Origin: a phage
Direction: 5' to 3' (one strand)
Length of the DNA: 64,000 nt
Assembly: GCA_024683775.1 (NCBI GenBank)
Contig: GCA_024683775.1_4106.1
Shown here: in pieces, positions 1-64,000 of the stretch
Position numbering within the stretch: the first letter of the stretch is position 1
How the letters are laid out: every line of letters begins with the position of its first letter
Notes under the pieces: generated by a model
Told to the model about the DNA's origin: nothing
The model's database searches: none
What the model saw: only the letters and a program-made list of their open reading frames with translations
Made by a program: the position numbers and the translations under genes

Positions 1-79
1 TATATTATGCCAGTACTTGATAATGCTGTCAATACTTTTTTTTTACTATTCAGTACTGAAAACTATTTTTAAAAAGTAC

Positions 80-107
80 TTGTAAACTATGTTTAAAGGC
101 GTATAAT
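80..107 (+). promoter_or_regulatory. sigma70-like promoter (TTGTAA-16-TATAAT)
   Basis: -35/-10 hexamers read directly; first of two tandem promoters upstream of CDS 258. Confidence 0.6.
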
Positions 108-197
108 GTTTTACATCAGGACGGGGAACGAAATAAGTAACTTCCCGTTAAGTAGCCCAGGAGTAAGGCACACGAAAAACTCCCCTGATAAAATAGT

Positions 198-225
198 TTG
201 ACAATAGAAAGTAAAAGCGTATAAT
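198..225 (+). promoter_or_regulatory. sigma70-like promoter (TTGACA-16-TATAAT)
   Basis: Consensus -35 and -10 hexamers; about 30 nt upstream of CDS 258. Confidence 0.65.
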
Positions 226-257
226 ACTTACATCAACTACTGAATGAGGGTTACAAA

Positions 258-869
258 ATGAAAACTATCACTACTACTACTTTTGTTATGGCTTTTTCTG
301 AACTGAACGCAGAACAAAAAACGGCGGCTATCGAACTGGTTCGGGATCGTGAGCGTTCATGTGAGGATAATTTCTTTGCTGAGGGCGTTATCGAGTACTA
401 TAAAGAAACAGTACTACCAGAATACGGCATAGATGAAGCTGAATTGCAATACAGTGGTTTTTGGTCGCAAGGTGACGGTGCATCAATCAGTACTGACCAC
501 GTTGACGCAGTGAAGTTTTTACGCAAGGTAAGAGCATTAACTAAGTATCGCTCAATCCGTCACTTGCTGAATGAAGATGATTTGGCGATGAGTGTAGAAC
601 GTTCACACTCTCGCTACGCACACGAAAACACGGTAAGCGGGTACATTGAATCGGCTTACACTGATTTAACCGCAAAACAAGAAACGTTAGTTAATGAGCT
701 TGAGGAACTACTCACTGAAACTATTCGTGAATTGTCCCGCAAGTTGTACCGTGATTTAGAGAATGCATATGAGGATCAATTCACTACTGAAAACATTACG
801 GCACTGATTGAGGGTAACGAATATCAATTCAATGTTATTGATGGCGTAGTGGAATCAATCGAATATTAA
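258..869 (+). CDS. hypothetical protein (203 aa)
   Basis: Long ORF; tandem promoters and structured leader upstream; SD-like GAGGG before ATG. Confidence 0.75.
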   Translation: MKTITTTTFVMAFSELNAEQKTAAIELVRDRERSCEDNFFAEGVIEYYKETVLPEYGIDEAELQYSGFWSQGDGASISTDHVDAVKFLRKVRALTKYRSIRHLLNEDDLAMSVERSHSRYAHENTVSGYIESAYTDLTAKQETLVNELEELLTETIRELSRKLYRDLENAYEDQFTTENITALIEGNEYQFNVIDGVVESIEY

Positions 870-881
870 TTTAAAAAGTAC

Positions 882-909
882 TTGCAAACTAAGTTTAAAA
901 GCGTATAAT
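882..909 (+). promoter_or_regulatory. sigma70-like promoter (TTGCAA-16-TATAAT)
   Basis: Hexamers read directly; followed by leader hairpin GGCGGGGAATGGTTCCCCGC and RBS. Confidence 0.6.
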
Positions 910-959
910 ACTTTATATCGAGGCGGGGAATGGTTCCCCGCTCAAACGAGGATTTAAAA

Positions 960-1199
960 ATGGCTAGTACTAAAACTTACAACGGACACAAAAACAAAAC
1001 TCATTGGAATGTAAGCCTTTGGATTAATAACGGTGAGTCATTGTATCGGCTTGCACAAAGTTGCATCGCACAAAGTAGAACTAAAGATATTGCTGCGGAA
1101 TGTATGTACCGCAGATTAAAAGCCAACGGTACTACTACAACGCCGGACGGCTTTAAGTATAGCACTACTGCGATCCGTGCTGCAATGGTTGGAATGTAA
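960..1199 (+). CDS. hypothetical protein (79 aa)
   Basis: ORF; promoter, leader hairpin and SD upstream; start trimmed from track ORF 930 to ATG after SD. Confidence 0.7.
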   Translation: MASTKTYNGHKNKTHWNVSLWINNGESLYRLAQSCIAQSRTKDIAAECMYRRLKANGTTTTPDGFKYSTTAIRAAMVGM

Positions 1200-1256
1200 T
1201 ATTCAGTACTGAGATAATGGCGGGTAATAGTTCCCGCCTTTACTGAGGGTTATCTA

Positions 1257-1517
1257 ATGAGTAAAGTAATTAGCTATACAGCACTAAGCAAGACATTATC
1301 TATTAGCCAGTGCACCGATGGTTATTGGCTATTTGATGAAACGCGTGGCATGAATTTAGCCATGCGTGCAAAAACTGCTGAGGCGGCGTATCTTGAAGCA
1401 TTGGAATACTACCAGGAACGTTTAAAGGAAGTAGAAGAAGATTATAAAAGCCTCAAAGCGAAAGTAGATCATTTCGTCGGTCAATTCATCGAGGAAGACG
1501 ACGACAAACAATATTGA
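1257..1517 (+). CDS. hypothetical protein (86 aa)
   Basis: ORF; leader hairpin GGCGGGTAATAGTTCCCGCC and SD GAGGG upstream. Confidence 0.65.
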   Translation: MSKVISYTALSKTLSISQCTDGYWLFDETRGMNLAMRAKTAEAAYLEALEYYQERLKEVEEDYKSLKAKVDHFVGQFIEEDDDKQY

Positions 1518-1525
1518 AAAAGTAC

Positions 1526-1553
1526 TTGCAATTAGTTTTCAGTACTGTATAAT
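1526..1553 (+). promoter_or_regulatory. sigma70-like promoter (TTGCAA-16-TATAAT)
   Basis: Hexamers read directly; followed by leader hairpin and RBS. Confidence 0.6.
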
Positions 1554-1603
1554 GGTTTACATCAAAGGGAGAAATGGTTCTCCCTGGTAATGAGGAAAAT
1601 AAA

Positions 1604-1825
1604 ATGGCTAATATCACTACTCTTTCCCAACTGGAAGCACTGGTTAAATCTATGCGGGAACATGCCGACAAAATCGGCGTACAAGATCCAGCCGTTTGCT
1701 TCTGCGACGAATTGAATGATGATACCCTGGTAATAGCAGAAGTCCAGGACGTTTCTAACTATTCCTCGCGTTACACTGGCGGCGTAGCAAATAAAGGCGA
1801 CTTCTGTTTATACCTTACAAAATAA
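1604..1825 (+). CDS. hypothetical protein (73 aa)
   Basis: ORF; promoter, hairpin, SD AATGAGGAAA upstream; trimmed from track ORF 1574. Confidence 0.7.
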   Translation: MANITTLSQLEALVKSMREHADKIGVQDPAVCFCDELNDDTLVIAEVQDVSNYSSRYTGGVANKGDFCLYLTK

Positions 1826-1993
1826 CAACGCGGGGAGATAATAACTCCCCGTTACTTTTTCAGTACTGAATCATTTAATAGACGGATCTCGGCACCCGGT
1901 GGGTTAGTGACTGTTTCGTCTTGATGTAGTAATTATGCCAGTACTGGATGCACTTGTCAACAACTATTTTTCAAATACTTTTTATTAAAATAC

Positions 1994-2021
1994 TTGCAAT
2001 TAGTTTTTAAACGCGTATAAT
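1994..2021 (+). promoter_or_regulatory. sigma70-like promoter (TTGCAA-16-TATAAT)
   Basis: Hexamers read directly; followed by hairpin GGGGGAGCGGTTCCCC. Confidence 0.6.
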
Positions 2022-2068
2022 GTTTTGCATAGGGGGAGCGGTTCCCCTGGTAACTAAGGAATAATAAA

Positions 2069-2305
2069 ATGCTTGAACAAATCAAATCAACGTCTGCGAA
2101 TGTAACGGGAACGGTAGTACACTTTACTAGTGATGAATCGCGGGGTGTACCCTATTGTGCTGTACATGTAAACACTGAGGGTAACTACTGGTTTACGGTT
2201 TACGGATCATATTCATTTGGACGACCAGGGCATCAAAAAATTCTGGATAAAGTACAGCCAACGGGTAAAAATATCACTGCTGAAATGTTTTATAAAAAAT
2301 CATAA
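2069..2305 (+). CDS. hypothetical protein (78 aa)
   Basis: ORF; promoter, leader hairpin and SD AAGGAA upstream. Confidence 0.7.
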   Translation: MLEQIKSTSANVTGTVVHFTSDESRGVPYCAVHVNTEGNYWFTVYGSYSFGRPGHQKILDKVQPTGKNITAEMFYKKS

Positions 2306-2389
2306 AGTACTTGATAATAGTTTTTAGTACTGTATAATATTTTACATCGCAAGGGGGAGCGGTTCCCCCTGGTAACTAAGGATAATCAA

Positions 2390-2689
2390 ATGAAAATTAC
2401 AATCATCGCCCTGGCTTTATCTGTTTCCTCTTTCGCTGTTAATGCGTCATTAGATGTAAGTAGTGAAAAATTCATTCAGTGCACTGTTGCAATGACCGAT
2501 GAAAGTACTGGCGAGATTGTATTAAAGGATCTGGAGATTCAGCCGGAAGCATTTAAAAACGGCCCGTTCCATGAAGAAGACGAAAACGGTAGCACGACAA
2601 TTTATTATGATGCCAGTACTAAACGCGGTTCGGTCACTGTAATGGATACCGAGAAAGTAACTCATACCGGCGTTATTAATTGCCGTTGA
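2390..2689 (+). CDS. small secreted or periplasmic protein (99 aa, N-terminal signal-peptide-like segment)
   Basis: ORF; N-terminus MKITIIALALSVSSFAVNA is hydrophobic with an AxA-like end; promoter, hairpin, SD upstream. Confidence 0.65.
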   Translation: MKITIIALALSVSSFAVNASLDVSSEKFIQCTVAMTDESTGEIVLKDLEIQPEAFKNGPFHEEDENGSTTIYYDASTKRGSVTVMDTEKVTHTGVINCR

Positions 2690-2710
2690 TAGATACTACG
2701 GGGTAACATC

Positions 2711-2941
2711 ATGACTAAGCGAATTGTTTTACTTAACGAAAGCAGTACTACACAACTACTTAACGCCGTGCATTATGATATTGAAACGAGCGTTAATCTT
2801 ATCAGTACTGTCGTACTGTTGGACACTGGAAAGGTCGCCAATGATAAAGCGATTGCAGGTATACTAACGGATCTTGAGCCTGGTAGCAGTGCACCAATAA
2901 CGTTAAATGGTAAAGTGTTTAATATTTTACTCACTGATTAA
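2711..2941 (+). CDS. hypothetical protein (76 aa)
   Basis: ORF; SD-like GGGG before ATG; intrinsic terminator immediately downstream. Confidence 0.6.
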   Translation: MTKRIVLLNESSTTQLLNAVHYDIETSVNLISTVVLLDTGKVANDKAIAGILTDLEPGSSAPITLNGKVFNILLTD

Positions 2942-2947
2942 GTACAT

Positions 2948-2970
2948 AGCCCACCTGGTGGGCTTTTTTG
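2948..2970 (+). terminator. rho-independent terminator
   Basis: GC-rich hairpin AGCCCACC/GGTGGGCT followed by a T-run. Confidence 0.7.
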
Positions 2971-3174
2971 TTTTTGTAGTATCGTAGTACTGAGATACTT
3001 TGAAAATAGTTTTAAGAAAGTAGTTGACATTACCGCAGAAAAGCGTAGAATGTATTACATCAAGACGGGGAGCACTAAGTAGACCGCCAGTAAGTCGAAC
3101 GAAAAACTGGACACGTCGAGAAAACTTTGATACACTAATAAACGTAAACTAAACTTTAATTGAGGATTTATAAA

Positions 3175-3657
3175 ATGGCTAATGTAAAATCATTCATCAA
3201 AGCACTGGTAGCAAATGAAACTAACGTCGCGGCTGAGATCCTGGCTGAACTGGATAACGATACCATGAAAGCGGTACGCAATAATTTTAACATCGCGTAC
3301 AGTACTGCGAAAGAACTACAAGCAAATAAAGCGGCAGAAATTGAAGCGGCAAAGGCGGCCCGTGAAGCAGAACTACAAGCAACAATCGAAAGTATTCAGG
3401 CGGCAGTAGTTGGATTGGATCTGGAAGTAGTTACAGAGATGGCACAAAAAGCCCTGGCGGTTAAGTATGGGGAAGACAAGCCAGAAGTAAAAGCCAAAAA
3501 ATGGATTCAGGAACGCGTAGCGGTAGTACTGGACAACGGGGAAGAATATCTGATTCCGGTGCGTGGTAACTGCATTGCGGTAGTACTGGATGCGATTAAC
3601 TCCAGTGGTATGACTCGCGAGGAATGGATCAAAGCTCATCGCAAAGTTGAAGCATAA
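3175..3657 (+). CDS. hypothetical protein (160 aa, Ala/Glu-rich helical N-terminal half)
   Basis: ORF; SD TGAGGA upstream of ATG; trimmed from track ORF 3160. Confidence 0.7.
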   Translation: MANVKSFIKALVANETNVAAEILAELDNDTMKAVRNNFNIAYSTAKELQANKAAEIEAAKAAREAELQATIESIQAAVVGLDLEVVTEMAQKALAVKYGEDKPEVKAKKWIQERVAVVLDNGEEYLIPVRGNCIAVVLDAINSSGMTREEWIKAHRKVEA

Positions 3658-3678
3658 CAATTAAAGTACTGAATCACT

Positions 3679-3706
3679 AGCCCACTGTATAAGTGGGCTT
3701 TTTTGT
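3679..3706 (+). terminator. rho-independent terminator
   Basis: Hairpin AGCCCACT-GTATAA-GTGGGCT followed by a T-run. Confidence 0.75.
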
Positions 3707-3785
3707 GTTTATCGTTTACCATGCCACCAGCACCGCCTAGAAACGATTCTAACGCATTAAACTGATTATCTGATGCATTGCCCTA

Positions 3786-3793
3786 GCTGGTGG
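3786..3793 (+). other. Chi octamer GCTGGTGG
   Basis: Exact match read in sequence; paired with an inverted copy at 3724-3731. Confidence 0.8.
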
Positions 3794-3941
3794 CGTTAAG
3801 GCTGTAAGAACGCGATTGAGAGCGTTTAAAGTATTTTGCAAAAAGTAATAAAAAGTACTTGCACGATTAAGAGATTAGCGTATAATGTTTTACATCGAGA
3901 GGGGGAAACGGTTCTCCTTCCAAATCAAAGGAATTAAAACA

Positions 3942-4169
3942 ATGGCTATCGTAATCACTCGCGTAACTGGTACTACTGGCAATTCTTCTACTGTTGCTGT
4001 AATTACTAATAAGAAAGGTGCGGAATTGCATTTTGCAATGGATAAATGGGCCGTTAATGAGTTCGGTCAGTGGGCAAGTGTAGCATACATTGAAACCTAT
4101 CAAGTGCCGTCGATTAGTTTAACTGATTTGGGCGTTGAGCGTATCCTTTGCCTGGATGAATTAAATTAA
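3942..4169 (+). CDS. hypothetical protein (75 aa)
   Basis: ORF; promoter, hairpin GGGGGAAACGGTTCTCC and SD upstream; track start 3885 lies in the -10 box. Confidence 0.7.
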   Translation: MAIVITRVTGTTGNSSTVAVITNKKGAELHFAMDKWAVNEFGQWASVAYIETYQVPSISLTDLGVERILCLDELN

Positions 4170-4255
4170 AAAAGTACTTGCAAAGTAAATCAGATAAAGT
4201 ATAATACATTACATCAAGGGGAGAAATGGTTCTCCCTGATAATGAGGAAACTAAT

Positions 4256-4399
4256 ATGAAAACTTGTCAATGTGGTAAAAAATCTATTACTGGTTTAAAG
4301 CGGGGCGTTGCACTTTGCCAGTACCATTATAATTTACAAGTATGGGGTAAAGAATGGGCCGACCAGGTGGAAGCAGCAAAGAAAGCAAAAAGTAAGTAA
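4256..4399 (+). CDS. hypothetical small Cys-containing protein (47 aa)
   Basis: Short ORF not in track; promoter, hairpin GGGGAGAAATGGTTCTCCCC and SD AATGAGGAAA upstream. Confidence 0.5.
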   Translation: MKTCQCGKKSITGLKRGVALCQYHYNLQVWGKEWADQVEAAKKAKSK

Positions 4400-4417
4400 A
4401 ATATTATCACAGTACTA

Positions 4418-4446
4418 TTGACATAGTTTGATAGTACTGGCATAAT
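4418..4446 (+). promoter_or_regulatory. sigma70-like promoter (TTGACA-17-CATAAT)
   Basis: Hexamers read directly; the same cassette recurs near 7260, 7520 and 15450. Confidence 0.6.
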
Positions 4447-4489
4447 AGATTTTATCAAGACGACACATATTAATTTAAGGAATACTAAA

Positions 4490-4813
4490 ATGGCTAAAAC
4501 TATCATTAACACCGTTTCCCTGGCTGCAATCCGTGCAATCAATGTTGACGGTAAACGTTGGACTGATTCATATGGCAATACTTATCATTCTTGTCATGTA
4601 AGCGTTGAACTGGATAACGGTTTGAATGATCTGGCGGTTGAATCATTTACTTATGGCTATGAAGATGCATATCAACAAACGGCGTTAGATCTCTTAAAGG
4701 AATCAGTAGACGGGCTTAATACTGATGACACCTCCCTTACTCGTTTGTGCAATGATCTTAATATCCCGTTGCATTGTACTGTACAGAATGTTAAACGCAA
4801 AAAAGATCTTTAA
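4490..4813 (+). CDS. hypothetical protein (107 aa), paralog of CDS 10978
   Basis: ORF; shares RWTDSxGNTYHSC and FTYGY motifs and C-terminal KRKKD with CDS 10978. Confidence 0.7.
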   Translation: MAKTIINTVSLAAIRAINVDGKRWTDSYGNTYHSCHVSVELDNGLNDLAVESFTYGYEDAYQQTALDLLKESVDGLNTDDTSLTRLCNDLNIPLHCTVQNVKRKKDL

Positions 4814-4893
4814 TTAGCTTTACTTTATGCAGATACTTTGATATAGTGTCTGCATAGGGGAAAGAAATTAAATTAACTTAAGAGGAACGTATA

Positions 4894-5163
4894 ATGAAAA
4901 ATATCAGTACTTTAATCGACGCAGGTACACATGTTCGGCGGTCTATGGTTGCAACCAGTACTACAAAACAAGTACCAAGCGGTTATCTTGTATTTGTGCA
5001 CGATGGTAAACTCCTGGAACGTTCAATCAATTTTGATGTTAAAAACAATTGCCGTTTTATTATCTTTAAGCGTGAGCAATATAAAATTGATTTACCAGCA
5101 AAGCCCATAAGCGGGGCGTACAACGTGCAATCATTGTTTGAACGTCAACCATACACCTATTAA
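4894..5163 (+). CDS. hypothetical protein (89 aa)
   Basis: ORF; SD AAGAGGAA upstream. Confidence 0.65.
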   Translation: MKNISTLIDAGTHVRRSMVATSTTKQVPSGYLVFVHDGKLLERSINFDVKNNCRFIIFKREQYKIDLPAKPISGAYNVQSLFERQPYTY

Positions 5164-5214
5164 TCAAAACATCGTTAGCGGTCGATTTAGGCCGCTTATA
5201 TTGGGGATTATACC

Positions 5215-5487
5215 ATGAACGTTAATCAAGTACTGAATGAGATCGAAAGCATCATTAAACCGATGAAGCGTACTGATGCTATGTTAACACCGGAAGAATG
5301 CCGCCTTTATGAGCGTTACAGCGTCGAACAAGTCCAGGCGATGGCTATGGCTACCCCAGCCGTTAAACCGCCTGAGAATGCGTTACAGGACGTTACAGGG
5401 GATTATATCATCAATCCAGTACTAGGGAAGATGGCTGCAATCACCGAAGATCAACAAGACTACTTAAGCCAGTACTTAAAAGGTTAA
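5215..5487 (+). CDS. hypothetical protein (90 aa)
   Basis: ORF; SD-like GGGG before ATG. Confidence 0.6.
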   Translation: MNVNQVLNEIESIIKPMKRTDAMLTPEECRLYERYSVEQVQAMAMATPAVKPPENALQDVTGDYIINPVLGKMAAITEDQQDYLSQYLKG

Positions 5488-5492
5488 TTAAT

Positions 5493-5702
5493 ATGCTTAC
5501 TGTACAGGATAAGATCGACATCTTAAAGGTTAATATGTATGTGATTGATGCAGTACCTGGTAAAGTATTTGCATACGATGACAGTACTGTAAGCGATTTC
5601 TACTATAGCCAGGCCGTGGGGGATCTTTCTGTACAGTCGGTTATTGAAAACGTAGTTAATGCAGCGTATGAGCATTTACTTTCAAATAGTACTTGCAATT
5701 AG
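5493..5702 (+). CDS. hypothetical protein (69 aa)
   Basis: ORF 5 nt after previous stop; likely co-translated. Confidence 0.55.
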   Translation: MLTVQDKIDILKVNMYVIDAVPGKVFAYDDSTVSDFYYSQAVGDLSVQSVIENVVNAAYEHLLSNSTCN

Positions 5703-5771
5703 TTTTTAAACGCGTATAATGTTTTACATGAAGGGGAGAAATGATTCTCCCCACTAATTAAGGAATATGAA

Positions 5772-5918
5772 ATGAAAGCATCAAAAAAGAGTACTAACAA
5801 GAAAGCACGTTCAACCTTAGATGGGGTATTCCCTTTACGTTTCGTTGATGAAGTAGTTTCCTACCCGCCGGGCCTTACTCCTGAGATGGTAGAAAGTTTG
5901 CGTAAATCTAAAAAATAG
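5772..5918 (+). CDS. hypothetical small basic protein (48 aa)
   Basis: Short ORF not in track; promoter, hairpin and SD AAGGAA upstream. Confidence 0.5.
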   Translation: MKASKKSTNKKARSTLDGVFPLRFVDEVVSYPPGLTPEMVESLRKSKK

Positions 5919-5999
5919 TACTTGCAATTAGTTTTTAGTACTGTATAATGTTTTACATGAAGGGGAGAAATGATTCTCCCCAATAACAGGAGAAACAAA

Positions 6000-6152
6000 A
6001 TGAAACAATACAACGCTCGGTTTGATGTTACTATCGGTAACGGCAAAGGTCAATTCTCTTTCAGTACTCGCAAAAGTTATACAGAAAACTTCCTGCGTAA
6101 TTGTGCACTGACCGCCGCTCAAATTAAACATTATTTTCAGGCTAAAAAATGA
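6000..6152 (+). CDS. hypothetical protein (50 aa)
   Basis: ORF; promoter, hairpin, SD AGGAGA upstream; trimmed from track ORF 5970. Confidence 0.6.
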   Translation: MKQYNARFDVTIGNGKGQFSFSTRKSYTENFLRNCALTAAQIKHYFQAKK

Positions 6153-6238
6153 GATCATTAGCTTATTACAGTTCGGCCCTGGTCGGTGCATTGATCGCGG
6201 CGTTGTTAGTAACCTATCTATTCTTTATGGTGATTTAA
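6149..6238 (+). CDS. possible hydrophobic peptide (29 aa)
   Basis: ATGA overlap with previous stop; single hydrophobic helix; very short, so speculative. Confidence 0.3.
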   Translation: MRSLAYYSSALVGALIAALLVTYLFFMVI

Positions 6239-6382
6239 ATGAATCCAACAGGTTTAAACTATAAAAGTTGTTCGGCGTTTACGAAAGCAAATAAAGCGAA
6301 TGCACGTAAAGCGAAAGTACAGGAATACATCAAGCAAGGCATGACGCGAAAGGCGGCGATTCTAAAAGCTAAAAATAAATGA
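6239..6382 (+). CDS. hypothetical small basic protein (47 aa)
   Basis: Short ORF directly after previous stop; Lys/Ala-rich; terminator downstream. Confidence 0.4.
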   Translation: MNPTGLNYKSCSAFTKANKANARKAKVQEYIKQGMTRKAAILKAKNK

Positions 6383-6384
6383 AA

Positions 6385-6478
6385 AAAGTGGTTGACTCCG
6401 GTCAGCCATTTTGCTATTATATATTCATTGAGAGATAGCTCACTAGCCCACAGGGTGCATAAGTGTATCTATTATATG
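6385..6478. repeat. composite intergenic repeat, copy 1
   Basis: Terminator hairpin (6389-6414) overlapping TTGACT-17-TATTAT, then conserved box CCCACAGGGTGCATAAGTGTATCT; similar copies at about 10025, 13310, 16082. Confidence 0.7.
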
Positions 6479-6593
6479 AGTATTGAGTACTGAAAACTAT
6501 TTGATAAAAAGTACTTGCAAACTATCTCAATAAGCGTATAATGTTTTACATCGAAAGGGGAAACGGTTTCCCCTGGTAATAAGGAAACGAATC

Positions 6594-6935
6594 ATGACTA
6601 TCTCAATTGCTCAATCTAACTTTGAAAATGAAATCATCGCCCAGGCACTGCGTTTAAATGATGGTCGGGCCGAAATTAATTACGGTTTCAATTCAGGCGG
6701 TTGCGAAAACTATCAGTACTTTGTAACGGCTGATGGCGGTGTCCTGGGTATCAATACAGTTATTGTAAACATCCAAAAAATTAATTTCAATGATCCAGAC
6801 GATAGCCAGTTTTACATCACTGGCGTAGACGTGAACTATGAGGATGACTCACTAACTGATGATTACACTGGCGAGCGGTTAGAAAGTGCATACGGTGAAG
6901 ATGATTATCAGTCCGGTCCAGAAGATTTCGAATAA
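6594..6935 (+). CDS. hypothetical acidic protein (113 aa)
   Basis: ORF; promoter, hairpin GGGGAAACGGTTTCCCC and SD upstream. Confidence 0.7.
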   Translation: MTISIAQSNFENEIIAQALRLNDGRAEINYGFNSGGCENYQYFVTADGGVLGINTVIVNIQKINFNDPDDSQFYITGVDVNYEDDSLTDDYTGERLESAYGEDDYQSGPEDFE

Positions 6936-7028
6936 TATAAAAAAATAGTTTGACAATAGATTATAGTACTGTATAATGTTTTACATGAAGGGGAGAATAG
7001 TTCTCCCCACTAACAGAGAGAAAACAAA

Positions 7029-7241
7029 ATGGCTAATATCTGCACTGTACTGAAAAATGCAAAACAAGTTTTATTTTCTGATCACGATCATTTAAACAAG
7101 GATATTACTGGCGTTCGGAATATCAAAGATGTAAAAAGTGTTATGGGTATCTATTGCAATATGAAACGTGTCGGCACGTTCGGCGATAAAGTACTATACC
7201 AGGCAGGGGATTACAATTTTACACTGACTATCATTAACTAA
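7029..7241 (+). CDS. hypothetical protein (70 aa)
   Basis: ORF; promoter TTGACA...TATAAT, hairpin and SD upstream. Confidence 0.7.
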   Translation: MANICTVLKNAKQVLFSDHDHLNKDITGVRNIKDVKSVMGIYCNMKRVGTFGDKVLYQAGDYNFTLTIIN

Positions 7242-7324
7242 AAATATTATCACAGTACTATTGACATAGTTTTATAGTACTGACATAATAACTTTTATCA
7301 ACTACACTACTAAGGAATTAAAAA

Positions 7325-7504
7325 ATGGCTATCATCGCAAAAACTGAAATCGTTGGTCTGGATTCTATCATCATGACGTTTGAAGATCAAAAAGGTATGT
7401 ATGTAGTTTCATATGGTGATTATGTTCGGGAGTATGAAACGGTAGACGAAGCCTTTGAAAGTTATATTCGCCAGGTGAATAAAGCATACGACGACTACCG
7501 CTAA
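7325..7504 (+). CDS. hypothetical protein (59 aa)
   Basis: ORF not in track; type-III promoter and SD AAGGAA upstream. Confidence 0.55.
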   Translation: MAIIAKTEIVGLDSIIMTFEDQKGMYVVSYGDYVREYETVDEAFESYIRQVNKAYDDYR

Positions 7505-7594
7505 AATATATTACCAGTACTATTGACATTGTTTGATAGTACTGTATAATAAGTTTTATAAACAGTAGTTAACTTAACCTAAGAGAGAAATAAA

Positions 7595-7738
7595 ATGATC
7601 GCACTGGATTCATTCATCGACGCAGTACTGGCAAAAACTGGCGAGGATCTGACCGCAGAACAATACGCGATGATCGAGCAATGTCAGCAAAACGGTAAAT
7701 CGGTGAAAGATACTGTTAAGATTATCCGCAAGATGTAA
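7595..7738 (+). CDS. hypothetical protein (47 aa)
   Basis: ORF not in track; promoter and SD AAGAGAGA upstream; hairpin downstream. Confidence 0.5.
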   Translation: MIALDSFIDAVLAKTGEDLTAEQYAMIEQCQQNGKSVKDTVKIIRKM

Positions 7739-7759
7739 TATTATAGCCCACTGGTTAAC

Positions 7760-7767
7760 GCTGGTGG
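7760..7767 (+). other. Chi octamer GCTGGTGG
   Basis: Exact match inside the hairpin after CDS 7595. Confidence 0.8.
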
Positions 7768-7837
7768 GCTATAATCATTTACCCTATACAATGCCAGTAC
7801 TCAACCGTTTATCTCGTTAGAATGCGTTACAGGACGT

Positions 7838-8041
7838 TTGACAATGATTAGCATGAAATCAGTACAAAAACAAATAGAAACATTATCAAAAATTAAACGT
7901 AAACAGTACTCGTTAGAATATACAATCAATGGTAACTATCATCTAATGAAAGAGAATAATTTCATTGTCATTGATGAATCATTGCAAGTTATTAGTATAG
8001 TACTGAAAGCATTAATCAATGACAGAAAAAAATTAAAATAA
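7838..8041 (+). CDS. hypothetical protein (67 aa)
   Basis: ORF only; no clear promoter cassette or SD. Confidence 0.35.
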   Translation: MTMISMKSVQKQIETLSKIKRKQYSLEYTINGNYHLMKENNFIVIDESLQVISIVLKALINDRKKLK

Positions 8042-8268
8042 TCTATTGACAATATCCTCCAGTACTGGCATAATACTTACATCAAGACGAGAACGTCACT
8101 AACCCATAGGGTGCACAAATGTAACTATATAATATCGATCAATAAATGATCAAAAAGTACTGGATCAATTTAGCATAAGGCGTATAATTCTGATCAATTC
8201 TTGATCAAAGGCAATATACGCAGTTGAATTTATATAGACAGTACAAAGGCGTTACTATCCGTGGTAAT

Positions 8269-8276
8269 GCTGGTGG
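8269..8276 (+). other. Chi octamer GCTGGTGG
   Basis: Exact match read in sequence. Confidence 0.8.
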
Positions 8277-8369
8277 ATATGTAGTATCATATGGTTTGAA
8301 TAAGATAAACACTAGTAGTATTATTGTAGCATTACAGTACTATAGTATTTTTATAATGAGGTTAAAATA

Positions 8370-8627
8370 ATGGCAGTAGGATACGCGAAAGACGGGGCCG
8401 AACAAGACGAGATTCACGCAGTGATTCAGGCAGCCGTTAACCACGCTAGAAAGCAAATTAACGCACAAAGAGAATCACTGGTACATTGCCTCGACTGCGG
8501 CGATAAAATCCCTGAGAATCGACGCCAGGCCGTTATAGGGTGCATGTATTGTATTACTTGCCAGGAGGATCATGATAGTACTTTTAAAAGAGATCCGCGT
8601 AATTGTTGGCATAGATCTATGAGATAA
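8370..8627 (+). CDS. TraR/DksA-family C4 zinc-finger protein (85 aa)
   Basis: CxxC-17-CxxC spacing (CLDCG...CMYCITC) near the C-terminus as in TraR/DksA proteins; SD TGAGG upstream. Confidence 0.7.
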   Translation: MAVGYAKDGAEQDEIHAVIQAAVNHARKQINAQRESLVHCLDCGDKIPENRRQAVIGCMYCITCQEDHDSTFKRDPRNCWHRSMR

Positions 8628-8690
8628 AAAGTATTGACAGTACTGAAAGATAGTGTATAATGTTTTATATCTTAACTGAGGATAGTAATC

Positions 8691-9047
8691 ATGGGAATAC
8701 AACATATCACGCGTACTACTGACAATGGCGAGATCACTGGTTATCAGGTACAGGGCAAAGTAGCACAATTGCAGTACTGGTTTGTTAAACGTGGAATCAT
8801 TGCACCGGATCTTGATTATGACCGTGTAGCGTTTATTGATTCTCTTTATGTTGATCCTGATAGTCGGGGCAATGGTGAAGGTAACGAATTAATGAATGCC
8901 TTTATTGATGCCGCCGATGATTCAGATTGTATCATCTTAGAATGCGATACGGGAGAAGATAACGCCTTTAATCTTAAAGAATGGTACGAAGGTTTCGGAT
9001 TCGAGGTACTGATCGATAGTGAATATCCTATCATGATTTTATCATAG
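8691..9047 (+). CDS. GNAT-family N-acetyltransferase-like protein (118 aa)
   Basis: Motif LYVDPDSRGNGEGNELMNAFI resembles the GNAT acetyl-CoA binding motif A; promoter and SD upstream. Confidence 0.6.
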   Translation: MGIQHITRTTDNGEITGYQVQGKVAQLQYWFVKRGIIAPDLDYDRVAFIDSLYVDPDSRGNGEGNELMNAFIDAADDSDCIILECDTGEDNAFNLKEWYEGFGFEVLIDSEYPIMILS

Positions 9048-9125
9048 TACTTGCATTTAGTTTTCAGTACTGTTATAGTACTTGCATCAAGGGGAAACAT
9101 CTTCCCCTACTAAGAGGAAATAAAA

Positions 9126-9314
9126 ATGGAAAACTTATCAAGTATTTTAGTACAAGATGATTTCGGTAATCCTGGAAGTGCTATCATTGTTCGGGGCAAT
9201 AAAGCAACGTTTGTTATTGCTGGTGGACCCGTACAGCGTAGCATTAAAAATAATGCTGTTACCATTAATAATGTACGCTATCGCTTAGATAAAGAATTAA
9301 TTCATAAACTGTAA
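9126..9314 (+). CDS. hypothetical protein (62 aa)
   Basis: ORF; hairpin GGGGAAACATCTTCCCC and SD AAGAGGAAA upstream; contains a Chi octamer. Confidence 0.65.
   Translation: MENLSSILVQDDFGNPGSAIIVRGNKATFVIAGGPVQRSIKNNAVTINNVRYRLDKELIHKL
9219..9226 (+). other. Chi octamer GCTGGTGG
   Basis: Exact match read in sequence. Confidence 0.8.
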
Positions 9315-9399
9315 AAAAGTACTGGACAATAGATTATAGTACTGTATAATAGTTTACATGAAGGGGAGAAATGATTCTCCCCACTAAGAGGAAAGAAAA

Positions 9400-9612
9400 A
9401 TGCAAGGTCAACTAATCGTTCGTAAATGGTCTGATACTAACGAAAAACCGTGGGATGTACAATACATCGCCCCAAATGGTGAATCCAGATATCAACCAGG
9501 TGTAACGCATAGTACTGAGCAATTCGCCGCCGCTCATCGCGAACGTCTGTTACAATCAATGCAGCACGGTTCCGGTGAAAAATTCATTCAGGATCATTGG
9601 CTGAAAGATTAA
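9400..9612 (+). CDS. hypothetical protein (70 aa)
   Basis: ORF; promoter, hairpin GGGGAGAAATGATTCTCCCC and SD upstream. Confidence 0.7.
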   Translation: MQGQLIVRKWSDTNEKPWDVQYIAPNGESRYQPGVTHSTEQFAAAHRERLLQSMQHGSGEKFIQDHWLKD

Positions 9613-9698
9613 AAAGTACTTGCACAGTACTGAATAAAGTGTATAATGTTTTATATCGGAAGGGGAATAGTTCCCCTCCTAACAAAGAGGAAAGTATA

Positions 9699-9872
9699 AT
9701 GGTCCAGGTAGAATTAACAGTACTGAAAGATCTGTTTTATCGGATTGGTACTACTGGCGAATATCCGAAGGGTGATAATGCAAAACTTTACGTATCACTC
9801 GACTTATGGCAACGCGAACAATTAGCAACGGCCTGGCGTAAAGGCAAAGCAGATAGCGAGGTGAAAGCATGA
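9699..9872 (+). CDS. hypothetical protein (57 aa)
   Basis: ORF; promoter, hairpin and SD AAGAGGAAA upstream; trimmed from track ORF 9597. Confidence 0.6.
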   Translation: MVQVELTVLKDLFYRIGTTGEYPKGDNAKLYVSLDLWQREQLATAWRKGKADSEVKA

Positions 9873-10018
9873 AAGAATTCTTATTTGAAGTAGTGTTTCA
9901 AGGTGTCGGTAATAACCAACTGATTCGATCAAGTGGTTATAATGTTAACCAGGCATGGAATAACATTAAACAAATGTACCCGAACGCTATCACATATCGC
10001 AACCCGAAAGAAGTTTAA
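9869..10018 (+). CDS. hypothetical protein (49 aa)
   Basis: ORF not in track; ATGA overlap with previous stop. Confidence 0.45.
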   Translation: MKEFLFEVVFQGVGNNQLIRSSGYNVNQAWNNIKQMYPNAITYRNPKEV

Positions 10019-10024
10019 AAATAA

Positions 10025-10112
10025 TTGAAAAAGGGATTGACTCCGGTCAGTCCCTTTGCTATTATATACGCATAGAAACAAATTAGCCCACCGGGTGCAT
10101 AAATGTATCTAT
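10025..10112. repeat. composite intergenic repeat, copy 2
   Basis: Terminator hairpin AAAGGGATTGAC-TCCG-GTCAGTCCCTTT overlapping TTGACT-17-TATTAT, then conserved box CCCACCGGGTGCATAAATGTATCT. Confidence 0.7.
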
Positions 10113-10117
10113 TGTTT

Positions 10118-10125
10118 GCTGGTGG
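10118..10125 (+). other. Chi octamer GCTGGTGG
   Basis: Exact match just downstream of repeat copy 2. Confidence 0.8.
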
Positions 10126-10166
10126 CTAGTACTATCAAGTACTGAAAACTATTTTTAAAAAAGTAC

Positions 10167-10194
10167 TTGCAAAGTATCACGATAAGCGTATAAT
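10167..10194 (+). promoter_or_regulatory. sigma70-like promoter (TTGCAA-16-TATAAT)
   Basis: Hexamers read directly; upstream promoter of a duplicated double-promoter leader. Confidence 0.6.
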
Positions 10195-10282
10195 GTTTTA
10201 CATCAGGACGGGGAACGAAATAAGTAACCCCGTTAAGTAGTCCAGGAGTAAGACATACGAAAAACTCCCCTGATAAAATAGT

Positions 10283-10310
10283 TTGACAATAGAAAGTAAA
10301 CGAGTATAAT
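10283..10310 (+). promoter_or_regulatory. sigma70-like promoter (TTGACA-16-TATAAT)
   Basis: Consensus hexamers; about 30 nt upstream of CDS 10344. Confidence 0.65.
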
Positions 10311-10343
10311 ACTTACATCAACCACTGATAAGGAAACATTAAA

Positions 10344-10619
10344 ATGCGGACTTTACTTACAGCTAACGAAATCGAGCAAGTACTGACTACTAATCTGGAA
10401 CAATGGAAACGTGAAGCAGATATCCAGGCGGTTCAATGCCTTAACGATAAGTTAACGCCAGATGACTTAAGCACGATTGTTGATCCACAATTTTATGAAG
10501 ATATTCACGACACGTCTTTAAGCGTCGAGGATGTACTTGATAAGCACTACATTGATACTGATTTACATGTTTACGGTCGTAAAAACTTTATCACTATTCA
10601 CGACATTTACAATACTTAA
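10344..10619 (+). CDS. hypothetical acidic protein (91 aa)
   Basis: ORF; double-promoter leader and SD AAGGAA upstream. Confidence 0.7.
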   Translation: MRTLLTANEIEQVLTTNLEQWKREADIQAVQCLNDKLTPDDLSTIVDPQFYEDIHDTSLSVEDVLDKHYIDTDLHVYGRKNFITIHDIYNT

Positions 10620-10707
10620 GTATTGACAAAGTATCTTAGTACTGTATAATAGTTTACATCAAGTGAGGGGAAACGGTTCCCCTCCTAACAAAGAGAGAGA
10701 AATTAAA

Positions 10708-10890
10708 ATGGCTAAGTGCACTATCTGTAAGAAAGAAATCGTATTAGTTCCAAGTGCCCGTGAACGTGCCGCTCGGTTCGGTGGCAAAGCGTCAGACTAT
10801 ACAAAAATGTTTACTGCCCATGCAGCTTGTCAAGTAGCAAAACGTTCACAAGAAAGCGTAGAATTAATGCGTAAACTTTCCAAAAAATAA
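10708..10890 (+). CDS. hypothetical protein (60 aa, CxxC plus HxxC)
   Basis: ORF; promoter, hairpin and SD upstream; trimmed from track ORF 10663. Confidence 0.65.
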   Translation: MAKCTICKKEIVLVPSARERAARFGGKASDYTKMFTAHAACQVAKRSQESVELMRKLSKK

Positions 10891-10977
10891 GTATTGACAA
10901 AGTATCTTAGTACTGTATAATAGTTTACATCAAGCGAGGGGAATGGTTCCCCTCCTAACAAAGAGAGAGAAATAAAA

Positions 10978-11301
10978 ATGGCTATGATCCTTACCCAGAA
11001 AGTAGAACTGAAAATTGTAACCTCCTTTGACATTAAAGTTAATCGGTGGACTGATAGCCACGGCAATACTTACCACTCCTGCTACGTGTCCGCATTGATT
11101 GGTGATCGCTGGGAAGACCTGGGACACGAAACCTTTACATACGGTTACGGCACACAAGGTGAGTACACGGGTTTAGAAATCATTAAGGAAACTGTAATAG
11201 GTTTCAACCCGAAAGAGAAAGTACTACACAGAATTGAGAAAGAGATCAACAAAGAAATTACAGTTCGCTACTACGATGTAAAACGTAAGAAAGACATGTA
11301 A
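10978..11301 (+). CDS. hypothetical protein (107 aa), paralog of CDS 4490
   Basis: ORF; upstream cassette almost identical to that of CDS 10708; shares motifs with CDS 4490. Confidence 0.7.
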   Translation: MAMILTQKVELKIVTSFDIKVNRWTDSHGNTYHSCYVSALIGDRWEDLGHETFTYGYGTQGEYTGLEIIKETVIGFNPKEKVLHRIEKEINKEITVRYYDVKRKKDM

Positions 11302-11400
11302 TAGAATCCATTTAAAGTACTATTTGACATTGCCCAGATAGTACTTTATAATAGACTCTAACTTGTAGTACTAATTAACTTAACTAATAGGATGTACACC

Positions 11401-11796
11401 ATGATTACTAAATTCTTCGCTACCCGTGAACAAGCTCGCATCGTTGCCCGTGAGGAAGGTGAAACATTTAAAGACATGGGTAAAGATTCTCCTACTGGTA
11501 AACGCTGGGCGGTACAGTTCAAAGAGATCTCTGATATTGTGAATTCACCTGAGCCTGTACTTACAGCAGCAGAACTAAAGCAAGCTCAAGAACTGGCTGA
11601 AGTACTGAACGCTCAAGATGACTTCTTGAAAGGTTCTGATATTGAAGTTACAGTTAACGCAAATGCATGGACTCACGCGGATCACCTGGCAAACCTTAAG
11701 CGTCCAAGTGAACTGATTCGCAACCAGAAAGAGATCCGACACGACCGTAAGGGTAATCGTGTAACAGTATACAGTAAACGCCGCCAGGTTATCTAA
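11401..11796 (+). CDS. hypothetical protein (131 aa)
   Basis: ORF; promoter TTGACA...TATAAT upstream; start chosen at second ATG after AGGA. Confidence 0.65.
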   Translation: MITKFFATREQARIVAREEGETFKDMGKDSPTGKRWAVQFKEISDIVNSPEPVLTAAELKQAQELAEVLNAQDDFLKGSDIEVTVNANAWTHADHLANLKRPSELIRNQKEIRHDRKGNRVTVYSKRRQVI

Positions 11797-11818
11797 TAAC
11801 TTGCAGTACTAACAACAC

Positions 11819-11843
11819 GGCGGGATCAGTTCCCGCCTTTTTT
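11819..11843 (+). terminator. rho-independent terminator
   Basis: Hairpin GGCGGGA-TCAG-TTCCCGCC followed by TTTTTT. Confidence 0.75.
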
Positions 11844-11857
11844 ATAGGACAAACAAA

Positions 11858-12112
11858 ATGATTAAGGTTCAACTATATAAAGATAACATCTTACGGGTAC
11901 ACTATAAAGCACCTCAGAGAATCATCACAAAGGCCGTACAGCTTGCTAATGAGTTTATTAATGGTAACCTATTACCTAGGAAGTTAAGCAACGGGAAACT
12001 GCGTGTAATCGACGTGGACACTAACAACAGGATAGTAATCGAGAACACAGGAAAGATAAACCTTTATGAGCATCAACAATACAATAAGAAAATAAAACTA
12101 ATATCACGTTGA
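11858..12112 (+). CDS. hypothetical protein (84 aa)
   Basis: ORF; SD-like sequence upstream. Confidence 0.6.
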   Translation: MIKVQLYKDNILRVHYKAPQRIITKAVQLANEFINGNLLPRKLSNGKLRVIDVDTNNRIVIENTGKINLYEHQQYNKKIKLISR

Positions 12113-12165
12113 CAGTACTCAATTGTTTTAGTACTATGTACACATACCAACACGGGAGAAACAAA

Positions 12166-12384
12166 ATGAAATTATCTAAAATCGAAAAGAAAACTATTGA
12201 TGAAGCAGTTAAGCACGGTTATACCTTTCGTAATGATTCACATTTTACCAATTTTCAACAAGGGTATCGTACTATTAAAAAACTAATTGACAAAGGTTTA
12301 TTAGTTGAAGTCAATAACGGTAACGGTATCGAGTATCAACCAACACAAGACGCATTTTATTTTAAGAAATATAATATTATCTAA
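12166..12384 (+). CDS. hypothetical protein (72 aa)
   Basis: ORF; promoter and SD GGGAGAAA upstream; trimmed from track ORF 12109. Confidence 0.65.
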   Translation: MKLSKIEKKTIDEAVKHGYTFRNDSHFTNFQQGYRTIKKLIDKGLLVEVNNGNGIEYQPTQDAFYFKKYNII

Positions 12385-12442
12385 TTGACAGTACTCAATT
12401 GTTTTAGTATTATGTACACATACCAACACGGGGGGAAACAAA

Positions 12443-12685
12443 ATGATTACTTTAGAAAAACGTATCAAAGAAACTACATCGCTGGTGGAACTGTTAACAG
12501 TACTCAAATGTAAAACAACACCATTCAGCACGCCGGACTTTATTAATATGGTTGATGTTAATGGTCGCTATCGTATCACGGTCGAACAAGGAGCGGCGAA
12601 AGTATTCAGTACTAAAAACACTAAGGAAGTGATCCACGCCGTTAATGTTAAAAAAGTAGTTGCCATTGATAGTAAAGTACTGTAA
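12443..12685 (+). CDS. hypothetical protein (80 aa)
   Basis: ORF; upstream about 60 bp is a near-identical copy of the region upstream of CDS 12166. Confidence 0.65.
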   Translation: MITLEKRIKETTSLVELLTVLKCKTTPFSTPDFINMVDVNGRYRITVEQGAAKVFSTKNTKEVIHAVNVKKVVAIDSKVL

Positions 12686-12716
12686 TATAGTTTCATTAAC
12701 TCAAGGAGAACATGCA

Positions 12717-13301
12717 ATGCGTAAATATACTAAATTCATCCGTACACTGTCAGAAATGGAAACCAACAAAGAGATCCTTTCAGCTTGTCGGTTAGCTGGC
12801 CTGGAGATCATCGGTGCTGGTTCTTCCCGTATAGTATTCGCTTTAAATGATCGGTTAGTGATTAAGGTCGCGAATTGTGATGCGGGTGTCGAACAAAATG
12901 AAACTGAATGTAAGGTATGGAATTTTTTAGACTATGACCGCCCTCAGTTGAAACAGTACTTTGCAAAGGTGCATATGCATTTATGCGATCCTGATAATAT
13001 GTTTATCGTTATGGATCGGTTGAGTACTGCAAGCAAAGGCAGTGTGAAGCACGTAAACGCGTGCAATGAATTAAAGTACAATATTAAACGTAATGCAATC
13101 GAACGCCAGCACCGCTTTGCTGATGCACTACAACACGTTGATGATACATTATCAACACTAACGATAAGAGATATCAGAAAACAGAATATCGGCCAGGATC
13201 GTAATGGACTTATTAAAGTACTTGATTACGGTTTAACCAGCAATATCTGGAATCAGTACTATAAAAAGCGTGATGTGGCAGCAAGTAAGGTAACACGATA
13301 A
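12717..13301 (+). CDS. protein-kinase-like protein (194 aa)
   Basis: Gly-rich loop IGAGSSRIVF, VIKVA lysine, catalytic-loop-like RDIRKQNIG and DFG-like VLDYG in the expected order; SD AAGGAGAA upstream; trimmed from TTG-start track ORF 12660. Confidence 0.6.
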   Translation: MRKYTKFIRTLSEMETNKEILSACRLAGLEIIGAGSSRIVFALNDRLVIKVANCDAGVEQNETECKVWNFLDYDRPQLKQYFAKVHMHLCDPDNMFIVMDRLSTASKGSVKHVNACNELKYNIKRNAIERQHRFADALQHVDDTLSTLTIRDIRKQNIGQDRNGLIKVLDYGLTSNIWNQYYKKRDVAASKVTR

Positions 13302-13309
13302 AAAAGATT

Positions 13310-13400
13310 AAAAAAGGGATTGACTCCGGTCAGTCCCTTTGCTATTATATATCCATTGAGAGATAACTCACTGACCCATAGGGTGCGGAAGTGTATCTAT
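13310..13400. repeat. composite intergenic repeat, copy 3
   Basis: Terminator hairpin overlapping TTGACT-17-TATTAT, then box CCCATAGGGTGCGGAAGTGTATCT. Confidence 0.7.
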
Positions 13401-13525
13401 TATATAAGTATTCAGTACTGAAAACTATTTGATAAAAAGTACTTGCAAACTATCTCAATGAGCGTATAATGTTTTATATCGAGAGGGGGAAATGGTTCTC
13501 CCTGGTACTAAAAGGAATCAAGACG

Positions 13526-13747
13526 ATGACTACTATGACCTGCGTTCACGCTTCAAATCTTCTGAATGATGCAGCATTTAAAGCAGGTGAAGAATATCAA
13601 TGCTATCGGGATGAAAATAAAAAAGTTTTCGTCGTTGATGCTAACGGTTTCCATATTGAATTGCAATCCGGCTTCACTGGTTTAAATGGTAAATCAGTAT
13701 GGGGCGTTAATGATGATAATGGTCTTTATCACTTTATCCGTAATTAA
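13526..13747 (+). CDS. hypothetical protein (73 aa)
   Basis: ORF; promoter, hairpin and SD AAAGGAA upstream; trimmed from track ORF 13469. Confidence 0.65.
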   Translation: MTTMTCVHASNLLNDAAFKAGEEYQCYRDENKKVFVVDANGFHIELQSGFTGLNGKSVWGVNDDNGLYHFIRN

Positions 13748-13831
13748 GTATTTGACAAAGTATATCAGTACTGTATAATAGTTTACATCAAGGGGAGAAT
13801 AGTTCTCCCCGATACTAAAAGGAATAAAATC

Positions 13832-14239
13832 ATGACTACTACCAATCAAGCTCGGAACATCACCAACGATAAAAATCATGCTGCAATGGTCGCTGGATAC
13901 ATTGAAGCTATGCAATTCAGTACTGTATACAATGAGAACGGCGATTACCTGGAAGATTATGAATTATCAGAGCAAGCCCATCAAGCGGCAGTGATTGCAT
14001 GTTCACGTTTCCTTGCTGTACATGGTGAAGATATGGAAACAGTACAAAAACACCATAATCCTGATTATACTTATAGTCATGCAGGTCATGATCTCTTTCT
14101 TACTCGCGAAGGTCACGGCACTGGTTTTTGGGATCGTGGTTTAGGTCACTATGGCGATGTATTCACGAAGTACTGCGAAGAAATCAACGTTTGCGATCCC
14201 TATGTAGGCGATGATAACTTAATCTATATGGGCGAATAA
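13832..14239 (+). CDS. hypothetical protein (135 aa)
   Basis: ORF; promoter TTGACA...TATAAT, hairpin GGGGAGAATAGTTCTCCCC, SD upstream. Confidence 0.7.
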   Translation: MTTTNQARNITNDKNHAAMVAGYIEAMQFSTVYNENGDYLEDYELSEQAHQAAVIACSRFLAVHGEDMETVQKHHNPDYTYSHAGHDLFLTREGHGTGFWDRGLGHYGDVFTKYCEEINVCDPYVGDDNLIYMGE

Positions 14240-14328
14240 AAGTATTTGACAAAGTATATCAGTACTGTATAATAGTTTACATCAAGGGGAGAATAGTTCT
14301 CCCCACACCAATAAAAGGAAACAAAATT

Positions 14329-14601
14329 ATGTCCAGCTACTCCGCTACTATGATCATTAAAGATATGAACGGTAATCCTACTTCTGCTGGTGGATCATTT
14401 GGAAATATTAACTTAGATGGGCGGTTATCCATGCAATCAGCCATCGATGCAGCGAAAGAAGTTTTTAAGAATGAATGTACTGTTAGTAAGCTGGATTATA
14501 TGGGTTTCGCTATCGAGAAAACTACTCGTTTTGTGAACTACAAAAATCCACTGATGATTGATACTAACCTGAAAGCTAACGAAGTGGGGTACTTATTATG
14601 A
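14329..14601 (+). CDS. hypothetical protein (90 aa)
   Basis: ORF; upstream cassette duplicates the one upstream of CDS 13832; contains a Chi octamer. Confidence 0.7.
   Translation: MSSYSATMIIKDMNGNPTSAGGSFGNINLDGRLSMQSAIDAAKEVFKNECTVSKLDYMGFAIEKTTRFVNYKNPLMIDTNLKANEVGYLL
14385..14392 (+). other. Chi octamer GCTGGTGG
   Basis: Exact match read in sequence. Confidence 0.8.
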
Positions 14602-14789
14602 CAGTAGAAGAAGTAAAAAAAGTACTGGCAGTACTACGATATCATAATCATTGCAAGGTGAAGAATGATCCTGATTATCTTGATTCATCCCTGGAGGAAG
14701 ACACCTTGAACGCTATAAGCCATATGCAGACATTAGCAAAGCGTATGACTGAAAAGAACATGCCGGACTATATCGGAAATAAAATTTAA
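14598..14789 (+). CDS. hypothetical protein (63 aa)
   Basis: ORF; ATGA overlap with previous stop. Confidence 0.6.
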   Translation: MTVEEVKKVLAVLRYHNHCKVKNDPDYLDSSLEEDTLNAISHMQTLAKRMTEKNMPDYIGNKI

Positions 14790-14876
14790 AAAGTACTTGC
14801 ATTGTAGTTAGATTAACGTATAATGTTTTATATCGAGAGGGGGAAATGGTTTCCCCTCAAGTCCAGGAGATACACC

Positions 14877-15140
14877 ATGAACACTATCGAAATCACTATC
14901 AATGCACACGTATACGACAACGTAGTACTGCAAACTACTATGACCGCCAATGATACCAGTACTTTGCGGAATACTGTTATTAGTGCCGTATGTGCCGCTA
15001 TCGGTGATGTCGCCCTGGAAAATGCAAAACACGTAAACGATGGTTTCACTATGTGCAAACGTGATAACGCAAAACATATCATCGTGGAAGGTTACGGCGG
15101 TGTAGAATTTAATGTTTATATGAAAAAAGTACTTGCATAA
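14877..15140 (+). CDS. hypothetical protein (87 aa)
   Basis: ORF; promoter, hairpin, SD CAGGAGA upstream; trimmed from track ORF 14823. Confidence 0.7.
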   Translation: MNTIEITINAHVYDNVVLQTTMTANDTSTLRNTVISAVCAAIGDVALENAKHVNDGFTMCKRDNAKHIIVEGYGGVEFNVYMKKVLA

Positions 15141-15207
15141 TAACTAAAACAAAGTATAATGTTTTGCATAGGGGGAGATATCCTCCCCCACTAAAAGGAG
15201 TAATAAA

Positions 15208-15432
15208 ATGGCTAACTTTGATGAACTGATGCGGGAAGTAGCTAACCTGGCAGAAGAGAAGAAATCATTCGATTCTATCTATAACACCGCTCACCGTGAT
15301 TCAGTACTGGCATGTAACCAGGATCAAAAAGATGAACTAATCGCCACCTATCATGAAGCATGGAAGTACTACCGACAATGGGAGAAAGAAGAAAGTGAGT
15401 CTACCATTGACGGCCTCAATAATCTAATCTAA
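15208..15432 (+). CDS. hypothetical protein (74 aa)
   Basis: ORF; promoter, hairpin GGGGGAGATATCCTCCCCC and SD upstream. Confidence 0.7.
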   Translation: MANFDELMREVANLAEEKKSFDSIYNTAHRDSVLACNQDQKDELIATYHEAWKYYRQWEKEESESTIDGLNNLI

Positions 15433-15508
15433 AAGTTTTATTTCAGTACTATTGACATAGCTTGATAGTACTGATGTAATAACTTTACTAACTACAAGGG
15501 GAAACATA

Positions 15509-15766
15509 ATGGATCAGTTCACACAATATCGGGTAAATCCTCAAGCTATGGCCTACGTAGAAGACCATAAAACGTTACCAGTACTGCAACCAGTTAAAGG
15601 CCATATCTATCGTGCAATGTCGTGGTGTACGGCCCAGGATGGCTATAAAACCGTAGCCGTGGGTATGTATTGCGGTGATGGTGAATGGTTTGATCCAAAT
15701 AATCCGGTATCCATTGACAGTACTGAAAAAATGAAATGGGCCGACTACATCGAAGATATTTCATAA
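15509..15766 (+). CDS. hypothetical protein (85 aa)
   Basis: ORF; type-III promoter and SD upstream. Confidence 0.65.
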   Translation: MDQFTQYRVNPQAMAYVEDHKTLPVLQPVKGHIYRAMSWCTAQDGYKTVAVGMYCGDGEWFDPNNPVSIDSTEKMKWADYIEDIS

Positions 15767-15856
15767 AAACTATTTGACAGTACTAACCAGTAATGTATAA
15801 TGTTTTACATAGAGCGGGGGAATAGTTCTCCCGCCAATAGTTTGGAGTAAAACATT

Positions 15857-16057
15857 ATGTCTATCGCTATCGCCCTGGTTGAAGTACTGAAAGAAGCTAA
15901 AGCCAACCAGATCGACGTAAAGATCCAGGAACTACAAAACGGCTTAATCGGCTGTACTTGTACCGCTGGTGGAGCGGCAGACTATCGAGAACACGAATCA
16001 CTCGAATCACTGGTTCGGTATCTTACCATGATCGTTGATGATTGGAGAATCATCTAA
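15857..16057 (+). CDS. hypothetical protein (66 aa)
   Basis: ORF; promoter, hairpin and SD upstream; contains a Chi octamer. Confidence 0.65.
   Translation: MSIAIALVEVLKEAKANQIDVKIQELQNGLIGCTCTAGGAADYREHESLESLVRYLTMIVDDWRII
15965..15972 (+). other. Chi octamer GCTGGTGG
   Basis: Exact match read in sequence. Confidence 0.8.
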
Positions 16058-16081
16058 CAAAAAAGAATAAAAAAAGGGATT

Positions 16082-16154
16082 GACTCCGGTCAGTCCTTTT
16101 GCTATTATATACGCATAGACAAAAACTAGCCCACAGGGTGCATAGGTGTATCCA
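16082..16154. repeat. composite intergenic repeat, copy 4
   Basis: Terminator hairpin overlapping TTGACT-17-TATTAT, then box CCCACAGGGTGCATAGGTGTATCC. Confidence 0.7.
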
Positions 16155-16187
16155 AAATATATAGTTAATAACGGTGAGTAACTATCT

Positions 16188-16195
16188 GCTGGTGG
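16188..16195 (+). other. Chi octamer GCTGGTGG
   Basis: Exact match just downstream of repeat copy 4. Confidence 0.8.
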
Positions 16196-16302
16196 AACTA
16201 AAACTATTAATAAAAAAGTATTGACAAAGTATATCAGTACTGCAATAATGTATCTCGTAGGGCGGCAATGGTGCGACGGCCCACAAAGTTAGGAGATTCA
16301 AA

Positions 16303-16638
16303 ATGACTACTTCAATCGCTATCGTTAAAGCTTTCATCCGTACTAATGTTTCCTCTGTATTCATCGACGGCCTCGACCGTAACGTAGAATACTCAATCAT
16401 TATCGCACAAACGGCAAACGGTTCTCGGTACATCCTGAATGATAGTGAAGCAAATCACTACTACTTCACTAAAGCCACTGGCTTTAAACGCATCGATGCT
16501 GATGTAGTATACGCTAAGATGAATAAGCTGGTAGACAAGATTAACGCGAAAGGTACTATCGATTTACAGTACTGGACCGAAACCGATCCAGAGTATGGAT
16601 CTCACCGCTACCTGAATCCAGGTATTAAAATGAAATAG
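16303..16638 (+). CDS. hypothetical protein (111 aa)
   Basis: ORF; promoter TTGACA...(C)AATAAT and SD TAGGAGA upstream. Confidence 0.7.
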   Translation: MTTSIAIVKAFIRTNVSSVFIDGLDRNVEYSIIIAQTANGSRYILNDSEANHYYFTKATGFKRIDADVVYAKMNKLVDKINAKGTIDLQYWTETDPEYGSHRYLNPGIKMK

Positions 16639-16723
16639 TACTTGCATAGTACTTAGATTCATGTATAATGTTTTACATAGAGAGGGGGAAATGGTTCTCC
16701 CTCCTAAATTAAGGAGTTTTATC

Positions 16724-17125
16724 ATGACCTTCTCAATCACTTCCTTCGCTGACGTTTTAGTACTGGCCCGGACTTTTGGTAAAGCTGGCCTTGAACACGC
16801 TGTAAGTAATGGTCATATGCACCCTGAATATTGCCGCATCATTGGAAGCTGCAAACGTTGGGCAGTGTCCCGTAATATTGAGATTGAAAACTTCAATGAC
16901 GGCAACAACGAATATACAGTTGATGCAGTATTCGAAGCCGTTGATCTCGGCGGTATCTATAACACTAACCTGAATGATGTGCGTATCGTTCGCACGGGGT
17001 TCGGTGCTTATGATGTATCTATCCGTGAAGCTATGGACAAGGGATACATTAGCAAGGACCAGTTAGCTTACATCATGCAGCAAACTAAGGAGCGTAATGA
17101 AGCACGTACTATCTTAGGGCTGTAA
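16724..17125 (+). CDS. hypothetical protein (133 aa)
   Basis: ORF; promoter, hairpin and SD TAAGGAG upstream; trimmed from track ORF 16661. Confidence 0.7.
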   Translation: MTFSITSFADVLVLARTFGKAGLEHAVSNGHMHPEYCRIIGSCKRWAVSRNIEIENFNDGNNEYTVDAVFEAVDLGGIYNTNLNDVRIVRTGFGAYDVSIREAMDKGYISKDQLAYIMQQTKERNEARTILGL

Positions 17126-17193
17126 GCAATACACATCACCAAACATCATAGGCCGCTCTCTAGCGGCCTTAACTATATCAGGAGTACATACAC

Positions 17194-17403
17194 ATGATCT
17201 ATACAGTATATAGCGTTCTAGGCACTATTGCAGGCGTACATGATAACGTCGATGGTGCTATGCGTACAGTACTGCAACAGGTTCCACTAAAGCCTAAGAC
17301 CATTAAGCAGATGACAGCACGACTAACCAGGGCGACGGCTGGCGTGGAAGTATGGCAGGACTATGGGGATACACAGATAATCGTAAGCGTAACGAAGGAT
17401 TAA
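17194..17403 (+). CDS. hypothetical protein (69 aa)
   Basis: ORF; hairpin AGGCCGCT-CTCT-AGCGGCCT then SD CAGGAG upstream. Confidence 0.65.
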   Translation: MIYTVYSVLGTIAGVHDNVDGAMRTVLQQVPLKPKTIKQMTARLTRATAGVEVWQDYGDTQIIVSVTKD

Positions 17404-17594
17404 TGCGTAAAAGGATTTAGTACTGAATCATAAAAAAGTCAAGGCATTTTTAAACTTCAGCGTTAAAAAAATGCATAGGTAATCCCTTGACTTTTATGAA
17501 TAAAAAGGGATTGGACTATGGCAAAATGCGTAGGGGGCTAAAGGGCGGGTAACCTTAGCGACTTCGATAAAGGGGTATTACTTATAAAATGTTA

Positions 17595-17622
17595 TTGACT
17601 TTTTATATGAATCGTATATTAT
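17595..17622 (+). promoter_or_regulatory. candidate promoter of the family A operon (TTGACT ... TATTAT)
   Basis: Only sigma70-like hexamer pair between the zone-1 end and the first family A gene. Confidence 0.5.
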
Positions 17623-17652
17623 TGGATTGATATTATTTTTAATGGAGTCCCT

Positions 17653-17850
17653 ATGCGTATTTTAACTCAAGAAGAGCACAACCACACACTCATATCCAAC
17701 ATGGCATATATCCTACATATGTCACATATCCGTGGTATTGCATATAAGCGTGAATTGGTTATGAAACTTTTCATAGGAACTAACTATCAAGAAAAGTATA
17801 TCGAACTATACTTACAAGAATTACGAAGGGACATAAAAGGTAGACTATGA
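17653..17850 (+). CDS. family A small protein (65 aa)
   Basis: ORF; SD AATGGAG upstream; C-terminal motif GTNYQEKYIELYL. Confidence 0.7.
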   Translation: MRILTQEEHNHTLISNMAYILHMSHIRGIAYKRELVMKLFIGTNYQEKYIELYLQELRRDIKGRL

Positions 17851-18047
17851 AAATGCGTATTTTAAATAAAGAAGATTATCAAGAACTGTTACGTAAAAAC
17901 ATGGTAAAGATTTATAACACAGACACAAACTTAGAACGAATTGAGTTATACCTTTTGATTACATTGGGAACAAGCTATCAGGGAAGATGGGTGATTCAAT
18001 ATATGGATGCATTGAAAAATGAAATATTATCCACGAGGAAACAATGA
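17847..18047 (+). CDS. family A small protein (66 aa)
   Basis: Family A motif LGTSYQ; ATGA overlap with neighbour. Confidence 0.7.
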   Translation: MKMRILNKEDYQELLRKNMVKIYNTDTNLERIELYLLITLGTSYQGRWVIQYMDALKNEILSTRKQ

Positions 18048-18253
18048 AAACTATAACACGAACCCAATCATACGGTCTTATCTTGAGATACATGGACTTA
18101 ATGTTGGATATCAGAAAAGACCTTCCTAAAACTGCAATTGAAGTTGCAAGAGCAGAGATCCGCATGTTGGCTGTACTGAACACAAACCATCAGGAAGAGT
18201 ATGTTGACGATTGGATTCGATTTTTAATAGAAGATATTAAGAGGAAACTATGA
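18044..18253 (+). CDS. family A small protein (69 aa)
   Basis: Family A motif LNTNHQEEY; ATGA overlap. Confidence 0.7.
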   Translation: MKTITRTQSYGLILRYMDLMLDIRKDLPKTAIEVARAEIRMLAVLNTNHQEEYVDDWIRFLIEDIKRKL

Positions 18254-18462
18254 TTTTTTTAACACCAGAAGAATATAAGATACGTTTTGTTTCTGTCCAG
18301 AATAAAATCTTAATTATATACAATTCAAATGCAGACCTTAACTTATCAAGGGTATTAGAAAAAGATTTACTTATGGGTGCATTTTTGGATACAGACTTTC
18401 AGGTGTATTATGTAGGGGAATACTTAATTGCACTCCAGAATTACATTAAGAGTAAACTATGA
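18250..18462 (+). CDS. family A small protein (70 aa)
   Basis: Family A motif LDTDFQ; ATGA overlap. Confidence 0.7.
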   Translation: MIFLTPEEYKIRFVSVQNKILIIYNSNADLNLSRVLEKDLLMGAFLDTDFQVYYVGEYLIALQNYIKSKL

Positions 18463-18671
18463 ATAGCATTAACTCAAATCTATATACCGAACGCGTCGCT
18501 GCAAGACAACTTGAAATTCTCATAGTATATGAAGAGACTGATGATTTGAACTTAGCATTAGTATTGGAAAATGATATACTATTGGGTGCATTCCTCGGCA
18601 CAGATTATCAGGAGCACTTCTTGAATGAGTATATAATTGCACTCCAGAAATACATTAAGAGCAAACTATGA
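18459..18671 (+). CDS. family A small protein (70 aa)
   Basis: Family A motif LGTDYQEHF; ATGA overlap; close paralog of 18250. Confidence 0.7.
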   Translation: MNSINSNLYTERVAARQLEILIVYEETDDLNLALVLENDILLGAFLGTDYQEHFLNEYIIALQKYIKSKL

Positions 18672-18886
18672 AACATTTAAGTAATTCCGAGAAGAATAAA
18701 ATTATCATTGCTGCAATAAACAAATATTTTACACTTCCTCACACAGAAGGTTTATGTGTAAGGGAACACAGGATAAACACCACCGATATACGCATGATGG
18801 CTGTACTGGGGACGAACTTTCAGGAAGAGTATGTTGTTGCACACATAGTTGCCCTCACTGATCTAATAAGGGACAAATGTAAATGA
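18668..18886 (+). CDS. family A small protein (72 aa)
   Basis: Family A motif LGTNFQEEY; ATGA overlap. Confidence 0.7.
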   Translation: MKHLSNSEKNKIIIAAINKYFTLPHTEGLCVREHRINTTDIRMMAVLGTNFQEEYVVAHIVALTDLIRDKCK

Positions 18887-19140
18887 AACACTTAACACTA
18901 GATGAATATGAAACTATAGTCCGTAAACTAACCCCTATAGCAAGGATAGTCTACGATGACCCCAGCCTTACATGGAACCAAATGCGAGCTAAAGTTAATG
19001 AGCTATGGTTGCTGTACTTTATGGGGACTCAATATCAAGATAAGTTTTGCACAGAATATGTCGAACAATTAATGAATGTTATACAGGATAAACTAGATGA
19101 TTATTGGCTCACAAAACATGAAGACTTTATCAGGAGTTGA
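18883..19140 (+). CDS. family A small protein (85 aa)
   Basis: Family A motif MGTQYQDKF; ATGA overlap; C-terminal extension overlaps next gene. Confidence 0.65.
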   Translation: MKHLTLDEYETIVRKLTPIARIVYDDPSLTWNQMRAKVNELWLLYFMGTQYQDKFCTEYVEQLMNVIQDKLDDYWLTKHEDFIRS

Positions 19141-19369
19141 GTATCAAACTGCCCTATTCTCTTTAATCCATACCCTTAGAAAAAACAATGCCTTACATGG
19201 TGCACCTGAAGTGGATGTTATCAACGGTGAACTTTATCTTATGAAATTCATTGGAACAAACTATCAAGATCTGTTCATTCAACGATACTTATCAGCATTA
19301 AGAAACCAAATCCAATATAAAACCATCAAGGCCAAAAAAGAATGGAATAAACAATGCGACACAGACTAA
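19118..19369 (+). CDS. family A small protein (83 aa)
   Basis: Family A motif IGTNYQDLF; start trimmed to MKTLSGVEY. Confidence 0.65.
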   Translation: MKTLSGVEYQTALFSLIHTLRKNNALHGAPEVDVINGELYLMKFIGTNYQDLFIQRYLSALRNQIQYKTIKAKKEWNKQCDTD

Positions 19370-19605
19370 ATCACAAAATGTATTGTAAACTATTACAGAC
19401 ACTGGCACAGAAACACTATGACACGGTATCTGGAATATTACCCTATGATATCATGCGTTTACTTCACTGTGAGGCCGAGATGCTTGTACTGATGACAGGC
19501 ACTGATAAAAAAGCAATTGTCAAATCAATAGATATGTTCATCGAAGCACAATGTCAACACATTAGAACCGAGATATGGAGGCGAGAGAATGATAACCCTA
19601 AATGA
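19354..19605 (+). CDS. family A-like small protein, divergent (83 aa)
   Basis: Same size and position in the array; motif degraded to MTGTDKK. Confidence 0.6.
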   Translation: MRHRLNHKMYCKLLQTLAQKHYDTVSGILPYDIMRLLHCEAEMLVLMTGTDKKAIVKSIDMFIEAQCQHIRTEIWRRENDNPK

Positions 19606-19804
19606 GTTTCAGTATCATTGGAGATTACAAGCTATAAGAAGGAAAGTTGTTAGTATTTCTTTAGACAAGTCTATTGCACAAGAGGACAAATGTGTTATAA
19701 TAGCTGAAATGAAGTTGGGTGCTTTCGTAGGGACAAACTATCAAAACATCTACACTGACGTATTGTTAAGTGCCTTACGTAACAAGGTGATATCAAAAGA
19801 ATGA
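19589..19804 (+). CDS. family A small protein (71 aa)
   Basis: Family A motif VGTNYQNIY; overlap with neighbours. Confidence 0.7.
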   Translation: MITLNEFQYHWRLQAIRRKVVSISLDKSIAQEDKCVIIAEMKLGAFVGTNYQNIYTDVLLSALRNKVISKE

Positions 19805-20019
19805 GAAAATTACAAGGCTTTGAATACATCAGACTCCTGAAAACATGCACCAGCAGAAGGAAAATCTTATCAAGCAACAAGAGCATCCCTGCCAACCTAA
19901 AACATGCAATGATAGCTGAACTCTATGTAGAAGCACTCATAGGGACAAACTATCAACAAATGTATATAGACATGTGGGTTGATGCATTAGTCAAGGAGAT
20001 CAAAAGTAAATGCAAATGA
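19801..20019 (+). CDS. family A small protein (72 aa)
   Basis: Family A motif IGTNYQQMY; ATGA overlap. Confidence 0.7.
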   Translation: MRKLQGFEYIRLLKTCTSRRKILSSNKSIPANLKHAMIAELYVEALIGTNYQQMYIDMWVDALVKEIKSKCK

Positions 20020-20228
20020 TTAATTTAAGTAAAGATGAATATTATGATCGTCTTGCAAAAACTTATCCAGCACGTAACGCCGTTTATAATAGTAACATTA
20101 TTGAACGCTCAAAGAAGTTGATTGTAGTAAATGAGATTAAGATGCTTTCAGTCTTAGGAACAAACTATCAAGAGAATGCTGTACTGTTGTTAATTGATGC
20201 CCTCAAGAGAGAGATACAAAGTAAATGA
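20010..20228 (+). CDS. family A small protein (72 aa)
   Basis: Family A motif LGTNYQENA; overlap. Confidence 0.7.
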   Translation: MQMINLSKDEYYDRLAKTYPARNAVYNSNIIERSKKLIVVNEIKMLSVLGTNYQENAVLLLIDALKREIQSK

Positions 20229-20461
20229 TTCATTTATCTTACCATGATTATCAAAAACGTTTAAATGCATCAAGGGATATAAGGATTCAAATCTTCAATA
20301 ACAAAAAATTGAAACCTGATAACAGAAGAATCAAAATGATAGAAGCAGAGTTATGCAACTTCCTGGGGACGAACTATCAGGCAGGTAAGGTAAAAAACTA
20401 TCTTAGAGAACTAATGAATTGTATCGAAAATAAATGCGATGCTTTGGAGAATAAAAAATGA
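20225..20461 (+). CDS. family A small protein (78 aa)
   Basis: Family A motif LGTNYQAGK; ATGA overlap. Confidence 0.7.
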   Translation: MIHLSYHDYQKRLNASRDIRIQIFNNKKLKPDNRRIKMIEAELCNFLGTNYQAGKVKNYLRELMNCIENKCDALENKK

Positions 20462-20715
20462 TCAATTTAAGTAAAGATGAATATACCGAGCGTATGACAA
20501 AAATTACACACAAACGTAATACAATCTATCACAACCAAAAAATTCAACACAGTAAGAAAATGATTATGATGCGTGAGTTAAAGATGGGTGTATTCTTGGG
20601 AACAAACTATCAAGAGCCAGAAGTAAATCGATTAATTGATGAGTTACTATTGGAAATCAAAGGTAAGCTGTACTTTTATCAAATGACCCGTCCACTAAGG
20701 TGTACTGATCGATGA
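20458..20715 (+). CDS. family A small protein (85 aa)
   Basis: Family A motif LGTNYQEPE; ATGA overlap. Confidence 0.7.
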   Translation: MINLSKDEYTERMTKITHKRNTIYHNQKIQHSKKMIMMRELKMGVFLGTNYQEPEVNRLIDELLLEIKGKLYFYQMTRPLRCTDR

Positions 20716-20954
20716 ATATTGTGAATAACATCAGATTAGCAGAAAGATTTGATAGAATTGGGGAAGCTATGAGAAGATACGATAAAGAATATGGTCATTT
20801 AAGCTTTACGATAGAAAAGAGATATGAACTTGAAGCAGAGTTTAAAATGCAGTTCCTTTTAGGTACACAGTATCAAAACCAATATGTAGAAAAATGGATT
20901 TCACTTTTAATCCAGACAATTTACGTAAGGAACATTAAATGCAAAATGAAATGA
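20712..20954 (+). CDS. family A small protein (80 aa)
   Basis: Family A motif LGTQYQNQY; ATGA overlap. Confidence 0.7.
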   Translation: MNIVNNIRLAERFDRIGEAMRRYDKEYGHLSFTIEKRYELEAEFKMQFLLGTQYQNQYVEKWISLLIQTIYVRNIKCKMK

Positions 20955-21175
20955 TATACTTAACACATGATGAGTTAACAGAAAGACTAGATAAATCCAA
21001 AAAACTTACAAAATATCTTCCACACAACCCAAACCAAACCCCAGCAGAAAGGAGTGCAGAAGTTTTATTCCAAACATTACCATACCTTCTTGGAACTGAT
21101 AGGCAAGAGTATCATATTGAACGTATAATTAAATATCTCAAAATTACTATTATGGAAAAAGTAAATGCAAAGTGA
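20939..21175 (+). CDS. family A small protein (78 aa)
   Basis: Family A motif LGTDRQEYH; subgroup with N-terminus MQNEMIYLT. Confidence 0.7.
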   Translation: MQNEMIYLTHDELTERLDKSKKLTKYLPHNPNQTPAERSAEVLFQTLPYLLGTDRQEYHIERIIKYLKITIMEKVNAK

Positions 21176-21395
21176 AATGATATACTTAACGAATGAAGAA
21201 TTTCAAGAGAAGATGTTAAAAGCCAATAACATTACTCTTAAGTTCGTTCCAAATCAATCAATATATGAAATGTCTGCGAATGTATTGTTTCAGAAGCTAC
21301 CATACGTTCTTGGAACTGATAAACAAGAATTTATGGTTCAAAATATGATTGAACATCTTGTAATGAGTATTAAGGAAAAAGTAAATGCAAAATGA
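21165..21395 (+). CDS. family A small protein (76 aa)
   Basis: Family A motif LGTDKQEFM; close paralog of 20939. Confidence 0.7.
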   Translation: MQSEMIYLTNEEFQEKMLKANNITLKFVPNQSIYEMSANVLFQKLPYVLGTDKQEFMVQNMIEHLVMSIKEKVNAK

Positions 21396-21642
21396 AATGA
21401 AATACTTAACAGACGATGAGTTAAAAGAACGATTAATTAAATCCAGAAAACTTACAAATCAACTTCCAAACGACACAAACAAGTCACCTGCCGAAAGGAG
21501 TGCAGAAGTTTTATACATTCAACTCATGTACTTTCTTGGAACTGACAGACAAGAGTATTACATTGAAAGTATGCTTCGATATCTTAAATTCTCTATAAAG
21601 GAAAAGATACATGCTCAAGAATTTAAAAATCCTAACAGTTAA
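21385..21642 (+). CDS. family A small protein (85 aa)
   Basis: Family A motif LGTDRQEYY; close paralog of 20939. Confidence 0.7.
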   Translation: MQNEMKYLTDDELKERLIKSRKLTNQLPNDTNKSPAERSAEVLYIQLMYFLGTDRQEYYIESMLRYLKFSIKEKIHAQEFKNPNS

Positions 21643-21868
21643 TGAATATCATAAGATTGTAATGAAAACTAATAGTGCAATTTCTAAAAAATCAAACCCA
21701 AAGTACATACTGGAACACACATTTGAAGAACGTCAATTAGCTTTAGTTGAAGCAAAACTTCTTGCACTCCTAGGAACAAACTATCAGGAAGAATACATCA
21801 GAAAACTAATATACCTTTTAACTAAACACATCAGGAAAAGAAAAAAGCATGAAGCACTTGACAGATGA
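21611..21868 (+). CDS. family A small protein (85 aa)
   Basis: Family A motif LGTNYQEEY. Confidence 0.7.
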   Translation: MLKNLKILTVNEYHKIVMKTNSAISKKSNPKYILEHTFEERQLALVEAKLLALLGTNYQEEYIRKLIYLLTKHIRKRKKHEALDR

Positions 21869-22079
21869 TGAACATGGGCTTATAGTAATGGATGTAATCA
21901 ACATCGAATACAAAAAGTTGATACGCTACCGTTGTTATGAAGATAAGCAACTCGTTCTAGCAGAACAGAAGTTGTTTCGACTCTTAAACACAAACTTCCA
22001 AGCACAATACGAAGAATCGTATATGTACCTTTTGGCGAGGAAAGCAAAAAGAGATTATGAAAATTTTAAGCCACAGTGA
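21849..22079 (+). CDS. family A small protein (76 aa)
   Basis: Family A motif LNTNFQAQY. Confidence 0.7.
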   Translation: MKHLTDDEHGLIVMDVINIEYKKLIRYRCYEDKQLVLAEQKLFRLLNTNFQAQYEESYMYLLARKAKRDYENFKPQ

Positions 22080-22272
22080 ACAAACAGAATTGTTAATCTT
22101 TAATACAAGTAAATTCTTAAACATAACATTGTCTGATATAGATGAGGATGAAAAAGAGTTACTTAGAGCAGATTTAAGAGTTCTTTTATATATTGGAACT
22201 AACTTCCAAGAGCAATTCGTTGAGGACTACATCGATGAACTTAAAGAATCTGTACTGAGAACATGCAAATGA
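22057..22272 (+). CDS. family A small protein (71 aa)
   Basis: Family A motif IGTNFQEQF. Confidence 0.7.
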   Translation: MKILSHSEQTELLIFNTSKFLNITLSDIDEDEKELLRADLRVLLYIGTNFQEQFVEDYIDELKESVLRTCK

Positions 22273-22505
22273 AAATCCTTTCACCAAGTGAATACCACGA
22301 ACTATTAAGTAGTTTAATTCTAAAATTGTATATAGCAAAGACCACAGATTTACCTGATGAAGAAAAAAATATTCTAATGAGTGAAATCTATGTTAATTCT
22401 ACCCTAGGGACTAACTATCAAGAATGTAATATTAATGATTACATCAAAGAACTAAAAAGGTTTATCCAATGCAAATGCGAATCATTACTGAAACAGAATA
22501 CCTAA
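22263..22505 (+). CDS. family A small protein (80 aa)
   Basis: Family A motif LGTNYQECN. Confidence 0.7.
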   Translation: MQMKILSPSEYHELLSSLILKLYIAKTTDLPDEEKNILMSEIYVNSTLGTNYQECNINDYIKELKRFIQCKCESLLKQNT

Positions 22506-22711
22506 CAATCTTAAATGGACTGTTTTTGAAGTTATTTGCCATTAACACATCAAAACTACCAGATACTGATAAAATTATTAAGTTAAATGAAATCTATGTT
22601 CAAGCTACACTGGGAACTAACTATCAAGAAGCCAATGTGTATAATTACATTAATACACTCAAAAGGGTAATAAAATTAAAATGCACAAACAGCCAATACA
22701 CAAACCCCTAG
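22469..22711 (+). CDS. family A small protein (80 aa)
   Basis: Family A motif LGTNYQEAN; close paralog of 22263. Confidence 0.7.
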   Translation: MQMRIITETEYLTILNGLFLKLFAINTSKLPDTDKIIKLNEIYVQATLGTNYQEANVYNYINTLKRVIKLKCTNSQYTNP

Positions 22712-22911
22712 GAACAGCAGAATACATTGAACTAATGGCTGCAAACTTCTCATCCTTTAAGAAACTGATGCAAGAATCAAATAATGATTTAGAATATCAC
22801 ATCAAAAGTTCAGATTTAAGATTGCTACTCACTCTAGGAACAGATTCCCAAGAGCGATTTGTCAATGAGCATATTAGAGCACTTTTAAATGGCATCAGGA
22901 ATAAACTATGA
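22681..22911 (+). CDS. family A small protein (76 aa)
   Basis: Family A motif LGTDSQERF; start overlaps previous gene by 31 nt. Confidence 0.65.
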   Translation: MHKQPIHKPLGTAEYIELMAANFSSFKKLMQESNNDLEYHIKSSDLRLLLTLGTDSQERFVNEHIRALLNGIRNKL

Positions 22912-23123
22912 AGGAAATATCAAATCAAGAGTACTTGGCACTATTCAGGAAGAATAATCACAAATATATGGCACTTGATTCAAGAACTGATATAAGTGAA
23001 CTTCAGAAAAATCTTTTGCGTTCAGAGATGATAGTACTGACACTCTTAGGAACACAGCATCAAGAGAGAACTGTTAATTCACACATAGAGATTCTTATGC
23101 AGATAGTACAGGAAAAGATATGA
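22908..23123 (+). CDS. family A small protein (71 aa)
   Basis: Family A motif LGTQHQERT; ATGA overlap. Confidence 0.7.
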   Translation: MKEISNQEYLALFRKNNHKYMALDSRTDISELQKNLLRSEMIVLTLLGTQHQERTVNSHIEILMQIVQEKI

Positions 23124-23341
23124 GAATCATAACACAACAAGATATTCTTAAGTTCACAAGGGTTCATGCATCTGAATTTGATGCTATATTATCAAAAAGT
23201 TACAACAACCCTTATACAGAAGATGTACATTACAGTGAATTATGGATGTATATACTTTTAGGTACAAATAAGCAAGAGCAAGCAGTACAGAAGTATTTGA
23301 CAGCTTTACGTGATGCTACAGCTAATGGAGTACGTGTTTAA
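23120..23341 (+). CDS. family A small protein (73 aa)
   Basis: Family A motif LGTNKQEQA; ATGA overlap. Confidence 0.7.
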   Translation: MRIITQQDILKFTRVHASEFDAILSKSYNNPYTEDVHYSELWMYILLGTNKQEQAVQKYLTALRDATANGVRV

Positions 23342-23342
23342 T

Positions 23343-23594
23343 ATGAAAGTACTGACAGAACTAGAAATGTATCATAGATTTAATAAGTACTATCATTTAC
23401 TTAAGCCTATACAGAGGATTAAATGTCCATTTGAAGAGAAACAGGTTTTAATCTATGAGCACAAGTTCTTTGTATCATTAGGTACAGATCAACAAGAGTA
23501 CTATTTGACGTTGTACTTGATTACATTAATAGATTTCATTCACTATAAAACCACACAATCTAAACAAGCTAATAAAGAGAAATATGAAAACTAA
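23343..23594 (+). CDS. family A small protein (83 aa)
   Basis: Family A motif LGTDQQEYY; start trimmed to MKVLTELEMY right after previous stop. Confidence 0.65.
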   Translation: MKVLTELEMYHRFNKYYHLLKPIQRIKCPFEEKQVLIYEHKFFVSLGTDQQEYYLTLYLITLIDFIHYKTTQSKQANKEKYEN

Positions 23595-23922
23595 TATAAA
23601 ACTCAAGGTATATAAATCATTTGCAAGTACATACATCAAATGCCATACATGTAACTCTGTAATGGACTACAAAGGTAAGCCATTTGCACTTACTTATGAT
23701 AATACAAGAGGTTTTTATATATCTTTTGCTGATTACAAATATAACATGTACGAACACATTGACATTGAAGATTTAAGTACTTTATCTGAAGAGGAATACT
23801 TTCAAGAATCATTAGTATGGGATTTGGAGTTTCCTATGCCATTAGTACATAAAATGATAGTACTAATAAAAGAAACTAAACCTGTACCTAATGGTTATGA
23901 AGAACACATTATTGAGTATTAA
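23584..23922 (+). CDS. family B protein (112 aa)
   Basis: Motif EEEYFQESLVWD; near-identical tandem duplicate of CDS 23937. Confidence 0.7.
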   Translation: MKTNIKLKVYKSFASTYIKCHTCNSVMDYKGKPFALTYDNTRGFYISFADYKYNMYEHIDIEDLSTLSEEEYFQESLVWDLEFPMPLVHKMIVLIKETKPVPNGYEEHIIEY

Positions 23923-23936
23923 TATATAAGGTAACT

Positions 23937-24278
23937 ATGAAAACTAATATACAACTCAATGTATACAGTTCAGAAGAACATACATATATCAAATGCAGTC
24001 TATGTAAAGATGTAATGGACTACAAAGGTAAGCCATTCACAATTACTTATGATTCTGATGTTAATGATTTATATATATCATTTCTTAATTACGAAAAGAA
24101 AATATACAAGCACGTTGATATTAAAGATTTAAGTACTTTATCAGCAGAGGAATACTTTCAAGAATCATTAGTATGGGATTTAGAATTTCCTATGCCATTA
24201 GTACATAAAATGGTAGTCCTAATGAAAGAAGCTAAACCGGAGTTTAATGGTTATGAAGAACACATCGTTGAGTACTGA
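23937..24278 (+). CDS. family B protein (113 aa)
   Basis: Motif AEEYFQESLVWD; SD AAGGTAA upstream. Confidence 0.7.
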   Translation: MKTNIQLNVYSSEEHTYIKCSLCKDVMDYKGKPFTITYDSDVNDLYISFLNYEKKIYKHVDIKDLSTLSAEEYFQESLVWDLEFPMPLVHKMVVLMKEAKPEFNGYEEHIVEY

Positions 24279-24281
24279 ACA

Positions 24282-24497
24282 ATGAAAATATTATCATACG
24301 AAGATTACCGCAAGCTTCGCGGTATTTTGCGACCAGAAATTCAAAGAATTAATTCTCTTCCTATATCTAATGCAGAATGTTCAGTACTGAAAGATGAGTT
24401 AATATTAAAACACACAGTAGGAACTAACTATCAAGCTGATAGTGTTCGATATCTAATTTGGGGATTAATATGCATAGTAAAGGAAAAACAAGCTTGA
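24282..24497 (+). CDS. family A small protein (71 aa)
   Basis: Family A motif VGTNYQADS. Confidence 0.7.
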   Translation: MKILSYEDYRKLRGILRPEIQRINSLPISNAECSVLKDELILKHTVGTNYQADSVRYLIWGLICIVKEKQA

Positions 24498-24522
24498 CAG
24501 TACTTTTCATTACTGATATAGT
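24494..24522 (+). promoter_or_regulatory. candidate sigma70-like promoter (TTGACA-17-TATAGT)
   Basis: Hexamers read directly upstream of CDS 24554. Confidence 0.5.
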
Positions 24523-24553
24523 ACCTGTACGTTAATCATTAGGGTAGAAAATT

Positions 24554-24799
24554 ATGTTGAATTTTTTAAATTTCCTTATCGTCTTGTGTATTGTTCTTGG
24601 GATTGCACCATTTGTATTGTATTTCATGGATTCCGATGAAATGCAAAAGATGAATTGCACAAGGACAGGACAGAGTAGAGAAGAGACGATTCTTATGCCT
24701 GTTACCGTTATTGTTAATAATATGCCCATTACAAACATGGTCCCTACCCTAACGACAACGTACCAGTACTCTTGTACAGACGGAGAGAGGTGGAGATAA
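24554..24799 (+). CDS. small membrane protein (81 aa)
   Basis: ORF; SD AGGGTAGAAA upstream; hydrophobic N-terminal helix FLNFLIVLCIVLGIAPFVLYF. Confidence 0.6.
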   Translation: MLNFLNFLIVLCIVLGIAPFVLYFMDSDEMQKMNCTRTGQSREETILMPVTVIVNNMPITNMVPTLTTTYQYSCTDGERWR

Positions 24800-25122
24800 T
24801 GCGTAAGTTCAATTGTATTGTACGTAAGAATTCATGTTACATTGTAGTAGCTGATTTTAATACAGGTTCTGGGTTGAAGATATTTGAGTACAGAAAATGC
24901 AATAATTCTTTTCATTGGAAATTGGGTGCAAGAAAAGCAAAAACAATTTCAGTACCGAATTTATGTTCTATCTCTGAAGAAGAAGAGTTTCAGTACTTGT
25001 TAGTACATGATGATTCTTTAGGATTTACATTCGAAGATATGAAGGAAGTACAAAAGCAGATGATTGCACATTGTCATCTTCCACCGAATTTTGTTCAACG
25101 CGTATGTGAATTCTACATATAA
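24799..25122 (+). CDS. family B protein (107 aa)
   Basis: Motif EEEEFQYLLVHD; SD GGAGAGAGG upstream; trimmed from track ORF 24772. Confidence 0.65.
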   Translation: MRKFNCIVRKNSCYIVVADFNTGSGLKIFEYRKCNNSFHWKLGARKAKTISVPNLCSISEEEEFQYLLVHDDSLGFTFEDMKEVQKQMIAHCHLPPNFVQRVCEFYI

Positions 25123-25131
25123 GAGAAGAAT

Positions 25132-25443
25132 ATGAAATTTAATATAGCAAAAACATCGAGTATATGTATTTTTGGTTATGCAGAAGAGTTAGGTGATATT
25201 GACATTCTTTTGTACAAAAAGGATGGTGTTATGCATTTCAAGTACCAGGATGAAGAGGCAGACAATTATCTTTTACCTAATTTAGTACAAATGCAGGAAG
25301 AGGAATTATTCCAGTACAGCTTAATATACGACATTGATATTTGCACGATGCCAGTATTAATTAGTATTCAAAAAGTGATGCTCGATATGTATGATAATTT
25401 AATACAAGGTACAGCAGGGATAACCAAACATGTCAATATATAA
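25132..25443 (+). CDS. family B protein (103 aa)
   Basis: Motif EEELFQYSLIYD. Confidence 0.7.
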   Translation: MKFNIAKTSSICIFGYAEELGDIDILLYKKDGVMHFKYQDEEADNYLLPNLVQMQEEELFQYSLIYDIDICTMPVLISIQKVMLDMYDNLIQGTAGITKHVNI

Positions 25444-25636
25444 GGATTTACCTAATGCATATATGTTGAAGTATAAAGAGTTTATTAAAGATGTATATGT
25501 AGATCCGTTCAATATAAAATTATCAGAGTTCGATGTATCATTTTATCTAGGGACAATAGTACAGGAACAATACGTTGATAAGCTCATAAGGTGCATGAAA
25601 AATGAGATTCGATGGAGATTAGATGCAAATGTATAA
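25430..25636 (+). CDS. family A-like small protein (68 aa)
   Basis: Motif LGTIVQEQYVDKLI; located inside array B. Confidence 0.65.
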   Translation: MSIYKDLPNAYMLKYKEFIKDVYVDPFNIKLSEFDVSFYLGTIVQEQYVDKLIRCMKNEIRWRLDANV

Positions 25637-25880
25637 AAAGATAGATGCTTATTTGTATGCTTCAAAGTACAGGGATTTTTGTTTACGAGGGGGAGAGGAA
25701 GATTTCGCTCTGAGATTATCTGAATTTAATATGTTATTTTATCTTGGTACAAAAGAACAAGAAGATACAGTACAGAAATTTCTCAATCATCTTGTACAAA
25801 AAATTAATATGCAAATTTTGATGCTTAAGTTACAGAATGAGATAAATGAATATGAATCCAGAAATAGTTCAGGATCTTAA
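25623..25880 (+). CDS. family A-like small protein (85 aa)
   Basis: Motif LGTKEQEDTVQKFL; located inside array B. Confidence 0.65.
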   Translation: MQMYKKIDAYLYASKYRDFCLRGGEEDFALRLSEFNMLFYLGTKEQEDTVQKFLNHLVQKINMQILMLKLQNEINEYESRNSSGS

Positions 25881-26256
25881 AAAAGTAATATTTCTTTTGA
25901 ATACAAGAAGCTCTTTATATAAGGAGTTCAAGGATATTAAAACATCGTGTAATATAGATTTTTTTGAAACCATACATGCGGAGTTTCGTGATTTAATTGC
26001 AGATGCATTGTTTGAATTTTCCGAGAAATATCAAGGTACAGTCTTCGGTGTTAAGAATGTTCTTCGTCCAAGTACAGGTACAAGGAAGATTGAGTTATCA
26101 CATTTTACAATTGGTAACAACGATTTATTCAGTTATAACCCCAGTACATCTTTATATTTTATTCCTGTTTCAGACAAAAATCATCCTATTCATTACGGAT
26201 GGATTATATCTTATACAATAAATGGAACGGAGTATCCTATCAAATGGCACGATTAG
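25846..26256 (+). CDS. hypothetical protein (136 aa)
   Basis: ORF; no family motif recognised. Confidence 0.55.
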   Translation: MNMNPEIVQDLKKVIFLLNTRSSLYKEFKDIKTSCNIDFFETIHAEFRDLIADALFEFSEKYQGTVFGVKNVLRPSTGTRKIELSHFTIGNNDLFSYNPSTSLYFIPVSDKNHPIHYGWIISYTINGTEYPIKWHD

Positions 26257-26396
26257 GGTGTGAAGATTATAATATGAATATATTATTAAGAAATATTAAT
26301 GCAGATTATTGTGTATGGGTTAAGAATAGAGATATGATGTATTATGATTTTTATTTAGATTGTGCCATTAAGCGTTATTTGAGGGAAGAATTTTAA
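26244..26396 (+). CDS. hypothetical protein (50 aa)
   Basis: ORF overlapping previous stop; start uncertain (track ORF 26199). Confidence 0.4.
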   Translation: MARLGCEDYNMNILLRNINADYCVWVKNRDMMYYDFYLDCAIKRYLREEF

Positions 26397-26578
26397 TGAA
26401 ATCATATGAAGCAAGAACATTTGATGATTTAAATAATTCATTGATTACAAGCATTAAGATGTATTACAATATACATTTAAAGGGTGGAATTAATGATTTT
26501 AGTTATTATCTTAGTGCAATATTACAAGAGCATTTAAATTATCAAGATCGTTTATTACATCCAAATCCACCAAATTAA
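26396..26578 (+). CDS. hypothetical protein (60 aa)
   Basis: ORF; start abuts previous stop. Confidence 0.5.
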   Translation: MKSYEARTFDDLNNSLITSIKMYYNIHLKGGINDFSYYLSAILQEHLNYQDRLLHPNPPN

Positions 26579-26589
26579 GGAATACCAAT

Positions 26590-27150
26590 ATGAATGATAT
26601 TGAGTTATTGGTACATAAGATTTGCACAATATCGTTAGTGCTGAACAATGCGAATACAGTACAGAGTTCCCTTTTAAGAATTAATAAAGTTGGGAGTAGT
26701 TTATATTTGGAAGTAAAAGCTGGTTTTGCAGGACAGTACAATGATAAAATCAAAGAAGAAGTTAAGGGAAATGAAGATGCTTTCATTGAGGTTTGTGCAA
26801 CAGTTGGTTCAAATCCAATTTCAGTATCACCTTTAATGCGAAATGAAAATTCAGAATTTGATTCCAGTTTTGAAGGTTATTTGTGGTACAATTATGGTGA
26901 TGATTATTTTATATATCAAAATTCCAAAACGGATTATAGTGAAGAAGGTATAAAATTCATTGATCCTTACAATGAAGCAGAAGTATTTCAGACATCCCTA
27001 ATATACAATACAAATCAAATGAAGTATCTTATGTTGTTTAGTACAATGCATTTGAATCCATTGAAAGATAATTTAAAATTTTTCATTCGTTTAGAATTAG
27101 TTGATATTGCTTATGATCTTTTAATGCAAGGATATAGTTATGAAGTATAA
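26590..27150 (+). CDS. family B protein (186 aa)
   Basis: Motif EAEVFQTSLIYN. Confidence 0.7.
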   Translation: MNDIELLVHKICTISLVLNNANTVQSSLLRINKVGSSLYLEVKAGFAGQYNDKIKEEVKGNEDAFIEVCATVGSNPISVSPLMRNENSEFDSSFEGYLWYNYGDDYFIYQNSKTDYSEEGIKFIDPYNEAEVFQTSLIYNTNQMKYLMLFSTMHLNPLKDNLKFFIRLELVDIAYDLLMQGYSYEV

Positions 27151-27451
27151 AATGCTGTATACATTAACATTAATATATGTAGAATTAGAATCCGATTCAG
27201 ATGCATGGAATTTGGTTAAAGAGGTCGATACCAATCAATGGTACATGGCAAATTTAGACGAACATGTTGTTACGGATTATTTTATAGATTTTAATACATT
27301 ATCTGAAGAAGAATTTTTCCAAATGCAATTGGTGGTTGACATGTACGGACATGACATGGTAACATTAAGAAATATACAGAAAGTCGTTAATGAATTCCAA
27401 AGCAAGAAAGATTATGAGGTAGGAGCGTATTATGACATCGACGTACAGTGA
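27140..27451 (+). CDS. family B protein (103 aa)
   Basis: Motif EEEFFQMQLVVD; tandem duplicate of next gene. Confidence 0.7.
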   Translation: MKYKMLYTLTLIYVELESDSDAWNLVKEVDTNQWYMANLDEHVVTDYFIDFNTLSEEEFFQMQLVVDMYGHDMVTLRNIQKVVNEFQSKKDYEVGAYYDIDVQ

Positions 27452-27798
27452 AAGCAATGAGTACAATAGTTATGATATATAAAATGCTTTATACAGTATC
27501 GGGGATATATGTAGAATTAGAACCCGATTATCCAGATGGATGGAATTTTATTAAACGCTCCGAAAGAAATACATGGCACATGGCACATTTGGATAATGAC
27601 GTAATATTAGACAATTTTGTGGATTTTAATACATTATCAGAAGAAGAATTCTTCCAAATGCAATGTGTGCTTGACACAAAAGGATTTGATGTGCTATTAT
27701 TAAAGAATATACAGAAAGCTGTTAACGAATTAATATCCAATGACGAGTTAGGCAAAGTGAGGCTGTTCCATGATCTCGAAGTACCGTACCAGCAATGA
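27448..27798 (+). CDS. family B protein (116 aa)
   Basis: Motif EEEFFQMQCVLD; true start may be the internal Met at 27472. Confidence 0.65.
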   Translation: MKAMSTIVMIYKMLYTVSGIYVELEPDYPDGWNFIKRSERNTWHMAHLDNDVILDNFVDFNTLSEEEFFQMQCVLDTKGFDVLLLKNIQKAVNELISNDELGKVRLFHDLEVPYQQ

Positions 27799-28339
27799 AA
27801 TTCAGTACACCTACGCTAATGCAATCCTAATGGGACAAAAGTTAGCTTGTATTGTTGCAGCCTTATATAATGTACAAAAAGCAGCACATAATAAAAAACC
27901 ATATACAAGAATCATTAACGCATTCATGGGGTTTAAACCATCTGATTTTGATTCACATATTGCGTGCACAAGTTATTTTGACAAACGATTCAATACACCT
28001 GATACCCCAAATGCCCGTAGTGTTATTAGTCTTTTACAGTTTAATCCAACACCAGTTATATCAAAGAATGATTTGGATTACACATGGTACAATTCAAATC
28101 AAGATTCATTTTATTCTAATGATCAATCGATTGAATATAATAAAATTAAATCAGAGGAAGCATTTTTTCAGGAATCATTATTTACACATGAACGTTCTTT
28201 GTTTTATAGTGTTATGTTGAGTACAGTATACAATAGTCCATTACACAAGAATAACAAAATTAATTTCAGTTTTTGTGCTTATGCGATTGATGGTGTTTAT
28301 GAGTGCTTAATGGAGGTATTGAGTTATGAAGCTGAATAA
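27770..28339 (+). CDS. family B protein (189 aa)
   Basis: Motif EEAFFQESLFTH. Confidence 0.65.
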   Translation: MISKYRTSNEIQYTYANAILMGQKLACIVAALYNVQKAAHNKKPYTRIINAFMGFKPSDFDSHIACTSYFDKRFNTPDTPNARSVISLLQFNPTPVISKNDLDYTWYNSNQDSFYSNDQSIEYNKIKSEEAFFQESLFTHERSLFYSVMLSTVYNSPLHKNNKINFSFCAYAIDGVYECLMEVLSYEAE

Positions 28340-28667
28340 TACATTTGATATTAAGAAGTTAAGAGAATGGTTTTATAGTATTGAAATTGAAGCCATTCCT
28401 TATCATAGATATGAACAAAGTGATTTACAAAGTATTGATATCAGAGAGTTGTACAAATATTATCAGAGTGCATTAGAGATGCATAAGTTATTTTTGAGTA
28501 CAAATTTCATTCTAAATTACAATTTTGAGGAATTTAATAATTATAATTTAGTACAGAAATATGTAGTAGCAAAGTACATGTACAATCAAGGTATCAAAGG
28601 TTGCCTCGAATTCAATACCGTTCTTATTTTAGTTGAGGTAATTTTATGCACCGCATGTCTGATTTAG
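28326..28667 (+). CDS. hypothetical protein (113 aa)
   Basis: ORF in array; no family motif recognised. Confidence 0.55.
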   Translation: MKLNNTFDIKKLREWFYSIEIEAIPYHRYEQSDLQSIDIRELYKYYQSALEMHKLFLSTNFILNYNFEEFNNYNLVQKYVVAKYMYNQGIKGCLEFNTVLILVEVILCTACLI

Positions 28668-29143
28668 AGTTCAGTTTAGATGCAGCCTTTAAATTTGTTC
28701 ACAAAATTGAAACAATATATCGTACATTATGTGCAATAACATCAGTATCAAAAGAGTTTGATGTTGGTGAAAGGTATCAGGTGTGGAATAATTCATTTTA
28801 TAATAAAGAACATTCTGCGACGGCATTTTATATTTTAGCATTTAATCCCAGCAATTGTTACCCAGAGAAGCATGAACGTTATCCAAATGACGACATGTGG
28901 TTTGAGTACAAAGAAGATGCTGATATGTCGTCAATTGTAGTTCCTGATGATTTTAATGCACAAGATTTAACAGAAGAGTGGTGGTTCCAGCAGAATTTAG
29001 TACATGATGATATTGATTTATTTTTCTATATTGCATTTAAAATGCTTTATCACAACAATATAGTTAAAGAAAGTTTATCGTTTTCATGTCTATATATTGA
29101 TGATTTGTACAATGAAATTCAAATAAACATGCCTGTATCGTAA
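28646..29143 (+). CDS. family B protein (165 aa)
   Basis: Motif EEWWFQQNLVHD. Confidence 0.7.
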   Translation: MHRMSDLEFSLDAAFKFVHKIETIYRTLCAITSVSKEFDVGERYQVWNNSFYNKEHSATAFYILAFNPSNCYPEKHERYPNDDMWFEYKEDADMSSIVVPDDFNAQDLTEEWWFQQNLVHDDIDLFFYIAFKMLYHNNIVKESLSFSCLYIDDLYNEIQINMPVS

Positions 29144-29161
29144 GATATGGGCTTTTTTTGT

Positions 29162-29190
29162 TTGACACGAGTACAAATGCATGGTACAAT
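29162..29190 (+). promoter_or_regulatory. sigma70-like promoter (TTGACA-17-TACAAT)
   Basis: Hexamers read directly; internal promoter within array B. Confidence 0.6.
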
Positions 29191-29215
29191 GTGTAATCAT
29201 TTTAAGGAGATACCT

Positions 29216-29791
29216 ATGGAAAATTTTAAAATACCAGATGATTTCAATTCAGTACAAGAGATTGTACACAAGGTTCATTATATTTTTAATGAATTAATTA
29301 TTGCCAATTCATCCGGTATGCAAATTGAGTTAAAGGATATTGATAGAGAAGAAGTTTTTTTGGGTTCCCCAAATTCAATCATTCCTTTTTATGGACAAGA
29401 TCGTTTATGGTTCATGAGAGATACCCCAATTGACAAATACAAAATACAAACAAAATCAGAGTTTTATTCTATTTTTGAATATCTTAATATTACATTACAA
29501 ACACAAGATATAAATGCAATAAGTGCCATGAGTGCTGAGGAATATTTTCAGTACAGTACATTGCATAGTCCAGAAGAAATCTTTGTTGTTATGCTCGTTG
29601 CAAAATTAAGTACAGTTGATTTTGGGACGTACCCAAATAAATCATTCAAGATTATTATTCCTGCATTCGTTGATCTTTATGATTTCATTGTGCACAAGAA
29701 AGAAAGTACAGTGTACGATATGTATCGTTCAAATATCAGTTTATTTGCATCAAGTGCAGTAAATGCAGTGATTACAGGGGAATTAAAATGA
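29216..29791 (+). CDS. family B protein (191 aa)
   Basis: Motif AEEYFQYSTLHS; SD TAAGGAGA upstream; trimmed from track ORF 29147. Confidence 0.7.
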   Translation: MENFKIPDDFNSVQEIVHKVHYIFNELIIANSSGMQIELKDIDREEVFLGSPNSIIPFYGQDRLWFMRDTPIDKYKIQTKSEFYSIFEYLNITLQTQDINAISAMSAEEYFQYSTLHSPEEIFVVMLVAKLSTVDFGTYPNKSFKIIIPAFVDLYDFIVHKKESTVYDMYRSNISLFASSAVNAVITGELK

Positions 29792-30396
29792 ACATAGACC
29801 AATTAATGAAGTACAGTACAAGTGCAATCACAGTGCTAAGTAAAGCATTAGATTCATTCAATGCTAAGTACCCTGAAGGTTCAGAGTTAAATATTCCTTT
29901 TACCACAGAGGGGATTGTTGATACGTACATTGTAAACATCAGTAGTACAGGTATTGTTTTGAAGCAAAAGTACGGCGAAAGTGAATATTATGGATTGAAG
30001 CTGGATAATATTTCAGGAGAGAAGACACCTTATGAGTTTTGGGTTCCGAATAACATTGAGTCATGGAAAACAAATATTAATAAGAGAGACGAAAGAAATT
30101 TACCTCTTGTACAAAATAATGAAAAAAGAATTGATGTATTTTATTATTACAGTACAGCCCAGTTTCCAGAAGAGATTTATTTAAATTCAGAGGTGCATGA
30201 AGATATTGAATCATTTTTCTTTCAGTTATCATTGGTACAGGATATCATGCCTGTGCAAATGTTCAGGGATGAAATAAATTTAGCGAAAGAGATTTCGGAT
30301 ATGTTACCTGAATTTAGTGTTCTTTATGGTAGTAGAGCTTTACCTGAAAATGTTTACAAAGAATTTATTTCCATTGTTAAAGGGTTGAATATATAA
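29788..30396 (+). CDS. family B protein (202 aa)
   Basis: Motif ESFFFQLSLVQD; ATGA overlap. Confidence 0.7.
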   Translation: MNIDQLMKYSTSAITVLSKALDSFNAKYPEGSELNIPFTTEGIVDTYIVNISSTGIVLKQKYGESEYYGLKLDNISGEKTPYEFWVPNNIESWKTNINKRDERNLPLVQNNEKRIDVFYYYSTAQFPEEIYLNSEVHEDIESFFFQLSLVQDIMPVQMFRDEINLAKEISDMLPEFSVLYGSRALPENVYKEFISIVKGLNI

Positions 30397-30397
30397 T

Positions 30398-30592
30398 ATG
30401 ACCGCCTATGATATCAAACAAAGGCATACGAAGTTTGATTTGTTCACATACCAATTCCACAATGATATAGTGAATTTTAACATCAATGCGTCATTGCATC
30501 CTACATCACAAGATGATTTTGACAACAGAGTGCTTAACATCGTGGTGCTTTTGTGTTATAATCATTTCAGTGAATATTTTAACACAAGATAA
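30398..30592 (+). CDS. hypothetical protein (64 aa)
   Basis: ORF between family B genes; no motif. Confidence 0.5.
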   Translation: MTAYDIKQRHTKFDLFTYQFHNDIVNFNINASLHPTSQDDFDNRVLNIVVLLCYNHFSEYFNTR

Positions 30593-30605
30593 GGTTGAGG
30601 CACAC

Positions 30606-31124
30606 ATGTATCAGGCCAAGTACAATACATCATATGCATTTGCACACAACATTTTGAAGATCATCAAAGCGTTAGAGGGTGGATTGCTTAGTCATAAGTA
30701 CACCAAAGTAGGTGACAATTGGTTCAGAAATGATGATGAGTTCAGAAGTCATAAGATTGTTTACAGCAATAATTACAGTGCTAATTACCTTCAGGATGTT
30801 GCTATGTGCTTCGAATACGTGTTACAGTTCAGGGGTTCCATCAGTCCTGAGCTAAGAGAACACATGTACATTCGATACCTACCAATGCTTAAGGATGAGA
30901 AAACAATATTCAATTCAGTACACCACAGAGTACGAGAGAGAACATTCAGGGATATTTTAGAAGATGAAGCTGCATATTTCCAGCAATCATTGATTGATGC
31001 TCCTGATGTGTTACAGATGCAGAATTTGTATAATGTATTAGATGCGAACATCGATACGGATATCTTTTTTTCCTTAAGTGATTATGAAACATTTTTGGAA
31101 GATTTAAAGGAAATAGGATTATGA
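30606..31124 (+). CDS. family B protein (172 aa)
   Basis: Motif EAAYFQQSLIDA; SD AAGGTTGAGG upstream; trimmed from track ORF 30486. Confidence 0.7.
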   Translation: MYQAKYNTSYAFAHNILKIIKALEGGLLSHKYTKVGDNWFRNDDEFRSHKIVYSNNYSANYLQDVAMCFEYVLQFRGSISPELREHMYIRYLPMLKDEKTIFNSVHHRVRERTFRDILEDEAAYFQQSLIDAPDVLQMQNLYNVLDANIDTDIFFSLSDYETFLEDLKEIGL

Positions 31125-31465
31125 GTAGATTTTCAGTTTATATAGTAAACGTCAGTAAAGATGGTAGTTTAATTGAATTTGATGTAGTTGATGACAATGA
31201 TAATTCATATGGTATTAAGGTACAGGACAATGATGTACAGTTCAGTACAAGGACAAATTTTGAGAATCCAGTCCAAGTTCCGAATTTCATAGAAGATGAA
31301 GCTGCACGATTCCAATACGAAACGGCCTTTGATAATTTAGCGATGCATATTATTATGCAACAAAGTTTAGTTCAATTGCTTCAGGTATTCAGACAAAATA
31401 TATATGTACATGAAGTGTCGATTAATGGCATTCAAAGTTCCGTTTTGTTCGGTACAAATATGTAA
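31121..31465 (+). CDS. family B protein (114 aa)
   Basis: Motif EAARFQYETAFD; ATGA overlap. Confidence 0.65.
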   Translation: MSRFSVYIVNVSKDGSLIEFDVVDDNDNSYGIKVQDNDVQFSTRTNFENPVQVPNFIEDEAARFQYETAFDNLAMHIIMQQSLVQLLQVFRQNIYVHEVSINGIQSSVLFGTNM

Positions 31466-31475
31466 GGAAAGTACA

Positions 31476-32030
31476 ATGAGTTCAATGAGTTTATTAGATA
31501 CATTAGAAAAAGACAGAAGTGCCATTAAGAGATTAAAAAATCTTGTCCAGAGCATTGCGAACAACGCTGAGAAGTTCAGTGACAATCTTAGTATAGGTGA
31601 TATAACCAGTACAGGAATAAAATCCCTGAAGTCAGATTTATTAATTCATAAGGAAGATAAATTATTATTTGTATTGAGTTCAGATTTAATGGTTGCAAGT
31701 AATGGTTTCAATTCGATATCAACACAAGATGGTAGCACAGGATTATATCTATCACAGGGTGTCCAGACGAACGAACAAAAGTGTTTTAGTTCAGGAGTAC
31801 AGAATCCCTTTAAGTTCAGTACAGAACAAGCCACAGAGCTTTTAGAGGCTTCAGAAGAGATGTTATTTCAGTACAAAACGGTTCATACAGATTTTGAATT
31901 ACGATGCATGTACGCTGTTAAGCATTATGTTCAGGAGTTCGAGAATTTAAGTTATCTTTTAGTTCGAACGAATACAAAGAACATTGGTGCATTAGAAGAT
32001 TACATTTCAAAAGTTGTTAAAGGGTGCTAA
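31476..32030 (+). CDS. family B protein (184 aa)
   Basis: Motif EEMLFQYKTVHT; SD TAAGGAAAG upstream; trimmed from track ORF 31404. Confidence 0.7.
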   Translation: MSSMSLLDTLEKDRSAIKRLKNLVQSIANNAEKFSDNLSIGDITSTGIKSLKSDLLIHKEDKLLFVLSSDLMVASNGFNSISTQDGSTGLYLSQGVQTNEQKCFSSGVQNPFKFSTEQATELLEASEEMLFQYKTVHTDFELRCMYAVKHYVQEFENLSYLLVRTNTKNIGALEDYISKVVKGC

Positions 32031-32193
32031 AGGGTGCTGATGAAAGAGTTATTTGAAGAACAGTTCGATACATATGTGGATAATATTCTTTATTCTAGCC
32101 GTGCTAGTCAACGAGGAAATCGTGCTTACAACATAGATTACCTATTAACGGTGCTGAGTTCACAGTACACCTACGCTGTGCAGAGGACATATT

Positions 32194-32397
32194 ATGGATA
32201 ATTTTAGAGATGTTGCAAAGGAGAAGTTCAAGTGCAGTTTAGATTACGGTTTAAATGATTTTCTTACATGCACAATGTACAGGAATGATGATTATGAGCA
32301 ATCCGTAATTTCGTTGCACAGATATTTCGAAATAATTTACGCAAGATATCTTAGAAGGTTAGATGGGATAGGGGATTGGAATTATGATTACGTTTGA
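32194..32397 (+). CDS. hypothetical protein (67 aa)
   Basis: ORF; no family motif. Confidence 0.5.
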   Translation: MDNFRDVAKEKFKCSLDYGLNDFLTCTMYRNDDYEQSVISLHRYFEIIYARYLRRLDGIGDWNYDYV

Positions 32398-32599
32398 AGA
32401 GCCGGAAGTGGTATATTGCTTTAGTGTGAAAGGTTTTGAATACATGATGGATTCGATTTTGAAGGATACATATTTGGTTCAGATTGCAGATGCAGATAAT
32501 GCAGTACAACGAGTATTGAATATATACGAGAAGACGAGTCGAAGGCTTTGTGCGATGAAAAGGATTGAAGAAATCAAGCTTTCTAGGCTGAATAAATAG
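32384..32599 (+). CDS. hypothetical protein (71 aa)
   Basis: ORF overlapping previous; no family motif. Confidence 0.5.
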   Translation: MITFEEPEVVYCFSVKGFEYMMDSILKDTYLVQIADADNAVQRVLNIYEKTSRRLCAMKRIEEIKLSRLNK

Positions 32600-32758
32600 A
32601 GACGTTTAGTTTTCACAGGCCGCAGGGGGGGTCAAAAAAATTTTCGCTGAAAAACATGTTAAGGTATATGTTTAATATAAAGTTTTAAAATGTGTTTTCA
32701 GAGTACAGTTCATGTTTCCTGAAACAAAAAATACCCCGCCGCAAACGTTCTCCTTATA

Positions 32759-33172
32759 TTGGAGTTTACCTTATTAATTACAGTAGAGATTATTATGGAA
32801 ATAAAATATAAAGAATTTTGTATAGGGACATGGATGTACACGGGTGAGTTGATTACGTGTTGTAATTTGTACAAAGGTGATTTAAACTACACAAGGGGCA
32901 AGGTTATAAAGTTCTGGAATTCACAATTTTATTTAATGGATCTTGGTACTGGATTTAGTTGTAAAGCAACCGATATGCTGGACTATACCTTAATGGATGA
33001 TGCTGCACTATTTCAGGAGTCATTAGTATTTGACAAGAAGTACATCTGTACATTAGAAGAGATTGTTGAAATCCAGCGTAGAATTAAATGCATTCACAGG
33101 GAATGTATAGATAAATGGTGTAAAACTGGTGAAACTAATTTTAGTAATCATTTCAATCTAGGGGAAGAGTGA
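32759..33172 (+). CDS. family B protein (about 137 aa)
   Basis: Motif DAALFQESLVFD; track start is TTG, first ATG at 32795; N-terminus aligns with paralog 33169 from the TTG. Confidence 0.6.
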   Translation: MEFTLLITVEIIMEIKYKEFCIGTWMYTGELITCCNLYKGDLNYTRGKVIKFWNSQFYLMDLGTGFSCKATDMLDYTLMDDAALFQESLVFDKKYICTLEEIVEIQRRIKCIHRECIDKWCKTGETNFSNHFNLGEE

Positions 33173-33525
33173 TGGAATTTGATTTTGTAATATCAGTACA
33201 TTCTTTTAAGAACAGTTTTCAGTACTTTTGTAATTTAAACAAAGGTGATTTGATGCACAGTGCAAATGAGTATATTCATTTCACTCAGGGTAAATTTACA
33301 TTCATTGATTACAATTCATTACAGTATCCGCATCAGGATATGCCGGATTATACAGTAATGGATGCCGCTGAACTATTTCAGGAGTCATTAGTATTTGATA
33401 AGAAGTACTTGTGTACATTTGAAGAAGTTATTGCAATACAAAATGAAATGAAAGAGTATGCTTCTTTGAATAAAGGCAATGTCAGTATTAATCAAGAATA
33501 CAAATTCAATATAGGAATTACATAA
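33169..33525 (+). CDS. family B protein (118 aa)
   Basis: Motif AAELFQESLVFD; ATGA overlap. Confidence 0.7.
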   Translation: MMEFDFVISVHSFKNSFQYFCNLNKGDLMHSANEYIHFTQGKFTFIDYNSLQYPHQDMPDYTVMDAAELFQESLVFDKKYLCTFEEVIAIQNEMKEYASLNKGNVSINQEYKFNIGIT

Positions 33526-33890
33526 TGACATATGATTATTCAATGTACGTTTGCAAGTCCAGAACGGGGTGGGATTTGTGCTGTAATCTTGTCAAGGGTG
33601 ATTCGGAACATGAGTTGAGTTTATATATTCAGTACTCGGATTTGTGTTTTAATTTCATTGATGTATTGCATGATGACTTCGACTATAACTCTGAAAGTAT
33701 TACAGATTATACAGTACTGGATGATGTTGAACTATTTCAAGCTTCTTTGGTGTTTGACAAGAATAAGTACTCATGTACAATAGAAGATATGATTTTTATA
33801 CAAAATGAAATGAAGAGATATGTTAAAGAAAACACCTTTGATACATCTACCACAACAACAAGTAACTATTATTTCAATGCAGGTAAGTAA
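33525..33890 (+). CDS. family B protein (121 aa)
   Basis: Motif DVELFQASLVFD. Confidence 0.7.
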   Translation: MTYDYSMYVCKSRTGWDLCCNLVKGDSEHELSLYIQYSDLCFNFIDVLHDDFDYNSESITDYTVLDDVELFQASLVFDKNKYSCTIEDMIFIQNEMKRYVKENTFDTSTTTTSNYYFNAGK

Positions 33891-33891
33891 T

Positions 33892-34236
33892 ATGGAATAT
33901 GATTTTTCTATGTTTATACCTAAGATTAGTACTTCACTGGAAGTGTATTGCAATCTTAACAAAGGTGATTATGAACACAAAATGGATCAGTACATTAAAT
34001 TTAATGGTTCTTACTTTAGCTTCATTGATTATCAGGCCAAAGGAACAGTTGTAGAAAATATGAAAGACTATACAACTGTACAGGGTGAGGCTGAAATATT
34101 TCAAGAGTCATTAATATTTGACAAGAAGTACTTGTGTACACTAGAGGAAGTCATTGAACTCCAACAGAAGATGAAAGAATATAGAAGAATCTGTATAGAG
34201 ACTGATTCCAAAGATAGGTATCGTTTTAAGATATGA
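33892..34236 (+). CDS. family B protein (114 aa)
   Basis: Motif EAEIFQESLIFD; trimmed from track ORF 33820. Confidence 0.7.
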   Translation: MEYDFSMFIPKISTSLEVYCNLNKGDYEHKMDQYIKFNGSYFSFIDYQAKGTVVENMKDYTTVQGEAEIFQESLIFDKKYLCTLEEVIELQQKMKEYRRICIETDSKDRYRFKI

Positions 34237-34418
34237 ATAAAAAAGAACAAATGGAATCATTCATGAATACAATACTTCGACGATTCGTAATTGATATTAG
34301 ACATAACAACAGCATTAGGAATGACATGTACTTCGGTACATATGATATTAGTGAATTGTATATAGCTAATATTCACATGGTTTACCGAGATTATATCAAG
34401 ACACAACACAGGAGTTGA
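34233..34418 (+). CDS. hypothetical protein (61 aa)
   Basis: ORF with ATGA overlap; possibly a divergent family A relative (MYFGTYD). Confidence 0.5.
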   Translation: MNKKEQMESFMNTILRRFVIDIRHNNSIRNDMYFGTYDISELYIANIHMVYRDYIKTQHRS

Positions 34419-34419
34419 T

Positions 34420-34890
34420 ATGAGTTTTGCAAGAGCATTAGAAATTGCTAAGTTAATTGATTTATGTAAAAAGGAAATAGTACTCAATCAACTCAATGGG
34501 TATCTATTCAAGGAAGGTAAAGCTTATTGTCGAATGATATACGATGACAGTAGTGAGTACATTCACATGTACGAAGAAAACTTAGATTCTTCTGAAACAA
34601 CACTCAATGGGTGTGATGTTAATCTGGAAGATAATTACATGTACTTCTGTCGTGATGCTGATATTTTAATACAAGATTCTGACATTATAACTGGTGCAGC
34701 AGAGCAACATCTCCCGTATTCAGTACTGGATAATGACTGGGGAAGTGAAGAGTTCTACTTCCAGCAGAATACTATCTACGAGGAATATGTGCTTGACAAG
34801 CTTGTCATTCTGTGGTACTTTAATAATACCGATTGTCCTAGCTTCTATCTGGACTTGGATCTACTACGAGTTATTAAAGAGGATATATGA
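34420..34890 (+). CDS. family B protein, MSxxSAL subgroup (156 aa)
   Basis: Motif SEEFYFQQNTIY followed by LVILWYFNN. Confidence 0.7.
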   Translation: MSFARALEIAKLIDLCKKEIVLNQLNGYLFKEGKAYCRMIYDDSSEYIHMYEENLDSSETTLNGCDVNLEDNYMYFCRDADILIQDSDIITGAAEQHLPYSVLDNDWGSEEFYFQQNTIYEEYVLDKLVILWYFNNTDCPSFYLDLDLLRVIKEDI

Positions 34891-35327
34891 GTTTAGCAAG
34901 TGCACTTAAACTGGCACACAAAATACATCACTTCCACGATAACATAAAAAGTGGTTTCTATGGTGATAAAGTAAGTGCATTTGGTAATGAGTATTATCTA
35001 TCAGGTATAAAGACATACTCTGATGATATTTTACTTATGGGCCATGATAAAGACAATACTATACAGTACTCTTCATGTAGTCAATATACTAGTTTTTTTG
35101 TATATATTCCAGGTACTAAGATTACTTTTGACACATCAAATACACCTGTTGACTTCGGGGTACTTGATGGGCCGTGGGGTACTGAAGAGTATTACTTCCA
35201 ACAGAGTCTTATTTTTAACCAAGAAATGCTTGATTCCTTGGTTGTTTTGTGGTACTTTAAGGAATTGAATTTTGAACCCTTCTTCCTTGACTGGGGAGCA
35301 TGTGAATATTTAAGTACAGGGGATTAG
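34887..35327 (+). CDS. family B protein, MSxxSAL subgroup (146 aa)
   Basis: Motif TEEYYFQQSLIF followed by LVVLWYFKE. Confidence 0.7.
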   Translation: MSLASALKLAHKIHHFHDNIKSGFYGDKVSAFGNEYYLSGIKTYSDDILLMGHDKDNTIQYSSCSQYTSFFVYIPGTKITFDTSNTPVDFGVLDGPWGTEEYYFQQSLIFNQEMLDSLVVLWYFKELNFEPFFLDWGACEYLSTGD

Positions 35328-35329
35328 TA

Positions 35330-35821
35330 ATGTCATTAGAAAGTGCATTGAAAGAAGCAAAGAAGATTCATGAGTACATGATTATGGTACAAGAAGGTTC
35401 AGTGCCTGGTGTGTATAAAACATCTGATACTGAATTTTTTGTAAAAGACCGCGACGATTATGATGAGTCAGAGATATGTGCAGAAACGTTAGTACTACAC
35501 ACTGATACGGGTGATACTGATGACTGTGAATATCATATGTACAATCAGTACATTAGTTATTGTAGAGATGAAGATATTATAATTTACAGCCCTGATTACG
35601 ATGATGATGACACAATCATTCCGTATTCAGTACTAGAAGGTCCGTGGGATAGTGAAGAATATTACTTCCAGAACAGTACTGTGTACAATGAAGAAGAATT
35701 AGATGTTATTGTAATTATGTGGTACTTTAAAAGTATTGGTTCTGATAGTTTCTATTTCGATTATGAATACGTAGAGAATACTGTAGGGGAAGATAATGTC
35801 ATTACAAAGTGCACTGGATAA
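35330..35821 (+). CDS. family B protein, MSxxSAL subgroup (163 aa)
   Basis: Motif SEEYYFQNSTVY followed by IVIMWYFKS. Confidence 0.7.
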   Translation: MSLESALKEAKKIHEYMIMVQEGSVPGVYKTSDTEFFVKDRDDYDESEICAETLVLHTDTGDTDDCEYHMYNQYISYCRDEDIIIYSPDYDDDDTIIPYSVLEGPWDSEEYYFQNSTVYNEEELDVIVIMWYFKSIGSDSFYFDYEYVENTVGEDNVITKCTG

Positions 35822-36239
35822 AGCAAAAGAACTACAGGTATATATTGAAGATATCAAGGCTGGGAAGTTCGAAGAAGTATACAAAGCCGAGAATGGTAAC
35901 TACTACAAGGATAGTGATTTTACCACAACTACAGTTATTCTTGGGCTGAATTCCAAAAGTCCCGCAGATTTTTCACAATACAATCCAGATGCAGAATTTA
36001 TCAGTTATGCTTATGGTGGTGAAATCCGTTTTTATAATCGCAGCAGACCTTTAAAATTGAACTTTGAAGTACTGAAAGGTCCGTGGGATAGTGAAGAGTA
36101 TTACTTTCAGAATAGTACTTTGTATGATGATGAAGTACTAGATACTTTAGTTATTATGTGGTACTTTAAAAGTATTGATAGTACAAGATTTTATTTGGAT
36201 TATGAATATGTACGTGAAGCATATAAGGGCAAACGATGA
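35796..36239 (+). CDS. family B protein, MSxxSAL subgroup (147 aa)
   Basis: Motif SEEYYFQNSTLY followed by LVIMWYFKS. Confidence 0.7.
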   Translation: MSLQSALDKAKELQVYIEDIKAGKFEEVYKAENGNYYKDSDFTTTTVILGLNSKSPADFSQYNPDAEFISYAYGGEIRFYNRSRPLKLNFEVLKGPWDSEEYYFQNSTLYDDEVLDTLVIMWYFKSIDSTRFYLDYEYVREAYKGKR

Positions 36240-36550
36240 AATTCTTATACAGTATTCAGTACATTCCTGGTACAATTAGTTTAATGTATTTCTTCGATCA
36301 TGATAATTTCCAGCACCTTGCCGTTAGAAGATGTAATGAATCTTTAATGATTGAATATCTTCACGATTGTGATTATATTCCTGACTTCCTTGAATGTGAT
36401 TATAGAGATGATCATGAAACATTTCTTTTTCAGGAATCACTTGTATGGGATAAGAGAATTAATTTTCATGCCTTAATTGAGATACAAAAACAAGTGAAGT
36501 ACTACTGGGATTACTTAATTACCCAAGAATATATAGAGATTGAAATATAA
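36236..36550 (+). CDS. family B protein (104 aa)
   Basis: Motif ETFLFQESLVWD; ATGA overlap. Confidence 0.7.
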   Translation: MKFLYSIQYIPGTISLMYFFDHDNFQHLAVRRCNESLMIEYLHDCDYIPDFLECDYRDDHETFLFQESLVWDKRINFHALIEIQKQVKYYWDYLITQEYIEIEI

Positions 36551-37023
36551 TGTACGAAAGTGATCTTAAGCACGCTGAAGAATTAGTTAATATAGTAAAG
36601 TTCTTTCAAAATAATGTAAAGTACTTAGACTATAAAGGGGCATATATTAGTACTATAAGTGTTGGAACAGATATACTAGGATTAGGTAATGAATATAAGT
36701 ACGAGTCCCATGATTATGATTTGGAATTCAAGTACTTCGTATGGGATTCTGGAACTTTCTATTATATAGAGGAAGGTGGAAAATATTTTGAATTCACAGA
36801 AGAAGAAGTACTATTTTTAAATTCAGAAGATGCTTACTTCCAGTACAGTACTATATACCCAAATAGTGCATTAAGAGCTTTGGTAGTTTTTAATGCATTC
36901 CTGAAAGAGAACTTTAATAATTCTATATTCATTGATTTAGATTATGTATATGAACTAAATCAGGTGATATATATGGAGTCCAGAAAAAATGAGTTACGAA
37001 AGTGCAATCAAGAAAGCAAATGA
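36550..37023 (+). CDS. family B protein (157 aa)
   Basis: Motif EDAYFQYSTIYP. Confidence 0.7.
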   Translation: MYESDLKHAEELVNIVKFFQNNVKYLDYKGAYISTISVGTDILGLGNEYKYESHDYDLEFKYFVWDSGTFYYIEEGGKYFEFTEEEVLFLNSEDAYFQYSTIYPNSALRALVVFNAFLKENFNNSIFIDLDYVYELNQVIYMESRKNELRKCNQESK

Positions 37024-37435
37024 TATTCTAAAAGTTGTTAAGTTCTTCAAAGAAAATCCTGAATACGTAGATGATGAACGCAGAGAAGTTTCTAATGGTA
37101 CGAAGATTACAATTGATTCTTTATTTGACACTAGCAACAACAACTGTAGTACTATTGAATTAGCATACGATTATATTTCATTGAACAGAAAATATGATGA
37201 AGTTACGATAGAGCGTCATGAGAATGAAGAATCTTTTAAAATTTCTGATATTTTATCTCTGAGTACAGAAGAAGGGTACTTCCAGGGAAGTACTGTTTTT
37301 AATGAAGGAACACTAGACAATCTATGTACATTTAGTGTACTATATCAGAAGTCAGTACTGGATATATTTTATCTAGACACTGAAAAACTTGATAGGTTAG
37401 TTGATTTCGTTACTATAGAAGAGGCATCCGTTTGA
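36989..37435 (+). CDS. family B protein (148 aa)
   Basis: Motif EEGYFQGSTVFN; overlaps previous gene by 35 nt. Confidence 0.65.
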   Translation: MSYESAIKKANDILKVVKFFKENPEYVDDERREVSNGTKITIDSLFDTSNNNCSTIELAYDYISLNRKYDEVTIERHENEESFKISDILSLSTEEGYFQGSTVFNEGTLDNLCTFSVLYQKSVLDIFYLDTEKLDRLVDFVTIEEASV

Positions 37436-37968
37436 GAAAAATTAACATTAATGATTACAATGCATTACAAGATTTATCAAAAAAGATTCGCACTATCGTA
37501 CCAGTACTGAAAAAATGCAGTACTGGATTAATTGATCCTAGTACTGTTGTTAATGAGAAGTACAATTTTCATTATGTATTACAGGGTACTGGGGCATTCC
37601 AGAAGTGTGAGGTGCGTGAGAAACACGTAATTGATACATCATTGTTTTCTATTGGTGCACCTATGTCGAATAATACTATTTTCCTGGATGACGCAGGAAA
37701 TATTCAACAATTAACATTTAAGAAAAGGAAAAAGAACAATAACATTGGTGTGTACGCGATGAAGTGGGGTCAACCTGATTTGAAGCGTGAAATTCACATC
37801 CCTAAGTACAATTACAATTCATTTGAAGAACAGTGCTTTCAACTATCTTGTACTGACCCTGACTATGCTATCATTCAGTTCTATATGGAATTGCAGATTG
37901 CATTTAACAGTAATTTGTATATTAACTTATTGGCGATGAACATCGATGAAGTATTCAAAAACATTTAA
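37432..37968 (+). CDS. family B protein (178 aa)
   Basis: Motif EEQCFQLSCTDP; ATGA-type overlap. Confidence 0.65.
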   Translation: MRKININDYNALQDLSKKIRTIVPVLKKCSTGLIDPSTVVNEKYNFHYVLQGTGAFQKCEVREKHVIDTSLFSIGAPMSNNTIFLDDAGNIQQLTFKKRKKNNNIGVYAMKWGQPDLKREIHIPKYNYNSFEEQCFQLSCTDPDYAIIQFYMELQIAFNSNLYINLLAMNIDEVFKNI

Positions 37969-38164
37969 TCGAATTGAATACATGAGAACTGTGAGTGCAG
38001 TGTGGGACATATGGTTCACTACTAAACCAAAAATGGATTACCATGACTTTAAGCTATTGTTCTTCGTTGGCTCTAACAAACAGGATGTTGCAATGAAGGG
38101 TTATATTCAGCACTTACAGGAACTAATCCAGAAGAGAATATATGAAAATAATAGACCAAGATGA
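37946..38164 (+). CDS. family A-like small protein (72 aa)
   Basis: Motif VGSNKQDVAMKGYI; inside array B. Confidence 0.65.
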   Translation: MKYSKTFNRIEYMRTVSAVWDIWFTTKPKMDYHDFKLLFFVGSNKQDVAMKGYIQHLQELIQKRIYENNRPR

Positions 38165-38333
38165 TATTGCTAAACTATTCAATATATATTCTTCTAAAAT
38201 GATGCAAACCGACTCATATAGTACTGAATTCAAAGAATTAAAAGTACTGATGTATTTGGGCACACAGTATCAGGAACAAGTTGTTAAAGAATATATTGAT
38301 TCTTTACAGAAGGATATCCGTTATGTACAATGA
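38142..38333 (+). CDS. family A small protein (63 aa)
   Basis: Motif LGTQYQEQVVKEYI; inside array B. Confidence 0.7.
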   Translation: MKIIDQDDIAKLFNIYSSKMMQTDSYSTEFKELKVLMYLGTQYQEQVVKEYIDSLQKDIRYVQ

Positions 38334-38877
38334 ACTTGACTTGGCATTTGAGCGTGTAAAAATCTTCATTGAAACTTATATTATGCATGAAACTATACTG
38401 AAAACAAAAGGAATATGGTTCACTGATAAATTTCTTACTATGGCTATGAGAGGTGGAATGAAACATCTGTACTGCACAGATAATTCAAGAATTTCAGTAC
38501 TGAATTATGATGAAAGTGTAGCATCCAGTACCAGTTTAATTTCTACATACAATGATAATGTTATTAGTATTATGTGCAATATGAATGTCCCATCTATTTC
38601 TGTATATAAAAACTGTGATAGTTCATTGGAGTACAAGATTGAGCAGTACTTATATCCTAACACAGAAGAAAACATCTTTCAAAATAGTCTTATGTGGGAT
38701 GATACATCTACTAAGTGCATATATCTTTATAATAAATTAAAAGAGTACATTGTTGATAGTTCAATTAGTACTGCTGTATTCAGTGTTACTGTTTTTAATG
38801 ATAATCGTGAAGATATGAGTTATTACAGAGACATTGTAAGAATACATGCAATGTATAAGGATCTACTATGTTATTAA
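38323..38877 (+). CDS. family B protein (184 aa)
   Basis: Motif EENIFQNSLMWD; trimmed from TTG-start track ORF 38281. Confidence 0.65.
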   Translation: MYNELDLAFERVKIFIETYIMHETILKTKGIWFTDKFLTMAMRGGMKHLYCTDNSRISVLNYDESVASSTSLISTYNDNVISIMCNMNVPSISVYKNCDSSLEYKIEQYLYPNTEENIFQNSLMWDDTSTKCIYLYNKLKEYIVDSSISTAVFSVTVFNDNREDMSYYRDIVRIHAMYKDLLCY

Positions 38878-39470
38878 ATGCAAATAAATGTTGTAGTACT
38901 GAGGTTCATTTGTATTTTAAGAAATTAGTAAATGATATTATCTATATGCAAGAAATCATTTATCACAAAAGAATGGACTTAGAAAAAGCATTAGTTCAGT
39001 TCTCTTTTAATCTCGATGGTGATATATCGTTAGATGGTGATGGATTGCGTATAGCATTTGACGGTAATACAAATAGGGTTTTCTTTTGGATAGATAATAA
39101 ATTATGTTCATCAATATGTCGTACTTTTTATAACCCTATTTCGGACTTATATCAATTGGTGTATTCTAAAGGTGCAGTAGAAGCATCATACGGTGATAGC
39201 TTTGCACTAGGAAAGAGTATCCCATATATGCAATCATTTGATATTGAATTAGTCAGTACTGATGAAGATGCGATGTTCACAAATGATATAACAATGCAGC
39301 GTGAATCTGCAATGAGATATATTACAAATTCTATGCATACATTCTTCGAAAGAACAGAATTTGATAATGTGTATATAGCAAATGTAAATATTTTTACTGA
39401 CCTTTGTCAGTTCTTGAGAAGTATTTTTGATTTCGATGAAAGCTATTGTAAGCTTTATACTGAGGTTTAA
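38868..39470 (+). CDS. hypothetical protein (200 aa), possibly divergent family B
   Basis: ORF in array; motif weak. Confidence 0.55.
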   Translation: MLLNANKCCSTEVHLYFKKLVNDIIYMQEIIYHKRMDLEKALVQFSFNLDGDISLDGDGLRIAFDGNTNRVFFWIDNKLCSSICRTFYNPISDLYQLVYSKGAVEASYGDSFALGKSIPYMQSFDIELVSTDEDAMFTNDITMQRESAMRYITNSMHTFFERTEFDNVYIANVNIFTDLCQFLRSIFDFDESYCKLYTEV

Positions 39471-39475
39471 ATGCC

Positions 39476-39835
39476 ATGAATACCATTAGTATTACGTACT
39501 ACACAACGAAAAAATACGTTTGTTGTTTACTTTCGTTAAAGACAAATGATGATATGTTTGAAATGGCGGCATATACATTAGAATTATCAGAAGATGGTTT
39601 TCAATGTCATGAAGCGTACTCAAATACACGTGAAGATACAATTGATACTACGCTAATGCAAGAAGATGAGTTATTTCAAGAAAGTTTAGTATGGGATAAA
39701 AAATACTATTGTGATTTTGATTTTCTTTGTTTAATCCAGAAAGAAATGAAAAGGATCTTCGACAATTATCCGGTGAAGAGATTGAGTACTAAGCCGGAGC
39801 AGTACAGGAGAATTTTATTCCGTTATGAAGACTGA
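39476..39835 (+). CDS. family B protein (119 aa)
   Basis: Motif EDELFQESLVWD. Confidence 0.7.
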   Translation: MNTISITYYTTKKYVCCLLSLKTNDDMFEMAAYTLELSEDGFQCHEAYSNTREDTIDTTLMQEDELFQESLVWDKKYYCDFDFLCLIQKEMKRIFDNYPVKRLSTKPEQYRRILFRYED

Positions 39836-40163
39836 ATTAGTAAAAATAATGTACGCAACTCACACTAAGTTATTATTGGTTAAAATGAATTATAACAGAA
39901 AACATAATGAATTCTGTACATTAATCCGAAATGAGGAATCATTTACATTGCGTACCAATGATAAGCCAATGCTAACTATAAATGATTTTTCATGTTTAGA
40001 TACAGGTGAATTGTTCCAGGAGTCATTAGTACTGGATAGTAGTATACATTTGGAAATTGAAGTACTACAACAGTACCAGATACTTTTGAATCGTATTATG
40101 GAAAATTATCCATGTGAAGTTGGTGGACCAATGCAATTCAAATCAAAGATGTATGAACTATGA
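39825..40163 (+). CDS. family B protein (112 aa)
   Basis: Motif TGELFQESLVLD. Confidence 0.7.
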   Translation: MKTELVKIMYATHTKLLLVKMNYNRKHNEFCTLIRNEESFTLRTNDKPMLTINDFSCLDTGELFQESLVLDSSIHLEIEVLQQYQILLNRIMENYPCEVGGPMQFKSKMYEL

Positions 40164-40170
40164 GGTTAGT

Positions 40171-40704
40171 ATGTTAGATAAAATAAAGAACGAGGGAACT
40201 CTATACAATCATCTTAAGTTGGATACGTTCGAGGCAGCAATCAGTACTGCACAAGATATAATTGATATTATCAAGTACATTAAAGAAAATAAGTTAAAAT
40301 GTGTGAAAACGCCAGAACGTACAATATACAAAGATGACGACCTTCACGTATCAGTTGTTAAGCCAAAAGATAAGGATGGTAATAGAGATTTCTATAATAA
40401 CAGTGGACAGTATGAATGTGAATATGATCCCGAATTTAGAGGTGGATTCATGTGCTTCAGTAAAACAGATACTTCACATGTTGAGATACGTACATTAAAA
40501 GGTCTAGGTAGATTTGAGTTCATGGATATAGAACTAAATGAAGAAAACTACTTCCAACAATCATTACTTAACACTGAATACAATTTAGGTGTACTATTCA
40601 TGTACAAGTACTTATATGAGCACTTAAATGAAGACTTCTATCTGGACTTAGAAGATTACCATTTAGTATGGAAAGAAATGGTAGAACTTCGTGAGAACTA
40701 TTGA
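40171..40704 (+). CDS. family B protein (177 aa)
   Basis: Motif EENYFQQSLLNT; trimmed from track ORF 40114. Confidence 0.65.
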   Translation: MLDKIKNEGTLYNHLKLDTFEAAISTAQDIIDIIKYIKENKLKCVKTPERTIYKDDDLHVSVVKPKDKDGNRDFYNNSGQYECEYDPEFRGGFMCFSKTDTSHVEIRTLKGLGRFEFMDIELNEENYFQQSLLNTEYNLGVLFMYKYLYEHLNEDFYLDLEDYHLVWKEMVELRENY

Positions 40705-40730
40705 CACCCTCCAAATCTTTGTGATATAAT
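40701..40730 (+). promoter_or_regulatory. sigma70-like promoter (TTGACA-18-TATAAT)
   Basis: Hexamers read directly upstream of CDS 40764. Confidence 0.55.
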
Positions 40731-40763
40731 CTCTTTATATTAATTGTAAAGGGTTATATCACT

Positions 40764-41243
40764 ATGTCCAAAGACCTATCATTTAGCAATGCACAAAAAA
40801 TCGCACAAAATATCATTAAACTTCATAAGTTCTTTGTAACAGTTAAAGAGAATATAATTCTCCCACGATGCACACTTTATGCGTACAAAAATTATTTGTC
40901 AATGAATAGCAATTTGTTGCATACTACAGATGAGAATTTCTGTGGTATTCGTGTACTTGACGATGCACCATCAGGGGATTTTATCTCATATTGTTTCCAT
41001 ACATCTGATAGTTTTAAGTACTATCATCCTAGATCTAATGATGATGATGAATATGACACATTTAATGTTAGATCAGAAGAAGAATTCTTCCAGTACAGTA
41101 CTTTGTACAATGAGAGAATCGTGTTTAGTTCTACAATTTTTACAGTACTTAAAGATGAACTCAATGACGCAAATGATAGATTCTATATGGATTTAAACTT
41201 CGTAGATGAAATCATTGAGTACATGGAGAAAAATGGTCTATGA
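40764..41243 (+). CDS. family B protein, MSxxSAL-like subgroup (159 aa)
   Basis: Motif EEEFFQYSTLYN. Confidence 0.7.
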   Translation: MSKDLSFSNAQKIAQNIIKLHKFFVTVKENIILPRCTLYAYKNYLSMNSNLLHTTDENFCGIRVLDDAPSGDFISYCFHTSDSFKYYHPRSNDDDEYDTFNVRSEEEFFQYSTLYNERIVFSSTIFTVLKDELNDANDRFYMDLNFVDEIIEYMEKNGL

Positions 41244-41722
41244 TTACAACAGAATATGATTACGATGGTGTTTTAGAATTTGCATCTAACATTCATCGCA
41301 TTGCAAAGGAGTTCAGAAGTCCCCAACCTTTCGGTGGAATGCCTTTTGGTGGAATGTTCCAATATGACCAATTCAGTTCAACCAAAGGAAGACTTGCCTT
41401 TAAAAATAATAAGGGCAATCAAGTATATGCTGAGTTCTTTGACGATAATGACTTTCACTACAGAGCTGAATATATTTCATATTGCCAAGGGTCTGATTTG
41501 AAGATTAACATTGATACATTTAGAGATTCAGTGTTTATCCCTTATAGTGAGTTAGTTTTCATGACAGAAGAAATGTACTTCCAAGGGTCTTGTATTCATG
41601 ATGCAAAAGTACTTAATGCTATATTACTTTATGGTGCACTACTTCATCATTACAAATACAAACAACGATTCTTTATAGATTTAGTTGTATACCATCAATG
41701 CGTGGATTATTTGAATGCATAA
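41240..41722 (+). CDS. family B protein (160 aa)
   Basis: Motif EEMYFQGSCIHD; ATGA overlap. Confidence 0.7.
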   Translation: MITTEYDYDGVLEFASNIHRIAKEFRSPQPFGGMPFGGMFQYDQFSSTKGRLAFKNNKGNQVYAEFFDDNDFHYRAEYISYCQGSDLKINIDTFRDSVFIPYSELVFMTEEMYFQGSCIHDAKVLNAILLYGALLHHYKYKQRFFIDLVVYHQCVDYLNA

Positions 41723-42077
41723 TACAACAACAATTCAGTACATGACGGATGGCAATGATTGCTTTGCTTCAAGATATGAATTCATCAAGAACCATTTCGT
41801 AACCTATATCCCTGAATATAATCAGTTTTATCTACAGATTTACCAAAATGATTCATATATGAATGAGATATATTCTGAAATAAAAATCCCTGATTATAGT
41901 ACTTTATCAGAAGAGGAATTGTTTCAGGAGAGCACTGTCAATACTGAAGATGTGTACGAACTAATGGAATACCAGAAGGTACTTAAATATTTCCATGAAG
42001 TTCAGGATATACAAATGGATAGTGTTAAAACGTGGAATTATAACACATACGAGGTAAATTATGTTCGAAATGATTAA
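41715..42077 (+). CDS. family B protein (120 aa)
   Basis: Motif EEELFQESTVNT. Confidence 0.7.
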   Translation: MHNTTTIQYMTDGNDCFASRYEFIKNHFVTYIPEYNQFYLQIYQNDSYMNEIYSEIKIPDYSTLSEEELFQESTVNTEDVYELMEYQKVLKYFHEVQDIQMDSVKTWNYNTYEVNYVRND

Positions 42078-42474
42078 AATTATGCAACGATGCATTGTTG
42101 ACCAACATGGAATATATGGATATAGTTTAAGTGCAGCTATTGACAAAAACAAAACAACATATGTAAGCTATAATGCAGTACTTGGATTTGATATATTCAT
42201 TAATGCCAACAATAAAATCAAACAAGCCAAGGATGTATCTATAATGACCCCTGATGAGCTATTTCAGTACAGCTTAGTTCTGCCGGGCTGTATTGATTTA
42301 CAACGTCTAGGAGCTATACAGAAGGTTTTACGCGAACATAAAGTACAACCAAATAAAATCACACACATTCCAGAAACATTCTACAAACCCATAGAAGTAG
42401 AAACACCTGATTATATGTTAAGTGATGATGAGTTCTACGAGAAACACTTCCCTGGTAAAGTTTGGAGAGACTAA
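42061..42474 (+). CDS. family B protein (137 aa)
   Basis: Motif PDELFQYSLVLP. Confidence 0.7.
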   Translation: MFEMIKIMQRCIVDQHGIYGYSLSAAIDKNKTTYVSYNAVLGFDIFINANNKIKQAKDVSIMTPDELFQYSLVLPGCIDLQRLGAIQKVLREHKVQPNKITHIPETFYKPIEVETPDYMLSDDEFYEKHFPGKVWRD

Positions 42475-42956
42475 TGAACCGAAAGTACAGAGAAACTATG
42501 AAGTTCGCTAAGGAGTGTTTAGAGACAATTGATTTCATTTTCGATAACAAAGACTCATTGGGCCGTCACTTCGTAATTACAAAGAAAGAAGATAAGAGAT
42601 ACAAGTGTCAACGATTAGGATACAGTATTGAGTTCTCCTTAATGATTGATGGCATGATAAACTCCTTATATGAATGTGGTAAGACTTATTACATTTCATT
42701 TAGATCTTGGAGTGAACGTGTCATGTTCTTGACTCCAAATGGAGTTGTATATCCTTTTCTTGATGATTTATCAGAAGAAAGTTACTTTCAAAATAGTTTA
42801 ATTTACACAGAAAAAGAACTCAAAATGCTATTCATTATGTCGTACTTTAAAAAGTACTGCAAATTTAAATCATTAGCTTTTGAGATTTCTGCAATGAAAG
42901 TATTCATTAAAAATGTAAAAGAATTAAAGAGGATTTACGATGTACATAGAAAATGA
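42462..42956 (+). CDS. family B protein (164 aa)
   Basis: Motif EESYFQNSLIYT followed by LFIMSYFKK. Confidence 0.7.
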   Translation: MERLMNRKYRETMKFAKECLETIDFIFDNKDSLGRHFVITKKEDKRYKCQRLGYSIEFSLMIDGMINSLYECGKTYYISFRSWSERVMFLTPNGVVYPFLDDLSEESYFQNSLIYTEKELKMLFIMSYFKKYCKFKSLAFEISAMKVFIKNVKELKRIYDVHRK

Positions 42957-43482
42957 TAATGTAAAATGCATTTCCGACATTTGTATAAAATTAATGAAAA
43001 TTTTCATTAACCCAAAATACAAGACTCGTTCATTACGTCATGACATTGATGAACATTGTGTAATTACTATTCTAGGTAATATGCTTGATGTAAAGTACGA
43101 TGGTAAATTGTTATTCGGTGTCCGAGAAGAGAAGATAGATGATGTCTTCTTTTCTCCTAAAGATAAGTTTGAACCTTCTGATTATAAAGTAATTATTCGT
43201 GATGATAGTATCTACATTAGCAGTGATCATTCAAATTACGTCGAACAGATATACACTGAAAATGTTGACTACAACCATGAACTACTAGATTTACCAACAT
43301 CAGACATAGATATGGAGAGAATCAAATTTTCATTATCAAATAATGAGTACTTAGGTATACAAACATATTATGCACTTCAGGGAAAGATTCCACCTGCGAT
43401 GTATATAAGAATTGAGATTGGTAATGTATTCAATGACAAGGTTATATCAATTGCTGATAAAATATTGAAGGTACAATTATGA
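42940..43482 (+). CDS. hypothetical protein (180 aa)
   Basis: ORF in array; no family motif recognised. Confidence 0.55.
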   Translation: MYIENDNVKCISDICIKLMKIFINPKYKTRSLRHDIDEHCVITILGNMLDVKYDGKLLFGVREEKIDDVFFSPKDKFEPSDYKVIIRDDSIYISSDHSNYVEQIYTENVDYNHELLDLPTSDIDMERIKFSLSNNEYLGIQTYYALQGKIPPAMYIRIEIGNVFNDKVISIADKILKVQL

Positions 43483-44036
43483 ATTTTACTAATTATAATT
43501 TACATAGACTTGAATTACGTCATTGTATTGCATTTGCAAAAACATTAATGTGCATCATTGATACACTATCATCTAAAACTTTTCGAAAGGATAATGATTT
43601 ATGCCTTAAAAAAGGTAAAGTACAAAAATACGATTATACAGATGAAACGTATTTTGATATCTTTTTGGGAACAAATGATAGTACAAGAGTAGGATGTTTG
43701 GGAACAGTTGGAACACATTGCTTTACATGGAATCCAAATTCAAGTACAGTACGAATTGACACCAACGATACATGTTATGCTGACCTTAGTACTGAATCTG
43801 ATTTAGAATCAGTTATGTTCCAACACATGTTAATTCATAAACCAAATGAAATTCTTTATCTTGTTGCTTTTAGTTATCTCTTACAAAATTATAAATCAGG
43901 TTTTACTATTGAAACTGATATCGATGAGATTATGGATGAGATTCCTAGTTTAAAAGATATTCTTGAAGAAAAAGATTTCTATCAGGACTTTAGAGATTTA
44001 TACAACATGCACAGGGAGTTATCTGATAATGAATAA
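43479..44036 (+). CDS. family B protein (185 aa)
   Basis: Motif ESVMFQHMLIHK; ATGA overlap. Confidence 0.65.
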   Translation: MNFTNYNLHRLELRHCIAFAKTLMCIIDTLSSKTFRKDNDLCLKKGKVQKYDYTDETYFDIFLGTNDSTRVGCLGTVGTHCFTWNPNSSTVRIDTNDTCYADLSTESDLESVMFQHMLIHKPNEILYLVAFSYLLQNYKSGFTIETDIDEIMDEIPSLKDILEEKDFYQDFRDLYNMHRELSDNE

Positions 44037-44547
44037 AGATGATATTCTAATCAGACTAATCAACAGTCTGTTAAAATTCGTGAATAGTGATAGCGATACA
44101 CACAATGTAGGTGACATTGAATTCAAATCATTTGGAATGTACGGTGAGGACAAAACATATTATGCATCAATGAAATTCCAAGATTATTATGAAATGTTAA
44201 TTGCGTTAACATACGAAGATGTGGACCCAAGATGGAGTTCCAGTATTTCTCTGTCGAGAATGGTAATTCGTAGTAAACATCGTTACATTTCGTCAAAGAA
44301 TACTCCTAATTTGTTTGATATTGTTTTGAATGAAAATACCAACCCCCCATCTAAACATGATATCGTACCTTTAACTGATGAAGTACAGTTTCAATTGAGT
44401 ACCATTTGTGATGAAGATGTGATATCATGTATGAAAATTTACGAGAAGATTGGTAGTGATATCCCTAAGAACTATTACATAACAATAGATGGAACGTACC
44501 TCCGAGATGAGGCTCTAGCGTACATTGACAGCGTTTTACCAAAATAA
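44029..44547 (+). CDS. family B protein (172 aa)
   Basis: Motif DEVQFQLSTICD; trimmed from track ORF 43963. Confidence 0.65.
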   Translation: MNKDDILIRLINSLLKFVNSDSDTHNVGDIEFKSFGMYGEDKTYYASMKFQDYYEMLIALTYEDVDPRWSSSISLSRMVIRSKHRYISSKNTPNLFDIVLNENTNPPSKHDIVPLTDEVQFQLSTICDEDVISCMKIYEKIGSDIPKNYYITIDGTYLRDEALAYIDSVLPK

Positions 44548-44568
44548 AGACCCTTATGGGTCTTTTTG
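44548..44568 (+). terminator. rho-independent terminator
   Basis: Hairpin AGACCC-TTAT-GGGTCT followed by TTTTT. Confidence 0.75.
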
Positions 44569-44578
44569 TGTTTAGTGC

Positions 44579-44607
44579 TTTACATGAGCATTCAGGTGTG
44601 TTATAAT
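44579..44607 (+). promoter_or_regulatory. sigma70-like promoter (TTTACA-17-TATAAT)
   Basis: Hexamers read directly; SD ACAGGAGAAG follows before CDS 44635. Confidence 0.6.
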
Positions 44608-44634
44608 CGCTTTTAACAGAGTACAGGAGAAGAT

Positions 44635-45198
44635 ATGAGTACTGAATTAATTAAAGAAATCACATTGTTGGTAAAGCATTGTTTTAAGTTCATTGATGAT
44701 AATGGTTCACGCCAGTACATTAAAGTTAATGAGAAATATAACATTAACGTCCTAAAGAATGAAACCGTTAACAGTTATGCAAACATTGAGTTAGATGTTG
44801 AGGACAAATACACAGCATTACACATCATTTCGTCCGGCGATAGAAAACAAGATTATCGTTCTACATTTTATGATGATAGTGTTACTGTTGGTTATAAATT
44901 TCATAAAAATAAAATTGCTTATAAGAATACATACACACATGAAGTAATTGAAGAGTACAATTATAAAATTAAAAAAGACGAGTACGATGTACTTTTATTC
45001 AATGCGAATCTCATACACAACGCTGGTACTGTTCGCAATCTTATGTTAGCATATGAAATTCCAAAGATTATAGAAAGAAATGAATTGATAATCTTTAAAA
45101 CTATATTAAAATTCAGTACAGAAGAATTAGAAGATCTAGTACTGGCTCTTAAGACGTTCATCAATGAACATGTACCTGTTAAATTAGAGGACTTATAA
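44635..45198 (+). CDS. hypothetical protein (187 aa)
   Basis: ORF with promoter and SD; no family motif recognised. Confidence 0.65.
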   Translation: MSTELIKEITLLVKHCFKFIDDNGSRQYIKVNEKYNINVLKNETVNSYANIELDVEDKYTALHIISSGDRKQDYRSTFYDDSVTVGYKFHKNKIAYKNTYTHEVIEEYNYKIKKDEYDVLLFNANLIHNAGTVRNLMLAYEIPKIIERNELIIFKTILKFSTEELEDLVLALKTFINEHVPVKLEDL

Positions 45199-45782
45199 TG
45201 CAAGCTGAACACATTCAAATTATGAAATTGATGCATGACATTGCAGAACTATCTGAAAAGCACAACATTACTGAACATGAGCCTATTGGAAATTATCGTC
45301 TTAAAGTTGAATGCAAATCACCATATCGTTTTGGTTCAGTAGTACTGGAGTCTTATAAAGTTTACGATTATGGAACGACAAAAAAAGGTTCATGGGATAC
45401 TATGGCAATGTATATCCGTACATCAAGGCATAGTGAGCGAATTGGTTCCATTACTCCAAACATGATATTTGTCAATGCTTTACACGAAGATATTAATCGA
45501 ATTGTTGAATCTAATTTTGATGACGTAGAGAATGATACATATTTGGAAATTCCACCAGAACTAGATCAAAGTGAAGACATTCGTGAAGCATACATTTTCC
45601 AGAGATCAGTACTTGACAACTTCAAGGAGTTTGAGTACATGATGCTTTGCTATGAAACTGCAAAAGCTATTGACACTGGTGAATTGGTAATGTATAGTAA
45701 GTTCATTAACTGTGAATCCGATACATTAAAAGAGCTACACACGGCAATCAAAAACATCAAGGATACATATGAACGCTTATAG
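45198..45782 (+). CDS. family B protein (194 aa)
   Basis: Motif EAYIFQRSVLDN. Confidence 0.65.
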   Translation: MQAEHIQIMKLMHDIAELSEKHNITEHEPIGNYRLKVECKSPYRFGSVVLESYKVYDYGTTKKGSWDTMAMYIRTSRHSERIGSITPNMIFVNALHEDINRIVESNFDDVENDTYLEIPPELDQSEDIREAYIFQRSVLDNFKEFEYMMLCYETAKAIDTGELVMYSKFINCESDTLKELHTAIKNIKDTYERL

Positions 45783-46347
45783 TTATATGACAGCCCGACA
45801 CCAACAGCTATATGATATCAGTACAAAGATGCTACACATTGTTGGTAGTGCCAAAGAAATTAACAAACATTACCTCATTCGTGATGTGTCATTTTCATCT
45901 AAATGTTTGTCCAAAGAATATTACGATCACGGTATTCTTACTATTTCTGGTGCCAGGAATATTTGTATTGTAAAAAATAATAGTAAAAGTAATGAAGAGT
46001 GCGAGATTAGATCCGATATCCAAATTAATGATGATGGAAGTTTTTCACACCATCCATTTCATATTAGTACTGTTGGTGTTTTATATAATATTAAAGTACT
46101 ATTCGGTGATAAAGAGTATGAGTTAAAAGCTATCAATCCAGAATCAAGTACAGTTGATGAAGAACTGTTTCAGATGAGCACCGTTATACCTGAAGAGGTT
46201 CTTAGTACTGTTGTTTTTTGTAGTTTAATTTATCACACATACAAAAAGAACCAGTTCGATTTCCACATTTTAGGAACGTACATCTTCAATACTTTGAATG
46301 TTGATCGTTTAAAAGCATTAAATGCAGCAATGGATAAGGTGCTATAA
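45769..46347 (+). CDS. family B protein (192 aa)
   Basis: Motif DEELFQMSTVIP. Confidence 0.7.
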   Translation: MNAYSYMTARHQQLYDISTKMLHIVGSAKEINKHYLIRDVSFSSKCLSKEYYDHGILTISGARNICIVKNNSKSNEECEIRSDIQINDDGSFSHHPFHISTVGVLYNIKVLFGDKEYELKAINPESSTVDEELFQMSTVIPEEVLSTVVFCSLIYHTYKKNQFDFHILGTYIFNTLNVDRLKALNAAMDKVL

Positions 46348-46775
46348 TGACAAGAGATGAATGCTTATACATATGGGATATAATTGAAACTACACTTTCA
46401 AATCCAGAAAATTATAAAACAAAAAAAAGACAACGACACAAAATATGGATAGATTTGTTCGTTGAGGGCATACACGCAGTGACTATTTGGGATTCACCGA
46501 GGGCATCATCATCTACTCTGTTGGACAATGAATGCATTGATTGCATTAATTCCAATTTTCATCTCCACGGTACTACATATTTCGGCACATTTCTGGATAT
46601 TGAAAGTAAAGATGATATTGATTCACTTGCTTTACAATACGGAGTACTGTATGATACTAAATTAATTTACGATTTAGTACTAGCTTCTTATGTGTATAAA
46701 TTAATGATGAAATACAATCACATTTCTGTATCAGTTTATACTAAGGATATTCTTTCATTAAGAGACAAAACATGA
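46347..46775 (+). CDS. hypothetical protein (142 aa), possibly divergent family B
   Basis: ORF; weak motif DSLALQYGVLYD. Confidence 0.55.
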   Translation: MTRDECLYIWDIIETTLSNPENYKTKKRQRHKIWIDLFVEGIHAVTIWDSPRASSSTLLDNECIDCINSNFHLHGTTYFGTFLDIESKDDIDSLALQYGVLYDTKLIYDLVLASYVYKLMMKYNHISVSVYTKDILSLRDKT

Positions 46776-47278
46776 GTTTATTAAATGCACGAGAATTAGT
46801 TGAGATGTATGAGATCTTATCTTCATATAAAAATTCCCCAAAAGATGTAATTCTAAACAAAAAGTTCCATGTCAGTGTTGAACATATAACAAATATAGAT
46901 ATGATTTCTTTGGTGGAAAGTAATAAGTCAGGTCTGGAGCGTGATATCATGCGTTTGATTTATATTCCTAAACCATCATATACTAATGATAGTACTATTA
47001 GCAATGAGACATTCATGTATAGTCCTGGTACGGATTCTACTATAGTATCGCTGTCAAATAAATCAATGGATACTTTCCAATTCATCTATACCAGTACTGA
47101 TAACATTGAAGAAAATGAATTCCAAAACAATACATTAAGTTCATGTAGTAGTGTTATAACCTTTATGTCATATCTGTGGTCAATCAAATCAAATGCAATT
47201 GTATATAGTTCTAATTACACACAAGATAGTATTGTTGAATCATTTAAAGTTCTAAAGGAATACTATGAAAATAACTAA
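46772..47278 (+). CDS. family B protein (168 aa)
   Basis: Motif EENEFQNNTLSS; ATGA overlap. Confidence 0.65.
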   Translation: MSLLNARELVEMYEILSSYKNSPKDVILNKKFHVSVEHITNIDMISLVESNKSGLERDIMRLIYIPKPSYTNDSTISNETFMYSPGTDSTIVSLSNKSMDTFQFIYTSTDNIEENEFQNNTLSSCSSVITFMSYLWSIKSNAIVYSSNYTQDSIVESFKVLKEYYENN

Positions 47279-47846
47279 TGATTTTATTAGAAGCTTAGTG
47301 CACCCTATGCTTGGTGTTATGAAAAAATTACAAACTCTACCTGAAGACAACGATTACAAGTTTAATCGTTTTGATTCAGATGTGTTTTGTATTGAAATGG
47401 AAATTAATAACAATCGTTATTTTCATTTAAAATTCAAAGAATCGTCGAGTTCGCACTACAACTTTGACATGAATTTTAAAATAAGCAATGATATTGAAGA
47501 AAACGCAATATCAAATCATATTAGCAGAAATGGTTTCATGCATAGAACTAATATGTTCAATAATAAAAACAGTATTATATCTAAATGGAATCATCAATTC
47601 ACTAAAATTTGTGATATTGATTGCAGTACATTTGGTGAAGAACAATACTTTCAGTTAAGTACAATACATGAACTTCCACCATATGATTGTGTAAAAACAT
47701 GGTTTGATATTCATAATATAATTGATGATGCAATCGTACTTCCATTTGGGTTGTCAATATCATATACTGCACCTAAAACGTTTGTTTTTACTGAAGATAT
47801 GATTATGAAAAAGATATGGGCGATGATGCCACTTATGCTTGATTAA
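47265..47846 (+). CDS. family B protein (193 aa)
   Basis: Motif EEQYFQLSTIHE; paralog of 47858. Confidence 0.7.
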   Translation: MKITNDFIRSLVHPMLGVMKKLQTLPEDNDYKFNRFDSDVFCIEMEINNNRYFHLKFKESSSSHYNFDMNFKISNDIEENAISNHISRNGFMHRTNMFNNKNSIISKWNHQFTKICDIDCSTFGEEQYFQLSTIHELPPYDCVKTWFDIHNIIDDAIVLPFGLSISYTAPKTFVFTEDMIMKKIWAMMPLMLD

Positions 47847-47857
47847 CGGAGAACTAC

Positions 47858-48409
47858 ATGAATCAAAGTCATGATCTTTTTAAATTATGTGCATCCAAAG
47901 ATGTGGAAGGATGGGCAGATAAAATCAATACAATTATTAACCGTTATCTTGGCTTCTGTGCACGTTCACGAAGTGAAGGTTCAATGCGTTTCCAAATAAC
48001 CATGACAATCGATGGTGTTACGATTTATGTCAACGAAGAGCGTCTTGGTATTATTCTCTATGATAGTTGTGTCTTTGCTATTCACCAGAAAATGGGGGCA
48101 GGTTGGGGTTGTAATAATATGAACACCAATGCTTTTTTCTGGGTAGGTCATAGCAACACAGTACTTGATCCTTCAAAGAAATCAAACCTTTTAGATGATA
48201 ATTTGGTATATGATTTAGCTTACTCTGAAGAACAACATTTCCAGTTAAGTACAATACATAGCTTAGTTCAATATGAAGATTGTATCAAAGCATTAGAATT
48301 ATGTCATTCACTTGAACTTAAAGAAAAATTGATACAAATTTACCCGTTGTTCTTCCATGAAGAAGTACAATGCACACTAGATCATATTTTATATGGGTAC
48401 GACAAATGA
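47858..48409 (+). CDS. family B protein (183 aa)
   Basis: Motif EEQHFQLSTIHS. Confidence 0.7.
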   Translation: MNQSHDLFKLCASKDVEGWADKINTIINRYLGFCARSRSEGSMRFQITMTIDGVTIYVNEERLGIILYDSCVFAIHQKMGAGWGCNNMNTNAFFWVGHSNTVLDPSKKSNLLDDNLVYDLAYSEEQHFQLSTIHSLVQYEDCIKALELCHSLELKEKLIQIYPLFFHEEVQCTLDHILYGYDK

Positions 48410-49008
48410 GAAAAAGTTATCAAGAAGCTATTGACCTAGTTCGAGAAGTTATTAAGGTGGCTCCAGGTGCGATAGCATTCAAGAAGTCCCTATATAAAAA
48501 GTATGGTCCCATGTCAAGTATGTGCTGTCAAAAGAAACGTAGTAAATTCACTACGCAGTACTGGCATGATTCTATTATCCTGAGTAATGAACATCAGCGT
48601 ATTTTAACAATCGAATCAGTAGATAATCAATATGGTGAAGGAATGATTTGTGTTCCTGACTATGATGAAATTAATTTCAATTGTGGAGATTATGAGACTA
48701 CATTATTATTACACGAGGGTTACCCTGAAGGTGATGTAATGGCAGAGTATAACCCAAAAACCAAAATACTGAAACGTGGTATGCAGTTCAAAATCAATAA
48801 CAAAGATGATGTGGAAGCAGCACTAATGCAACTTAGTACTAGTGAACCTATCACTATTGATGTAGAAGAGTTATGGGGAATCATTTCAGTACTTAATGAG
48901 TGTTATAAAATTAAATCATTACACAAGTACGCTATCATTTTACATACTAATTGTGCAATGATAAAATGCAAGAACATACAAGAGATGGCGGTTCCAGATG
49001 AACTTTAA
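48406..49008 (+). CDS. hypothetical protein (200 aa), possibly divergent family B
   Basis: ATGA overlap; weak motif VEAALMQLSTSE; trimmed from track ORF 48370. Confidence 0.55.
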   Translation: MRKSYQEAIDLVREVIKVAPGAIAFKKSLYKKYGPMSSMCCQKKRSKFTTQYWHDSIILSNEHQRILTIESVDNQYGEGMICVPDYDEINFNCGDYETTLLLHEGYPEGDVMAEYNPKTKILKRGMQFKINNKDDVEAALMQLSTSEPITIDVEELWGIISVLNECYKIKSLHKYAIILHTNCAMIKCKNIQEMAVPDEL

Positions 49009-49582
49009 AGAAATAGAAAGTAAAATTAAGTACTTTAAAGATATTAAAAAACTTTGGGAAAAGTATAAAATTGATTATCAATTCCAAGATGATGATACTG
49101 TTCAAAACATTGATATTAATATTCGTGTAAAGTTCAAGAATGGCAATTATGGCGAAGTTAAATTGAATGCTATTGGTATATTCCTTAAGGATTATGATGG
49201 TTCTTCACTCGCTCAATTCGATTTCACACCTGATCCTGATGATATGTTATTGAGTGAAGTCAATGCATATGACCTTGAGATGTTTAATGGTAAACCTTTA
49301 CTATTCCGCTTATCAGATGAATGGGATGAGATTTACTACACATACAAAGATGGTGTGATTCGAGACGCAAATGATGAAGTAGTAAATGATATGGAAGAAC
49401 GTCTATTTCAAGAATCATGTGTGTCATCGGAGTCATATACATATCAATATCTACTTGACATGTTCGATTTGTATAGTAAAATAGATTCAGAAATGAGTAC
49501 ATTGGGTATTCATTATCTTACAATCAACGACTTTGCACAACTTGAAACAGCGGTTAAAGCCCTTGTCAAAGTACTGAAATAG
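48998..49582 (+). CDS. family B protein (194 aa)
   Basis: Motif EERLFQESCVSS. Confidence 0.65.
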   Translation: MNFKEIESKIKYFKDIKKLWEKYKIDYQFQDDDTVQNIDINIRVKFKNGNYGEVKLNAIGIFLKDYDGSSLAQFDFTPDPDDMLLSEVNAYDLEMFNGKPLLFRLSDEWDEIYYTYKDGVIRDANDEVVNDMEERLFQESCVSSESYTYQYLLDMFDLYSKIDSEMSTLGIHYLTINDFAQLETAVKALVKVLK

Positions 49583-49591
49583 GAATGAATA

Positions 49592-50005
49592 ATGAAACTG
49601 TATCATGCGAGTACTGTAAAAATTGATAACTTTTATATCCCGTATGGTGGCCTTCATATGGGTGGCAAACACAGTGCTTTAGAAGCTGCATTACGCAAGC
49701 TGAGAAGCCCACTGAACGTTGTTGACGCTGATACAGTATACTTACATACCTTAGAAGTTGATGTTGATAACGTGCTTCTGTGGACGGATATGGGCAGTGA
49801 CGACGAATGGCGTGGAGTGATTGAGTACTGCGAAATTAACGGCTATGATGCAGTTCAGTACAAAAACGATTACGAACCAGATACAGTTCCTAGCTATATG
49901 ATTTGGGATACGTCTAAGGTTCGCATTGTTGAAGTTGATGCTATGCACATGGATGACGCAGAAATGATCATCGAAGATTTCCTTGATGAATATGAAGGTG
50001 TATAA
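49592..50005 (+). CDS. hypothetical acidic protein (137 aa), compositionally distinct
   Basis: ORF; SD TAGGAATGAATA upstream; visibly higher GC than neighbours; no family motif. Confidence 0.65.
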   Translation: MKLYHASTVKIDNFYIPYGGLHMGGKHSALEAALRKLRSPLNVVDADTVYLHTLEVDVDNVLLWTDMGSDDEWRGVIEYCEINGYDAVQYKNDYEPDTVPSYMIWDTSKVRIVEVDAMHMDDAEMIIEDFLDEYEGV

Positions 50006-50523
50006 TGATTGAACCTATGACAGTACTAGCACGTACTAAATTATTATTGAAGATTGCTGAAATATTCACTGTTCTTATGTACAATAATAAAGACATAAAT
50101 GACTTAGATATTAAGCAACCGTGGCAAATTACAAAGTTCACGGCGTTCCACCGATTGTCATATAATGGTGAAACTGTTCTTGATTTTAATCCAAAAGCCA
50201 AGTTCGTGAATTACGCTGCATTATATGGATGTAATGGTGGATTAACAAATGACTTCACTAAAATAAAAGTACAATCAGAATCATTAGAATTTAATGACTT
50301 ACTATATCCAGAATTTAAGTTAACTGAAGAATCACTATTTCAGTACTCACTAATTATAAAAGATGTATATGATCTTGAGTACTACAAAGAGTTAGTAGAT
50401 ATTTTTAAGAATACTCGACTTTCAAAAGATATTGTGATATTCTGGTATGTTGAGTATGTTACAGAGGAATTGCTTGAAGAATTTCTTCTAAATATGACAG
50501 CAATCAAGGAGAAGTTATGTTAG
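50005..50523 (+). CDS. family B protein (172 aa)
   Basis: Motif EESLFQYSLIIK. Confidence 0.7.
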   Translation: MIEPMTVLARTKLLLKIAEIFTVLMYNNKDINDLDIKQPWQITKFTAFHRLSYNGETVLDFNPKAKFVNYAALYGCNGGLTNDFTKIKVQSESLEFNDLLYPEFKLTEESLFQYSLIIKDVYDLEYYKELVDIFKNTRLSKDIVIFWYVEYVTEELLEEFLLNMTAIKEKLC

Positions 50524-50990
50524 ACATTTTAGGAAACATCGATACAGCAAATTATTTTATTCAAGATGCACTGTTCAATACAGTACAGAAAGGGTTGGAT
50601 GTACGATGTAATATCCATCAGGGAGATGGGTATTTTGTTGATATCACTGAAACACGCAAGAACGTGTTCAATTTAAACATTACCACATTAGCACGTCAGA
50701 ACATTGCACGCATTCTGGTCAATAAAGATGAAATAGTTCTTCGTTATAATTCCAAATTCTTGTTCACATACAAGAAGAAGACTGACATGTTCAGTACTAA
50801 TTTGTTTGATGAACCCTTCAATCTGGAAGACTTAGAAGCAACTTTCTTTACACAGAACACTATGCTGAAATTCAATGATGTTGAATTTTCATCAGAAGTA
50901 ATGTCTGAAACACTACAAATGGTTAAGGTAGTATTCTATGCTTTTCAACAGTTTAACGAAGAACGAAACAAGGTTAACAACAACAGATGA
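50517..50990 (+). CDS. hypothetical protein (157 aa), possibly divergent family B
   Basis: Weak motif LEATFFTQNTML. Confidence 0.55.
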   Translation: MLDILGNIDTANYFIQDALFNTVQKGLDVRCNIHQGDGYFVDITETRKNVFNLNITTLARQNIARILVNKDEIVLRYNSKFLFTYKKKTDMFSTNLFDEPFNLEDLEATFFTQNTMLKFNDVEFSSEVMSETLQMVKVVFYAFQQFNEERNKVNNNR

Positions 50991-51351
50991 ACTAATCGCG
51001 GCGATGGGAGCCAATGAGAAATACTTCAATGGGATTCATTTTTTTAAAACAGATCTTAGTGAAAGTAAAGTACTATATGTGTATGGTTCCCAGTACTGCA
51101 TTGTTACAAAGCACCCCGATGCGATTTCACTAAAATTTAATACTTATTCAAAAAACTTCTTGACGATTAATAAAAGCAATGTTACTATGTCTGGTATAGG
51201 GAATCAGGTTGTTGAGATTCCTTTGGACTCAATTGATTCTATTGAGTTCTTTCAATACGAGTGCTTAGGTGTTGATTTTGGTACTGTCAGTACTGAATCT
51301 ATGCGAACATTAATTAATTTACTTAAAGGTAAAGTTCATGCTTTTAACTAA
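50938..51351 (+). CDS. family B protein (137 aa)
   Basis: Motif SIEFFQYECLGV; start overlaps previous gene by 53 nt, alternative ATG at 51004. Confidence 0.55.
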   Translation: MLFNSLTKNETRLTTTDELIAAMGANEKYFNGIHFFKTDLSESKVLYVYGSQYCIVTKHPDAISLKFNTYSKNFLTINKSNVTMSGIGNQVVEIPLDSIDSIEFFQYECLGVDFGTVSTESMRTLINLLKGKVHAFN

Positions 51352-51838
51352 TTCGATGAAGTATTCATTTAAAATTATCAAAGAAATACTAAATGGATCT
51401 AAAAATCATAGTGGGTCTTCCTTTACTAGTGACCAGATCCAACACAGTACAAAGGATTGTACTGTAATCTTTGGGTTACATAGTCTGCGTTTGACAATAG
51501 TAAATAATATTGATAACACAGCAATTGTAATCACCCCATGTCATATTCAGAATGATACTGGTGTATACTTACACCACATGGGGACTGTATTCTACATCTT
51601 CAATACTGAAGAAAACATTGTTAAAGAATACAACACACTCAATGTTGATGCAGGTGAGTTATTCCAATTGAGTACTGTCAATGATTGTAACTTCAGTGAC
51701 AATGCAGAAGTACTTCCATTGTTTCTAAGTCTTCTCAATAACATGGAAAAACTAACCACTGCATACAACAAAAGTGACGTACCGCAAGCAGTATTGAATA
51801 TCACCGAAGCAATGGAGAAATACAAAGCTGTGACCTAA
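51338..51838 (+). CDS. family B protein (166 aa)
   Basis: Motif AGELFQLSTVND. Confidence 0.7.
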   Translation: MLLTNSMKYSFKIIKEILNGSKNHSGSSFTSDQIQHSTKDCTVIFGLHSLRLTIVNNIDNTAIVITPCHIQNDTGVYLHHMGTVFYIFNTEENIVKEYNTLNVDAGELFQLSTVNDCNFSDNAEVLPLFLSLLNNMEKLTTAYNKSDVPQAVLNITEAMEKYKAVT

Positions 51839-51880
51839 TATATGTGCACATGGAGTGCCTTTGAAGATCAAGGATAGATC

Positions 51881-52354
51881 ATGGAGATTAAAACTGTTGA
51901 GAATGGAAAGATAGATGACATTTTAGAGTTGGACGCATTCAAAGTTCATGATATAATGTTCAATGTAAAGGACATAATTCAGTGCTTGTTTTTATGCAGT
52001 AAAACTATGCACGACTTCTTTCACAATCCAAATACTAATGTTTTCATACTAACAATCAGTACTAGTAATTCGTTTATCATGGGTATGCCTATGAGTACAA
52101 ATGACGAGTACATTGATTGTGTTATTCGTAACAATGATAATATTACCCCACAATCTGAAGTACGTAAGAAAAAGAATACATACACCATCAAAGATGATAA
52201 AATCATGATGTGTTGTAGTAAAGGGTTTATTTTGGATAATTTTAAAGTGAAAGATAGTTATCATGATTTTAAAGTATCAGAGACACAAACTAATGTAGTT
52301 CTTTACGCAAGTGATATTGAAAGCCTAACAGTTAAAGATCCCGATTTGGAGTAA
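51881..52354 (+). CDS. hypothetical protein (157 aa)
   Basis: ORF; no family motif. Confidence 0.55.
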   Translation: MEIKTVENGKIDDILELDAFKVHDIMFNVKDIIQCLFLCSKTMHDFFHNPNTNVFILTISTSNSFIMGMPMSTNDEYIDCVIRNNDNITPQSEVRKKKNTYTIKDDKIMMCCSKGFILDNFKVKDSYHDFKVSETQTNVVLYASDIESLTVKDPDLE

Positions 52355-52356
52355 GT

Positions 52357-52488
52357 ATGGCTAAAAATGTAAACAACTTTGTACAAAAGCATATGAATGA
52401 GTTTAATAAACCTCAAACACATGTGGACCGTAAAAAAGCAATGAAGAATGGTAAAGTAAAACACAAGTCGAGATTTATTCTCGACTAA
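52357..52488 (+). CDS. hypothetical Lys-rich small protein (43 aa)
   Basis: ORF not in track; starts 3 nt after previous stop. Confidence 0.4.
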   Translation: MAKNVNNFVQKHMNEFNKPQTHVDRKKAMKNGKVKHKSRFILD

Positions 52489-52521
52489 TTTTTTGTCCGA
52501 AATTTAGGAGATTGTATTACG

Positions 52522-53370
52522 ATGGATATCGCAGATTTTCGTAATTTCAAAAAGTATTCAGTACTTGAGCATATAAATGAATTTCTGAATTCCCCAACAC
52601 CGTTTGGTATCAGTTCATCAGATGCATACGATGGGTATACAATCTTCCCATGCAATGACTTTCAAATTTCTGTCAAAAAAGGTACTTCAAAAGAAGTTGC
52701 AATTCGTGATGTTGTACTGTATAGCGATTCTTCTATTTCTTACTGTCATGATGTGAACAATTTTGAATCTCTTTCAACACCTAATTGTTCATACTACAAA
52801 TCCAATGACACAATGATGTACAAAGAAGAACACGTCAATGGGGTTTCGTTTTATAAAACCGCCAGTGATAAATCTTATACATCTAGAGATGATTTTGGAA
52901 AATATACATGCACTATGTATACGGATGATGAAACATCAAATCGTATTCATTCATTCGAATCCAAATTCAAAGAGAGTGAAGTTTCAAATATCACTATACA
53001 AGAAAAGGTTACCGAAGATGGTGTTGTGTATCGTAGTACTGCATTCTTCCGAATGAAAGATATTGCATCTGGTCGCCCAATGATGTATAATATTGACATA
53101 TCCATGAAAGGTGAATCATCGGAAGTAGTGATTAGTACTGGTTATCGTGCCAACTACACATTTACAATGGAATCACCTGATGCATCGTTGGTACATCTAT
53201 TCAACAATTTATATACTTTCCAATTCGAACTTGGTTTCGAAACAAATGAATATCAAATATTTGAGATATTAAAAAGTAATATTATTAATAAATTGGAATA
53301 TTACTTCAAGTTAGGCGGGAAGATGAACATAGTTAATACTATGTTACGCAACATAAAAGAAACAATGTAA
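52522..53370 (+). CDS. hypothetical protein (282 aa)
   Basis: Long ORF; SD TAGGAGA upstream. Confidence 0.7.
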   Translation: MDIADFRNFKKYSVLEHINEFLNSPTPFGISSSDAYDGYTIFPCNDFQISVKKGTSKEVAIRDVVLYSDSSISYCHDVNNFESLSTPNCSYYKSNDTMMYKEEHVNGVSFYKTASDKSYTSRDDFGKYTCTMYTDDETSNRIHSFESKFKESEVSNITIQEKVTEDGVVYRSTAFFRMKDIASGRPMMYNIDISMKGESSEVVISTGYRANYTFTMESPDASLVHLFNNLYTFQFELGFETNEYQIFEILKSNIINKLEYYFKLGGKMNIVNTMLRNIKETM

Positions 53371-53386
53371 TTATGGAGGATTTGGT

Positions 53387-53680
53387 ATGGATACTAAATT
53401 CAAACTTATTTTCAAAACAGAGCCGTATATCCCTTATACTGGTGAACGTTTTATTCCACCTGGTGCAGTGGAGATTGAGCATCCTGATGGAACAAAATTG
53501 TATCTCAGCCCATGTTCGTATGAACGTGCAGTTGAAATGCTAATTATGAATAGCAAACACTGTAGTAATAAGTACATTAGCTACTTATACAATGAACATA
53601 TTCTAGAATTTAATGATGAGAATATGTTTATGCTGGCTATTAACGATTTCAATAACTGGCACGAAAGTTTGACTATTTGA
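53387..53680 (+). CDS. hypothetical protein (97 aa)
   Basis: ORF; SD TGGAGGA upstream. Confidence 0.65.
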   Translation: MDTKFKLIFKTEPYIPYTGERFIPPGAVEIEHPDGTKLYLSPCSYERAVEMLIMNSKHCSNKYISYLYNEHILEFNDENMFMLAINDFNNWHESLTI

Positions 53681-53751
53681 TAAAATATTGTGGACATGAC
53701 AATTCCTTGTGATATAATGTTCACATCTTTTTTTGATAAATGGAGATATAG

Positions 53752-54138
53752 ATGAATACAAGTTCTGTTCTAAAAGCTATTGGTGGTGTACTTCTGATTG
53801 AAGTCCAGGGTGAACCTAAGCTATGTTGCTTAGAAGACATGAAGAATACTAAACACTTCAGTACTGGACAGATTTTCAATGCTATTCGTGTTCTTAACGA
53901 CAAATCAGTACAAGACTATGGAAAGGTATGGCCTTCGTATGTAAATCCTGAAGGTGAAATTAGTGCTGATTGGAAAACAATTGAAGCAGTACGTGTGAGT
54001 TGTGAGAGCGATTGGGATTTCATCGTTGAAGTATGTGACCAACTGCAAGAAGATGTGCCAGAGATTGTCGAACGTAAAGAAGTTCTTGCACAACTTGATA
54101 AATTCCGTCACGGTACTCTACCGTATGACGTAATCTAA
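53752..54138 (+). CDS. hypothetical protein (128 aa)
   Basis: ORF; extended -10 promoter (TGATATAAT) and SD AAATGGAGA upstream. Confidence 0.65.
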   Translation: MNTSSVLKAIGGVLLIEVQGEPKLCCLEDMKNTKHFSTGQIFNAIRVLNDKSVQDYGKVWPSYVNPEGEISADWKTIEAVRVSCESDWDFIVEVCDQLQEDVPEIVERKEVLAQLDKFRHGTLPYDVI

Positions 54139-54189
54139 TCTGATTTATTAAAAACTATCTAACTAACATTATATAAAAAGGAATTTAAA

Positions 54190-54495
54190 ATGGAAGACAA
54201 CGGAATGAAATTTGATATGTTTGAAGGTGTACCAGAGTTCGATTTCAATAAACTTGAAAATGGTGAAGAATCAGAACTAGTAAGTGTTACACTAAAATCA
54301 GATACCAAAAAGAAATATTCCCCATCAGTTCGTTCACGTTCTCAAGAAGAATATGAAACCTTCATTGAGAGTATTCATTACGAAACGTTCCATCATGCAG
54401 ATGGTACTCCGTATGAAGTTCGTGTTACAGTACTGAAGCCTGAAGTAAACCCAATGGAAAATCTACGTCCTGTTTACTGCTGGGCAAGCCACTAA
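54190..54495 (+). CDS. hypothetical protein (101 aa)
   Basis: ORF; SD AAAGGAA upstream; terminator downstream. Confidence 0.65.
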   Translation: MEDNGMKFDMFEGVPEFDFNKLENGEESELVSVTLKSDTKKKYSPSVRSRSQEEYETFIESIHYETFHHADGTPYEVRVTVLKPEVNPMENLRPVYCWASH

Positions 54496-54504
54496 TAAAC
54501 CAAA

Positions 54505-54535
54505 GGACGGGATATAATATCTCGTCCTTTTTTTG
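54505..54535 (+). terminator. rho-independent terminator
   Basis: Hairpin GGACGGG...CTCGTCC followed by TTTTTTT. Confidence 0.7.
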
Positions 54536-54546
54536 TCTGGAGATAT

Positions 54547-55395
54547 ATGAAACTTTATCTAATCGTTGACTACAGTAAGGGTTATTATGACTACGCAGAA
54601 GAATCTGAAGGGTATTGCTCGTCTACTAATGTCAATGTACGCACCAGTAGTACACATGAGCATGAATCTATTACAAACCTAAAAGATTTCATCGCATATC
54701 GAGCATTTGAAAAGAATTTCTGTCGTAGTAGATATTCGAAGTTTGAGTACCCGTTAATTGATGTTCCTGATGAATTGATGTTCCAGTTAATGCTAACTGG
54801 AGTTCAAGATTATGATTACATCGCGTACAATCACATTACTAAGAAAATTTATATCGGTACGTCAACACATGACATTTCTATGTATGCATCATGCCCGGAT
54901 GATCGAATGAATGATAGAAAATCATACTATAGTGGATCAGTTGGTTCAAATGATTCATTAAATGAAAATTTATTCTTTGAGTACGAGTTTGATAATCATC
55001 GAGGGAAAAAAGACCGAGAAGATTATTGTACTGAAATTGATAGTACCAATGGATATGAAGAAGTGAAAGAAGCGATAATGCCATATATCCTTGACAAGTA
55101 CTACAAAGATTTTCAGTACTGTAGTAATTTTCTAATCCGAAATTCTATCATAATCGGTCGTCAAAGTACTGCATTCTCTAAGTACTACAATGATTCCCCT
55201 GTTGCTGAAAATGAAAACTGTAATATTCTCTCAATCCCACGTGAAGATATGGTATTCATGTTCACATCTTTCATTGAAGATGATGAGTTGTATGTAAAAA
55301 ACAAGCACAGGTTCATGCCAAGTAAGATTGAGGTTATGAGAAGCTTAAGTGCAGATATCTTAACGAATTTCACTGAAAAAACAGAATACAACTGA
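54547..55395 (+). CDS. hypothetical protein (282 aa)
   Basis: Long ORF; SD CTGGAGATA upstream; contains a family B-like motif DELMFQLMLTGV. Confidence 0.65.
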   Translation: MKLYLIVDYSKGYYDYAEESEGYCSSTNVNVRTSSTHEHESITNLKDFIAYRAFEKNFCRSRYSKFEYPLIDVPDELMFQLMLTGVQDYDYIAYNHITKKIYIGTSTHDISMYASCPDDRMNDRKSYYSGSVGSNDSLNENLFFEYEFDNHRGKKDREDYCTEIDSTNGYEEVKEAIMPYILDKYYKDFQYCSNFLIRNSIIIGRQSTAFSKYYNDSPVAENENCNILSIPREDMVFMFTSFIEDDELYVKNKHRFMPSKIEVMRSLSADILTNFTEKTEYN

Positions 55396-55425
55396 GACAT
55401 ACCATAAGTTTATGATATAATGTAA

Positions 55426-55456
55426 GGTGACAGCAGAATATGTTGTCACCTTTTTT
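55426..55456 (+). terminator. rho-independent terminator
   Basis: Hairpin GGTGACA...TGTCACC followed by TTTTTT. Confidence 0.7.
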
Positions 55457-55986
55457 AATCCTGAAAGGTTCCATATGGAAATGATTAAAGCCTAATCCAC
55501 TCGAAAAGTAGAGGGTAGATGAGTAGTCCTTTCAGTACGAACAGCAAATGAAACCCGTTAGATGATGGCATAGTTTGAACCACTCACGGCAATGCGGCTG
55601 TATAAAGAACTCCAATAGGATAAAGAGAGTTCCTCGATAGACATATAAGGATCGCACCTTACCAATTATCTAAGGGAGATTTCATGAGAAATTTGCGGTC
55701 GTAATTTATACAATATAGTTGCGTCCAAAATTCGTGAAATCAAATACAAGTACTGGTCATATGGTATTTGTATTATGTGTCGGGATGTTTAAGACCGACG
55801 ACCGTTGCTACAAGAACCGCGATAGAGAGAAACAGAGCAACCCGCTTTCGCCTCGTAAGAGAATTCGTGATATGAACTATGTGAAGGCCACCAGCGTCAA
55901 ACTTTTTGTTCTTTCCCCTGCGGGGGGATGAAATATGCTCAAGCAAACCCCGTCAATATTAATTAAAACAAATCATAGTACTTTCG

Positions 55987-56015
55987 TTGAATTAGACATG
56001 CGAAGCGTGTATAAT
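55987..56015 (+). promoter_or_regulatory. sigma70-like promoter (TTGAAT-17-TATAAT)
   Basis: Hexamers read directly upstream of CDS 56074. Confidence 0.55.
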
Positions 56016-56073
56016 TCGACTGGTGTTGATGAAGTCAACGCCATGTACAGTCATTGATGTTTCCATAGGAATA

Positions 56074-56619
56074 ATGATGTCATTTATTAAAAAATCTAAA
56101 AGCGTCACTTATAAAACACTAGAATTTGTTGATTCAGACAATCAGAACCAAGACCAAGAGAATTTTACTGGTTTTGTTGTGATTAAAGAAAAGGGATGTA
56201 TTTCGTACATCAAAGAGTTGCAGTGCGGTTTTGAATTAACTTCCATTAAGTTATTTCCAACCAAGAAGCCTACAATTCTTAAAGCTCGTTATGGGAACTA
56301 CTACGAAGAGCGTTATAGTAATAATCTAATCAGTGCGAAAGCACATATCGTCAATGGAGAACTAGAAGGAGAATATAGAAAATTCAACCCACAAGGAAAA
56401 TGTGTTTGGGTTAAATACTTCAATTCAGGAAATGATGTAACATCAGAAATTATTGAGTTTTTAGGTTTAACATGTACCCTTGAAACTCTTCATGATTACA
56501 AATTTAATACTGAAGAAGAGTTTAATCTGATGATGCGTTATGGATCACATTTTAAATTTTTATATGAATACAACATTGACAGTAGTACTTTTGATGACAT
56601 AGTACTTAACTGTCTATAA
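56074..56619 (+). CDS. hypothetical protein (181 aa)
   Basis: ORF; SD ATAGGAATA upstream; trimmed from track ORF 56023. Confidence 0.6.
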   Translation: MMSFIKKSKSVTYKTLEFVDSDNQNQDQENFTGFVVIKEKGCISYIKELQCGFELTSIKLFPTKKPTILKARYGNYYEERYSNNLISAKAHIVNGELEGEYRKFNPQGKCVWVKYFNSGNDVTSEIIEFLGLTCTLETLHDYKFNTEEEFNLMMRYGSHFKFLYEYNIDSSTFDDIVLNCL

Positions 56620-56635
56620 TCAAAGGAAATTATGT

Positions 56636-57160
56636 ATGTCGAAGAAGGATGCTTCGAAGAAAAAACAATCAGTACATTTCAGTACTGGAAAAGATAACTG
56701 GACTACTCCAAAGGATTTCTTTGAAGATTTGGATGAACTCTGGGAATTTACACTAGATGCAGCGTGTGTCAAAGAAACTGCATTGTGTGATAAGTTCTTT
56801 ACACCAGAAGACAATTCACTTGAACAGGACTGGGGAAACAATATCGTGTGGCTCAACCCACCGTACAGTGATTTGAAAACGTGGTTATCTAAGGCAGTTG
56901 ATGCATATAACAAAGGTGCTACAGTACTGATTCTCGTACCATCAAGAACTGATACTATAGCCTTTCAGGATTATGCTGCGAAAGTTTGTGATTGTATTTG
57001 TTTTATAAAAGGTCGCTTAAAGTTCGGTATCCCTGAAGAACCAGATAAAAAGACGGACAGTGCACCATTCCCTAGTTGTTTAATAGTACTGGATAAGTAT
57101 TTGACTCCAGCTAAAATCAACTATCTTAAATCTATTGGTCAGGTGATGAAGAACATATGA
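56636..57160 (+). CDS. DNA N6-adenine methyltransferase, phage Dam family (174 aa)
   Basis: Motifs WTTPKDFF, FTLDAAC and NPPY in the arrangement typical of the small phage Dam family; SD AAAGGAAA upstream. Confidence 0.75.
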   Translation: MSKKDASKKKQSVHFSTGKDNWTTPKDFFEDLDELWEFTLDAACVKETALCDKFFTPEDNSLEQDWGNNIVWLNPPYSDLKTWLSKAVDAYNKGATVLILVPSRTDTIAFQDYAAKVCDCICFIKGRLKFGIPEEPDKKTDSAPFPSCLIVLDKYLTPAKINYLKSIGQVMKNI

Positions 57161-57690
57161 AAGAAACATGTATACTATCATTCATGAGATGTAACCCAAT
57201 ACATCACGGACATGGCTTAGTGTTTGAAAAAGCTCAAGCACTACAAGAACAGTACAATGCTGATTTGAAAATATTCCTTAGTACCAGTACTGATGCCGTA
57301 AAAAATCCATTACCTCCTGAACTGAAAATGTACTATACAGAAGGATTTTACCCATCTGTACAAGAAAATATCTATACAGAAGATAATCTGTTTGATATAA
57401 TGAGAGAACTGGATGGAAAGTACTTAGATGTTCTTTTCATATGTGGTTCAGACAGACTTGAACCATTCCAAAAAACGCTTGACACGTACAATGGGAAGTT
57501 ATATAATTTTTGTTCAATCAAGGCAGTTCAAGCTGGAATTGACCGAAATGTAAGTCGCTACAGTTCCACACAGATGCGTGAGTTTGCCAAGAATGAAGAT
57601 TTTAATAGCTTCAGTACTTTTCTACCTGGTAATGATGATGCACTGAAAACTAAACTATTTGAAGATGTAATAAAATACATGAGGAAATAA
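57157..57690 (+). CDS. HxGH-motif nucleotidyltransferase, NMN/NaMN adenylyltransferase-like (177 aa)
   Basis: N-terminal CNPIHHGH (nucleotidyltransferase HxGH) and C-terminal SSTQMR (ISSTxxR-like); ATGA overlap with the methyltransferase gene. Confidence 0.55.
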   Translation: MKETCILSFMRCNPIHHGHGLVFEKAQALQEQYNADLKIFLSTSTDAVKNPLPPELKMYYTEGFYPSVQENIYTEDNLFDIMRELDGKYLDVLFICGSDRLEPFQKTLDTYNGKLYNFCSIKAVQAGIDRNVSRYSSTQMREFAKNEDFNSFSTFLPGNDDALKTKLFEDVIKYMRK

Positions 57691-57692
57691 CT

Positions 57693-57986
57693 ATGTCAGT
57701 ACTGTTTAAAACTAACCCAGTACTTTGGGATCAGAATGAGGATTCGGGTTTCCGTTCAATCCATGTTGAATTCAAAGGTAATACGGTGGTTGCAATCATT
57801 GCAAACAAAACTTTAGGAAACTGGACTGCACAAGTTGTTCCTATGGGATATTCTTATACATCTGATGAAGTTGCGTTTCTGGCTGAATTATATAGTCAAA
57901 CACCATTCATCATCAATGTTCTAGAGCGTAGTGATAAGTTAACACATGACGAAGTAATTGACTTCCTGGCGAACTTACATGTCTGA
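57693..57986 (+). CDS. hypothetical protein (97 aa)
   Basis: ORF 3 nt after previous stop. Confidence 0.6.
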   Translation: MSVLFKTNPVLWDQNEDSGFRSIHVEFKGNTVVAIIANKTLGNWTAQVVPMGYSYTSDEVAFLAELYSQTPFIINVLERSDKLTHDEVIDFLANLHV

Positions 57987-58266
57987 TGATTCGAATCTAA
58001 CAGGTTATTTTTTGCAAGAATCAATGATCAAATTCAGTGAACATTTTCCAGTACTAGATGGTGTGGAGATGTGGCATGTAAAACCACTCTTCCACACTTT
58101 CAGTAAAGAGCACAAAATGTTATTGACTGAGGCTTGTAAATCGAATAAAATATGCCAAATCAAGATTGGTGTAAATGTCTACAAAGGATTAGTCATCTTT
58201 TTTGACAACAACAGCAACTACTTTTATATTGTTAAGGAGCATTACGTTGACAAATACAAATACTAA
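57979..58266 (+). CDS. hypothetical protein (95 aa)
   Basis: ORF overlapping previous stop; trimmed from TTG-start track ORF 57958. Confidence 0.55.
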   Translation: MSDDSNLTGYFLQESMIKFSEHFPVLDGVEMWHVKPLFHTFSKEHKMLLTEACKSNKICQIKIGVNVYKGLVIFFDNNSNYFYIVKEHYVDKYKY

Positions 58267-58861
58267 TACATACTTTCGTTATCTTCGCCTAGGGCTTTCC
58301 CTACGCCCAATCCGTGGTAAGTGTGATTCACTTGCTGATTTGGATTATGCATATGCATTACATTGTGATGGTGTTCAATATGTATTAGGTGACTATGGCA
58401 CATTCGAAGAATCCAATGACAGTTCAGAAATTATTGCTGGTGTTGCTAACCTTAACAACATTGCCAATAGTTCTCGTCATGAAATCGTTCTTGAAATTCA
58501 GAACTTCATTGAGAAAAATACTGGCAAGCGTACATGGTCATATGTCGGTACTGATGCACAAATGTCAATCGCATTTGGTAACGAAGATGGTTATGTAGCA
58601 CAACTTATTATGGATTTTGAATCAGAAGAGAAGTTCCAAGAATACAAAGAAAAAATCATCCAATCCTTATTGCAAATGGGTATTCCTGAAGATCGTATGC
58701 CTGAAATTCAAAGCATTGATGAGTTTGTTCTTATCCCATCTGATGAAAAATATGATGCGATGTTCACAGCACTGAACATTCCTGGTGTAGTGGTTGAGTA
58801 CTTCGATGATGGTGATAGTGACATTTACCTAGATCTCGACGACGATGATGACGATGAATAA
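58202..58861 (+). CDS. hypothetical acidic protein (up to 219 aa; start uncertain)
   Basis: Long ORF with poly-Asp C-terminus; track start is TTG 65 nt inside previous gene; no in-frame ATG until far downstream. Confidence 0.5.
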   Translation: MTTTATTFILLRSITLTNTNTNTYFRYLRLGLSLRPIRGKCDSLADLDYAYALHCDGVQYVLGDYGTFEESNDSSEIIAGVANLNNIANSSRHEIVLEIQNFIEKNTGKRTWSYVGTDAQMSIAFGNEDGYVAQLIMDFESEEKFQEYKEKIIQSLLQMGIPEDRMPEIQSIDEFVLIPSDEKYDAMFTALNIPGVVVEYFDDGDSDIYLDLDDDDDDE

Positions 58862-58867
58862 TACATA

Positions 58868-58896
58868 TAGCCCGACATAAGTTCGGGCTATTTTTG
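58868..58896 (+). terminator. rho-independent terminator
   Basis: Hairpin TAGCCCGAC-ATAAG-TTCGGGCTA followed by TTTTT. Confidence 0.75.
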
Positions 58897-58907
58897 TAAG
58901 GGGAAAT

Positions 58908-59177
58908 ATGAATTACAAACATATACAATTCACTTATATGGAATTATTTAAATTACACCACAATCACCGAAGTACTAACACAATTAATAAAAATGCGTTT
59001 ACCCATAAAATATGGTCAAATTATCTAGAAGAATTACGTGAGTATTTTGTTAATACTGAAATTGTCATTAATGGAAAAAAACGAAAGATACTTAGAGTAG
59101 ATAGTTTCGGTGGTAGATTAGTACTTTCATATAAATTTGATAACGACCTATTCTCTGTGGATTTGGTGAATATATGA
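58908..59177 (+). CDS. family C protein (89 aa)
   Basis: N-terminal motif HIQFTYMELF; SD AAGGGGAAAT upstream. Confidence 0.65.
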   Translation: MNYKHIQFTYMELFKLHHNHRSTNTINKNAFTHKIWSNYLEELREYFVNTEIVINGKKRKILRVDSFGGRLVLSYKFDNDLFSVDLVNI

Positions 59178-59434
59178 ATTATAAAGATTTCCAATTAACA
59201 TTCAAGTGCATTCGTGACCTAGCAAATAAAAATAATAGTATATTTTTAGAAGATACATGTAATGAAATGATTAATACTGTGCGTGAGAGGATTAAAGAAA
59301 AATTCAGTACTGTAATTATTAATAACGATCATGCAGAATTTTCAGATATAATCATTAAGCTCGATGGTAAAGTAGAGGTACAGTTCTACACTGATTTTGG
59401 ATTTACGAGTGTTCCTCTGGAGATATTCCCTTGA
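59174..59434 (+). CDS. family C protein (86 aa)
   Basis: N-terminal motif DFQLTFK; ATGA overlap. Confidence 0.65.
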   Translation: MNYKDFQLTFKCIRDLANKNNSIFLEDTCNEMINTVRERIKEKFSTVIINNDHAEFSDIIIKLDGKVEVQFYTDFGFTSVPLEIFP

Positions 59435-59742
59435 AATTAAATTTGAATGATGTTCAATTCACATATAAAAATATATACGGTTTGTATGACATGTATCTTT
59501 TTAGTGGGAAGATTGGTGAACATGTAGAATCAAAAGAATCACCATTTATTCATAATTACTATGATTACTTAGATTCTATTGCTGAATATATAAAAAAGAA
59601 TTACAGTACTTACACTGATGGCGATGATATATTCGAATATTCAGGTGTCAAATCTTATCAAGGTATTATCCATGTAGAATTTCTTGAAAAAACTGATAGG
59701 GAATTTATGGAGATCAAAGTTTTGAAGTTGACAGACCTATAA
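59431..59742 (+). CDS. family C protein (103 aa)
   Basis: N-terminal motif DVQFTYKNIY; overlap. Confidence 0.65.
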   Translation: MKLNLNDVQFTYKNIYGLYDMYLFSGKIGEHVESKESPFIHNYYDYLDSIAEYIKKNYSTYTDGDDIFEYSGVKSYQGIIHVEFLEKTDREFMEIKVLKLTDL

Positions 59743-59752
59743 GGATTGACAT

Positions 59753-60064
59753 ATGAATCTTAATGATATACAATTCACATACAAATTTTTGTATATCCAA
59801 TACGCTACGGTTGATGCTGGAGAATATCTCTACGGTGAAATCTATCGTTCGGTATGGATAAAGTTTTTGGATGAATTACATGAATATTACCATGATTTGT
59901 GTATAGTTCGTGATAATAAAATATACAAATTCCGCGATATTGTTAGTCATAGCGGTAAGCTACGATTGGAATTAAGTACTGATAGTGATGTTGATTGGAT
60001 TGGTGTAAATTTACTGGAGTTGGAGAATGAAAAACAACTTAAAGGAAATACAAGTATTTTATAA
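59753..60064 (+). CDS. family C protein (103 aa)
   Basis: N-terminal motif DIQFTYKFLY; SD AAGGATTGA upstream. Confidence 0.65.
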   Translation: MNLNDIQFTYKFLYIQYATVDAGEYLYGEIYRSVWIKFLDELHEYYHDLCIVRDNKIYKFRDIVSHSGKLRLELSTDSDVDWIGVNLLELENEKQLKGNTSIL

Positions 60065-60311
60065 ATTCTTATACTTGTCATATGTAAAAGATGAGTACTA
60101 TGAAAGTGTGTATTATTTTTTATGGCAACATTACCGTACTATAGTAAGAGATTTATATATAGGAAAATCTATCATATCCAATGGTGAAAAATGTATATGT
60201 ACTGATGTTGTTAGTTTTAATGGTTCTTTAACACTGTGTTTCAGATGCGATAATAATAGTGGGTCATTTTCATTAAACGTATATCAGTTAGAAGGAATAA
60301 ATTTTGAATAA
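60027..60311 (+). CDS. family C protein (94 aa)
   Basis: N-terminal motif EIQVFYKFLY; SD GGAGTTGGAGA upstream; overlaps previous gene. Confidence 0.6.
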   Translation: MKNNLKEIQVFYKFLYLSYVKDEYYESVYYFLWQHYRTIVRDLYIGKSIISNGEKCICTDVVSFNGSLTLCFRCDNNSGSFSLNVYQLEGINFE

Positions 60312-60504
60312 ATGTCCATATTGCAACAGTACTCAATTAGCTCGTTTCCGTTTAGATTCAGACTGGGCCACTGGTGCTGGTGATTTCTTTCCCATCAATG
60401 ATGATTCGGAATACACTGAAGAACAGCACAAAGATTTCGATAAATCATGGCGACCTGACATTGAGTGCATTTATTGCCTTAATTGTGAGCGTATCCATGA
60501 CTAA
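60304..60504 (+). CDS. zinc-ribbon protein (66 aa)
   Basis: Two CxxC pairs (CPYC ... CLNC) about 45 residues apart. Confidence 0.6.
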   Translation: MNKCPYCNSTQLARFRLDSDWATGAGDFFPINDDSEYTEEQHKDFDKSWRPDIECIYCLNCERIHD

Positions 60505-60760
60505 AGCTGAACTGATCGTGCAAACACTGCGTTTATTGAGGGATTTAGATATCCCACGCATGGATGTGAAACTTGAAGATATCTACATTGAATCTCTTAG
60601 TGAAGATTACACCGATACCGTAATGATGCTGAATGACGTGCTTTATCGTATAGATAGCATCAGTCGTCTTGGAAGTACTTTAAAAGTGAATATGGAAAGA
60701 GTTGATAAACTTTACGTACATATATATAGTCTACCCATTTCAATATTAAACTATAGATGA
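60497..60760 (+). CDS. hypothetical protein (87 aa)
   Basis: ORF overlapping previous stop; trimmed from track ORF 60374. Confidence 0.5.
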   Translation: MTKAELIVQTLRLLRDLDIPRMDVKLEDIYIESLSEDYTDTVMMLNDVLYRIDSISRLGSTLKVNMERVDKLYVHIYSLPISILNYR

Positions 60761-61047
60761 ATATTATATTGATACAAAAAACATATGCTATACTGATGAA
60801 AGAATATGATAAAATTTATGATGAAAAGTGTAGTGCAAGTCATAATATGTATAAATTCATTACTCAAGAGTACAGGGATTATATATATGCTGTGTTAGTG
60901 GGTAGATATTTCAGTACTAGAAAATACCCAAAACTTCAAATAGTTGATGTTTCTTTTTATTTCAATGGTCATATTACTATTCATAGTTTAGACCAAGATT
61001 CAACAACGTACTTAAACTTTTCATTTGATGAGGTAACATTTTTATGA
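60757..61047 (+). CDS. hypothetical protein (96 aa)
   Basis: ORF; ATGA overlap. Confidence 0.6.
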   Translation: MNIILIQKTYAILMKEYDKIYDEKCSASHNMYKFITQEYRDYIYAVLVGRYFSTRKYPKLQIVDVSFYFNGHITIHSLDQDSTTYLNFSFDEVTFL

Positions 61048-61217
61048 GAACAGTATTTTTTATCTGGAGTCTTTTTTCATTGGCAGTACTGACAGCTTCA
61101 GGTGCTTATTCCTTTTTAACAATGAACACATGGTATGTTAATTTACTATTCCCAATTGTTGGTGTTGGTTTAGGATTTACTTTACATAGTGTTTGTAAGG
61201 ATTTTAATGGCAAATAA
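61044..61217 (+). CDS. small membrane protein (57 aa, two hydrophobic segments)
   Basis: ORF not in track; ATGA overlap with previous stop. Confidence 0.45.
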   Translation: MRTVFFIWSLFSLAVLTASGAYSFLTMNTWYVNLLFPIVGVGLGFTLHSVCKDFNGK

Positions 61218-61491
61218 ATCGAATGAAGTACTTGTTGCTGAAACAATGAAGATGGTTTATGCCATAACAACTAGTAATGATTTGTCTTACCCAATTAAGT
61301 CCAAGTTGAGGGATATAACTCTTCAGGTTATACAGCAGTACTACAAATCTAAACACAAAAGTATTATTAGTGTTTATCGTGATTATGAAAGGATTCGTAT
61401 TCTGTTCTGGAACAAGAACCGAGTTCGTGAGGAATGTGATATAGAGAACTTTAAATTTGAGAATCTTTATTGTTACAAAGCGGGACAATAG
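61207..61491 (+). CDS. hypothetical protein (94 aa)
   Basis: ORF; SD TAAGGA upstream; trimmed from track ORF 61189. Confidence 0.55.
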   Translation: MANKSNEVLVAETMKMVYAITTSNDLSYPIKSKLRDITLQVIQQYYKSKHKSIISVYRDYERIRILFWNKNRVREECDIENFKFENLYCYKAGQ

Positions 61492-61549
61492 CTCAAGTAG
61501 TGATATAATATTGGATGAGGAACAATAACTAACACAAGGAGTGTGTAAA

Positions 61550-62278
61550 GTGCTTGACCGTATCCGTTTCGCTACAGAGATGGCGAATGAATTAAACATG
61601 GCAAATTTTCAAATGTTAACATCAGTGATGGCTGAACATGCATGTGCTTATTCTGTAAGTGGTGTGCAGTGCGGTCAGGAGAATATGTTAGCAGATGTAT
61701 ATAGCGAAGTTCAAAGTAAACAATACAGTGTAAAGACGTACAAGGATAAGTTCGTTAGTCTTTATATGAATGAAGACATTGCAGAAGACCGCAAATATAC
61801 TGATTTTATTATTGAACGAAGAGTATCAGGTGTATCCAACCCAAATGCTGACAGTACTACAGTATTTGAAGAAGTACTTCAAGATATATATGAAAATGAA
61901 TTGAAAAGTAAGAATCATTACAATGTACGTGAAACTAACACAGTGCTCTTGGGATATGATGAAGACGATCAATATTATTATTTCCGTATGACTGAAGTTC
62001 CTTTTGAATATAAATCACCAAGTACTACTGCTGTAAAAGAATTTACCGAGAAAAGCAAGAACTACAAGAAACATGAAGGCAACCGTTGTAGTATAAATGG
62101 TTATAATGAAGATGGTGTTCATATATATGAATGGGTTCATCCTAATTGCCAGACATATACCCGTTGCTTGAAGAAACGTTATAATTTAGAAGACAATGAA
62201 TCCTTCTACTTTAAAGTTAAGAAACAAGGCTATACTCGCCCTGAAGATTCAGAATTGATGGGTATGGTATATTTCTAA
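61550..62278 (+). CDS. hypothetical protein (242 aa; probable GTG start)
   Basis: Long ORF; SD AAGGAG 8 nt before GTG at 61550; first in-frame ATG only at 61583. Confidence 0.6.
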   Translation: MLDRIRFATEMANELNMANFQMLTSVMAEHACAYSVSGVQCGQENMLADVYSEVQSKQYSVKTYKDKFVSLYMNEDIAEDRKYTDFIIERRVSGVSNPNADSTTVFEEVLQDIYENELKSKNHYNVRETNTVLLGYDEDDQYYYFRMTEVPFEYKSPSTTAVKEFTEKSKNYKKHEGNRCSINGYNEDGVHIYEWVHPNCQTYTRCLKKRYNLEDNESFYFKVKKQGYTRPEDSELMGMVYF

Positions 62279-62287
62279 GGAACTGTT

Positions 62288-62569
62288 ATGGATTTTTACC
62301 TACACACATGGTCATACGAACAATACATTACATTATATCTTGAGATTATTAATACTGATCCCAGATATGGTTGTGATTTTGCTGATATTATAAAAGAGTA
62401 TGCAGATGAGTTTGAGTTTGTATATCTTGGCTCTGACCTATTCGTGAAGAGTGTAGGTAAAACCGGACGCATCACTGAGATTGATTATGATACTGTTAGT
62501 GTGAATTTCTATGTTGATTTTCCTTGTGATGGCGTTGATGGTGTATATTGTCTATATGAAATAATTTAA
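62288..62569 (+). CDS. hypothetical protein (93 aa)
   Basis: ORF; SD TAAGGAA upstream; terminator downstream. Confidence 0.65.
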   Translation: MDFYLHTWSYEQYITLYLEIINTDPRYGCDFADIIKEYADEFEFVYLGSDLFVKSVGKTGRITEIDYDTVSVNFYVDFPCDGVDGVYCLYEII

Positions 62570-62576
62570 ATTTTGA

Positions 62577-62600
62577 GGCCAGCGTTTGCTGGTCTTTTTT
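62577..62600 (+). terminator. rho-independent terminator
   Basis: Hairpin GGCCAGC-GTTT-GCTGGTC followed by TTTTTT. Confidence 0.7.
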
Positions 62601-62613
62601 CGCAGGTACAAAG

Positions 62614-62916
62614 ATGATTAGTATAGATTTAATTAACAGTACTATAAAGTTGTTGGCTGATGTAGTGAGAGAATCCAATGGAACTGTATACACATCAATG
62701 TATAAAATCTTTGAACGATACATCAAGGATTGTAATATATCCTTATATGGACTGGCTGTTGATATAGACGACCACTATGAAATTAATACTTCATATAAAA
62801 CTGGAATGTTAATTGGTATTAATATAAAGATGGGATATTTTCCTTATTACTGTATAGGATTACCAGATAGTACTATGGTAGATTACCCAGCCAGTACTAT
62901 TAAACTAAGAGGATAG
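62614..62916 (+). CDS. hypothetical protein (100 aa)
   Basis: ORF after terminator; SD-like CAGG upstream. Confidence 0.55.
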   Translation: MISIDLINSTIKLLADVVRESNGTVYTSMYKIFERYIKDCNISLYGLAVDIDDHYEINTSYKTGMLIGINIKMGYFPYYCIGLPDSTMVDYPASTIKLRG

Positions 62917-62920
62917 AATT

Positions 62921-63610
62921 TTGATTAAAGATTTAGATAGAATTTTATATGTACTGAGGGGTGTAATTACATTACAACCACAGGTTAATCGTATGGAGAG
63001 AGCCTTTGAATTAAAATCAAGAGAAACTCCATATTCACATATATCAAATGTAGTTGGATCATTCAGTGCTGAAGACTCGCCTTATGATATTTGTGTATGT
63101 GAAGTACAGCCAAGTTCGGATCTTGGATTTGCTATTTTTGATAAAAATCAAAATCTAATTAGTATGTTTCAGTGCAATAATCCTTTTTGGAAAACATGCC
63201 TGTATCCAGAGTGGGCTATGCTTGATCCAACCAAGAGTTCCATTAAAGTATATGACTCTAAAAATGATGAAGTCGTTATTGATTTGGATGAGTCAATGTC
63301 AGAGGAAGAACACTTTCAGCTAATGATGATGCGTGCTATGCCTGAATACAATGCAATGATTAACACTGTGCAATACATTAAGGATACCATGCCATCGTTG
63401 CGTACACATGAGTTTTGTCATCCGGTATTGTATGAACATTTGGATTTAGATTTCAGTACTATTAAATTTAAAGATAATGTTATTAATTACATTCAAGAGA
63501 ATGTTAAATTTGATTTTATTAGTACAATGACAAATAATCCAAATACTAATTTCAGGCATCAGTACAATGAATCTTTGTCTGGTGGTCGTGATACAACTTG
63601 GTGGAAATAA
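62921..63610 (+). CDS. hypothetical protein (229 aa) with family B-like motif
   Basis: Long ORF; motif EEEHFQLMMMRA resembles the family B core. Confidence 0.6.
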   Translation: MIKDLDRILYVLRGVITLQPQVNRMERAFELKSRETPYSHISNVVGSFSAEDSPYDICVCEVQPSSDLGFAIFDKNQNLISMFQCNNPFWKTCLYPEWAMLDPTKSSIKVYDSKNDEVVIDLDESMSEEEHFQLMMMRAMPEYNAMINTVQYIKDTMPSLRTHEFCHPVLYEHLDLDFSTIKFKDNVINYIQENVKFDFISTMTNNPNTNFRHQYNESLSGGRDTTWWK

Positions 63611-63611
63611 T

Positions 63612-63875
63612 ATGAATATCCAAGATAGATTGCAATTGTTGCACACACTTGAAGAAGCTGCTTTTGAACTTGTTAATAAAATTGCACAAGAACTCCCAAA
63701 AGGAACCAAAGTTCGTGTTCGTGAAATGGATTATTTAACGGGAAAAATTGATGAAAAAGTTCTAACAGTGATCAAAGTAACATACTATGAATCAGAGTTA
63801 TCAATTCAATGTAATTCAGATAATGGTTACGTTTCCTACTATGGCACAGATGTAGATATAGAGGTAATAAAATGA
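63612..63875 (+). CDS. hypothetical protein (87 aa)
   Basis: ORF 1 nt after previous stop; SD TGGTGGAAATA upstream; trimmed from track ORF 63567. Confidence 0.6.
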   Translation: MNIQDRLQLLHTLEEAAFELVNKIAQELPKGTKVRVREMDYLTGKIDEKVLTVIKVTYYESELSIQCNSDNGYVSYYGTDVDIEVIK

Positions 63876-64000
63876 CCCTTTTACAAATATATGAAGATTT
63901 AATGCACTTATGTAATACTCGTGAGGCTTTCTTTTATGTGGATCATAAAAGTCCTGCTGGTGGAACATATCGTGTATTCAGTTATCGTCTAGCATCATAT
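63872..64000 (+). CDS. rnlA: RNA ligase 1, T4 RnlA-like, N-terminal fragment (continues past window end)
   Basis: Translation MTLLQIYEDLMHLCNTREAFFYVDHKSPAGGTYRVFSYRLASY matches the T4 RnlA N-terminus as recalled (..NLMELC...FFYSDD...GRTYRIFSYNYASY); ATGA overlap. Confidence 0.8.
   Translation, partial: MTLLQIYEDLMHLCNTREAFFYVDHKSPAGGTYRVFSYRLASY
63956..63963 (+). other. Chi octamer GCTGGTGG
   Basis: Exact match inside the RNA ligase gene. Confidence 0.8.

Follow-up and report, generated by a model that had tools for sequence, protein, structure and literature searches.

The closest described counterparts of the locus reported here are phages in which Chi sites are concentrated near genome ends. 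The terminal regions of P1, P7, D6 and NGUA22 are dense in Chi (Subramaniam and Smith, bioRxiv 10.1101/2021.07.08.451572), and in the LLS-class lambdoid phages the Chi sites are clustered at the right end (Genome Res 2025, PMC12315714); a Chi octamer on the top strand acts on RecBCD that has come in at the right end (PMC12315714). The octamer GCTGGTGG is the inferred Chi across the Enterobacteriaceae. Direct evidence that Chi has been selected as a signal, and is not a by-product of codon usage, is scarce and comes mainly from P1-like and some lambdoid phages. Here we analyze an inverted pair of Chi octamers in the DNA of a jumbo coliphage and conclude that the pair probably represents two members of an array of approx. 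11–12 Chi sites, packed by selection into a direct terminal repeat (DTR) of approx. 21 kb. In the literature on Chi in Asteriusvirus, related jumbo phages or direct terminal repeats, of which our coverage was incomplete, we found no report of this array.

The window (the whole stretch of 64,000 nucleotides that was analyzed; contig GCA_024683775.1_4106.1) is 96–98% identical to Asteriusvirus phages (jumbo coliphages of the 121Q/PBECO4 group). It aligns from position 3617 of vB_Ec-M-J, i.e. approx. 3.6 kb inside the DTR of this phage, which according to its record spans positions 1–21525 (21,525 bp). A DTR of 20,668 bp was determined for phage Sharanji by PhageTerm, and one of 20,993 bp was confirmed for fEgEco12 by restriction digests. 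The termini of the phage from which the window derives were assigned by homology, and its host was deduced from the close relatives, all of which infect Escherichia or Salmonella. Each restriction enzyme used on fEgEco12 DNA yielded the expected fragments, which argues, if only indirectly, against heavy modification that could keep RecBCD from reading the DNA.

The two octamers are the arms of a perfect inverted repeat with 9 of 9 bases matched (GCCACCAGC at 3723–3731 and GCTGGTGGC at 3786–3794). Both the arm positions given in the preliminary description and the inverted repeat itself were correct, but the spacer, reported there as 55 nt, is 54 nt long (Table 1). The pair had also been placed immediately behind a terminator and ahead of the following promoter, and this setting was borne out: the terminator stem occupies positions 3679–3699 and is followed by a T-run, and the promoter hexamers are TTGCAC (3859–3864) and TATAAT (3881–3886). 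A sub-threshold match to the Rfam Trp_leader model corresponds to the upstream terminator itself. All 17 copies of the early-promoter family lie in the terminal-repeat part of the window. The left arm and a single further site make up the − Chi sites of the terminal repeat, and the right arm is the left-most member of the + array within the window. Searches of PHROGs and Pfam with the genes flanking the pair and the neighbors of the gp4-like head-closure gene returned only proteins of unknown function or virion structural proteins.

Table 1. Position and strand of the Chi sites and associated features in the window. "Kept" refers to the relatives in the four aligned DTRs.
Feature	Position	Strand	Remarks
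DTR portion inside the window	1..17545	.	right boundary placed by homology to vB_Ec-M-J
Intrinsic terminator of upstream gene, stem AGCCCACT/AGTGGGCT + T-run	3679..3706	+	
Chi octamer, top strand CCACCAGC	3724..3731	-	exact match; faces left genome end
AT-rich spacer between the Chi arms, 54 nt	3732..3785	.	variable among relatives
Chi octamer GCTGGTGG	3786..3793	+	exact match; faces right genome end
Early sigma-70-type promoter of downstream gene, AAAAAGTACTTGCAC-N16-TATAAT	3854..3886	+	17-copy family
Chi, intergenic, overlaps 3′ arm of terminator hairpin	7760..7767	+	kept 4/4
Chi in small ORF, frame GCT GGT GGA, lineage-variable	8269..8276	+	kept 1/4; present in fEgEco12
Chi, coding, frame GCT GGT GGA	9219..9226	+	kept 4/4
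Chi, intergenic, immediately upstream of early promoter	10118..10125	+	kept 4/4
Chi, coding, frame G CTG GTG G	12481..12488	+	kept 4/4
Chi, coding, frame GCT GGT GGA	14386..14393	+	kept 4/4
Chi, coding, frame GCT GGT GGA	15965..15972	+	kept 3/4
Chi, intergenic, right-most of array, approx. 1.36 kb from inferred DTR right end	16188..16195	+	kept 4/4

The window contains 12 Chi octamers against 0.40 expected, a number reached by none of 100 dinucleotide shuffles, and 10 of the 12 fall in its DTR part, where 0.2–0.4 would be expected under Markov models of orders 1–4. Each DTR copy of vB_Ec-M-J carries 11 Chi sites (0.51 per kb), compared with 23 in the 335.5 kb of unique DNA (0.069 per kb); Chi is thus 7.5-fold denser in the DTR than elsewhere (binomial P = 3e-6), and the Markov expectation for this DTR is 0.2–0.44 (0.44 at order 4). 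Among 168 octamers of the same composition Chi ranks first in the DTR, with its 11 occurrences set against a mean of 0.38. Seven of the 11 sites are non-coding, which corresponds to 0.93 per kb versus 0.29 per kb in coding DNA; only 2 of the 23 sites in the unique region are intergenic, the rest being mostly in-frame GCT-GGT-GGN. The enrichment is restricted to the exact octamer. Its 24 one-mismatch variants are depleted in the DTR (6 occurrences in total versus 263 in unique DNA, 0.36-fold), and no extended motif was found flanking the DTR Chi sites.

On average, a + site of the array is kept in 3.56 of the 4 relatives with aligned DTRs, versus 2.57 for random octamers (P = 0.009). The array is polar relative to the genome ends, which were mapped in relatives. 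The leftmost Chi site is a − site in all lineages (positions 588, 578, 484, 484 and 3514), for which the chance product across three genera is 0.006, and the rightmost is a + site located 0.4–1.4 kb from the right end. The bias towards + sites within the DTR (9 of 11, P = 0.065) is partly expected, because all genes of the DTR are encoded on the + strand and Chi sites in coding DNA tend to fall in the sense frame. The asymmetry of 2 − sites versus 9–12 + sites is not accounted for by a Chi-shield reading of the array.

The preliminary description had proposed a search for paired Chi sites elsewhere in the genome, and this revealed in the relatives a second inverted pair, CCACCAGC-N4-GCTGGTGG, located approx. 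0.5–0.6 kb from the left end (0.6 kb in vB_Ec-M-J) and thus outside the window. An IMG/VR scan for this arrangement gave 46 loci, the majority of them GC-rich contigs or common terminator hairpins, and was uninformative as to its generality; 121Q was the sole member of the Asteriusvirus clade among them.

The Chi layout is common to two further enterobacterial jumbo-phage genera that share no alignable DNA. In Klebsiella phage fENko-Kae01, every one of the 14 Chi sites (12 + and 2 −) lies within the PhageTerm-defined DTR. Salmonella phage Munch has 13, all in the first 21 kb, with none in the next 18 kb, and Pectobacterium phage CBB has 9 in the DTR (7 + and 2 −) versus 3 in the next 27.5 kb. 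A second − Chi approx. 7 kb from the left end is also found in another genus (positions 7013 and 7138). The negative control was Pseudomonas phage PA5oct, whose DTR genes are early according to RNA-seq; its 39 kb DTR contains no E. coli Chi, in line with the prediction. The proposed Pseudomonas Chi, GCTGGCGC, occurs once in this DTR, without enrichment, and a search of PA5oct for a strand-polar GC-rich octamer gave none that stood out. Tracking of the host Chi is therefore only half demonstrated, since PA5oct lacks an array of the proposed Pseudomonas Chi.

We consider it probable, given the orientation of the sites, that they stop RecBCD entering from either genome end. The injected linear genome would present two free double-strand ends, with one repeat copy at each. 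RecBCD moving leftwards from the right end would encounter a series of + sites, the first 0.4–1.4 kb in. The enzyme moving rightwards from the left end would encounter a − site at approx. 0.6 kb, which forms half of the left-terminal palindrome, and the − arm of the focal pair, approx. 6.6–7.4 kb in, would be its back-up. On reaching Chi, RecBCD would cease destroying the 3′-ended strand and load RecA, so that degradation would be confined to the redundant repeat. Both processed ends would then keep overlapping complementary 3′ tails, which could (i) recombine repeat with repeat, generating a circle or a concatemer, or (ii) prime recombination-dependent replication. Within this scheme the focal pair would be the back-up − site directly beside the second-innermost + site, and − followed by + would be the sole order to leave the tails overlapping, here by approx. 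80 nt. The two-way Chi suggested in the preliminary description fits such a role insofar as both arms are exact, opposite Chi octamers in a Chi-loaded repeat, their activity being predicted from sequence.

When the whole vB_Ec-M-J genome and the window were searched by tblastn for T4 gp2, lambda Gam and T7 gp5.9, no homologue was found (best E-values 0.58–9.5), which is a weak negative; the gp4 control gave 5e-11. With >80% of the genes being of unknown function, the phage may encode an unrecognized RecBCD inhibitor. A more far-reaching proposal, which we hold to be rather unlikely, is that the Chi array constitutes an obligatory start device, RecBCD and RecA joining the 21 kb repeats or priming recombination-dependent replication. 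The − then + order would in that case have been selected because resected ends always retain overlapping complementary 3′ tails, and the whole Rak2-like enterobacterial jumbo-phage clade would be RecBCD-dependent, like P1 and LLS. The genome of a relative encodes UvsX, UvsY, a gp46/47-like nuclease and endonuclease VII, and the phage may therefore not need RecBCD for recombination, a point against the probable reading given above.

Several observations bear on whether the pair acts as a unit. In the comparison of 14 relatives the + arm was unchanged in all 14, and EJP2 keeps it too, although its upstream DNA is unrelated; this invariance alone is weak proof, because conservation extends over the entire surrounding block. 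Eight of the 14 have an intact − arm, which in five others reads CCACTAGC and in 121Q CCGTCAGC. The − arm is dispensable, its decay in these 6 of 14 relatives having left the + arm unaffected. The test on four aligned DTRs, in which it is kept in two, places it no better than a random octamer (mean 2.57). The spacer is variable among the relatives, with a 12-nt deletion in Sharanji. The pairing by itself is only modestly unlikely (P ~0.05 for one − site within 62 bp of any of nine + sites), and the second − site of Kae01, Munch and CBB has no tight + partner. These data suit the view that function resides in the + array alone, with the − arm at 3724 as a neutral or nearly neutral chance neighbor of a selected + Chi and the pair having no function as such, to which we assign an appreciable but clearly minor probability. 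It is opposed by the rarity expected of an exact GC-rich octamer in AT-rich intergenic DNA (0.2–0.4 in the whole DTR on both strands), by the pairing of both DTR − sites with + sites in vB_Ec-M-J and fEgEco12 (P ~0.003), and by the recurrence of a second − Chi at approx. 7 kb in another genus. The position-wise majority of the three variants suggests, moreover, that the intact octamer is the ancestral state of the − arm. The decayed form seen most often, CCACTAGC, is complementary to GCTAGTGG, which was reportedly found by Cheng and Smith in the 1980s to be the most active Chi-like variant. That the inverted repeat instead serves as an RNA hairpin (a second terminator, or a processing or stability element) or as a DNA hairpin or cruciform, its identity with Chi being incidental, is exceedingly unlikely. 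The fold prediction proposed in the preliminary description does pair the arms, both in RNA (−28.7 kcal/mol) and in DNA (−13.1 kcal/mol, z = −2.6), but the advantage of the RNA fold over shuffles is no more than mild (z = −2.7). The substitutions in the left arm (C to T and A to G) still allow G-U wobble pairs in the + strand RNA, with 93.7% of cells pairable, but 7 of the 8 possible transitions in this arm are wobble-compatible anyway. The covariation is equaled by 420 of 500 shuffles, the ninth base pair is broken in 8 of 14 genomes, and a double change was seen once, in isolation. A strong terminator precedes the element and the next promoter follows it, an Rfam scan of positions 3500–4100 gave nothing on the pair, and a 9-bp stem with a 54-nt loop makes a poor cruciform. 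Since the − arm mutates without compensatory change in the + arm, a conserved RNA hairpin is unsupported, and the suggestion that the pair could fold as a long RNA hairpin gained no support. A structural role would, in addition, leave the ten other Chi octamers and the cross-genus arrays unaccounted for.

The explanations that concern the array as a whole can be weighed on the same data. Were the octamer a site for a phage-encoded factor (for packaging, a replication origin or early transcription control) that matches Chi by accident, this would agree with the confinement of the sites to the DTR, a stretch that doubles as packaging-end and immediate-early region, and with the position of several of them beside terminators or promoters. 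We regard this as very unlikely: in three genera, whose hosts have this Chi in common, the sequence matches the host Chi exactly, the DTR of the Pseudomonas relative lacks it, the sites have neither a flanking consensus nor a fixed spacing to promoters, they occur in coding and non-coding DNA alike, and their strand pattern is polar relative to the genome ends. There is a negligible likelihood that the array is a by-product of base composition or of codon usage (GCT GGT GGN for Ala-Gly-Gly). Most Chi sites in the unique 335 kb do follow this frame on the sense strand, as do 4 of the 5 coding DTR sites in the window; both focal arms and 7 of 11 DTR sites are, however, non-coding, the order-4 Markov expectation falls far below the number observed (0.44 versus 11), and the one-mismatch variants are depleted rather than enriched. 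This explanation was rejected for the non-coding sites. An unlikely variant of the proposed stop at Chi places the benefit elsewhere, in fewer RecBCD degradation products for CRISPR spacer acquisition or in the titration and inactivation of the small number of RecBCD molecules per cell, instead of in recombination between the repeats. The array occupies precisely the stretches from which RecBCD would set out at either end, and with a recombinase set of its own the phage may have no need of RecA loading. Chi is said to limit spacer acquisition (a finding attributed to Levy et al. in 2015), and an encounter with Chi reportedly inactivates RecBCD, as described by Kuzminov et al. in 1994 and by Taylor and Smith in the 1990s. 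These benefits are not mutually exclusive with end protection or recombination, from which sequence cannot separate them.

If Chi has been selected here as a signal, the jumbo phages represent an independent and unusually clean case, for the following reasons: (i) the genome is AT-rich, and a GC-rich octamer should hardly occur in it, (ii) the enrichment has a sharp boundary at an exactly defined repeat end and most of the sites are non-coding, and (iii) three genera have the same layout with no alignable DNA, and a non-enteric relative lacks it. The array bears on how a linear genome of 350 kb survives RecBCD in the first minutes of infection, and on the possible use of a host enzyme for circularization or the start of replication. 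Phages of this kind have been proposed for therapy, and the rec genotype of the host, like any engineering of the repeat, could therefore be of practical relevance.

Several known systems resemble parts of this arrangement. A long DTR full of small monocistronic early genes under strong host-type promoters recalls the T5-type layout, a resemblance that is architectural only. T4 gp2 (an end protector), lambda Gam and T7 gp5.9 address the same problem, the exposure of free phage DNA ends to RecBCD, but they are proteins and not a DNA signal. Chi reportedly protects linear and rolling-circle DNA in E. coli, as observed by Dabert et al. in 1992 and Kuzminov et al. in 1994, and Chi-flanked linear DNA is used for gene replacement and cell-free expression. 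Such engineered molecules have a Chi site close to either end, turned towards the arriving enzyme, with CCACCAGC on the top strand at the left and GCTGGTGG on the top strand at the right, which is the layout across the two repeat copies of the phage; the phage arrangement differs in being natural and multiplied, with 9–12 sites on one side.

The LLS-class phages likewise have many Chi sites at one end, approx. 7:1 in the orientation active for RecBCD entering there, and have no recognizable anti-RecBCD gene, as far as the tblastn search could show for the present phage. They use Chi to the benefit of the phage, as is proposed here. They are 40–50 kb cos phages with neither a terminal repeat nor a recombination module, whereas the phage studied here has its cluster in a duplicated terminal repeat, with opposite-facing sites among the others, and carries a recombinase of its own. 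In P1, as in this phage, Chi is concentrated at the terminal redundancy of the packaged linear DNA and is no less dense in non-coding than in coding DNA, and the proposed role is also the same, RecBCD from either end promoting recombination between terminal repeats. The dependence of P1 on RecA and RecBCD is experimental, and the Chi activity and RecBCD-enhanced growth of LLS were measured; their counterparts here are predictions from sequence. As a temperate phage with headful packaging that starts at pac, P1 has variable ends over 20–40 kb, and its Chi sites are in nearly random orientation. In contrast, the present phage is a virulent 350 kb myovirus with UvsX and UvsY and a fixed, exact repeat of approx. 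21 kb, in which Chi stops at the repeat boundary and is polar, with − outermost on the left and + elsewhere.

Two opposed Chi octamers are located between a terminator and a promoter, as stated in the preliminary description; the intrinsic terminator follows a 160-aa gene, and the promoter precedes a 75-aa gene. The octamers are part of a perfect 9-nt inverted repeat (GCCACCAGC, 3723-3731; GCTGGTGGC, 3786-3794), the spacer of which was counted as 54 nt, rather than the 55 nt originally claimed. The downstream promoter (3854-3886) belongs to a 17-member set of extended early promoters, AAAAAGTACTTGCA-N17-TATAAT-GTTTTACATC. None of them lies beyond 16.7 kb, so that they occur exclusively in the terminal repeat part of the window, which indicates that this part is a set of monocistronic immediate-early units. 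Each of these promoters is followed by a short conserved leader hairpin (e.g. GGGGAGAAAtGGTTCTCCCC) and a Shine-Dalgarno site.

Coordinates of the focal pair, its setting, and the Chi sites and palindromes of the terminal repeats (- and +, Chi orientation relative to the top strand; DTR, direct terminal repeat)
Sequence	Feature	Position	Chi sites	Chi past the repeat
Window	Upstream gene, 160 aa	ends 3657		
Window	Intrinsic terminator of the 160-aa gene	stem 3679-3699 plus T-run		
Window	Chi octamer CCACCAGC	3724-3731	-	
Window	Chi octamer GCTGGTGG	3786-3793	+	
Window	Downstream promoter	TTGCAC 3859-3864, 16 nt, TATAAT 3881-3886		
Window	Downstream gene, 75 aa	starts 3942		
Window	Early promoters, starts	75, 877, 1521, 2306, 3854, 4173, 5688, 5917, 6510, 9615, 10162, 13438, 13747, 14241, 14792, 15128, 16637		
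Window	DTR Chi	3724	-	
Window	DTR Chi	3786, 7760, 8269, 9219, 10118, 12481, 14386, 15965, 16188	+	
Window	Chi in the other 46 kb			two only, 55888 (-), 63956 (+)
vB_Ec-M-J	Left-terminal palindrome	588-607		
fEgEco12 (ends experimentally verified)	Left-terminal palindrome	578-597		
fEgEco12	DTR Chi		578-, 590+, 6619-, 6681+, plus eight more +	0 in 9 kb
Record L009	Left-terminal palindrome	13654-13673		
Record L010	Left-terminal palindrome	14026-14045		
Record L011	Left-terminal palindrome	approx. 14267		
fENko-Kae01 (Klebsiella)	DTR (PhageTerm)	1-19736	14, all in DTR, 12+/2-	0 in next 8.2 kb
fENko-Kae01	Palindrome CCACCAGC-ttaa-GCTGGTGG	484-503 (484/496)		
Munch (Salmonella)	Kae01-type palindrome	484-503 (484/496)	13, all in first 20.9 kb	0 in next 18 kb
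CBB (Pectobacterium)	22.5 kb repeat		9, 7+/2-	3 in next 27.5 kb
PA5oct (Pseudomonas)	39 kb DTR	1-39080	0	0 in next 11 kb

The window region shares 96-98% identity with the Asteriusvirus jumbo coliphages (121Q / PBECO4 / vB_Ec-M-J group, approx. 350 kb). The vB_Ec-M-J record carries a DTR annotation at 1-21525, and its final 21,525 bases match that stretch exactly. Since window position 1 corresponds to vB_Ec-M-J 3617, the window misses the initial 3.6 kb of the repeat, whose right end would be located near window position 17,545, the termini of this phage being placed by homology. DTRs of 20,668 bp (PhageTerm; Sharanji paper) and 20,993 bp (fEgEco12 paper) have been reported for Sharanji and fEgEco12, respectively; the termini of the latter were confirmed by restriction digests, which indicates that the phage DNA is cut normally. 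The AGTACT palindrome, found in promoters and also scattered as CAGTACTG, is 1.7-fold enriched in window 1-17545, a part that makes up 27% of the sequence but holds 116 of the 249 copies. The organization directly past the repeat (window approx. 17.6-26 kb; vB_Ec-M-J 21.6-30 kb) is very unlike that of the repeat: approx. 40 overlapping ORFs of 65-85 aa, with 4-bp overlaps and without individual promoters or terminators, form what looks like a paralogous small-gene array.

The window contains 12 Chi octamers, compared with 0.40 expected from dinucleotide-preserving shuffles (0 of 100 shuffles reached 12), and 10 of them lie within the DTR part. Counting over the whole genome of vB_Ec-M-J revealed 11 Chi per DTR copy (0.51 per kb) vs 23 in the unique 335.5 kb (0.069 per kb), a 7.5-fold difference in density (binomial P = 3e-6); the expectation for the DTR under Markov models (orders 1-4) is only 0.2-0.44 Chi. 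The DTR sites are non-coding in 7 of 11 cases, although non-coding DNA makes up only 35% of the repeat (0.93 vs 0.29 Chi per kb of coding DNA). Chi of the unique region are nearly all coding (2 of 23 intergenic, according to the annotation), those coding on the + strand being mostly in the sense frame GCT-GGT-GGN (Ala-Gly-Gly), and represent ordinary codon-usage background. The site at 55888-55895 (-) stands alone in intergenic DNA beyond the repeat; it has a conserved counterpart in vB_Ec-M-J (59909), which is one of just two intergenic Chi in the 335 kb unique region.

Only the exact octamer is overrepresented in the DTR: Chi ranks first among 168 octamers of equal composition (11 copies vs a mean of 0.38), and its 24 one-mismatch variants are depleted (6 in the DTR vs 263 elsewhere, 0.36-fold). 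No flank consensus was found around the DTR sites. Several + Chi are built into terminator-like hairpins, the 3' arm of which overlaps GGTGG (e.g. AGCCCACtggttaacGCTGGTGGGCT; window 7745-7770 and 10084-10127, Kae01 19354, Munch 20913), and a tggttaac loop with Chi directly behind it is found again in another genus; Chi in these repeats may have evolved from terminator arms.

The + arm of the focal pair is invariant across 14 Asteriusvirus genomes and is also present in EJP2, whose upstream DNA is unrelated. The - arm is intact in 8 of the 14, and is replaced by CCACTAGC in five (SHEFM2K, UB, slurp01, A4 and Sharanji) and by CCGTCAGC in 121Q; the position-wise majority suggests the intact form as the ancestral state. 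The complement of CCACTAGC is GCTAGTGG, reportedly the most active of the Chi-like variants. When five DTRs were aligned and octamers were scored in four relatives, + Chi were retained on average in 3.56 of the four, vs 2.57 for random octamers (P = 0.009), and seven of nine + sites were kept in all four, vs 31% of octamers, which argues that the + array is under purifying selection. The - arm at 3724, kept in two of four relatives (no better than neutral), is at best weakly selected.

The pair had also been read as a hairpin in RNA. Fold predictions do pair the arms, both as RNA (-28.7 kcal/mol, z = -2.7) and as DNA (-13.1 kcal/mol, z = -2.6), but a conserved RNA or DNA hairpin is unsupported. 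Covariation, assessed by pair counting in the 14-genome alignment, did not exceed that of shuffles (420 of 500 equaled it), and the wobble-compatible changes observed are the default outcome of transitions in a C/A-rich arm. No compensating + arm change accompanies any - arm change among the 14 genomes, and eight of them have lost the ninth pair (G...C). The placement of the element between a terminator and the following promoter also argues against this reading, and Rfam gave no match on the pair, a sub-threshold Trp_leader match (3642-3706) being the terminator itself. The other earlier suggestion, a two-way Chi, is supported in part: exact opposed octamers occur within a selected array, but the focal - arm is dispensable. 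The real feature extends well beyond the pair: in Rak2-like jumbo phages of enterobacteria, a selected, oriented Chi array fills the terminal repeat, with the focal + arm as a conserved member and the focal - arm probably as a dispensable back-up.

The check proposed in the preliminary description, for further paired Chi, had a positive outcome: another inverted pair was found in the relatives, just outside the window at the left genome end. In vB_Ec-M-J it reads CCACCAGC-acaa-GCTGGTGG (588/600) and lies within the non-coding 1.7 kb of that end; in Sharanji, 121Q and fEgEco12 (578/590) the loop is flipped to ttgt. The loop is ttaa in Kae01 and Munch, and is partly deleted in the CMSTMSU record; such variation is a signature of inversion or template switching inside the palindrome. 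Hardly any DNA of Kae01, Munch and CBB can be aligned with the window, the sole match being one of 50 nt in a promoter (published ANI is approx. 29% for the Munch/Kae01 group). PA5oct, whose G+C content is similar, is the negative control: its DTR contains no E. coli Chi and no array of GCTGGCGC, the proposed Pseudomonas Chi, and any DNA signal that this phage may direct against RecBCD would be a different motif.

The leftmost repeat Chi is - in every enterobacterial lineage, though - sites are just 2 of 9-14 (chance product over three genera, 0.006), and the rightmost is +, 0.4-1.4 kb from the right end. The genus of Kae01 and Munch also has its second - Chi approx. 7 kb from the left end (7013 and 7138, respectively), close to the distance of the focal - arm in Asteriusvirus (7402 in vB_Ec-M-J, 6619 in fEgEco12); in Kae01 and Munch it is coding, with no tightly paired + site.

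RecBCD enters at a double-strand end and reads 5'-GCTGGTGG-3' solely if it reaches the octamer from the 3' side; past Chi, degradation of the 3'-ended strand halts and RecA is loaded (PMC12315714; 10.1101/2021.07.08.451572). A top-strand GCTGGTGG is thus read by RecBCD arriving from the right, and a top-strand CCACCAGC by RecBCD arriving from the left. On the packaged genome, which would be linear with one repeat copy per end, right-end RecBCD would encounter the + series, and left-end RecBCD a - Chi at approx. 0.6 kb and then the focal - arm at approx. 6.6-7.4 kb. Because Chi would be met inside the repeat from both ends, DNA loss would be limited to redundant sequence, and with the - sites placed left of the + sites, both processed ends would retain overlapping complementary 3' tails, the presumed requirement for repeat-by-repeat recombination, annealing or recombination-primed replication. 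The tight pair would be the limiting case that still overlaps (approx. 80 nt at the focal pair), and the reverse order (+ then -) would give zero overlap. This geometric argument is our inference, and it leaves the asymmetry of 9-12 + vs two - sites unaccounted for.

Since the phage encodes its own recombination set (UvsX/UvsY recombinase, gp46/47-like nuclease and endonuclease VII, according to a relative's annotation), the main benefit may lie less in RecA loading than in merely shielding the early genes or in inactivating the small number of RecBCD molecules per cell. Homologues of T4 gp2, lambda Gam and T7 gp5.9 were not detectable in the whole genome of a relative or in the window (a gp4 control gave a match at E = 5e-11); this weak negative agrees with a published association of abundant Chi with the lack of an anti-RecBCD gene (PMC12315714).

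Our literature search, of incomplete coverage, found no report of such an array; the Sharanji, fEgEco12, CBB and PA5oct papers describe the repeats (the fEgEco12 authors propose circularization via them) without mentioning Chi or RecBCD in this connection. The closest precedents are P1 and its relatives, whose Chi-dense terminal-redundancy region was proposed to drive RecBCD-dependent circularization (10.1101/2021.07.08.451572), and the LLS-class lambdoid phages, in which 20 of 23 Chi are in the active orientation and clustered at the right end, with measured activity (PMC12315714). The present array shares their principle. It adds no new principle, but as a case in which Chi is directly selected at the ends of a phage genome it is independent, clean and amenable to experiment. 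In contrast to both precedents, the array is carried by a virulent jumbo phage of 350 kb, within a repeat that is fixed and exact; it ends at the repeat boundary, and its arrangement is bipolar, with palindromic pairs.

Follow-up and report, generated by a model that had tools for sequence, protein, structure and literature searches.

The direct terminal repeat (DTR) of a RaK2-like jumbo coliphage contains a dense, polarised cluster of the exact Chi octamer (GCTGGTGG), which probably constitutes a selected cis-acting array directing RecBCD at the DNA ends. In the window (the whole 64-kb stretch of DNA analysed), the octamer has 12 exact matches, 10 on the + strand and two on the - strand ( Table 1 ). 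The preliminary description had counted nine and two, with eight of the nine + strand sites in its early "zone 1"; the - strand count and the clustering hold, but one + strand site (12481) had been overlooked and another is corrected from 14385 to 14386, the exact figure being nine of 10. Its expectation of less than one occurrence of an 8-mer per strand agrees with dinucleotide shuffles of the window, which give 0.40 Chi over both strands, none of 100 such shuffles exceeding two. The excess also stands against Markov nulls (orders 0-4), with nine + strand Chi in positions 1-17,600 where 0.09-0.38 are expected; the single - strand site in 1-17,555 compares with an expectation of 0.02-0.09. These data support the conclusion that the enrichment is inexplicable by composition.

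Table 1. Position and context of the DTR, the Chi octamers and the Chi-bearing hairpin in the window.
Feature	Position	Strand	Basis or conservation
Inner 17.5 kb of the ~21 kb DTR	1..17555	+	comparison with relatives' DTRs
Chi, intergenic, inverted pair with + Chi 3786	3724..3731	-	exact match
Chi, intergenic, 13.8 kb from DTR right edge	3786..3793	+	kept in 5/5 Asteriusvirus genomes compared
Hairpin ATAGCCCAC-N12-GTGGGCTAT; loop and 3' arm contain Chi 7760-7767	7743..7772	+	
Chi, intergenic or within a doubtful 48-aa ORF	8269..8276	+	
Chi within ORF 9126-9314, frame GCT-GGT-GG	9219..9226	+	
Chi, intergenic, on 12-nt insertion in composite repeat copy with hairpin 10030-10057	10118..10125	+	
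Chi within ORF 12443-12685, frame CTG-GTG	12481..12488	+	
Chi within ORF 14329-14601, frame GCT-GGT-GG	14386..14393	+	
Chi within ORF 15857-16057, frame GCT-GGT-GG, 1.58 kb from DTR right edge	15965..15972	+	
Chi, intergenic, 1.36 kb from DTR right edge, in repeat copy with hairpin 16073-16100	16188..16195	+	
Isolated Chi beyond the DTR, no member of the array	55888..55895	-	
Isolated Chi beyond the DTR, no member of the array	63956..63963	+	

The window belongs to an Asteriusvirus jumbo coliphage; since its closest relatives are Asteriusvirus coliphages isolated on E. coli (95-98% identity), the E. coli-like host proposed from the sequence is borne out. The preliminary description located the Chi cluster correctly but missed that its zone is the DTR, with an edge at 17,555. 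Window position 1 lies ~3.3 kb from the left genome terminus (aligned to position 3284 of fEgEco12), and position 17,555 is, in the right-hand copy, the right genome terminus: the last 25 bases of the vB_Ec-M-J and fEgEco12 DTRs have an exact match in the window that ends there. The DTR is annotated in vB_Ec-M-J (21,525 bp), and that of fEgEco12 measures 20,993 bp, with identical left and right copies and termini confirmed experimentally by PhageTerm and restriction digests (PMC13070987). Because the zone is the DTR, the same Chi cluster is present at both genome ends, including the physical right terminus. Positions 1..17555 are also the early region, where ~41 small ORFs lie on the + strand and 11 promoters match the sigma-70 consensus perfectly. 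All DTR genes are on the + strand, GC skew is positive and GC content is 38.5%, compared with 35.5% in the remaining genome. As the DTR is a host-RNAP early region with a composition of its own, "terminal repeat" and "early region" are inseparable. It is not host-derived DNA; megablast returned no match among 5,426 E. coli genomes.

Chi is confined to the DTR as a dense array and recurs as such across genera. In fEgEco12, the DTR holds 10 + and two - sites (1 per 1.75 kb) and the 333 kb unique region 14 and 10 (1 per 13.9 kb), where about 5-7 per strand are expected and genes are mostly on the + strand too. An array of 7-12 sites on the coding strand and 1-2 on the opposite one recurs in the DTRs or DTR-equivalent regions of four further genus-level lineages whose DNA is barely alignable (+/-, fEgEco12 included: fEgEco12 10/2, fENko-Kae01 12/2, Muenster 7/1, Hallingskeid 11/2, XbC2 7/2). 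Pooled over the five lineages, DTRs average 1 Chi per 1.77 kb and flanking sequence (166 kb in all) 1 per 27.7 kb, density falling ~16-fold exactly at the DTR edge. The other array-bearing lineages infect Klebsiella and Erwinia, and an Enterobacterales host is recorded for four of the five. XbC2 stands in the database as a Xanthomonas phage and nevertheless has the E. coli octamer, which counts against a RecBCD reading. No earlier report of this array was found in the literature searched.

The enrichment is restricted to the exact octamer. Chi ranks 14th among over-represented 8-mers of the window's DTR portion, all those above it deriving from repeated promoter or AGTACT elements. Ordering all 8-mers by the lowest count that each has in any of the five DTRs puts Chi 13th of 37,912, with AGTACT words alone ahead of it, and 1st among the 9,276 words with at least five G/C. 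Each of its 24 single-mismatch variants has 0-3 copies. Over the five DTRs, 47 + strand sites were observed against 0.6-1.5 expected (32-83 fold) and nine - strand sites against 0.26-0.45 (20-35 fold; Poisson p about 1e-9), the expectation per DTR being <0.6 for Markov orders 0-3 and at most 1.4 at any order (fENko-Kae01, order 4 unmasked). Sites are found in ORFs in two reading frames, spacers, hairpins and plain intergenic DNA, with no common flanking context, and 20 of 34 (59%) are intergenic where 30% would be expected (p=5e-4), contrary to what a by-product of codon usage would show.

As had been noted from the sequence, two Chi lie directly downstream of copies of a composite repeat; they are those at 10118 and 16188, found here to be 61 and 88 nt past the copies. 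This hairpin-promoter repeat (AAAGGGATTGACTCCGGTCAGTCCCTTT) has four copies, at 6385, 10030, 13313 and 16073, and alignment of these places the two octamers on insertions at differing places, absent from the other copies; in 121Q, one Chi is gained by a 2-nt insertion. On these alignments, Chi appears to have been gained independently in two of the four copies and again in 121Q. Within the genus, Chi octamers are only weakly more conserved than their flanks (divergence 1.7% vs 3.7%, p=0.05, subject to ascertainment bias). The - strand site at 3724 has orthologues in vB_Ec-M-J, fEgEco12 and SP27 and is changed to CCGTCAGC in 121Q; the least conserved is that at 8269 (GCTGATGG in vB_Ec-M-J, GCTGGGGA in 121Q). 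A 20-mer at the hairpin of 7743-7772 (CCACTGGTTAACGCTGGTGG) has an identical copy in the distant phage fENko-Kae01.

Starting from a double-strand end, RecBCD must reach Chi from its 3' side (PMC12315714), and + strand Chi is, as the preliminary description held, in the orientation read by RecBCD arriving from the right (PMC12315714). With the genome ends placed, + sites are found toward the right terminus and - sites toward the left: all - sites fall within the left 36% of the DTR and + sites are skewed right (Mann-Whitney p=0.003, with five - strand sites only, some of shared ancestry). Each orientation is therefore active for RecBCD from the nearer end. In fEgEco12, + Chi of the right DTR copy lie 1.36-20.4 kb from the right terminus and - Chi 0.58 and 6.6 kb from the left one, which is thus guarded by two sites only; the site at 3724, active for rightward RecBCD, is ~6.6-7.4 kb from the left terminus in relatives. 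The counts do show the strand bias originally described, but the 47:9 of the five lineages fails to reach significance once local composition is allowed for (p 0.13-0.29, Chi-masked Markov models of order 2 or higher). Since the DTR is GC-richer and its + strand G-rich, + Chi is 2-4 times likelier than - Chi; with the ratio not exceeding the skew expected from composition, orientation-specific selection rests on site positions, not counts.

Since each end of the linear DNA packaged in the virion has a copy of the repeat, a Chi array would face RecBCD at either terminus. RecBCD loaded at the right terminus would meet 9-10 + Chi in the correct orientation, starting about 1.4 kb in (in the window, with the site at 16188); for RecBCD loaded at the left terminus, correctly oriented - Chi would lie some 0.6 and 6.6 kb away. 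On recognising Chi, the enzyme would quit degrading the 3'-ended strand and load RecA, so that the end would be spared and left with a 3' tail that has its homologue in the second copy of the repeat. Invasion of that copy could circularise the genome if it is in the same molecule, or yield concatemers and recombination-primed replication if it is in another. This follows the model published for P1 and LLS, Chi-stimulated recombination of ends (PMC12315714; bioRxiv 10.1101/2021.07.08.451572). The 10:2 asymmetry would fit an exposed right end, packaged last, injected first and free while terminase holds the left, as in lambda and LLS. We infer that RecBCD reaches these ends, and which of them enters first; the benefit may be protection, recombination or both. 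In the literature searched, no data were found on growth dependence of these phages on host RecA/RecBCD. According to a published rule, Chi-rich phages are without recombinases of their own (PMC12315714). Contrary to it, fEgEco12 encodes RecA/UvsX (PF00154), UvsY (PF11056), gp32 (PF08804) and Mre11/Rad50-like proteins, their genes lying beyond the window.

Selection to protect the DNA from RecBCD, as first suggested, is upheld as to enrichment beyond composition, but protection is one of two readings, the other being recombination of the ends. As a pure shield, Chi would limit RecBCD chewing from the ends, preserving early genes and leaving fewer fragments for CRISPR spacer acquisition, while DTR-by-DTR recombination would be inessential because the phage UvsX/UvsY machinery handles recombination. 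We consider this unlikely, even though the phage family possesses the recombination proteins named above, the array overlies early genes and 11 consensus promoters needed before any phage protein exists, and no RecBCD inhibitor is recognisable among 40 DTR ORFs. A role of Chi in limiting RecBCD-dependent spacer acquisition is established (reported by Levy et al. in 2015). The cis element and the enzyme are, however, the same as in the preferred reading, the downstream benefit alone differing, and Subramaniam and Smith favour Chi as a recombination hotspot over a simple protection signal (bioRxiv 10.1101/2021.07.08.451572). It is decidedly improbable that the octamer is a site or structure for a factor unrelated to RecBCD, acting in early transcription, termination or packaging, with its identity to Chi coincidental. 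Several copies do lie within regulatory structures such as the hairpin at 7743-7772, three fENko-Kae01 copies are in or adjoin promoter-like TTGAC-type sites, in Hallingskeid a T-run terminator follows a stem formed by Chi and anti-Chi, and the terminator stem family AGCCCAC/GTGGGCT already includes GTGG. Such a factor is difficult to reconcile with the varied settings and the lack of a shared flanking context, with enrichment of the exact 8-mer alone, and with the fact that, out of 65,536 possible octamers, the enriched one is exactly that of the hosts' RecBCD, four of five lineages having Enterobacterales hosts on record.

If Chi were oriented, as in the E. coli chromosome, with rightward replication and transcription of the DTR, RecBCD entering at a collapsed fork would be diverted to repair and the termini would be irrelevant. 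The + strand genes, the mostly + strand Chi, the positive GC skew and very strong promoters that could cause replication-transcription conflicts are compatible with this very improbable explanation; the unique region, with mostly + genes and Chi not far above expectation (14 and 10 vs about 5-7), the density step at the DTR edge and the enrichment of - sites at the left end are not. Finally, it is barely conceivable that the octamer is unselected and reflects composition or codon usage, or came along with a repeat family or with DNA derived from the host. The GC-richer DTR with its tilt toward + strand Chi, and the two sites within copies of one repeat family, would be its basis. Against it stand the low Markov expectations, the mostly intergenic sites, insertion at differing places in two of four repeat copies, the lack of similarity to E. 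coli genomes and an equal excess in five divergent lineages; within the limits of Markov nulls, these statistics refute it.

Among the closest known parallels of the proposed array are P1 and its relatives (P7, D6, NGUA22), with about 50 Chi where the terminally redundant packaged ends fall (bioRxiv 10.1101/2021.07.08.451572). As in P1, Chi is far above expectation, concentrated in terminally repeated DNA, coupled to coding more loosely than in E. coli and found in both orientations, offering RecBCD an active site whichever end it enters, the left end here having only 1-2; the proposed role is likewise RecBCD/RecA recombination between terminal repeats after injection (bioRxiv 10.1101/2021.07.08.451572). 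P1 is temperate, packages by headful from pac with a variable 5-10 kb redundancy and depends on host RecA/RecBCD, whereas the jumbo phages are virulent, 350-385 kb in size, with a fixed, exact ~20-21 kb DTR, UvsX/UvsY/gp32/gp46-47-like genes of their own and a strongly asymmetric array (about 10:2) confined to the DTR. The lambdoid phages of the LLS class, termed "no Rec module, high Chi" (Genome Res 2025, PMC12315714; before that Bobay et al. 2013, PMC3784561), resemble the jumbo phages in having many Chi clustered toward a genome end; most of those in LLS are active for RecBCD entering the right end, an asymmetry explained by one end being exposed with terminase on the other (PMC12315714). 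In fEgEco12 the count is 10:2 in favour of the right end, but from Markov order 2 upwards this ratio does not go beyond composition. Unlike the jumbo phages, LLS phages have cos ends, no terminal repeat and, as the correlate defining the class, no recombinase; the jumbo phages differ, fEgEco12 possessing a recombination module. Chi is reported to be over-represented in T5-like virulent phages (Bobay et al. 2013, PMC3784561). T5 is similarly a virulent coliphage whose long DTR carries host-RNAP-transcribed (pre-early) genes, but its first 62 kb hold two Chi in all, which are top-strand sites within the terminal repeat of 10.2 kb, compared with 8-14 per repeat here. The octamer and enzyme are those of the E. 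coli chromosome, where Chi is oriented so that RecBCD at a break leads to recombinational repair; chromosomal Chi occurs once per 4.6 kb, genome-wide, mostly in ORFs and linked to CTG-GTG codon usage (PMC12315714; bioRxiv 10.1101/2021.07.08.451572), whereas here it occurs once per 1.8 kb of 38% GC DNA, mostly intergenic and confined to the repeat.

Tentatively, and with considerable doubt, the DTR of RaK2-like phages might be thought to double as a DNA-encoded end-handling device, in which a polarised Chi array takes the place of a protein end-protector and RecBCD is turned from a threat into a required factor that joins the 20 kb repeats, by circularisation or recombination-primed replication, ahead of the synthesis of any phage recombinase, the 10:2 asymmetry reflecting a right terminus packaged last and injected first. 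If the array functions as proposed, the idea of direct selection for Chi, developed for P1 and LLS, would extend to virulent phages with their own recombinases, and a therapeutically studied jumbo clade (Asteriusvirus, Alcyoneusvirus, Mimasvirus and relatives) would rely on a host-specific 8-bp signal in the first seconds of infection. Since the host's RecBCD has to recognise the type of Chi present, that type would then be a simple sequence marker of host range, and susceptibility would be altered by recBCD or recA status or by Chi-blind RecC variants. The array would also allow inference of which genome end enters first and offer a possible reason for poor spacer acquisition from such phages. 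In practical terms, where an assembly lacks determined termini, the abrupt change in Chi density shows the boundary of the DTR.

At 95-98% identity, the window matches jumbo coliphages of the genus Asteriusvirus, among them vB_Ec-M-J, WPEC3/5 and fEgEco12. The vB_Ec-M-J record annotates a direct terminal repeat (DTR) of 21,525 bp, and that of fEgEco12 (20,993 bp), identical at both ends in a whole-genome comparison, has been confirmed by PhageTerm and restriction digests (PMC13070987). In both DTRs the final 25 bases are found unchanged in the window, where they end at 17,555, and alignment places window position 1 at fEgEco12 3284; therefore 'zone 1', the name given in the preliminary description to the early region holding most Chi, corresponds to the inner 17.5 kb of the DTR. 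This part contains about 41 small ORFs on the + strand and 11 perfect TTGACA-N16/17-TATAAT promoters, which identify the DTR as an early region transcribed by host RNAP. Early region and repeat coincide, so that their effects are inseparable.

Gene layout switches abruptly at the DTR edge (window 17556-20000 onward). Inside the repeat, genes are spaced and separately promoted (38% GC); past its edge, ORFs of 65-90 aa overlap and are tightly packed (31-35% GC), and consensus promoters are nearly absent. The initial ~1.7 kb of the terminal repeat (vB_Ec-M-J 1-1760, fEgEco12 1-1689) carries no annotated gene, and short tandem AAAGTAATCA repeats occur near the left terminus in both phages. PHROGs scans of 40 DTR ORFs left nearly all of them functionally unassigned and recovered no known RecBCD inhibitor, a small novel one being possible. 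An origin of the DTR as captured host DNA, which could have brought Chi with it, was rejected, since megablast against 5,426 E. coli genomes gave no match to it.

Exact search on both strands recovered 12 matches to the Chi octamer GCTGGTGG in the window, compared with a mean of 0.40 and a maximum of 2 in dinucleotide shuffles. The preliminary site list agrees with this search except that it lacked the site at 12481 and placed that at 14386 one base off. Markov nulls of order 0-4 predict 0.09-0.38 + strand copies in 1-17,600, where 9 are observed. Nulls of orders 5-6 gave no usable expectation on unmasked sequence, where sub-word counts come mainly from the Chi copies themselves, and expectations were recomputed with Chi masked. 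The observation is thus real and highly non-random. Chi ranks 14th among over-represented 8-mers in 1-17,600, all higher words deriving from repeated promoter or AGTACT elements, and no longer motif is common to the flanks of the 12 window sites.

Chi sites, Chi-containing elements and Chi counts in terminal repeats (coding/opposite strand)
Feature	Genome	Position or extent	Strand	Chi coding/opposite	Basis or remark
Chi	window	3786, 7760, 8269, 9219, 10118, 12481, 14386, 15965, 16188, 63956	+		exact search
Chi	window	3724, 55888	-		exact search
DTR	fENko-Kae01 (Klebsiella aerogenes; ~29% ANI to fEgEco12)	19,736 bp		12/2	PhageTerm
DTR	Muenster (Alcyoneusvirus)	20,030 bp		7/1	
DTR	Hallingskeid (Erwinia)			11/2	limits undefined
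DTR	XbC2 (Mimasvirus, 39% GC)	OP292654, 1-17500		7/2	limits undefined
DTR	121Q			9/1	
DTR	SP27			8/2	
Palindromic Chi pair	vB_Ec-M-J	588-607			outside window
Palindromic Chi pair	fEgEco12	578-597			outside window
Palindromic Chi pair	fENko-Kae01	484-503			outside window
20-mer CCACTGGTTAACGCTGGTGG	window	7748-7767			
20-mer CCACTGGTTAACGCTGGTGG	fENko-Kae01	19342-19361			
Hairpin with Chi stem	Hallingskeid	~14655-14676	reverse complement		
Composite intergenic unit	window	6385-6412, 10030-10057, 13313-13340, 16073-16100			four copies

The palindrome AGTACT (core CAGTACTG) is itself hugely over-represented, both in window 1-17555 and across fEgEco12, the DTR of which has 138 copies, or 6.6 per kb, and its unique region 839, or 2.5 per kb, base composition predicting ~0.34 per kb. 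Up to 16 kb, each 2 kb of the window has 12-16 copies; 18-22 kb and 26-32 kb have none.

Equivalent regions in other genera were located by tblastn with the DTR kinase-like ORF, and all carry Chi arrays. Across the five genus-level DTRs (fEgEco12, fENko-Kae01, Muenster, Hallingskeid and XbC2) Chi occurs 56 times in 99 kb, a density of 1 per 1.77 kb; the adjoining non-repeat DNA has 6 in 166 kb (1 per 27.7 kb), and the E. coli density is 1 per 4.6 kb (PMC12315714). When 8-mers were ranked by their minimum coding-strand count over the five DTRs, Chi came 13th of 37,912, below 12 words that are all AGTACT words, and 1st among the 9,276 words with at least five G/C. Each of its 24 single-mismatch variants is present in only 0-3 copies across the five DTRs; enrichment is therefore limited to the exact RecBCD recognition sequence. 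Neither the Hallingskeid nor the XbC2 record has a second repeat copy within its final 23-24 kb.

The deposited host of XbC2 is Xanthomonas vesicatoria, yet the phage carries an E. coli-type Chi array. It thus failed as a non-enteric negative control, and doubt falls on either the Xanthomonas label or the Chi recognised by that host. Pseudomonas Chi is GCTGGCGC, and Vibrio and Gram-positives also use different sequences; the relatives found by tblastn included no true negative control, for which the host would have to use another Chi.

Several observations bear on whether the octamer itself, rather than its surroundings, is selected. Intergenic positions account for 20 of 34 Chi sites, compared with 30% expected (p=5e-4), which is the opposite of the codon-driven pattern of E. 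coli; the same intergenic argument for selection has been used for P1 (Subramaniam and Smith, bioRxiv 10.1101/2021.07.08.451572). In the composite intergenic repeat, Chi is inserted in two of the four copies, at two different positions, and is missing from the other two. In 121Q, an insertion of 2 nt created one Chi; single lineages have lost other sites through point mutation. Within the genus, octamers diverge by 1.7% and flanks by 3.7% (p=0.05), a difference that is only suggestive: with genome divergence around the sites no higher than 2-6%, the comparison is too weak as a test.

The composite unit consists of a 12-bp-stem hairpin embedding a TTGACT -35 box, followed by TATTAT, with a second promoter (AAAAAGTACTTGCAAA...TATAAT) ~110 nt further on, an arrangement of tandem early promoters whose first element is structured. 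Asteriusvirus and fENko-Kae01, genomes with only ~29% ANI, share without change the 20-mer CCACTGGTTAACGCTGGTGG, which belongs to the hairpin ATAGCCCAC-N12-GTGGGCTAT and occupies different positions in their repeats. In Hallingskeid, GCTGGTGG-TTTAAC-CCACCAGC followed by TTTTT forms an intrinsic-terminator-like hairpin, the stem of which is Chi and its complement, placing Chi on both strands at once.

To the preliminary description, the excess of + over - sites looked like selection to protect the DNA from RecBCD. On selection for orientation, counts and positions lead to different answers. With Chi copies masked before estimation of the Markov parameters, the five DTRs show a 32-83 fold enrichment on the + strand (47 observed, 0.6-1.5 expected) and also a 20-35 fold enrichment on the - strand (9 observed, 0.26-0.45 expected; Poisson p ~1e-9). 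A ratio of 47:9 goes beyond what composition predicts at order 0-1 only (p 0.13-0.29 at order 2-4), and therefore the original '9 versus 2' is no independent evidence for orientation selection. The positions do favor it. Where DTR limits are defined (three phages), the left 36% of the repeat contains all five - sites and the right half 20 of 29 + sites (Mann-Whitney p=0.003, on few - sites, some with shared ancestry); Hallingskeid and XbC2 were excluded because their limits are undefined. Sites of either orientation thus cluster toward the end from which RecBCD would read them.

RecBCD coming from the right recognises + strand Chi (PMC12315714), as the preliminary description has it. Because the DTR also forms the right end of virion DNA, the distance from the + sites to the physical right terminus is 1.36, 1.58, 3.2, 5.1, 7.4, 8.3, 9.3, 9.8 and 13.8 kb. 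The fEgEco12 DTR has 10 (+) and 2 (-) Chi, with 0.1-0.5 and 0.04-0.11 expected, and its 332.7 kb unique region 14 and 10, with ~5-7 expected per strand (Markov order 3-4). Its DTR - sites, at 577 and 6,618 bp from the left terminus, are therefore active for RecBCD entering from the left, and each has a + partner 4 nt or 54 nt away. The pair closest to that terminus is a perfect palindrome, CCACCAGC-N4-GCTGGTGG, absent from the window because this begins too far inside the repeat.

The palindrome has been conserved in both Asteriusvirus and fENko-Kae01, where it lies ~0.5 kb inside the left terminus. Its 4-nt centre reads TTGT in fEgEco12 and ACAA in vB_Ec-M-J, so that the whole palindrome is flipped between them. 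An IMG/VR scan for it was uninformative, nearly all of the 46 matches being short, GC-rich, unrelated contigs lacking a Chi cluster. In the fEgEco12 unique region, 6 of the 10 - sites fall within a minus-strand array of RCC1-like paralogues ('chromosome condensation regulator') at 333-348 kb (33825-47295 of the genome segment), directly upstream of the right DTR, which looks like a coding-strand or paralogue effect.

Chi clusters are known from other phages. In P1 and relatives they lie in terminally redundant DNA in both orientations (bioRxiv 10.1101/2021.07.08.451572), LLS-type lambdoid phages without a recombination module have many near the right end, mostly in active orientation (PMC12315714), and over-representation was also noted in virulent T5-like phages (Bobay et al., PMC3784561). 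T5 (AY543070) has just two Chi in positions 1-62000, at 8127 and 8689 on the top strand; both are in the 10.2 kb terminal repeat, the 52 kb past it having none, and in the right-hand copy they would sit 1.5-2.1 kb from the right terminus. The jumbo phage array extends this type of feature to a new clade, set apart by a fixed, exact ~20-21 kb DTR, strong asymmetry, conserved palindromic pairs and a phage recombination module. With that module, the jumbo phages depart from the correlate by which the LLS class is defined. A limited full-text literature search found no earlier description of a Chi array in jumbo phages, Asteriusvirus, RaK2 or DTRs, and the genome papers of fEgEco12 (PMC13070987) and Sharanji do not mention it.

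Taken from sequence, the array is best read as a selected one that would direct RecBCD at the ends of the phage terminal repeat. From a blunt double-strand end, on which it loads, RecBCD degrades DNA up to a Chi in the correct orientation, after which the 3' strand is spared and RecA is loaded. Beyond the sequence statistics, we infer that if recognition is ~30-40% per site, the ten sites at the right end would stop ~97-99% of entering enzymes and the two at the left end about half. The remaining 3' tail would fall within the repeat, homologous to the other DTR copy, and strand invasion of that copy could produce a circular genome or concatemers, as proposed for P1 terminal redundancy (Subramaniam and Smith, bioRxiv 10.1101/2021.07.08.451572). 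An exposed right end would account for the asymmetry: this end would be the last to be packaged and the first to be injected, and would stay free with terminase bound to the left end, as lambda and LLS are described (PMC12315714). T5 offers a partial parallel, its pre-early genes dmp, A1 and A2 also being transcribed toward the terminus that enters first. The benefit may be shielding, recombination, reduced CRISPR adaptation or a mix of these, among which sequence cannot decide. Since the phage family encodes its own RecA/UvsX, UvsY, gp32 and Mre11/Rad50-like proteins, any use of host RecBCD is most plausible before the phage recombination genes are expressed.

Follow-up and report, generated by a model that had tools for sequence, protein, structure and literature searches.

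Bacillus phage SPO1 has a host-takeover module in a long terminal repeat, with very small early genes, strong host-sigma promoters and frequent terminators, and its terminal redundancy is not known to carry a conserved leader RNA motif. The boxA element has the consensus CGCUCUUA or UGCUCUUUA, the PR'-qut-tR' region of lambda yields a short 6S transcript, and the published consensus pause sequence is GG-N8-YG. T4-like phages are known to carry PeSL (promoter-early stem-loop) cassettes (Arbiol 2010; Comeau 2014, PMC4122927). The distantly related Pseudomonas phage PA5oct has two non-coding RNAs in its terminal repeat, ncRNA001 and ncRNA002, both highly transcribed throughout infection (PMC7318152). 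The stretch of DNA analysed here (the window, 64,000 nt) belongs to an Asteriusvirus (121Q/PBECO4-like) jumbo coliphage, and its composite repeat units sit within a direct terminal repeat of ~20 kb that is an array of tiny early genes (Table 1).

The four-copy repeat described in the initial annotation is real, and the box that follows its hairpins is indeed conserved: copies of RCCCAYNGGGTGCNNARRTGTA with 0 mismatches begin at 6446, 8102, 10086, 13374 and 16129, all on the + strand, against a chance expectation of 0.02. The copy at 8097-8125 had been taken as a partial one, but it belongs to a full unit in which an ordinary promoter, TTGACA-17-CATAAT, replaces the hairpin-promoter. The covariance model adds a sixth copy, degenerate and antisense (27 bits), and the next best match in the 64 kb reaches only 11.9 bits. 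The terminal-repeat boundary, placed by homology, lies at ~17,555; by the covariance model all units of the window are to the left of it, with 0 in the other 46 kb. All eight units of Muenster are likewise within the annotated terminal repeat, and pattern matches on whole contigs cluster within at most 25 kb in every complete genome.

Table 1. Predicted elements of the repeat units in the window (bits, covariance-model score)
Feature	Position	Strand	Details
Unit 1 terminator hairpin	6385-6412 (element 6385-6420)	+	-35 TTGACT 6392-6397; T-tail runs into -10 TATTAT 6415-6420
Unit 1 box RNA	6426-6477	+	Start ~A6427; P1 6429-6442; P2 6446-6456 (GCCCACAGGGT); tail 6457-6472; 61.4 bits
Second, stronger-looking promoter past unit 1, TTGCAA-16-TATAAT	6515-6542	+	Consensus scan
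Unit 2 promoter TTGACA-17-CATAAT, without hairpin	8046-8074	+	Consensus scan
Unit 2 box RNA	8080-8133	+	P1 8086-8097; P2 8102-8112 (ACCCATAGGGT); tail 8113-8128; 51.8 bits
Unit 3 terminator hairpin with embedded promoter	10030-10065	+	Hairpin 10030-10057; promoter 10037-10065; consensus scan
Unit 3 box RNA, form without P1	10065-10117	+	A-rich 5' segment; P2 10086-10096; tail 10097-10112; 53.7 bits
Chi octamer GCTGGTGG	10118-10125	+	Directly past unit 3; exact match
Unit 4 terminator hairpin with embedded promoter	13313-13348	+	Hairpin 13313-13340; promoter 13320-13348; consensus scan
Unit 4 box RNA	13354-13405	+	P1 13357-13370; P2 13374-13384 (ACCCATAGGGT); tail 13385-13400; 63 bits
Unit 5 terminator hairpin with embedded promoter	16073-16108	+	Hairpin 16073-16100; promoter 16080-16108; consensus scan
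Unit 5 box RNA, form without P1	16108-16160	+	P2 16129-16139; tail 16140-16155; 49 bits
Chi octamer GCTGGTGG	16188-16195	+	Past unit 5; exact match
Second-promoter equivalents	10167-10194, 13443-13470, 16221-16249	+	Consensus scan; repeat families
Degenerate box RNA unit, antisense to gene array	1873-1926	-	P1, ACCC-ACC-GGGU, tail GCCGAGAUCCGUCUAU; 27.1 bits, E=4.5e-4; 3 mismatches
Promoter of degenerate unit, sigma-70-type TTGACA-17-CATAAT, TG	1932-1960	-	Consensus scan
Bidirectional intrinsic terminator hairpin	1830-1852	both	Terminator-like in scan; fold of 1826-1925 (-); would end antisense unit as ~100-nt RNA

The four hairpins score in consensus scans both as intrinsic terminators and as TTGACT-17-TATTAT promoters. 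On the terminator side, where a GC-rich hairpin with a T-rich tract directly after it marks intrinsic (Rho-independent) termination, they have a GC-rich 12-bp stem and a T-rich tail, TTTGCTATTAT, that is broken by GC, so the terminator is a predicted one. On the promoter side, where the sigma-70 consensus is a -35 TTGACA and a -10 TATAAT at 16-18 bp spacing with an optional TG extension, the hairpin promoters carry the TG; their activity is predicted, as is that of the TTGACA-17-CATAAT promoters of unit 2 and the degenerate unit. The sequence GGATTGACTCCGGTCAGTCC occurs exactly at 10034, 13317 and 16077, and the hairpin at 6385 is a variant with compensated stem changes. Other genera have 54 distinct versions of the hairpin in which compensatory changes retain the stem and the loop is often C(UUCG)G or UCCG, which together with the scans upholds the earlier proposal of a terminator overlapping a promoter.

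The box is conserved well beyond this genome, occurring at 1-10 places per record in 68 phage records from eight enterobacterial host genera. These records are 310-386 kb long, with the 51.8-kb record of Klebsiella phage phiKp_21 as the sole exception. The covariance model recovers 118 distinct units in RaK2-like phages of the eight genera, whose genomes share only ~23-29% ANI (PMC13070987). A core of 30 nt is near-identical across the genera whereas the flanks and P1 diverge, and part of this apparent invariance stems from the search pattern used to collect the copies, for which the covariance-model matches correct only partly. There is no match to the box in 5,426 E. coli genomes, and the one match among 185,579 species genomes is what chance would give. 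No Rfam 15 family reaches its gathering threshold anywhere in the window, and none matches any box at E<=10 in 6300-16400. The motif was not found in the bacteria, Rfam entries and literature searched, and it is apparently an undescribed RNA motif of RaK2-like giant enterobacterial phages.

Each unit has, in order, a 5' hairpin (P1) or an A-rich stretch, UAR, a second hairpin (P2, R-CCC-AYN-GGG-U), and a conserved unpaired tail, UGC-RGARN-UGUAUCUAU, which ends in UCCAA in place of UCUAU in unit 5. Of 118 units, 90 have P1, compared with 23% of shuffles, and the units show 32 distinct arm pairs between them. Compensatory change, affecting both sides, is seen in each of the four P1 pairs, with 89% of cells paired. 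The covariation analysis suggested at the outset gives P1 a score of 0.571 versus 0.179 in shuffles (0 of 500 reach it), above all slid controls, and RNAalifold independently predicts identical P1 and P2. P2 is short: in 110 of 118 units an AYN triloop caps a stem of 4 bp, and tetraloops are also accepted. Its three C-G pairs are nearly invariant, and its covariation support consists of a compensatory CCU/AGG swap in two units, the closing pair and the loop length. The closing pair is R-U in 117 of 118 units and G.U in 58 of these, which is A.C on the opposite strand. No base-pair covariation was found in the tail, and the folding energies of single units are unexceptional (z-scores -0.1 to -1.7).

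The same features bear on the possibility that the box is a DNA site, either an operator or a phage-specific middle-type promoter with CCCAYAGGGTGC at about -35 to -24 and TATWRT at -12 to -7, and that transcription across it is incidental. P2 contains a small palindrome, CCC-N3-GGG, that the initial annotation had not seen as obvious, and is spaced exactly 17 bp from a -10-like hexamer downstream of it (TATAGT, TATTAT or TATAAT). The sequence itself is also strongly conserved, beyond pairing, and annotators credit these phages with sigma-like factors (PMC5259590). However, the hexamer, although constant in its position in the tail, is TAnnnT in only 43% of units (51 of 118; 88 of 118 match TATAAT at four or more of six positions), and in CBB and GAP32 other motifs have been predicted as middle and late promoters (PMC5259590). 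A loop of either 3 or 4 nt, the CCT/AGG change and the R-T closing pair, which is meaningless in duplex DNA, all point away from a DNA site, as does the dedicated promoter at a constant distance upstream. In stand-alone units a promoter in the box would yield a terminator hairpin only. The genes 3' of different units are unrelated to one another, so the box is not a gene-specific operator. A DNA site is very improbable, but protein binding, proposed earlier for the box, may well describe how its RNA works.

In 113 of 116 units a sigma-70 promoter precedes the box, which begins 15-25 nt past its start site; the promoter match is at least 9/12 in these 113 and at least 10/12 in 102. P2 lies 17 nt or 21-25 nt from the -10. 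A separate test was restricted to gaps of 22-36 nt, which leaves out those of 17-21 nt; in it 10/12 is reached by 62% of units and by 1.7% of random positions. Within 110 nt, 17 of 114 units are followed by a hairpin with a T-rich tail, about a dozen of them ~40 nt past P2, and several of these units are antisense to genes; this implies that ~15% of units would form stand-alone RNAs of ~100 nt. The other ~85% have no nearby terminator and would read into a second promoter and then a gene. With the second promoters listed in Table 1, the promoters of the window form a tandem arrangement. Of the three functions first suggested (small RNA, protein-binding site, recombination hotspot), a small RNA fits best, given a promoter start always just upstream, the covarying P1, the tolerances of P2 and, in some units, the terminator ~40 nt on. 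Compared with an Hfq-type trans-acting small RNA, which has its own promoter, a conserved seed and a Rho-independent terminator ending in a U-tail, nearly all units have the promoter but only 17 of 114 the nearby terminator, and complementary target sites are not enriched in the window.

The fixed position of the box close to a promoter would also suit a cis-acting elongation signal akin to lambda nut, HK022 put or lambda qut/PR'-tR'. RNA polymerase would be modified at the box, by the nascent hairpin and tail or by a factor loaded at a pause, and would then read through early-region terminators. There are eight plus-strand terminator-like hairpins in the first 20 kb of the window, and 60 of 113 units would restart transcription inside a terminator hairpin. 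A hairpin followed by conserved unpaired sequence resembles boxB/boxA in outline, and a promoter, box and close terminator recall PR'-qut-tR'. The canonical box fits the pause consensus, and the -10-like hexamer in the tail could cause a sigma-dependent pause; the TCTATC/TCTGTC subfamily, however, loses the G+1 of that consensus. Neither the boxA consensus nor a 5-bp, pentaloop-capped stem of the boxB type is present in the box. With a strong promoter behind each sense unit, read-through is not needed for expression of the next genes, and antisense or convergent units would drive it into the antisense strand of early operons. No N-, Q- or NusG-like protein was identified among 10 repeat-encoded proteins screened against Pfam. 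An elongation signal is possible but unlikely.

The cassettes appear in variable surroundings. Modules of 200 nt recur at 88% identity beside unrelated genes (6372-6573 versus 13300-13501), and this genome differs from phage G17 by an indel that comprises unit 2 and a 48-codon ORF, the remaining units being syntenic among Asteriusvirus genomes. Synteny breakpoints between relatives coincide with the promoter repeats. These observations would suit a PeSL-like mobile cassette of promoter and terminator, by which recombination would spread and shuffle small early genes, with the box as a passenger or recombination site that has no RNA function of its own. PeSLs of T4-like phages are composite terminator/promoter motifs of this kind that mediate modular shuffling (PMC4122927). 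However, recombination within a genome does not account for a near-identical 30-nt core at ~23-29% ANI (PMC13070987), nor for hairpin-preserving substitutions or the constant orientation and promoter distance, and a box devoid of RNA function is highly improbable. By analogy with PeSLs, a recombination hotspot is possible for the whole cassette, though as an explanation of the box it leaves conservation across phages of such low ANI unaccounted for (PMC13070987).

Chi octamers follow the box after units 3 and 5, as first noted, but a specific link to it did not hold up. The exact octamer also occurs at eight further + strand positions, and with 10 sites on this strand of the window against 0.22 expected, Chi is not specific to the box. 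Those near the box are part of a repeat-wide, co-oriented enrichment of candidate Chi sites.

The best reading, evenly balanced between right and wrong, is that the box is an immediate-early RNA module, present in multiple copies, to which a trans-acting factor docks. Host sigma-70 RNA polymerase would read each unit once the terminal repeat enters the cell, from a promoter that in many units is part of the terminator hairpin closing the operon before it. The RNA would begin at the A of a conserved CAT, with the variable P1 hairpin or an A-rich stretch coming first and probably shielding the 5' end. P2 and the tail would be the docking site for a factor conserved across Enterobacterales or these phages. 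The box RNA may act as a multicopy immediate-early regulatory or decoy RNA, released at ~100 nt where a terminator follows and otherwise carried as the 5' leader of an early mRNA. Taken step by step, from docking to release or leader, this mechanism is inferred and has slightly less than an even chance of holding. What the sequences show is the conservation of the box, its linkage to a promoter, the covariation of P1 and the hairpin behaviour of P2; transcription of the units is predicted from promoter consensus, and both the binding partner, whatever its identity, and a biological effect of the RNA are putative.

Box RNAs could even be a high-copy RNA decoy and a new class of phage weapon, although this is an unlikely reading. 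With one repeat at each end of the genome, 10-16 gene copies would supply such a decoy within the first minutes of infection. P2 and the tail would titrate an Enterobacterales-conserved factor, for example a nuclease or sensor of host defence or a global regulator that binds RNA. Such a role would explain the 30-nt core frozen across eight host genera and its absence from the Pseudomonas relative, as well as the stand-alone antisense copies and the independence from the downstream gene.

The host-takeover module of SPO1 resembles this locus in its long terminal repeat full of very small early genes, but SPO1 is an unrelated phage with a Gram-positive host. Lambda nut (boxA/boxB), HK022 put and PR'-qut-tR' are, like the box, promoter-proximal elements of early transcripts, with a small hairpin, a conserved unpaired sequence and a short transcript where a terminator is close. 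The tail here is UGC-RGARN-UGUAUCUAU in place of boxA, and P2 has a 4-bp stem and triloop whereas boxB has a 5-bp stem and a purine-rich, GNRA-like pentaloop bound by N. The box is present in 5-8 copies per repeat, some antisense or convergent, compared with 1-2 per genome for those sites.

The PA5oct RNAs, a precedent for the present reading, are also non-coding and likewise come from the long terminal repeat of a jumbo phage, a related one, but they are 236 and 451 nt long and single-copy (PMC7318152). They show no box. The first 40 kb of PA5oct has no covariance-model match at E<=0.1. PeSLs share more with this locus: both are composite intergenic repeats that combine a GC stem-loop, bordered by runs of A and T, with a sigma-70-type early promoter, and both recur among small variable early genes. 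PeSLs are further tied to indels or replacements between close relatives, which here may apply to unit 2. The PeSL hallmark, an AT-rich intergenic region where a stem-loop adjoins a sigma-70-like early promoter, is found here (PMC4122927), and the nt-1 stem consensus of PeSLs, A3-4G3-loop-C3T3-4, is similar to AAAGGG...CCCTTT. The box has no equivalent in PeSLs, its phages are only distantly related to the T4 group, and the 3' Shine-Dalgarno sequence and start codon that define PeSLs are lacking. In PeSLs the -35 hexamer is downstream of the stem, whereas here it lies inside the stem and the promoter leads to a 50-nt box RNA and then to a second promoter before any ribosome-binding site.

The box pattern has five matches on the + strand of the window, all with 0 mismatches, against 0.02 expected, and an unfiltered covariance model recovers the same five at 49-63 bits. 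The repeat sequences are as the initial annotation gave them, and its overlap of a terminator with a promoter holds as well: four hairpins independently score as terminator-like (12 pairs) and also as promoters, TTGACT-17-TATTAT with TG in front. The annotators of phage G17 labelled equivalent hairpins terminators. The copy at 8102 had been described as partial and is in fact complete, the only difference being an ordinary promoter in place of the hairpin-promoter. The model, the E-values of which are rough, adds a degenerate minus-strand unit at 27 bits, and no other score exceeds 12 bits anywhere in the 64 kb window. A minus-strand promoter at 32-4 is part of another unit, truncated at the window edge.

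Window 6000-17000 matches 125 phage records by megablast. The top match is Escherichia phage vB_Ec-M-J (Asteriusvirus, 378 kb; 94.9% identity, 100% coverage), in which the matching region falls within an annotated 21.5 kb direct terminal repeat. Direct terminal repeats of ~20 kb have been demonstrated experimentally in related phages (PMC13070987; PMC5259590). Since the end of the vB_Ec-M-J repeat aligns colinearly with window 16992-18091, the repeat boundary in this genome probably lies at ~17,555; by homology with the same phage, position 1 is ~3.6 kb into the repeat. Very small + strand genes are arrayed along the repeat region, and almost every one has a near-consensus sigma-70 promoter of its own together with a hairpin in its 5' leader. 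Strong early promoters recur there in ~95-nt cassettes, each with a conserved 5'-leader hairpin (GGGGAGAA-nnn-TTCTCCCC) that sits just past the start site, between it and the ribosome-binding site. Further terminator-like repeat hairpins, with AGCCCAC/GTGGGCT stems, share their opening heptamer with many boxes (TAGCCCAC), and the 3' arm of the one at 7744-7771 contains a Chi site.

Chi (GCTGGTGG) is strongly enriched in the terminal repeat, in the same orientation as transcription. On the + strand there are 10 sites in the window, 9 of them within the repeat, versus 2 on the - strand (expectation 0.22 per strand); for Klebsiella phage Muenster, the counts in the repeat are 7 versus 1 (sites in L062 13067-26863), with 0.05 expected. 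Given the known polarity of Chi, this orientation would affect RecBCD arriving from the right genome end, the site of the second repeat copy. AGTACT is also frequent, with 249 occurrences in the whole window versus 21 expected (11.6-fold), densest in 1-16000 and 32000-64000. It is found within promoters (AGTACTTGCA at -35, AGTACTGTATAAT at -10) and 3' of boxes (as AGTACTGAA), and pairs of it make hairpins in other genera. The 6-bp palindromes CCATGG, CAGCTG, AGGCCT, AGCGCT and ACCGGT are all at zero in the window.

Units are found in phages of Escherichia, Klebsiella, Salmonella, Erwinia, Yersinia, Serratia, Cronobacter and Pectobacterium. A search with a 51-nt unit returned 68 phage records, each of 310-386 kb except for one 51.8 kb Klebsiella-phage record (phiKp_21). 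Each record has 1-10 box places, almost always without annotation, and some units are overlapped by spurious "hypothetical protein" calls. The unit has zero matches among 5,426 complete E. coli genomes, and a 20-base-specific pattern has 1 match among 185,579 bacterial and archaeal species genomes, which is about chance level and is not confirmed by the covariance model. Viral and metagenome contigs, scanned and then passed to the covariance model, yielded 144 units (118 distinct), a collection partly seeded with a fixed search pattern. A cassette that served purely for shuffling, in the manner of PeSLs, would leave the conservation of the core across genera unexplained, and is very unlikely. 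Pattern matches span at most 25 kb in each complete genome, and in phage Muenster 8/8 units lie inside the annotated repeat. The first 40 kb of the Pseudomonas relative PA5oct, a stretch that includes its 39 kb repeat, has no units, and the non-coding RNAs of PA5oct were rejected as box homologues for lack of similarity. In many genera a convergent pair of units (promoter-box facing box-promoter) recurs at a distance of 2.4-3.6 kb from the left end of the genome; the window begins within such a pair. An RNA spanning both units would form a long imperfect hairpin.

Coordinates of features in the window and, for convergent pairs, in other phage contigs (L-numbers; L062 is phage Muenster)
Feature	Location	Detail
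Terminator-like hairpin-promoters	6385-6412, 10030-10057, 13313-13340, 16073-16100	
Ordinary promoter of the 8102 copy	8046-8074	
Stop-like triplet before P2	6444-6446, 8100-8102, 13372-13374	TAG, TAA and TGA, respectively
-10-like tail hexamer	6470-6475, 8126-8131, 10110-10115, 13398-13403	positions 14-19 after P2
Antisense unit	1873-1926 (-)	example of shared bidirectional terminator, 1830-1852
Promoter cassettes (examples)	5676-5770, 5905-5999, 6933-7027, 9306-9400, 13735-13829	
AGCCCAC/GTGGGCT hairpins	2948-2964, 3679-3699, 7744-7771	
Chi, + strand	3786, 7760, 8269, 9219, 10118, 12481, 14386, 15965, 16188	
Conserved 113-aa gene	6594-6935	
DksA/TraR zinc finger gene	8370-8627	PF01258
ParE-like toxin domain gene	11858-12112	PF24732, E=6e-11
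Convergent unit pair	L002 3100-3300; L062 ~29400-29650	also L003, L012, L018, L026, L033, L056, L059

The box module is linked to a promoter, strand-specific and structured, and its conservation is sharp. Upstream of 113 of 116 units lies a sigma-70 match of 9/12 or better, and the gap from the -10 to P2 (the hairpin of the box) is 17 nt in units without the 5' hairpin P1 and 21-25 nt in units with it. In a separate test limited to gaps of 22-36 nt, promoters of at least 10/12 precede 62% of units versus 1.7% of random positions. From this promoter consensus the module is probably transcribed. The -35 lies within a stable hairpin in 60 of the 113 units. This hairpin-promoter has 54 distinct versions, in which the TTGAC/GTCA core is constant and the outer stem covaries (GGGA/TCCC, GTGG/CCAT, GTAC/GTAC, GGGG/CCCC, AAGG/CCTT), and its loop is commonly C(UUCG)G, a classic stable RNA tetraloop. 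In Klebsiella phages a ATCTTTACAAA motif, frequently tandem, lies 10-30 nt 5' of the box-promoter -35 (in Muenster near 13250, 21640, 23090 and 29660; also upstream of the 3168 unit of contig L002).

The box consensus is UAR-CCC-AYA-GGG-UGC-RGARN-UGUAUCUAU. RNAalifold predicts both P1 and P2 without guidance. P1 has 32 distinct arm pairs, and in a gapless alignment of 23 sequences 4/4 pairs vary on both sides, with 89% of cells paired. Against shuffles, where significance is overstated because the units are phylogenetically related, P1 is found directly 3' of the start site in 90/118 units versus 23%, and its covariation score is 0.571 versus 0.179 (0/500 as high); the score also far exceeds that of every slid register. 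In alignment A4 the tetraloop of the last row was trimmed by one base for register, with P1 counts unaffected. Units without P1 have an unpaired A-rich segment in its place. P2 retains CCC/GGG in 116/118 units, the other two having the double change CCU/AGG, and its loop is an AYN triloop (n=110) or a tetraloop (n=7). P2 is closed by R-U in 117/118 units; 58 have G.U, the counterpart of which on the other strand would be an A.C mismatch. These substitutions fit a hairpin in sense-strand RNA or in single-stranded non-template DNA, not a duplex DNA site. A promoter or operator acting at the DNA level is quite unlikely given substitutions of this hairpin type.

The unpaired 3' part of the box, the tail, is conserved in sequence and has no pairing signal. 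A 3'-half hairpin (P3, UGC-N/N-UGUA) was rejected, since its C-G pair is lost in the TCTATC/TCTGTC subfamily and a mutual-information analysis finds no Watson-Crick covariation. A long-range helix or pseudoknot of AGAUA or AUAG in the 5' segment with UAUCU or CUAU in the tail is suggested by single-sequence folds but was rejected; matched segments give -5.32 kcal/mol versus -5.12 for permuted ones, and 16/200 permutations are equally good. Reading GGAG-NUG-UAU-CUA-UAG as a Shine-Dalgarno sequence and mini-ORF fails on a spacing of 0-1 nt and a start codon missing in one subfamily. The triplet ending at the P2 closing base is TAG, TAA or TGA in 91/118 units and TGG in just 2; in the transcript of unit 1 (6385-6477), the sole copy checked, no ORF leads into it. 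Likenesses to CsrA, MazF, CRISPR-repeat, ToxI, RfaH-ops, boxA and RegA-site features do not fit at the conserved positions. The tail ends in a -10-like hexamer (TATAGT, TATTAT or TATAAT) exactly 17 bp past CCCAYA; across phages this hexamer is TAnnnT in 51/118 units and matches TATAAT in at least 4/6 positions in 88/118.

Sense units come after the end of one operon and are followed 40-70 nt later by a second promoter that looks stronger. A scan finds a hairpin with a T-rich tail at most 110 nt away in 17/114 units. In about a dozen of the 17 it is ~40 nt past P2, which predicts an RNA of ~100 nt, and several are antisense to the gene array and use the converging operon's bidirectional terminator. 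The main alternative is a nut/put/qut-like signal that acts on the transcribing polymerase. The fixed promoter-proximal position, the surroundings rich in terminators, a canonical box that fits the GG-N8-YG pause consensus and the constant place of the -10-like hexamer would suit such a signal, which is nevertheless rather unlikely in view of the strong promoters directly downstream, the existence of antisense units and a lack of boxA/boxB features. A gene-specific operator was rejected, as the proteins encoded downstream of different units are unrelated; the conserved 113-aa gene comes after a box in three genera.

The favoured reading, with slightly less than even confidence, is that the box specifies an immediate-early, factor-bound RNA. 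The host polymerase would make it from many gene copies, P1 would shield its 5' end, and a conserved factor would bind P2 and the tail; the RNA may then work as a leader or in free form, acting as a decoy or small RNA. The window is not enriched in box-complementary targets. Ten repeat-encoded proteins screened with Pfam for a partner of the box gave just the ParE-like toxin and the DksA/TraR zinc finger; relatives of the former occur in 9 phage groups.

Many RaK2-like jumbo phages have been isolated as therapy candidates, and ~80% of their genes lack an assigned function. The box is a sharply conserved multicopy element in DNA that is probably expressed first, giving a handle on early infection, and the units would improve the annotation of these phages. 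Should the box function as RNA, the few phage regulatory RNAs would gain a new family, and it may lead to a host factor that has to be neutralised or recruited by these phages; should it affect elongation, it would represent a new signal for antitermination. The promoter embedded in a terminator stem is a compact design of interest for synthetic biology.

Rfam has no family matching the box, and the literature searched contains neither an account of it nor a transcriptome for RaK2-like enterobacterial phages. The box matches no described family and is a new predicted RNA motif within a PeSL-akin composite. The nearest likeness to the terminator/promoter composite is the PeSLs of T4-like phages (PMC4122927). 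Unlike these, the composite here has its -35 within the stem, and it appears to drive the box RNA rather than a gene.
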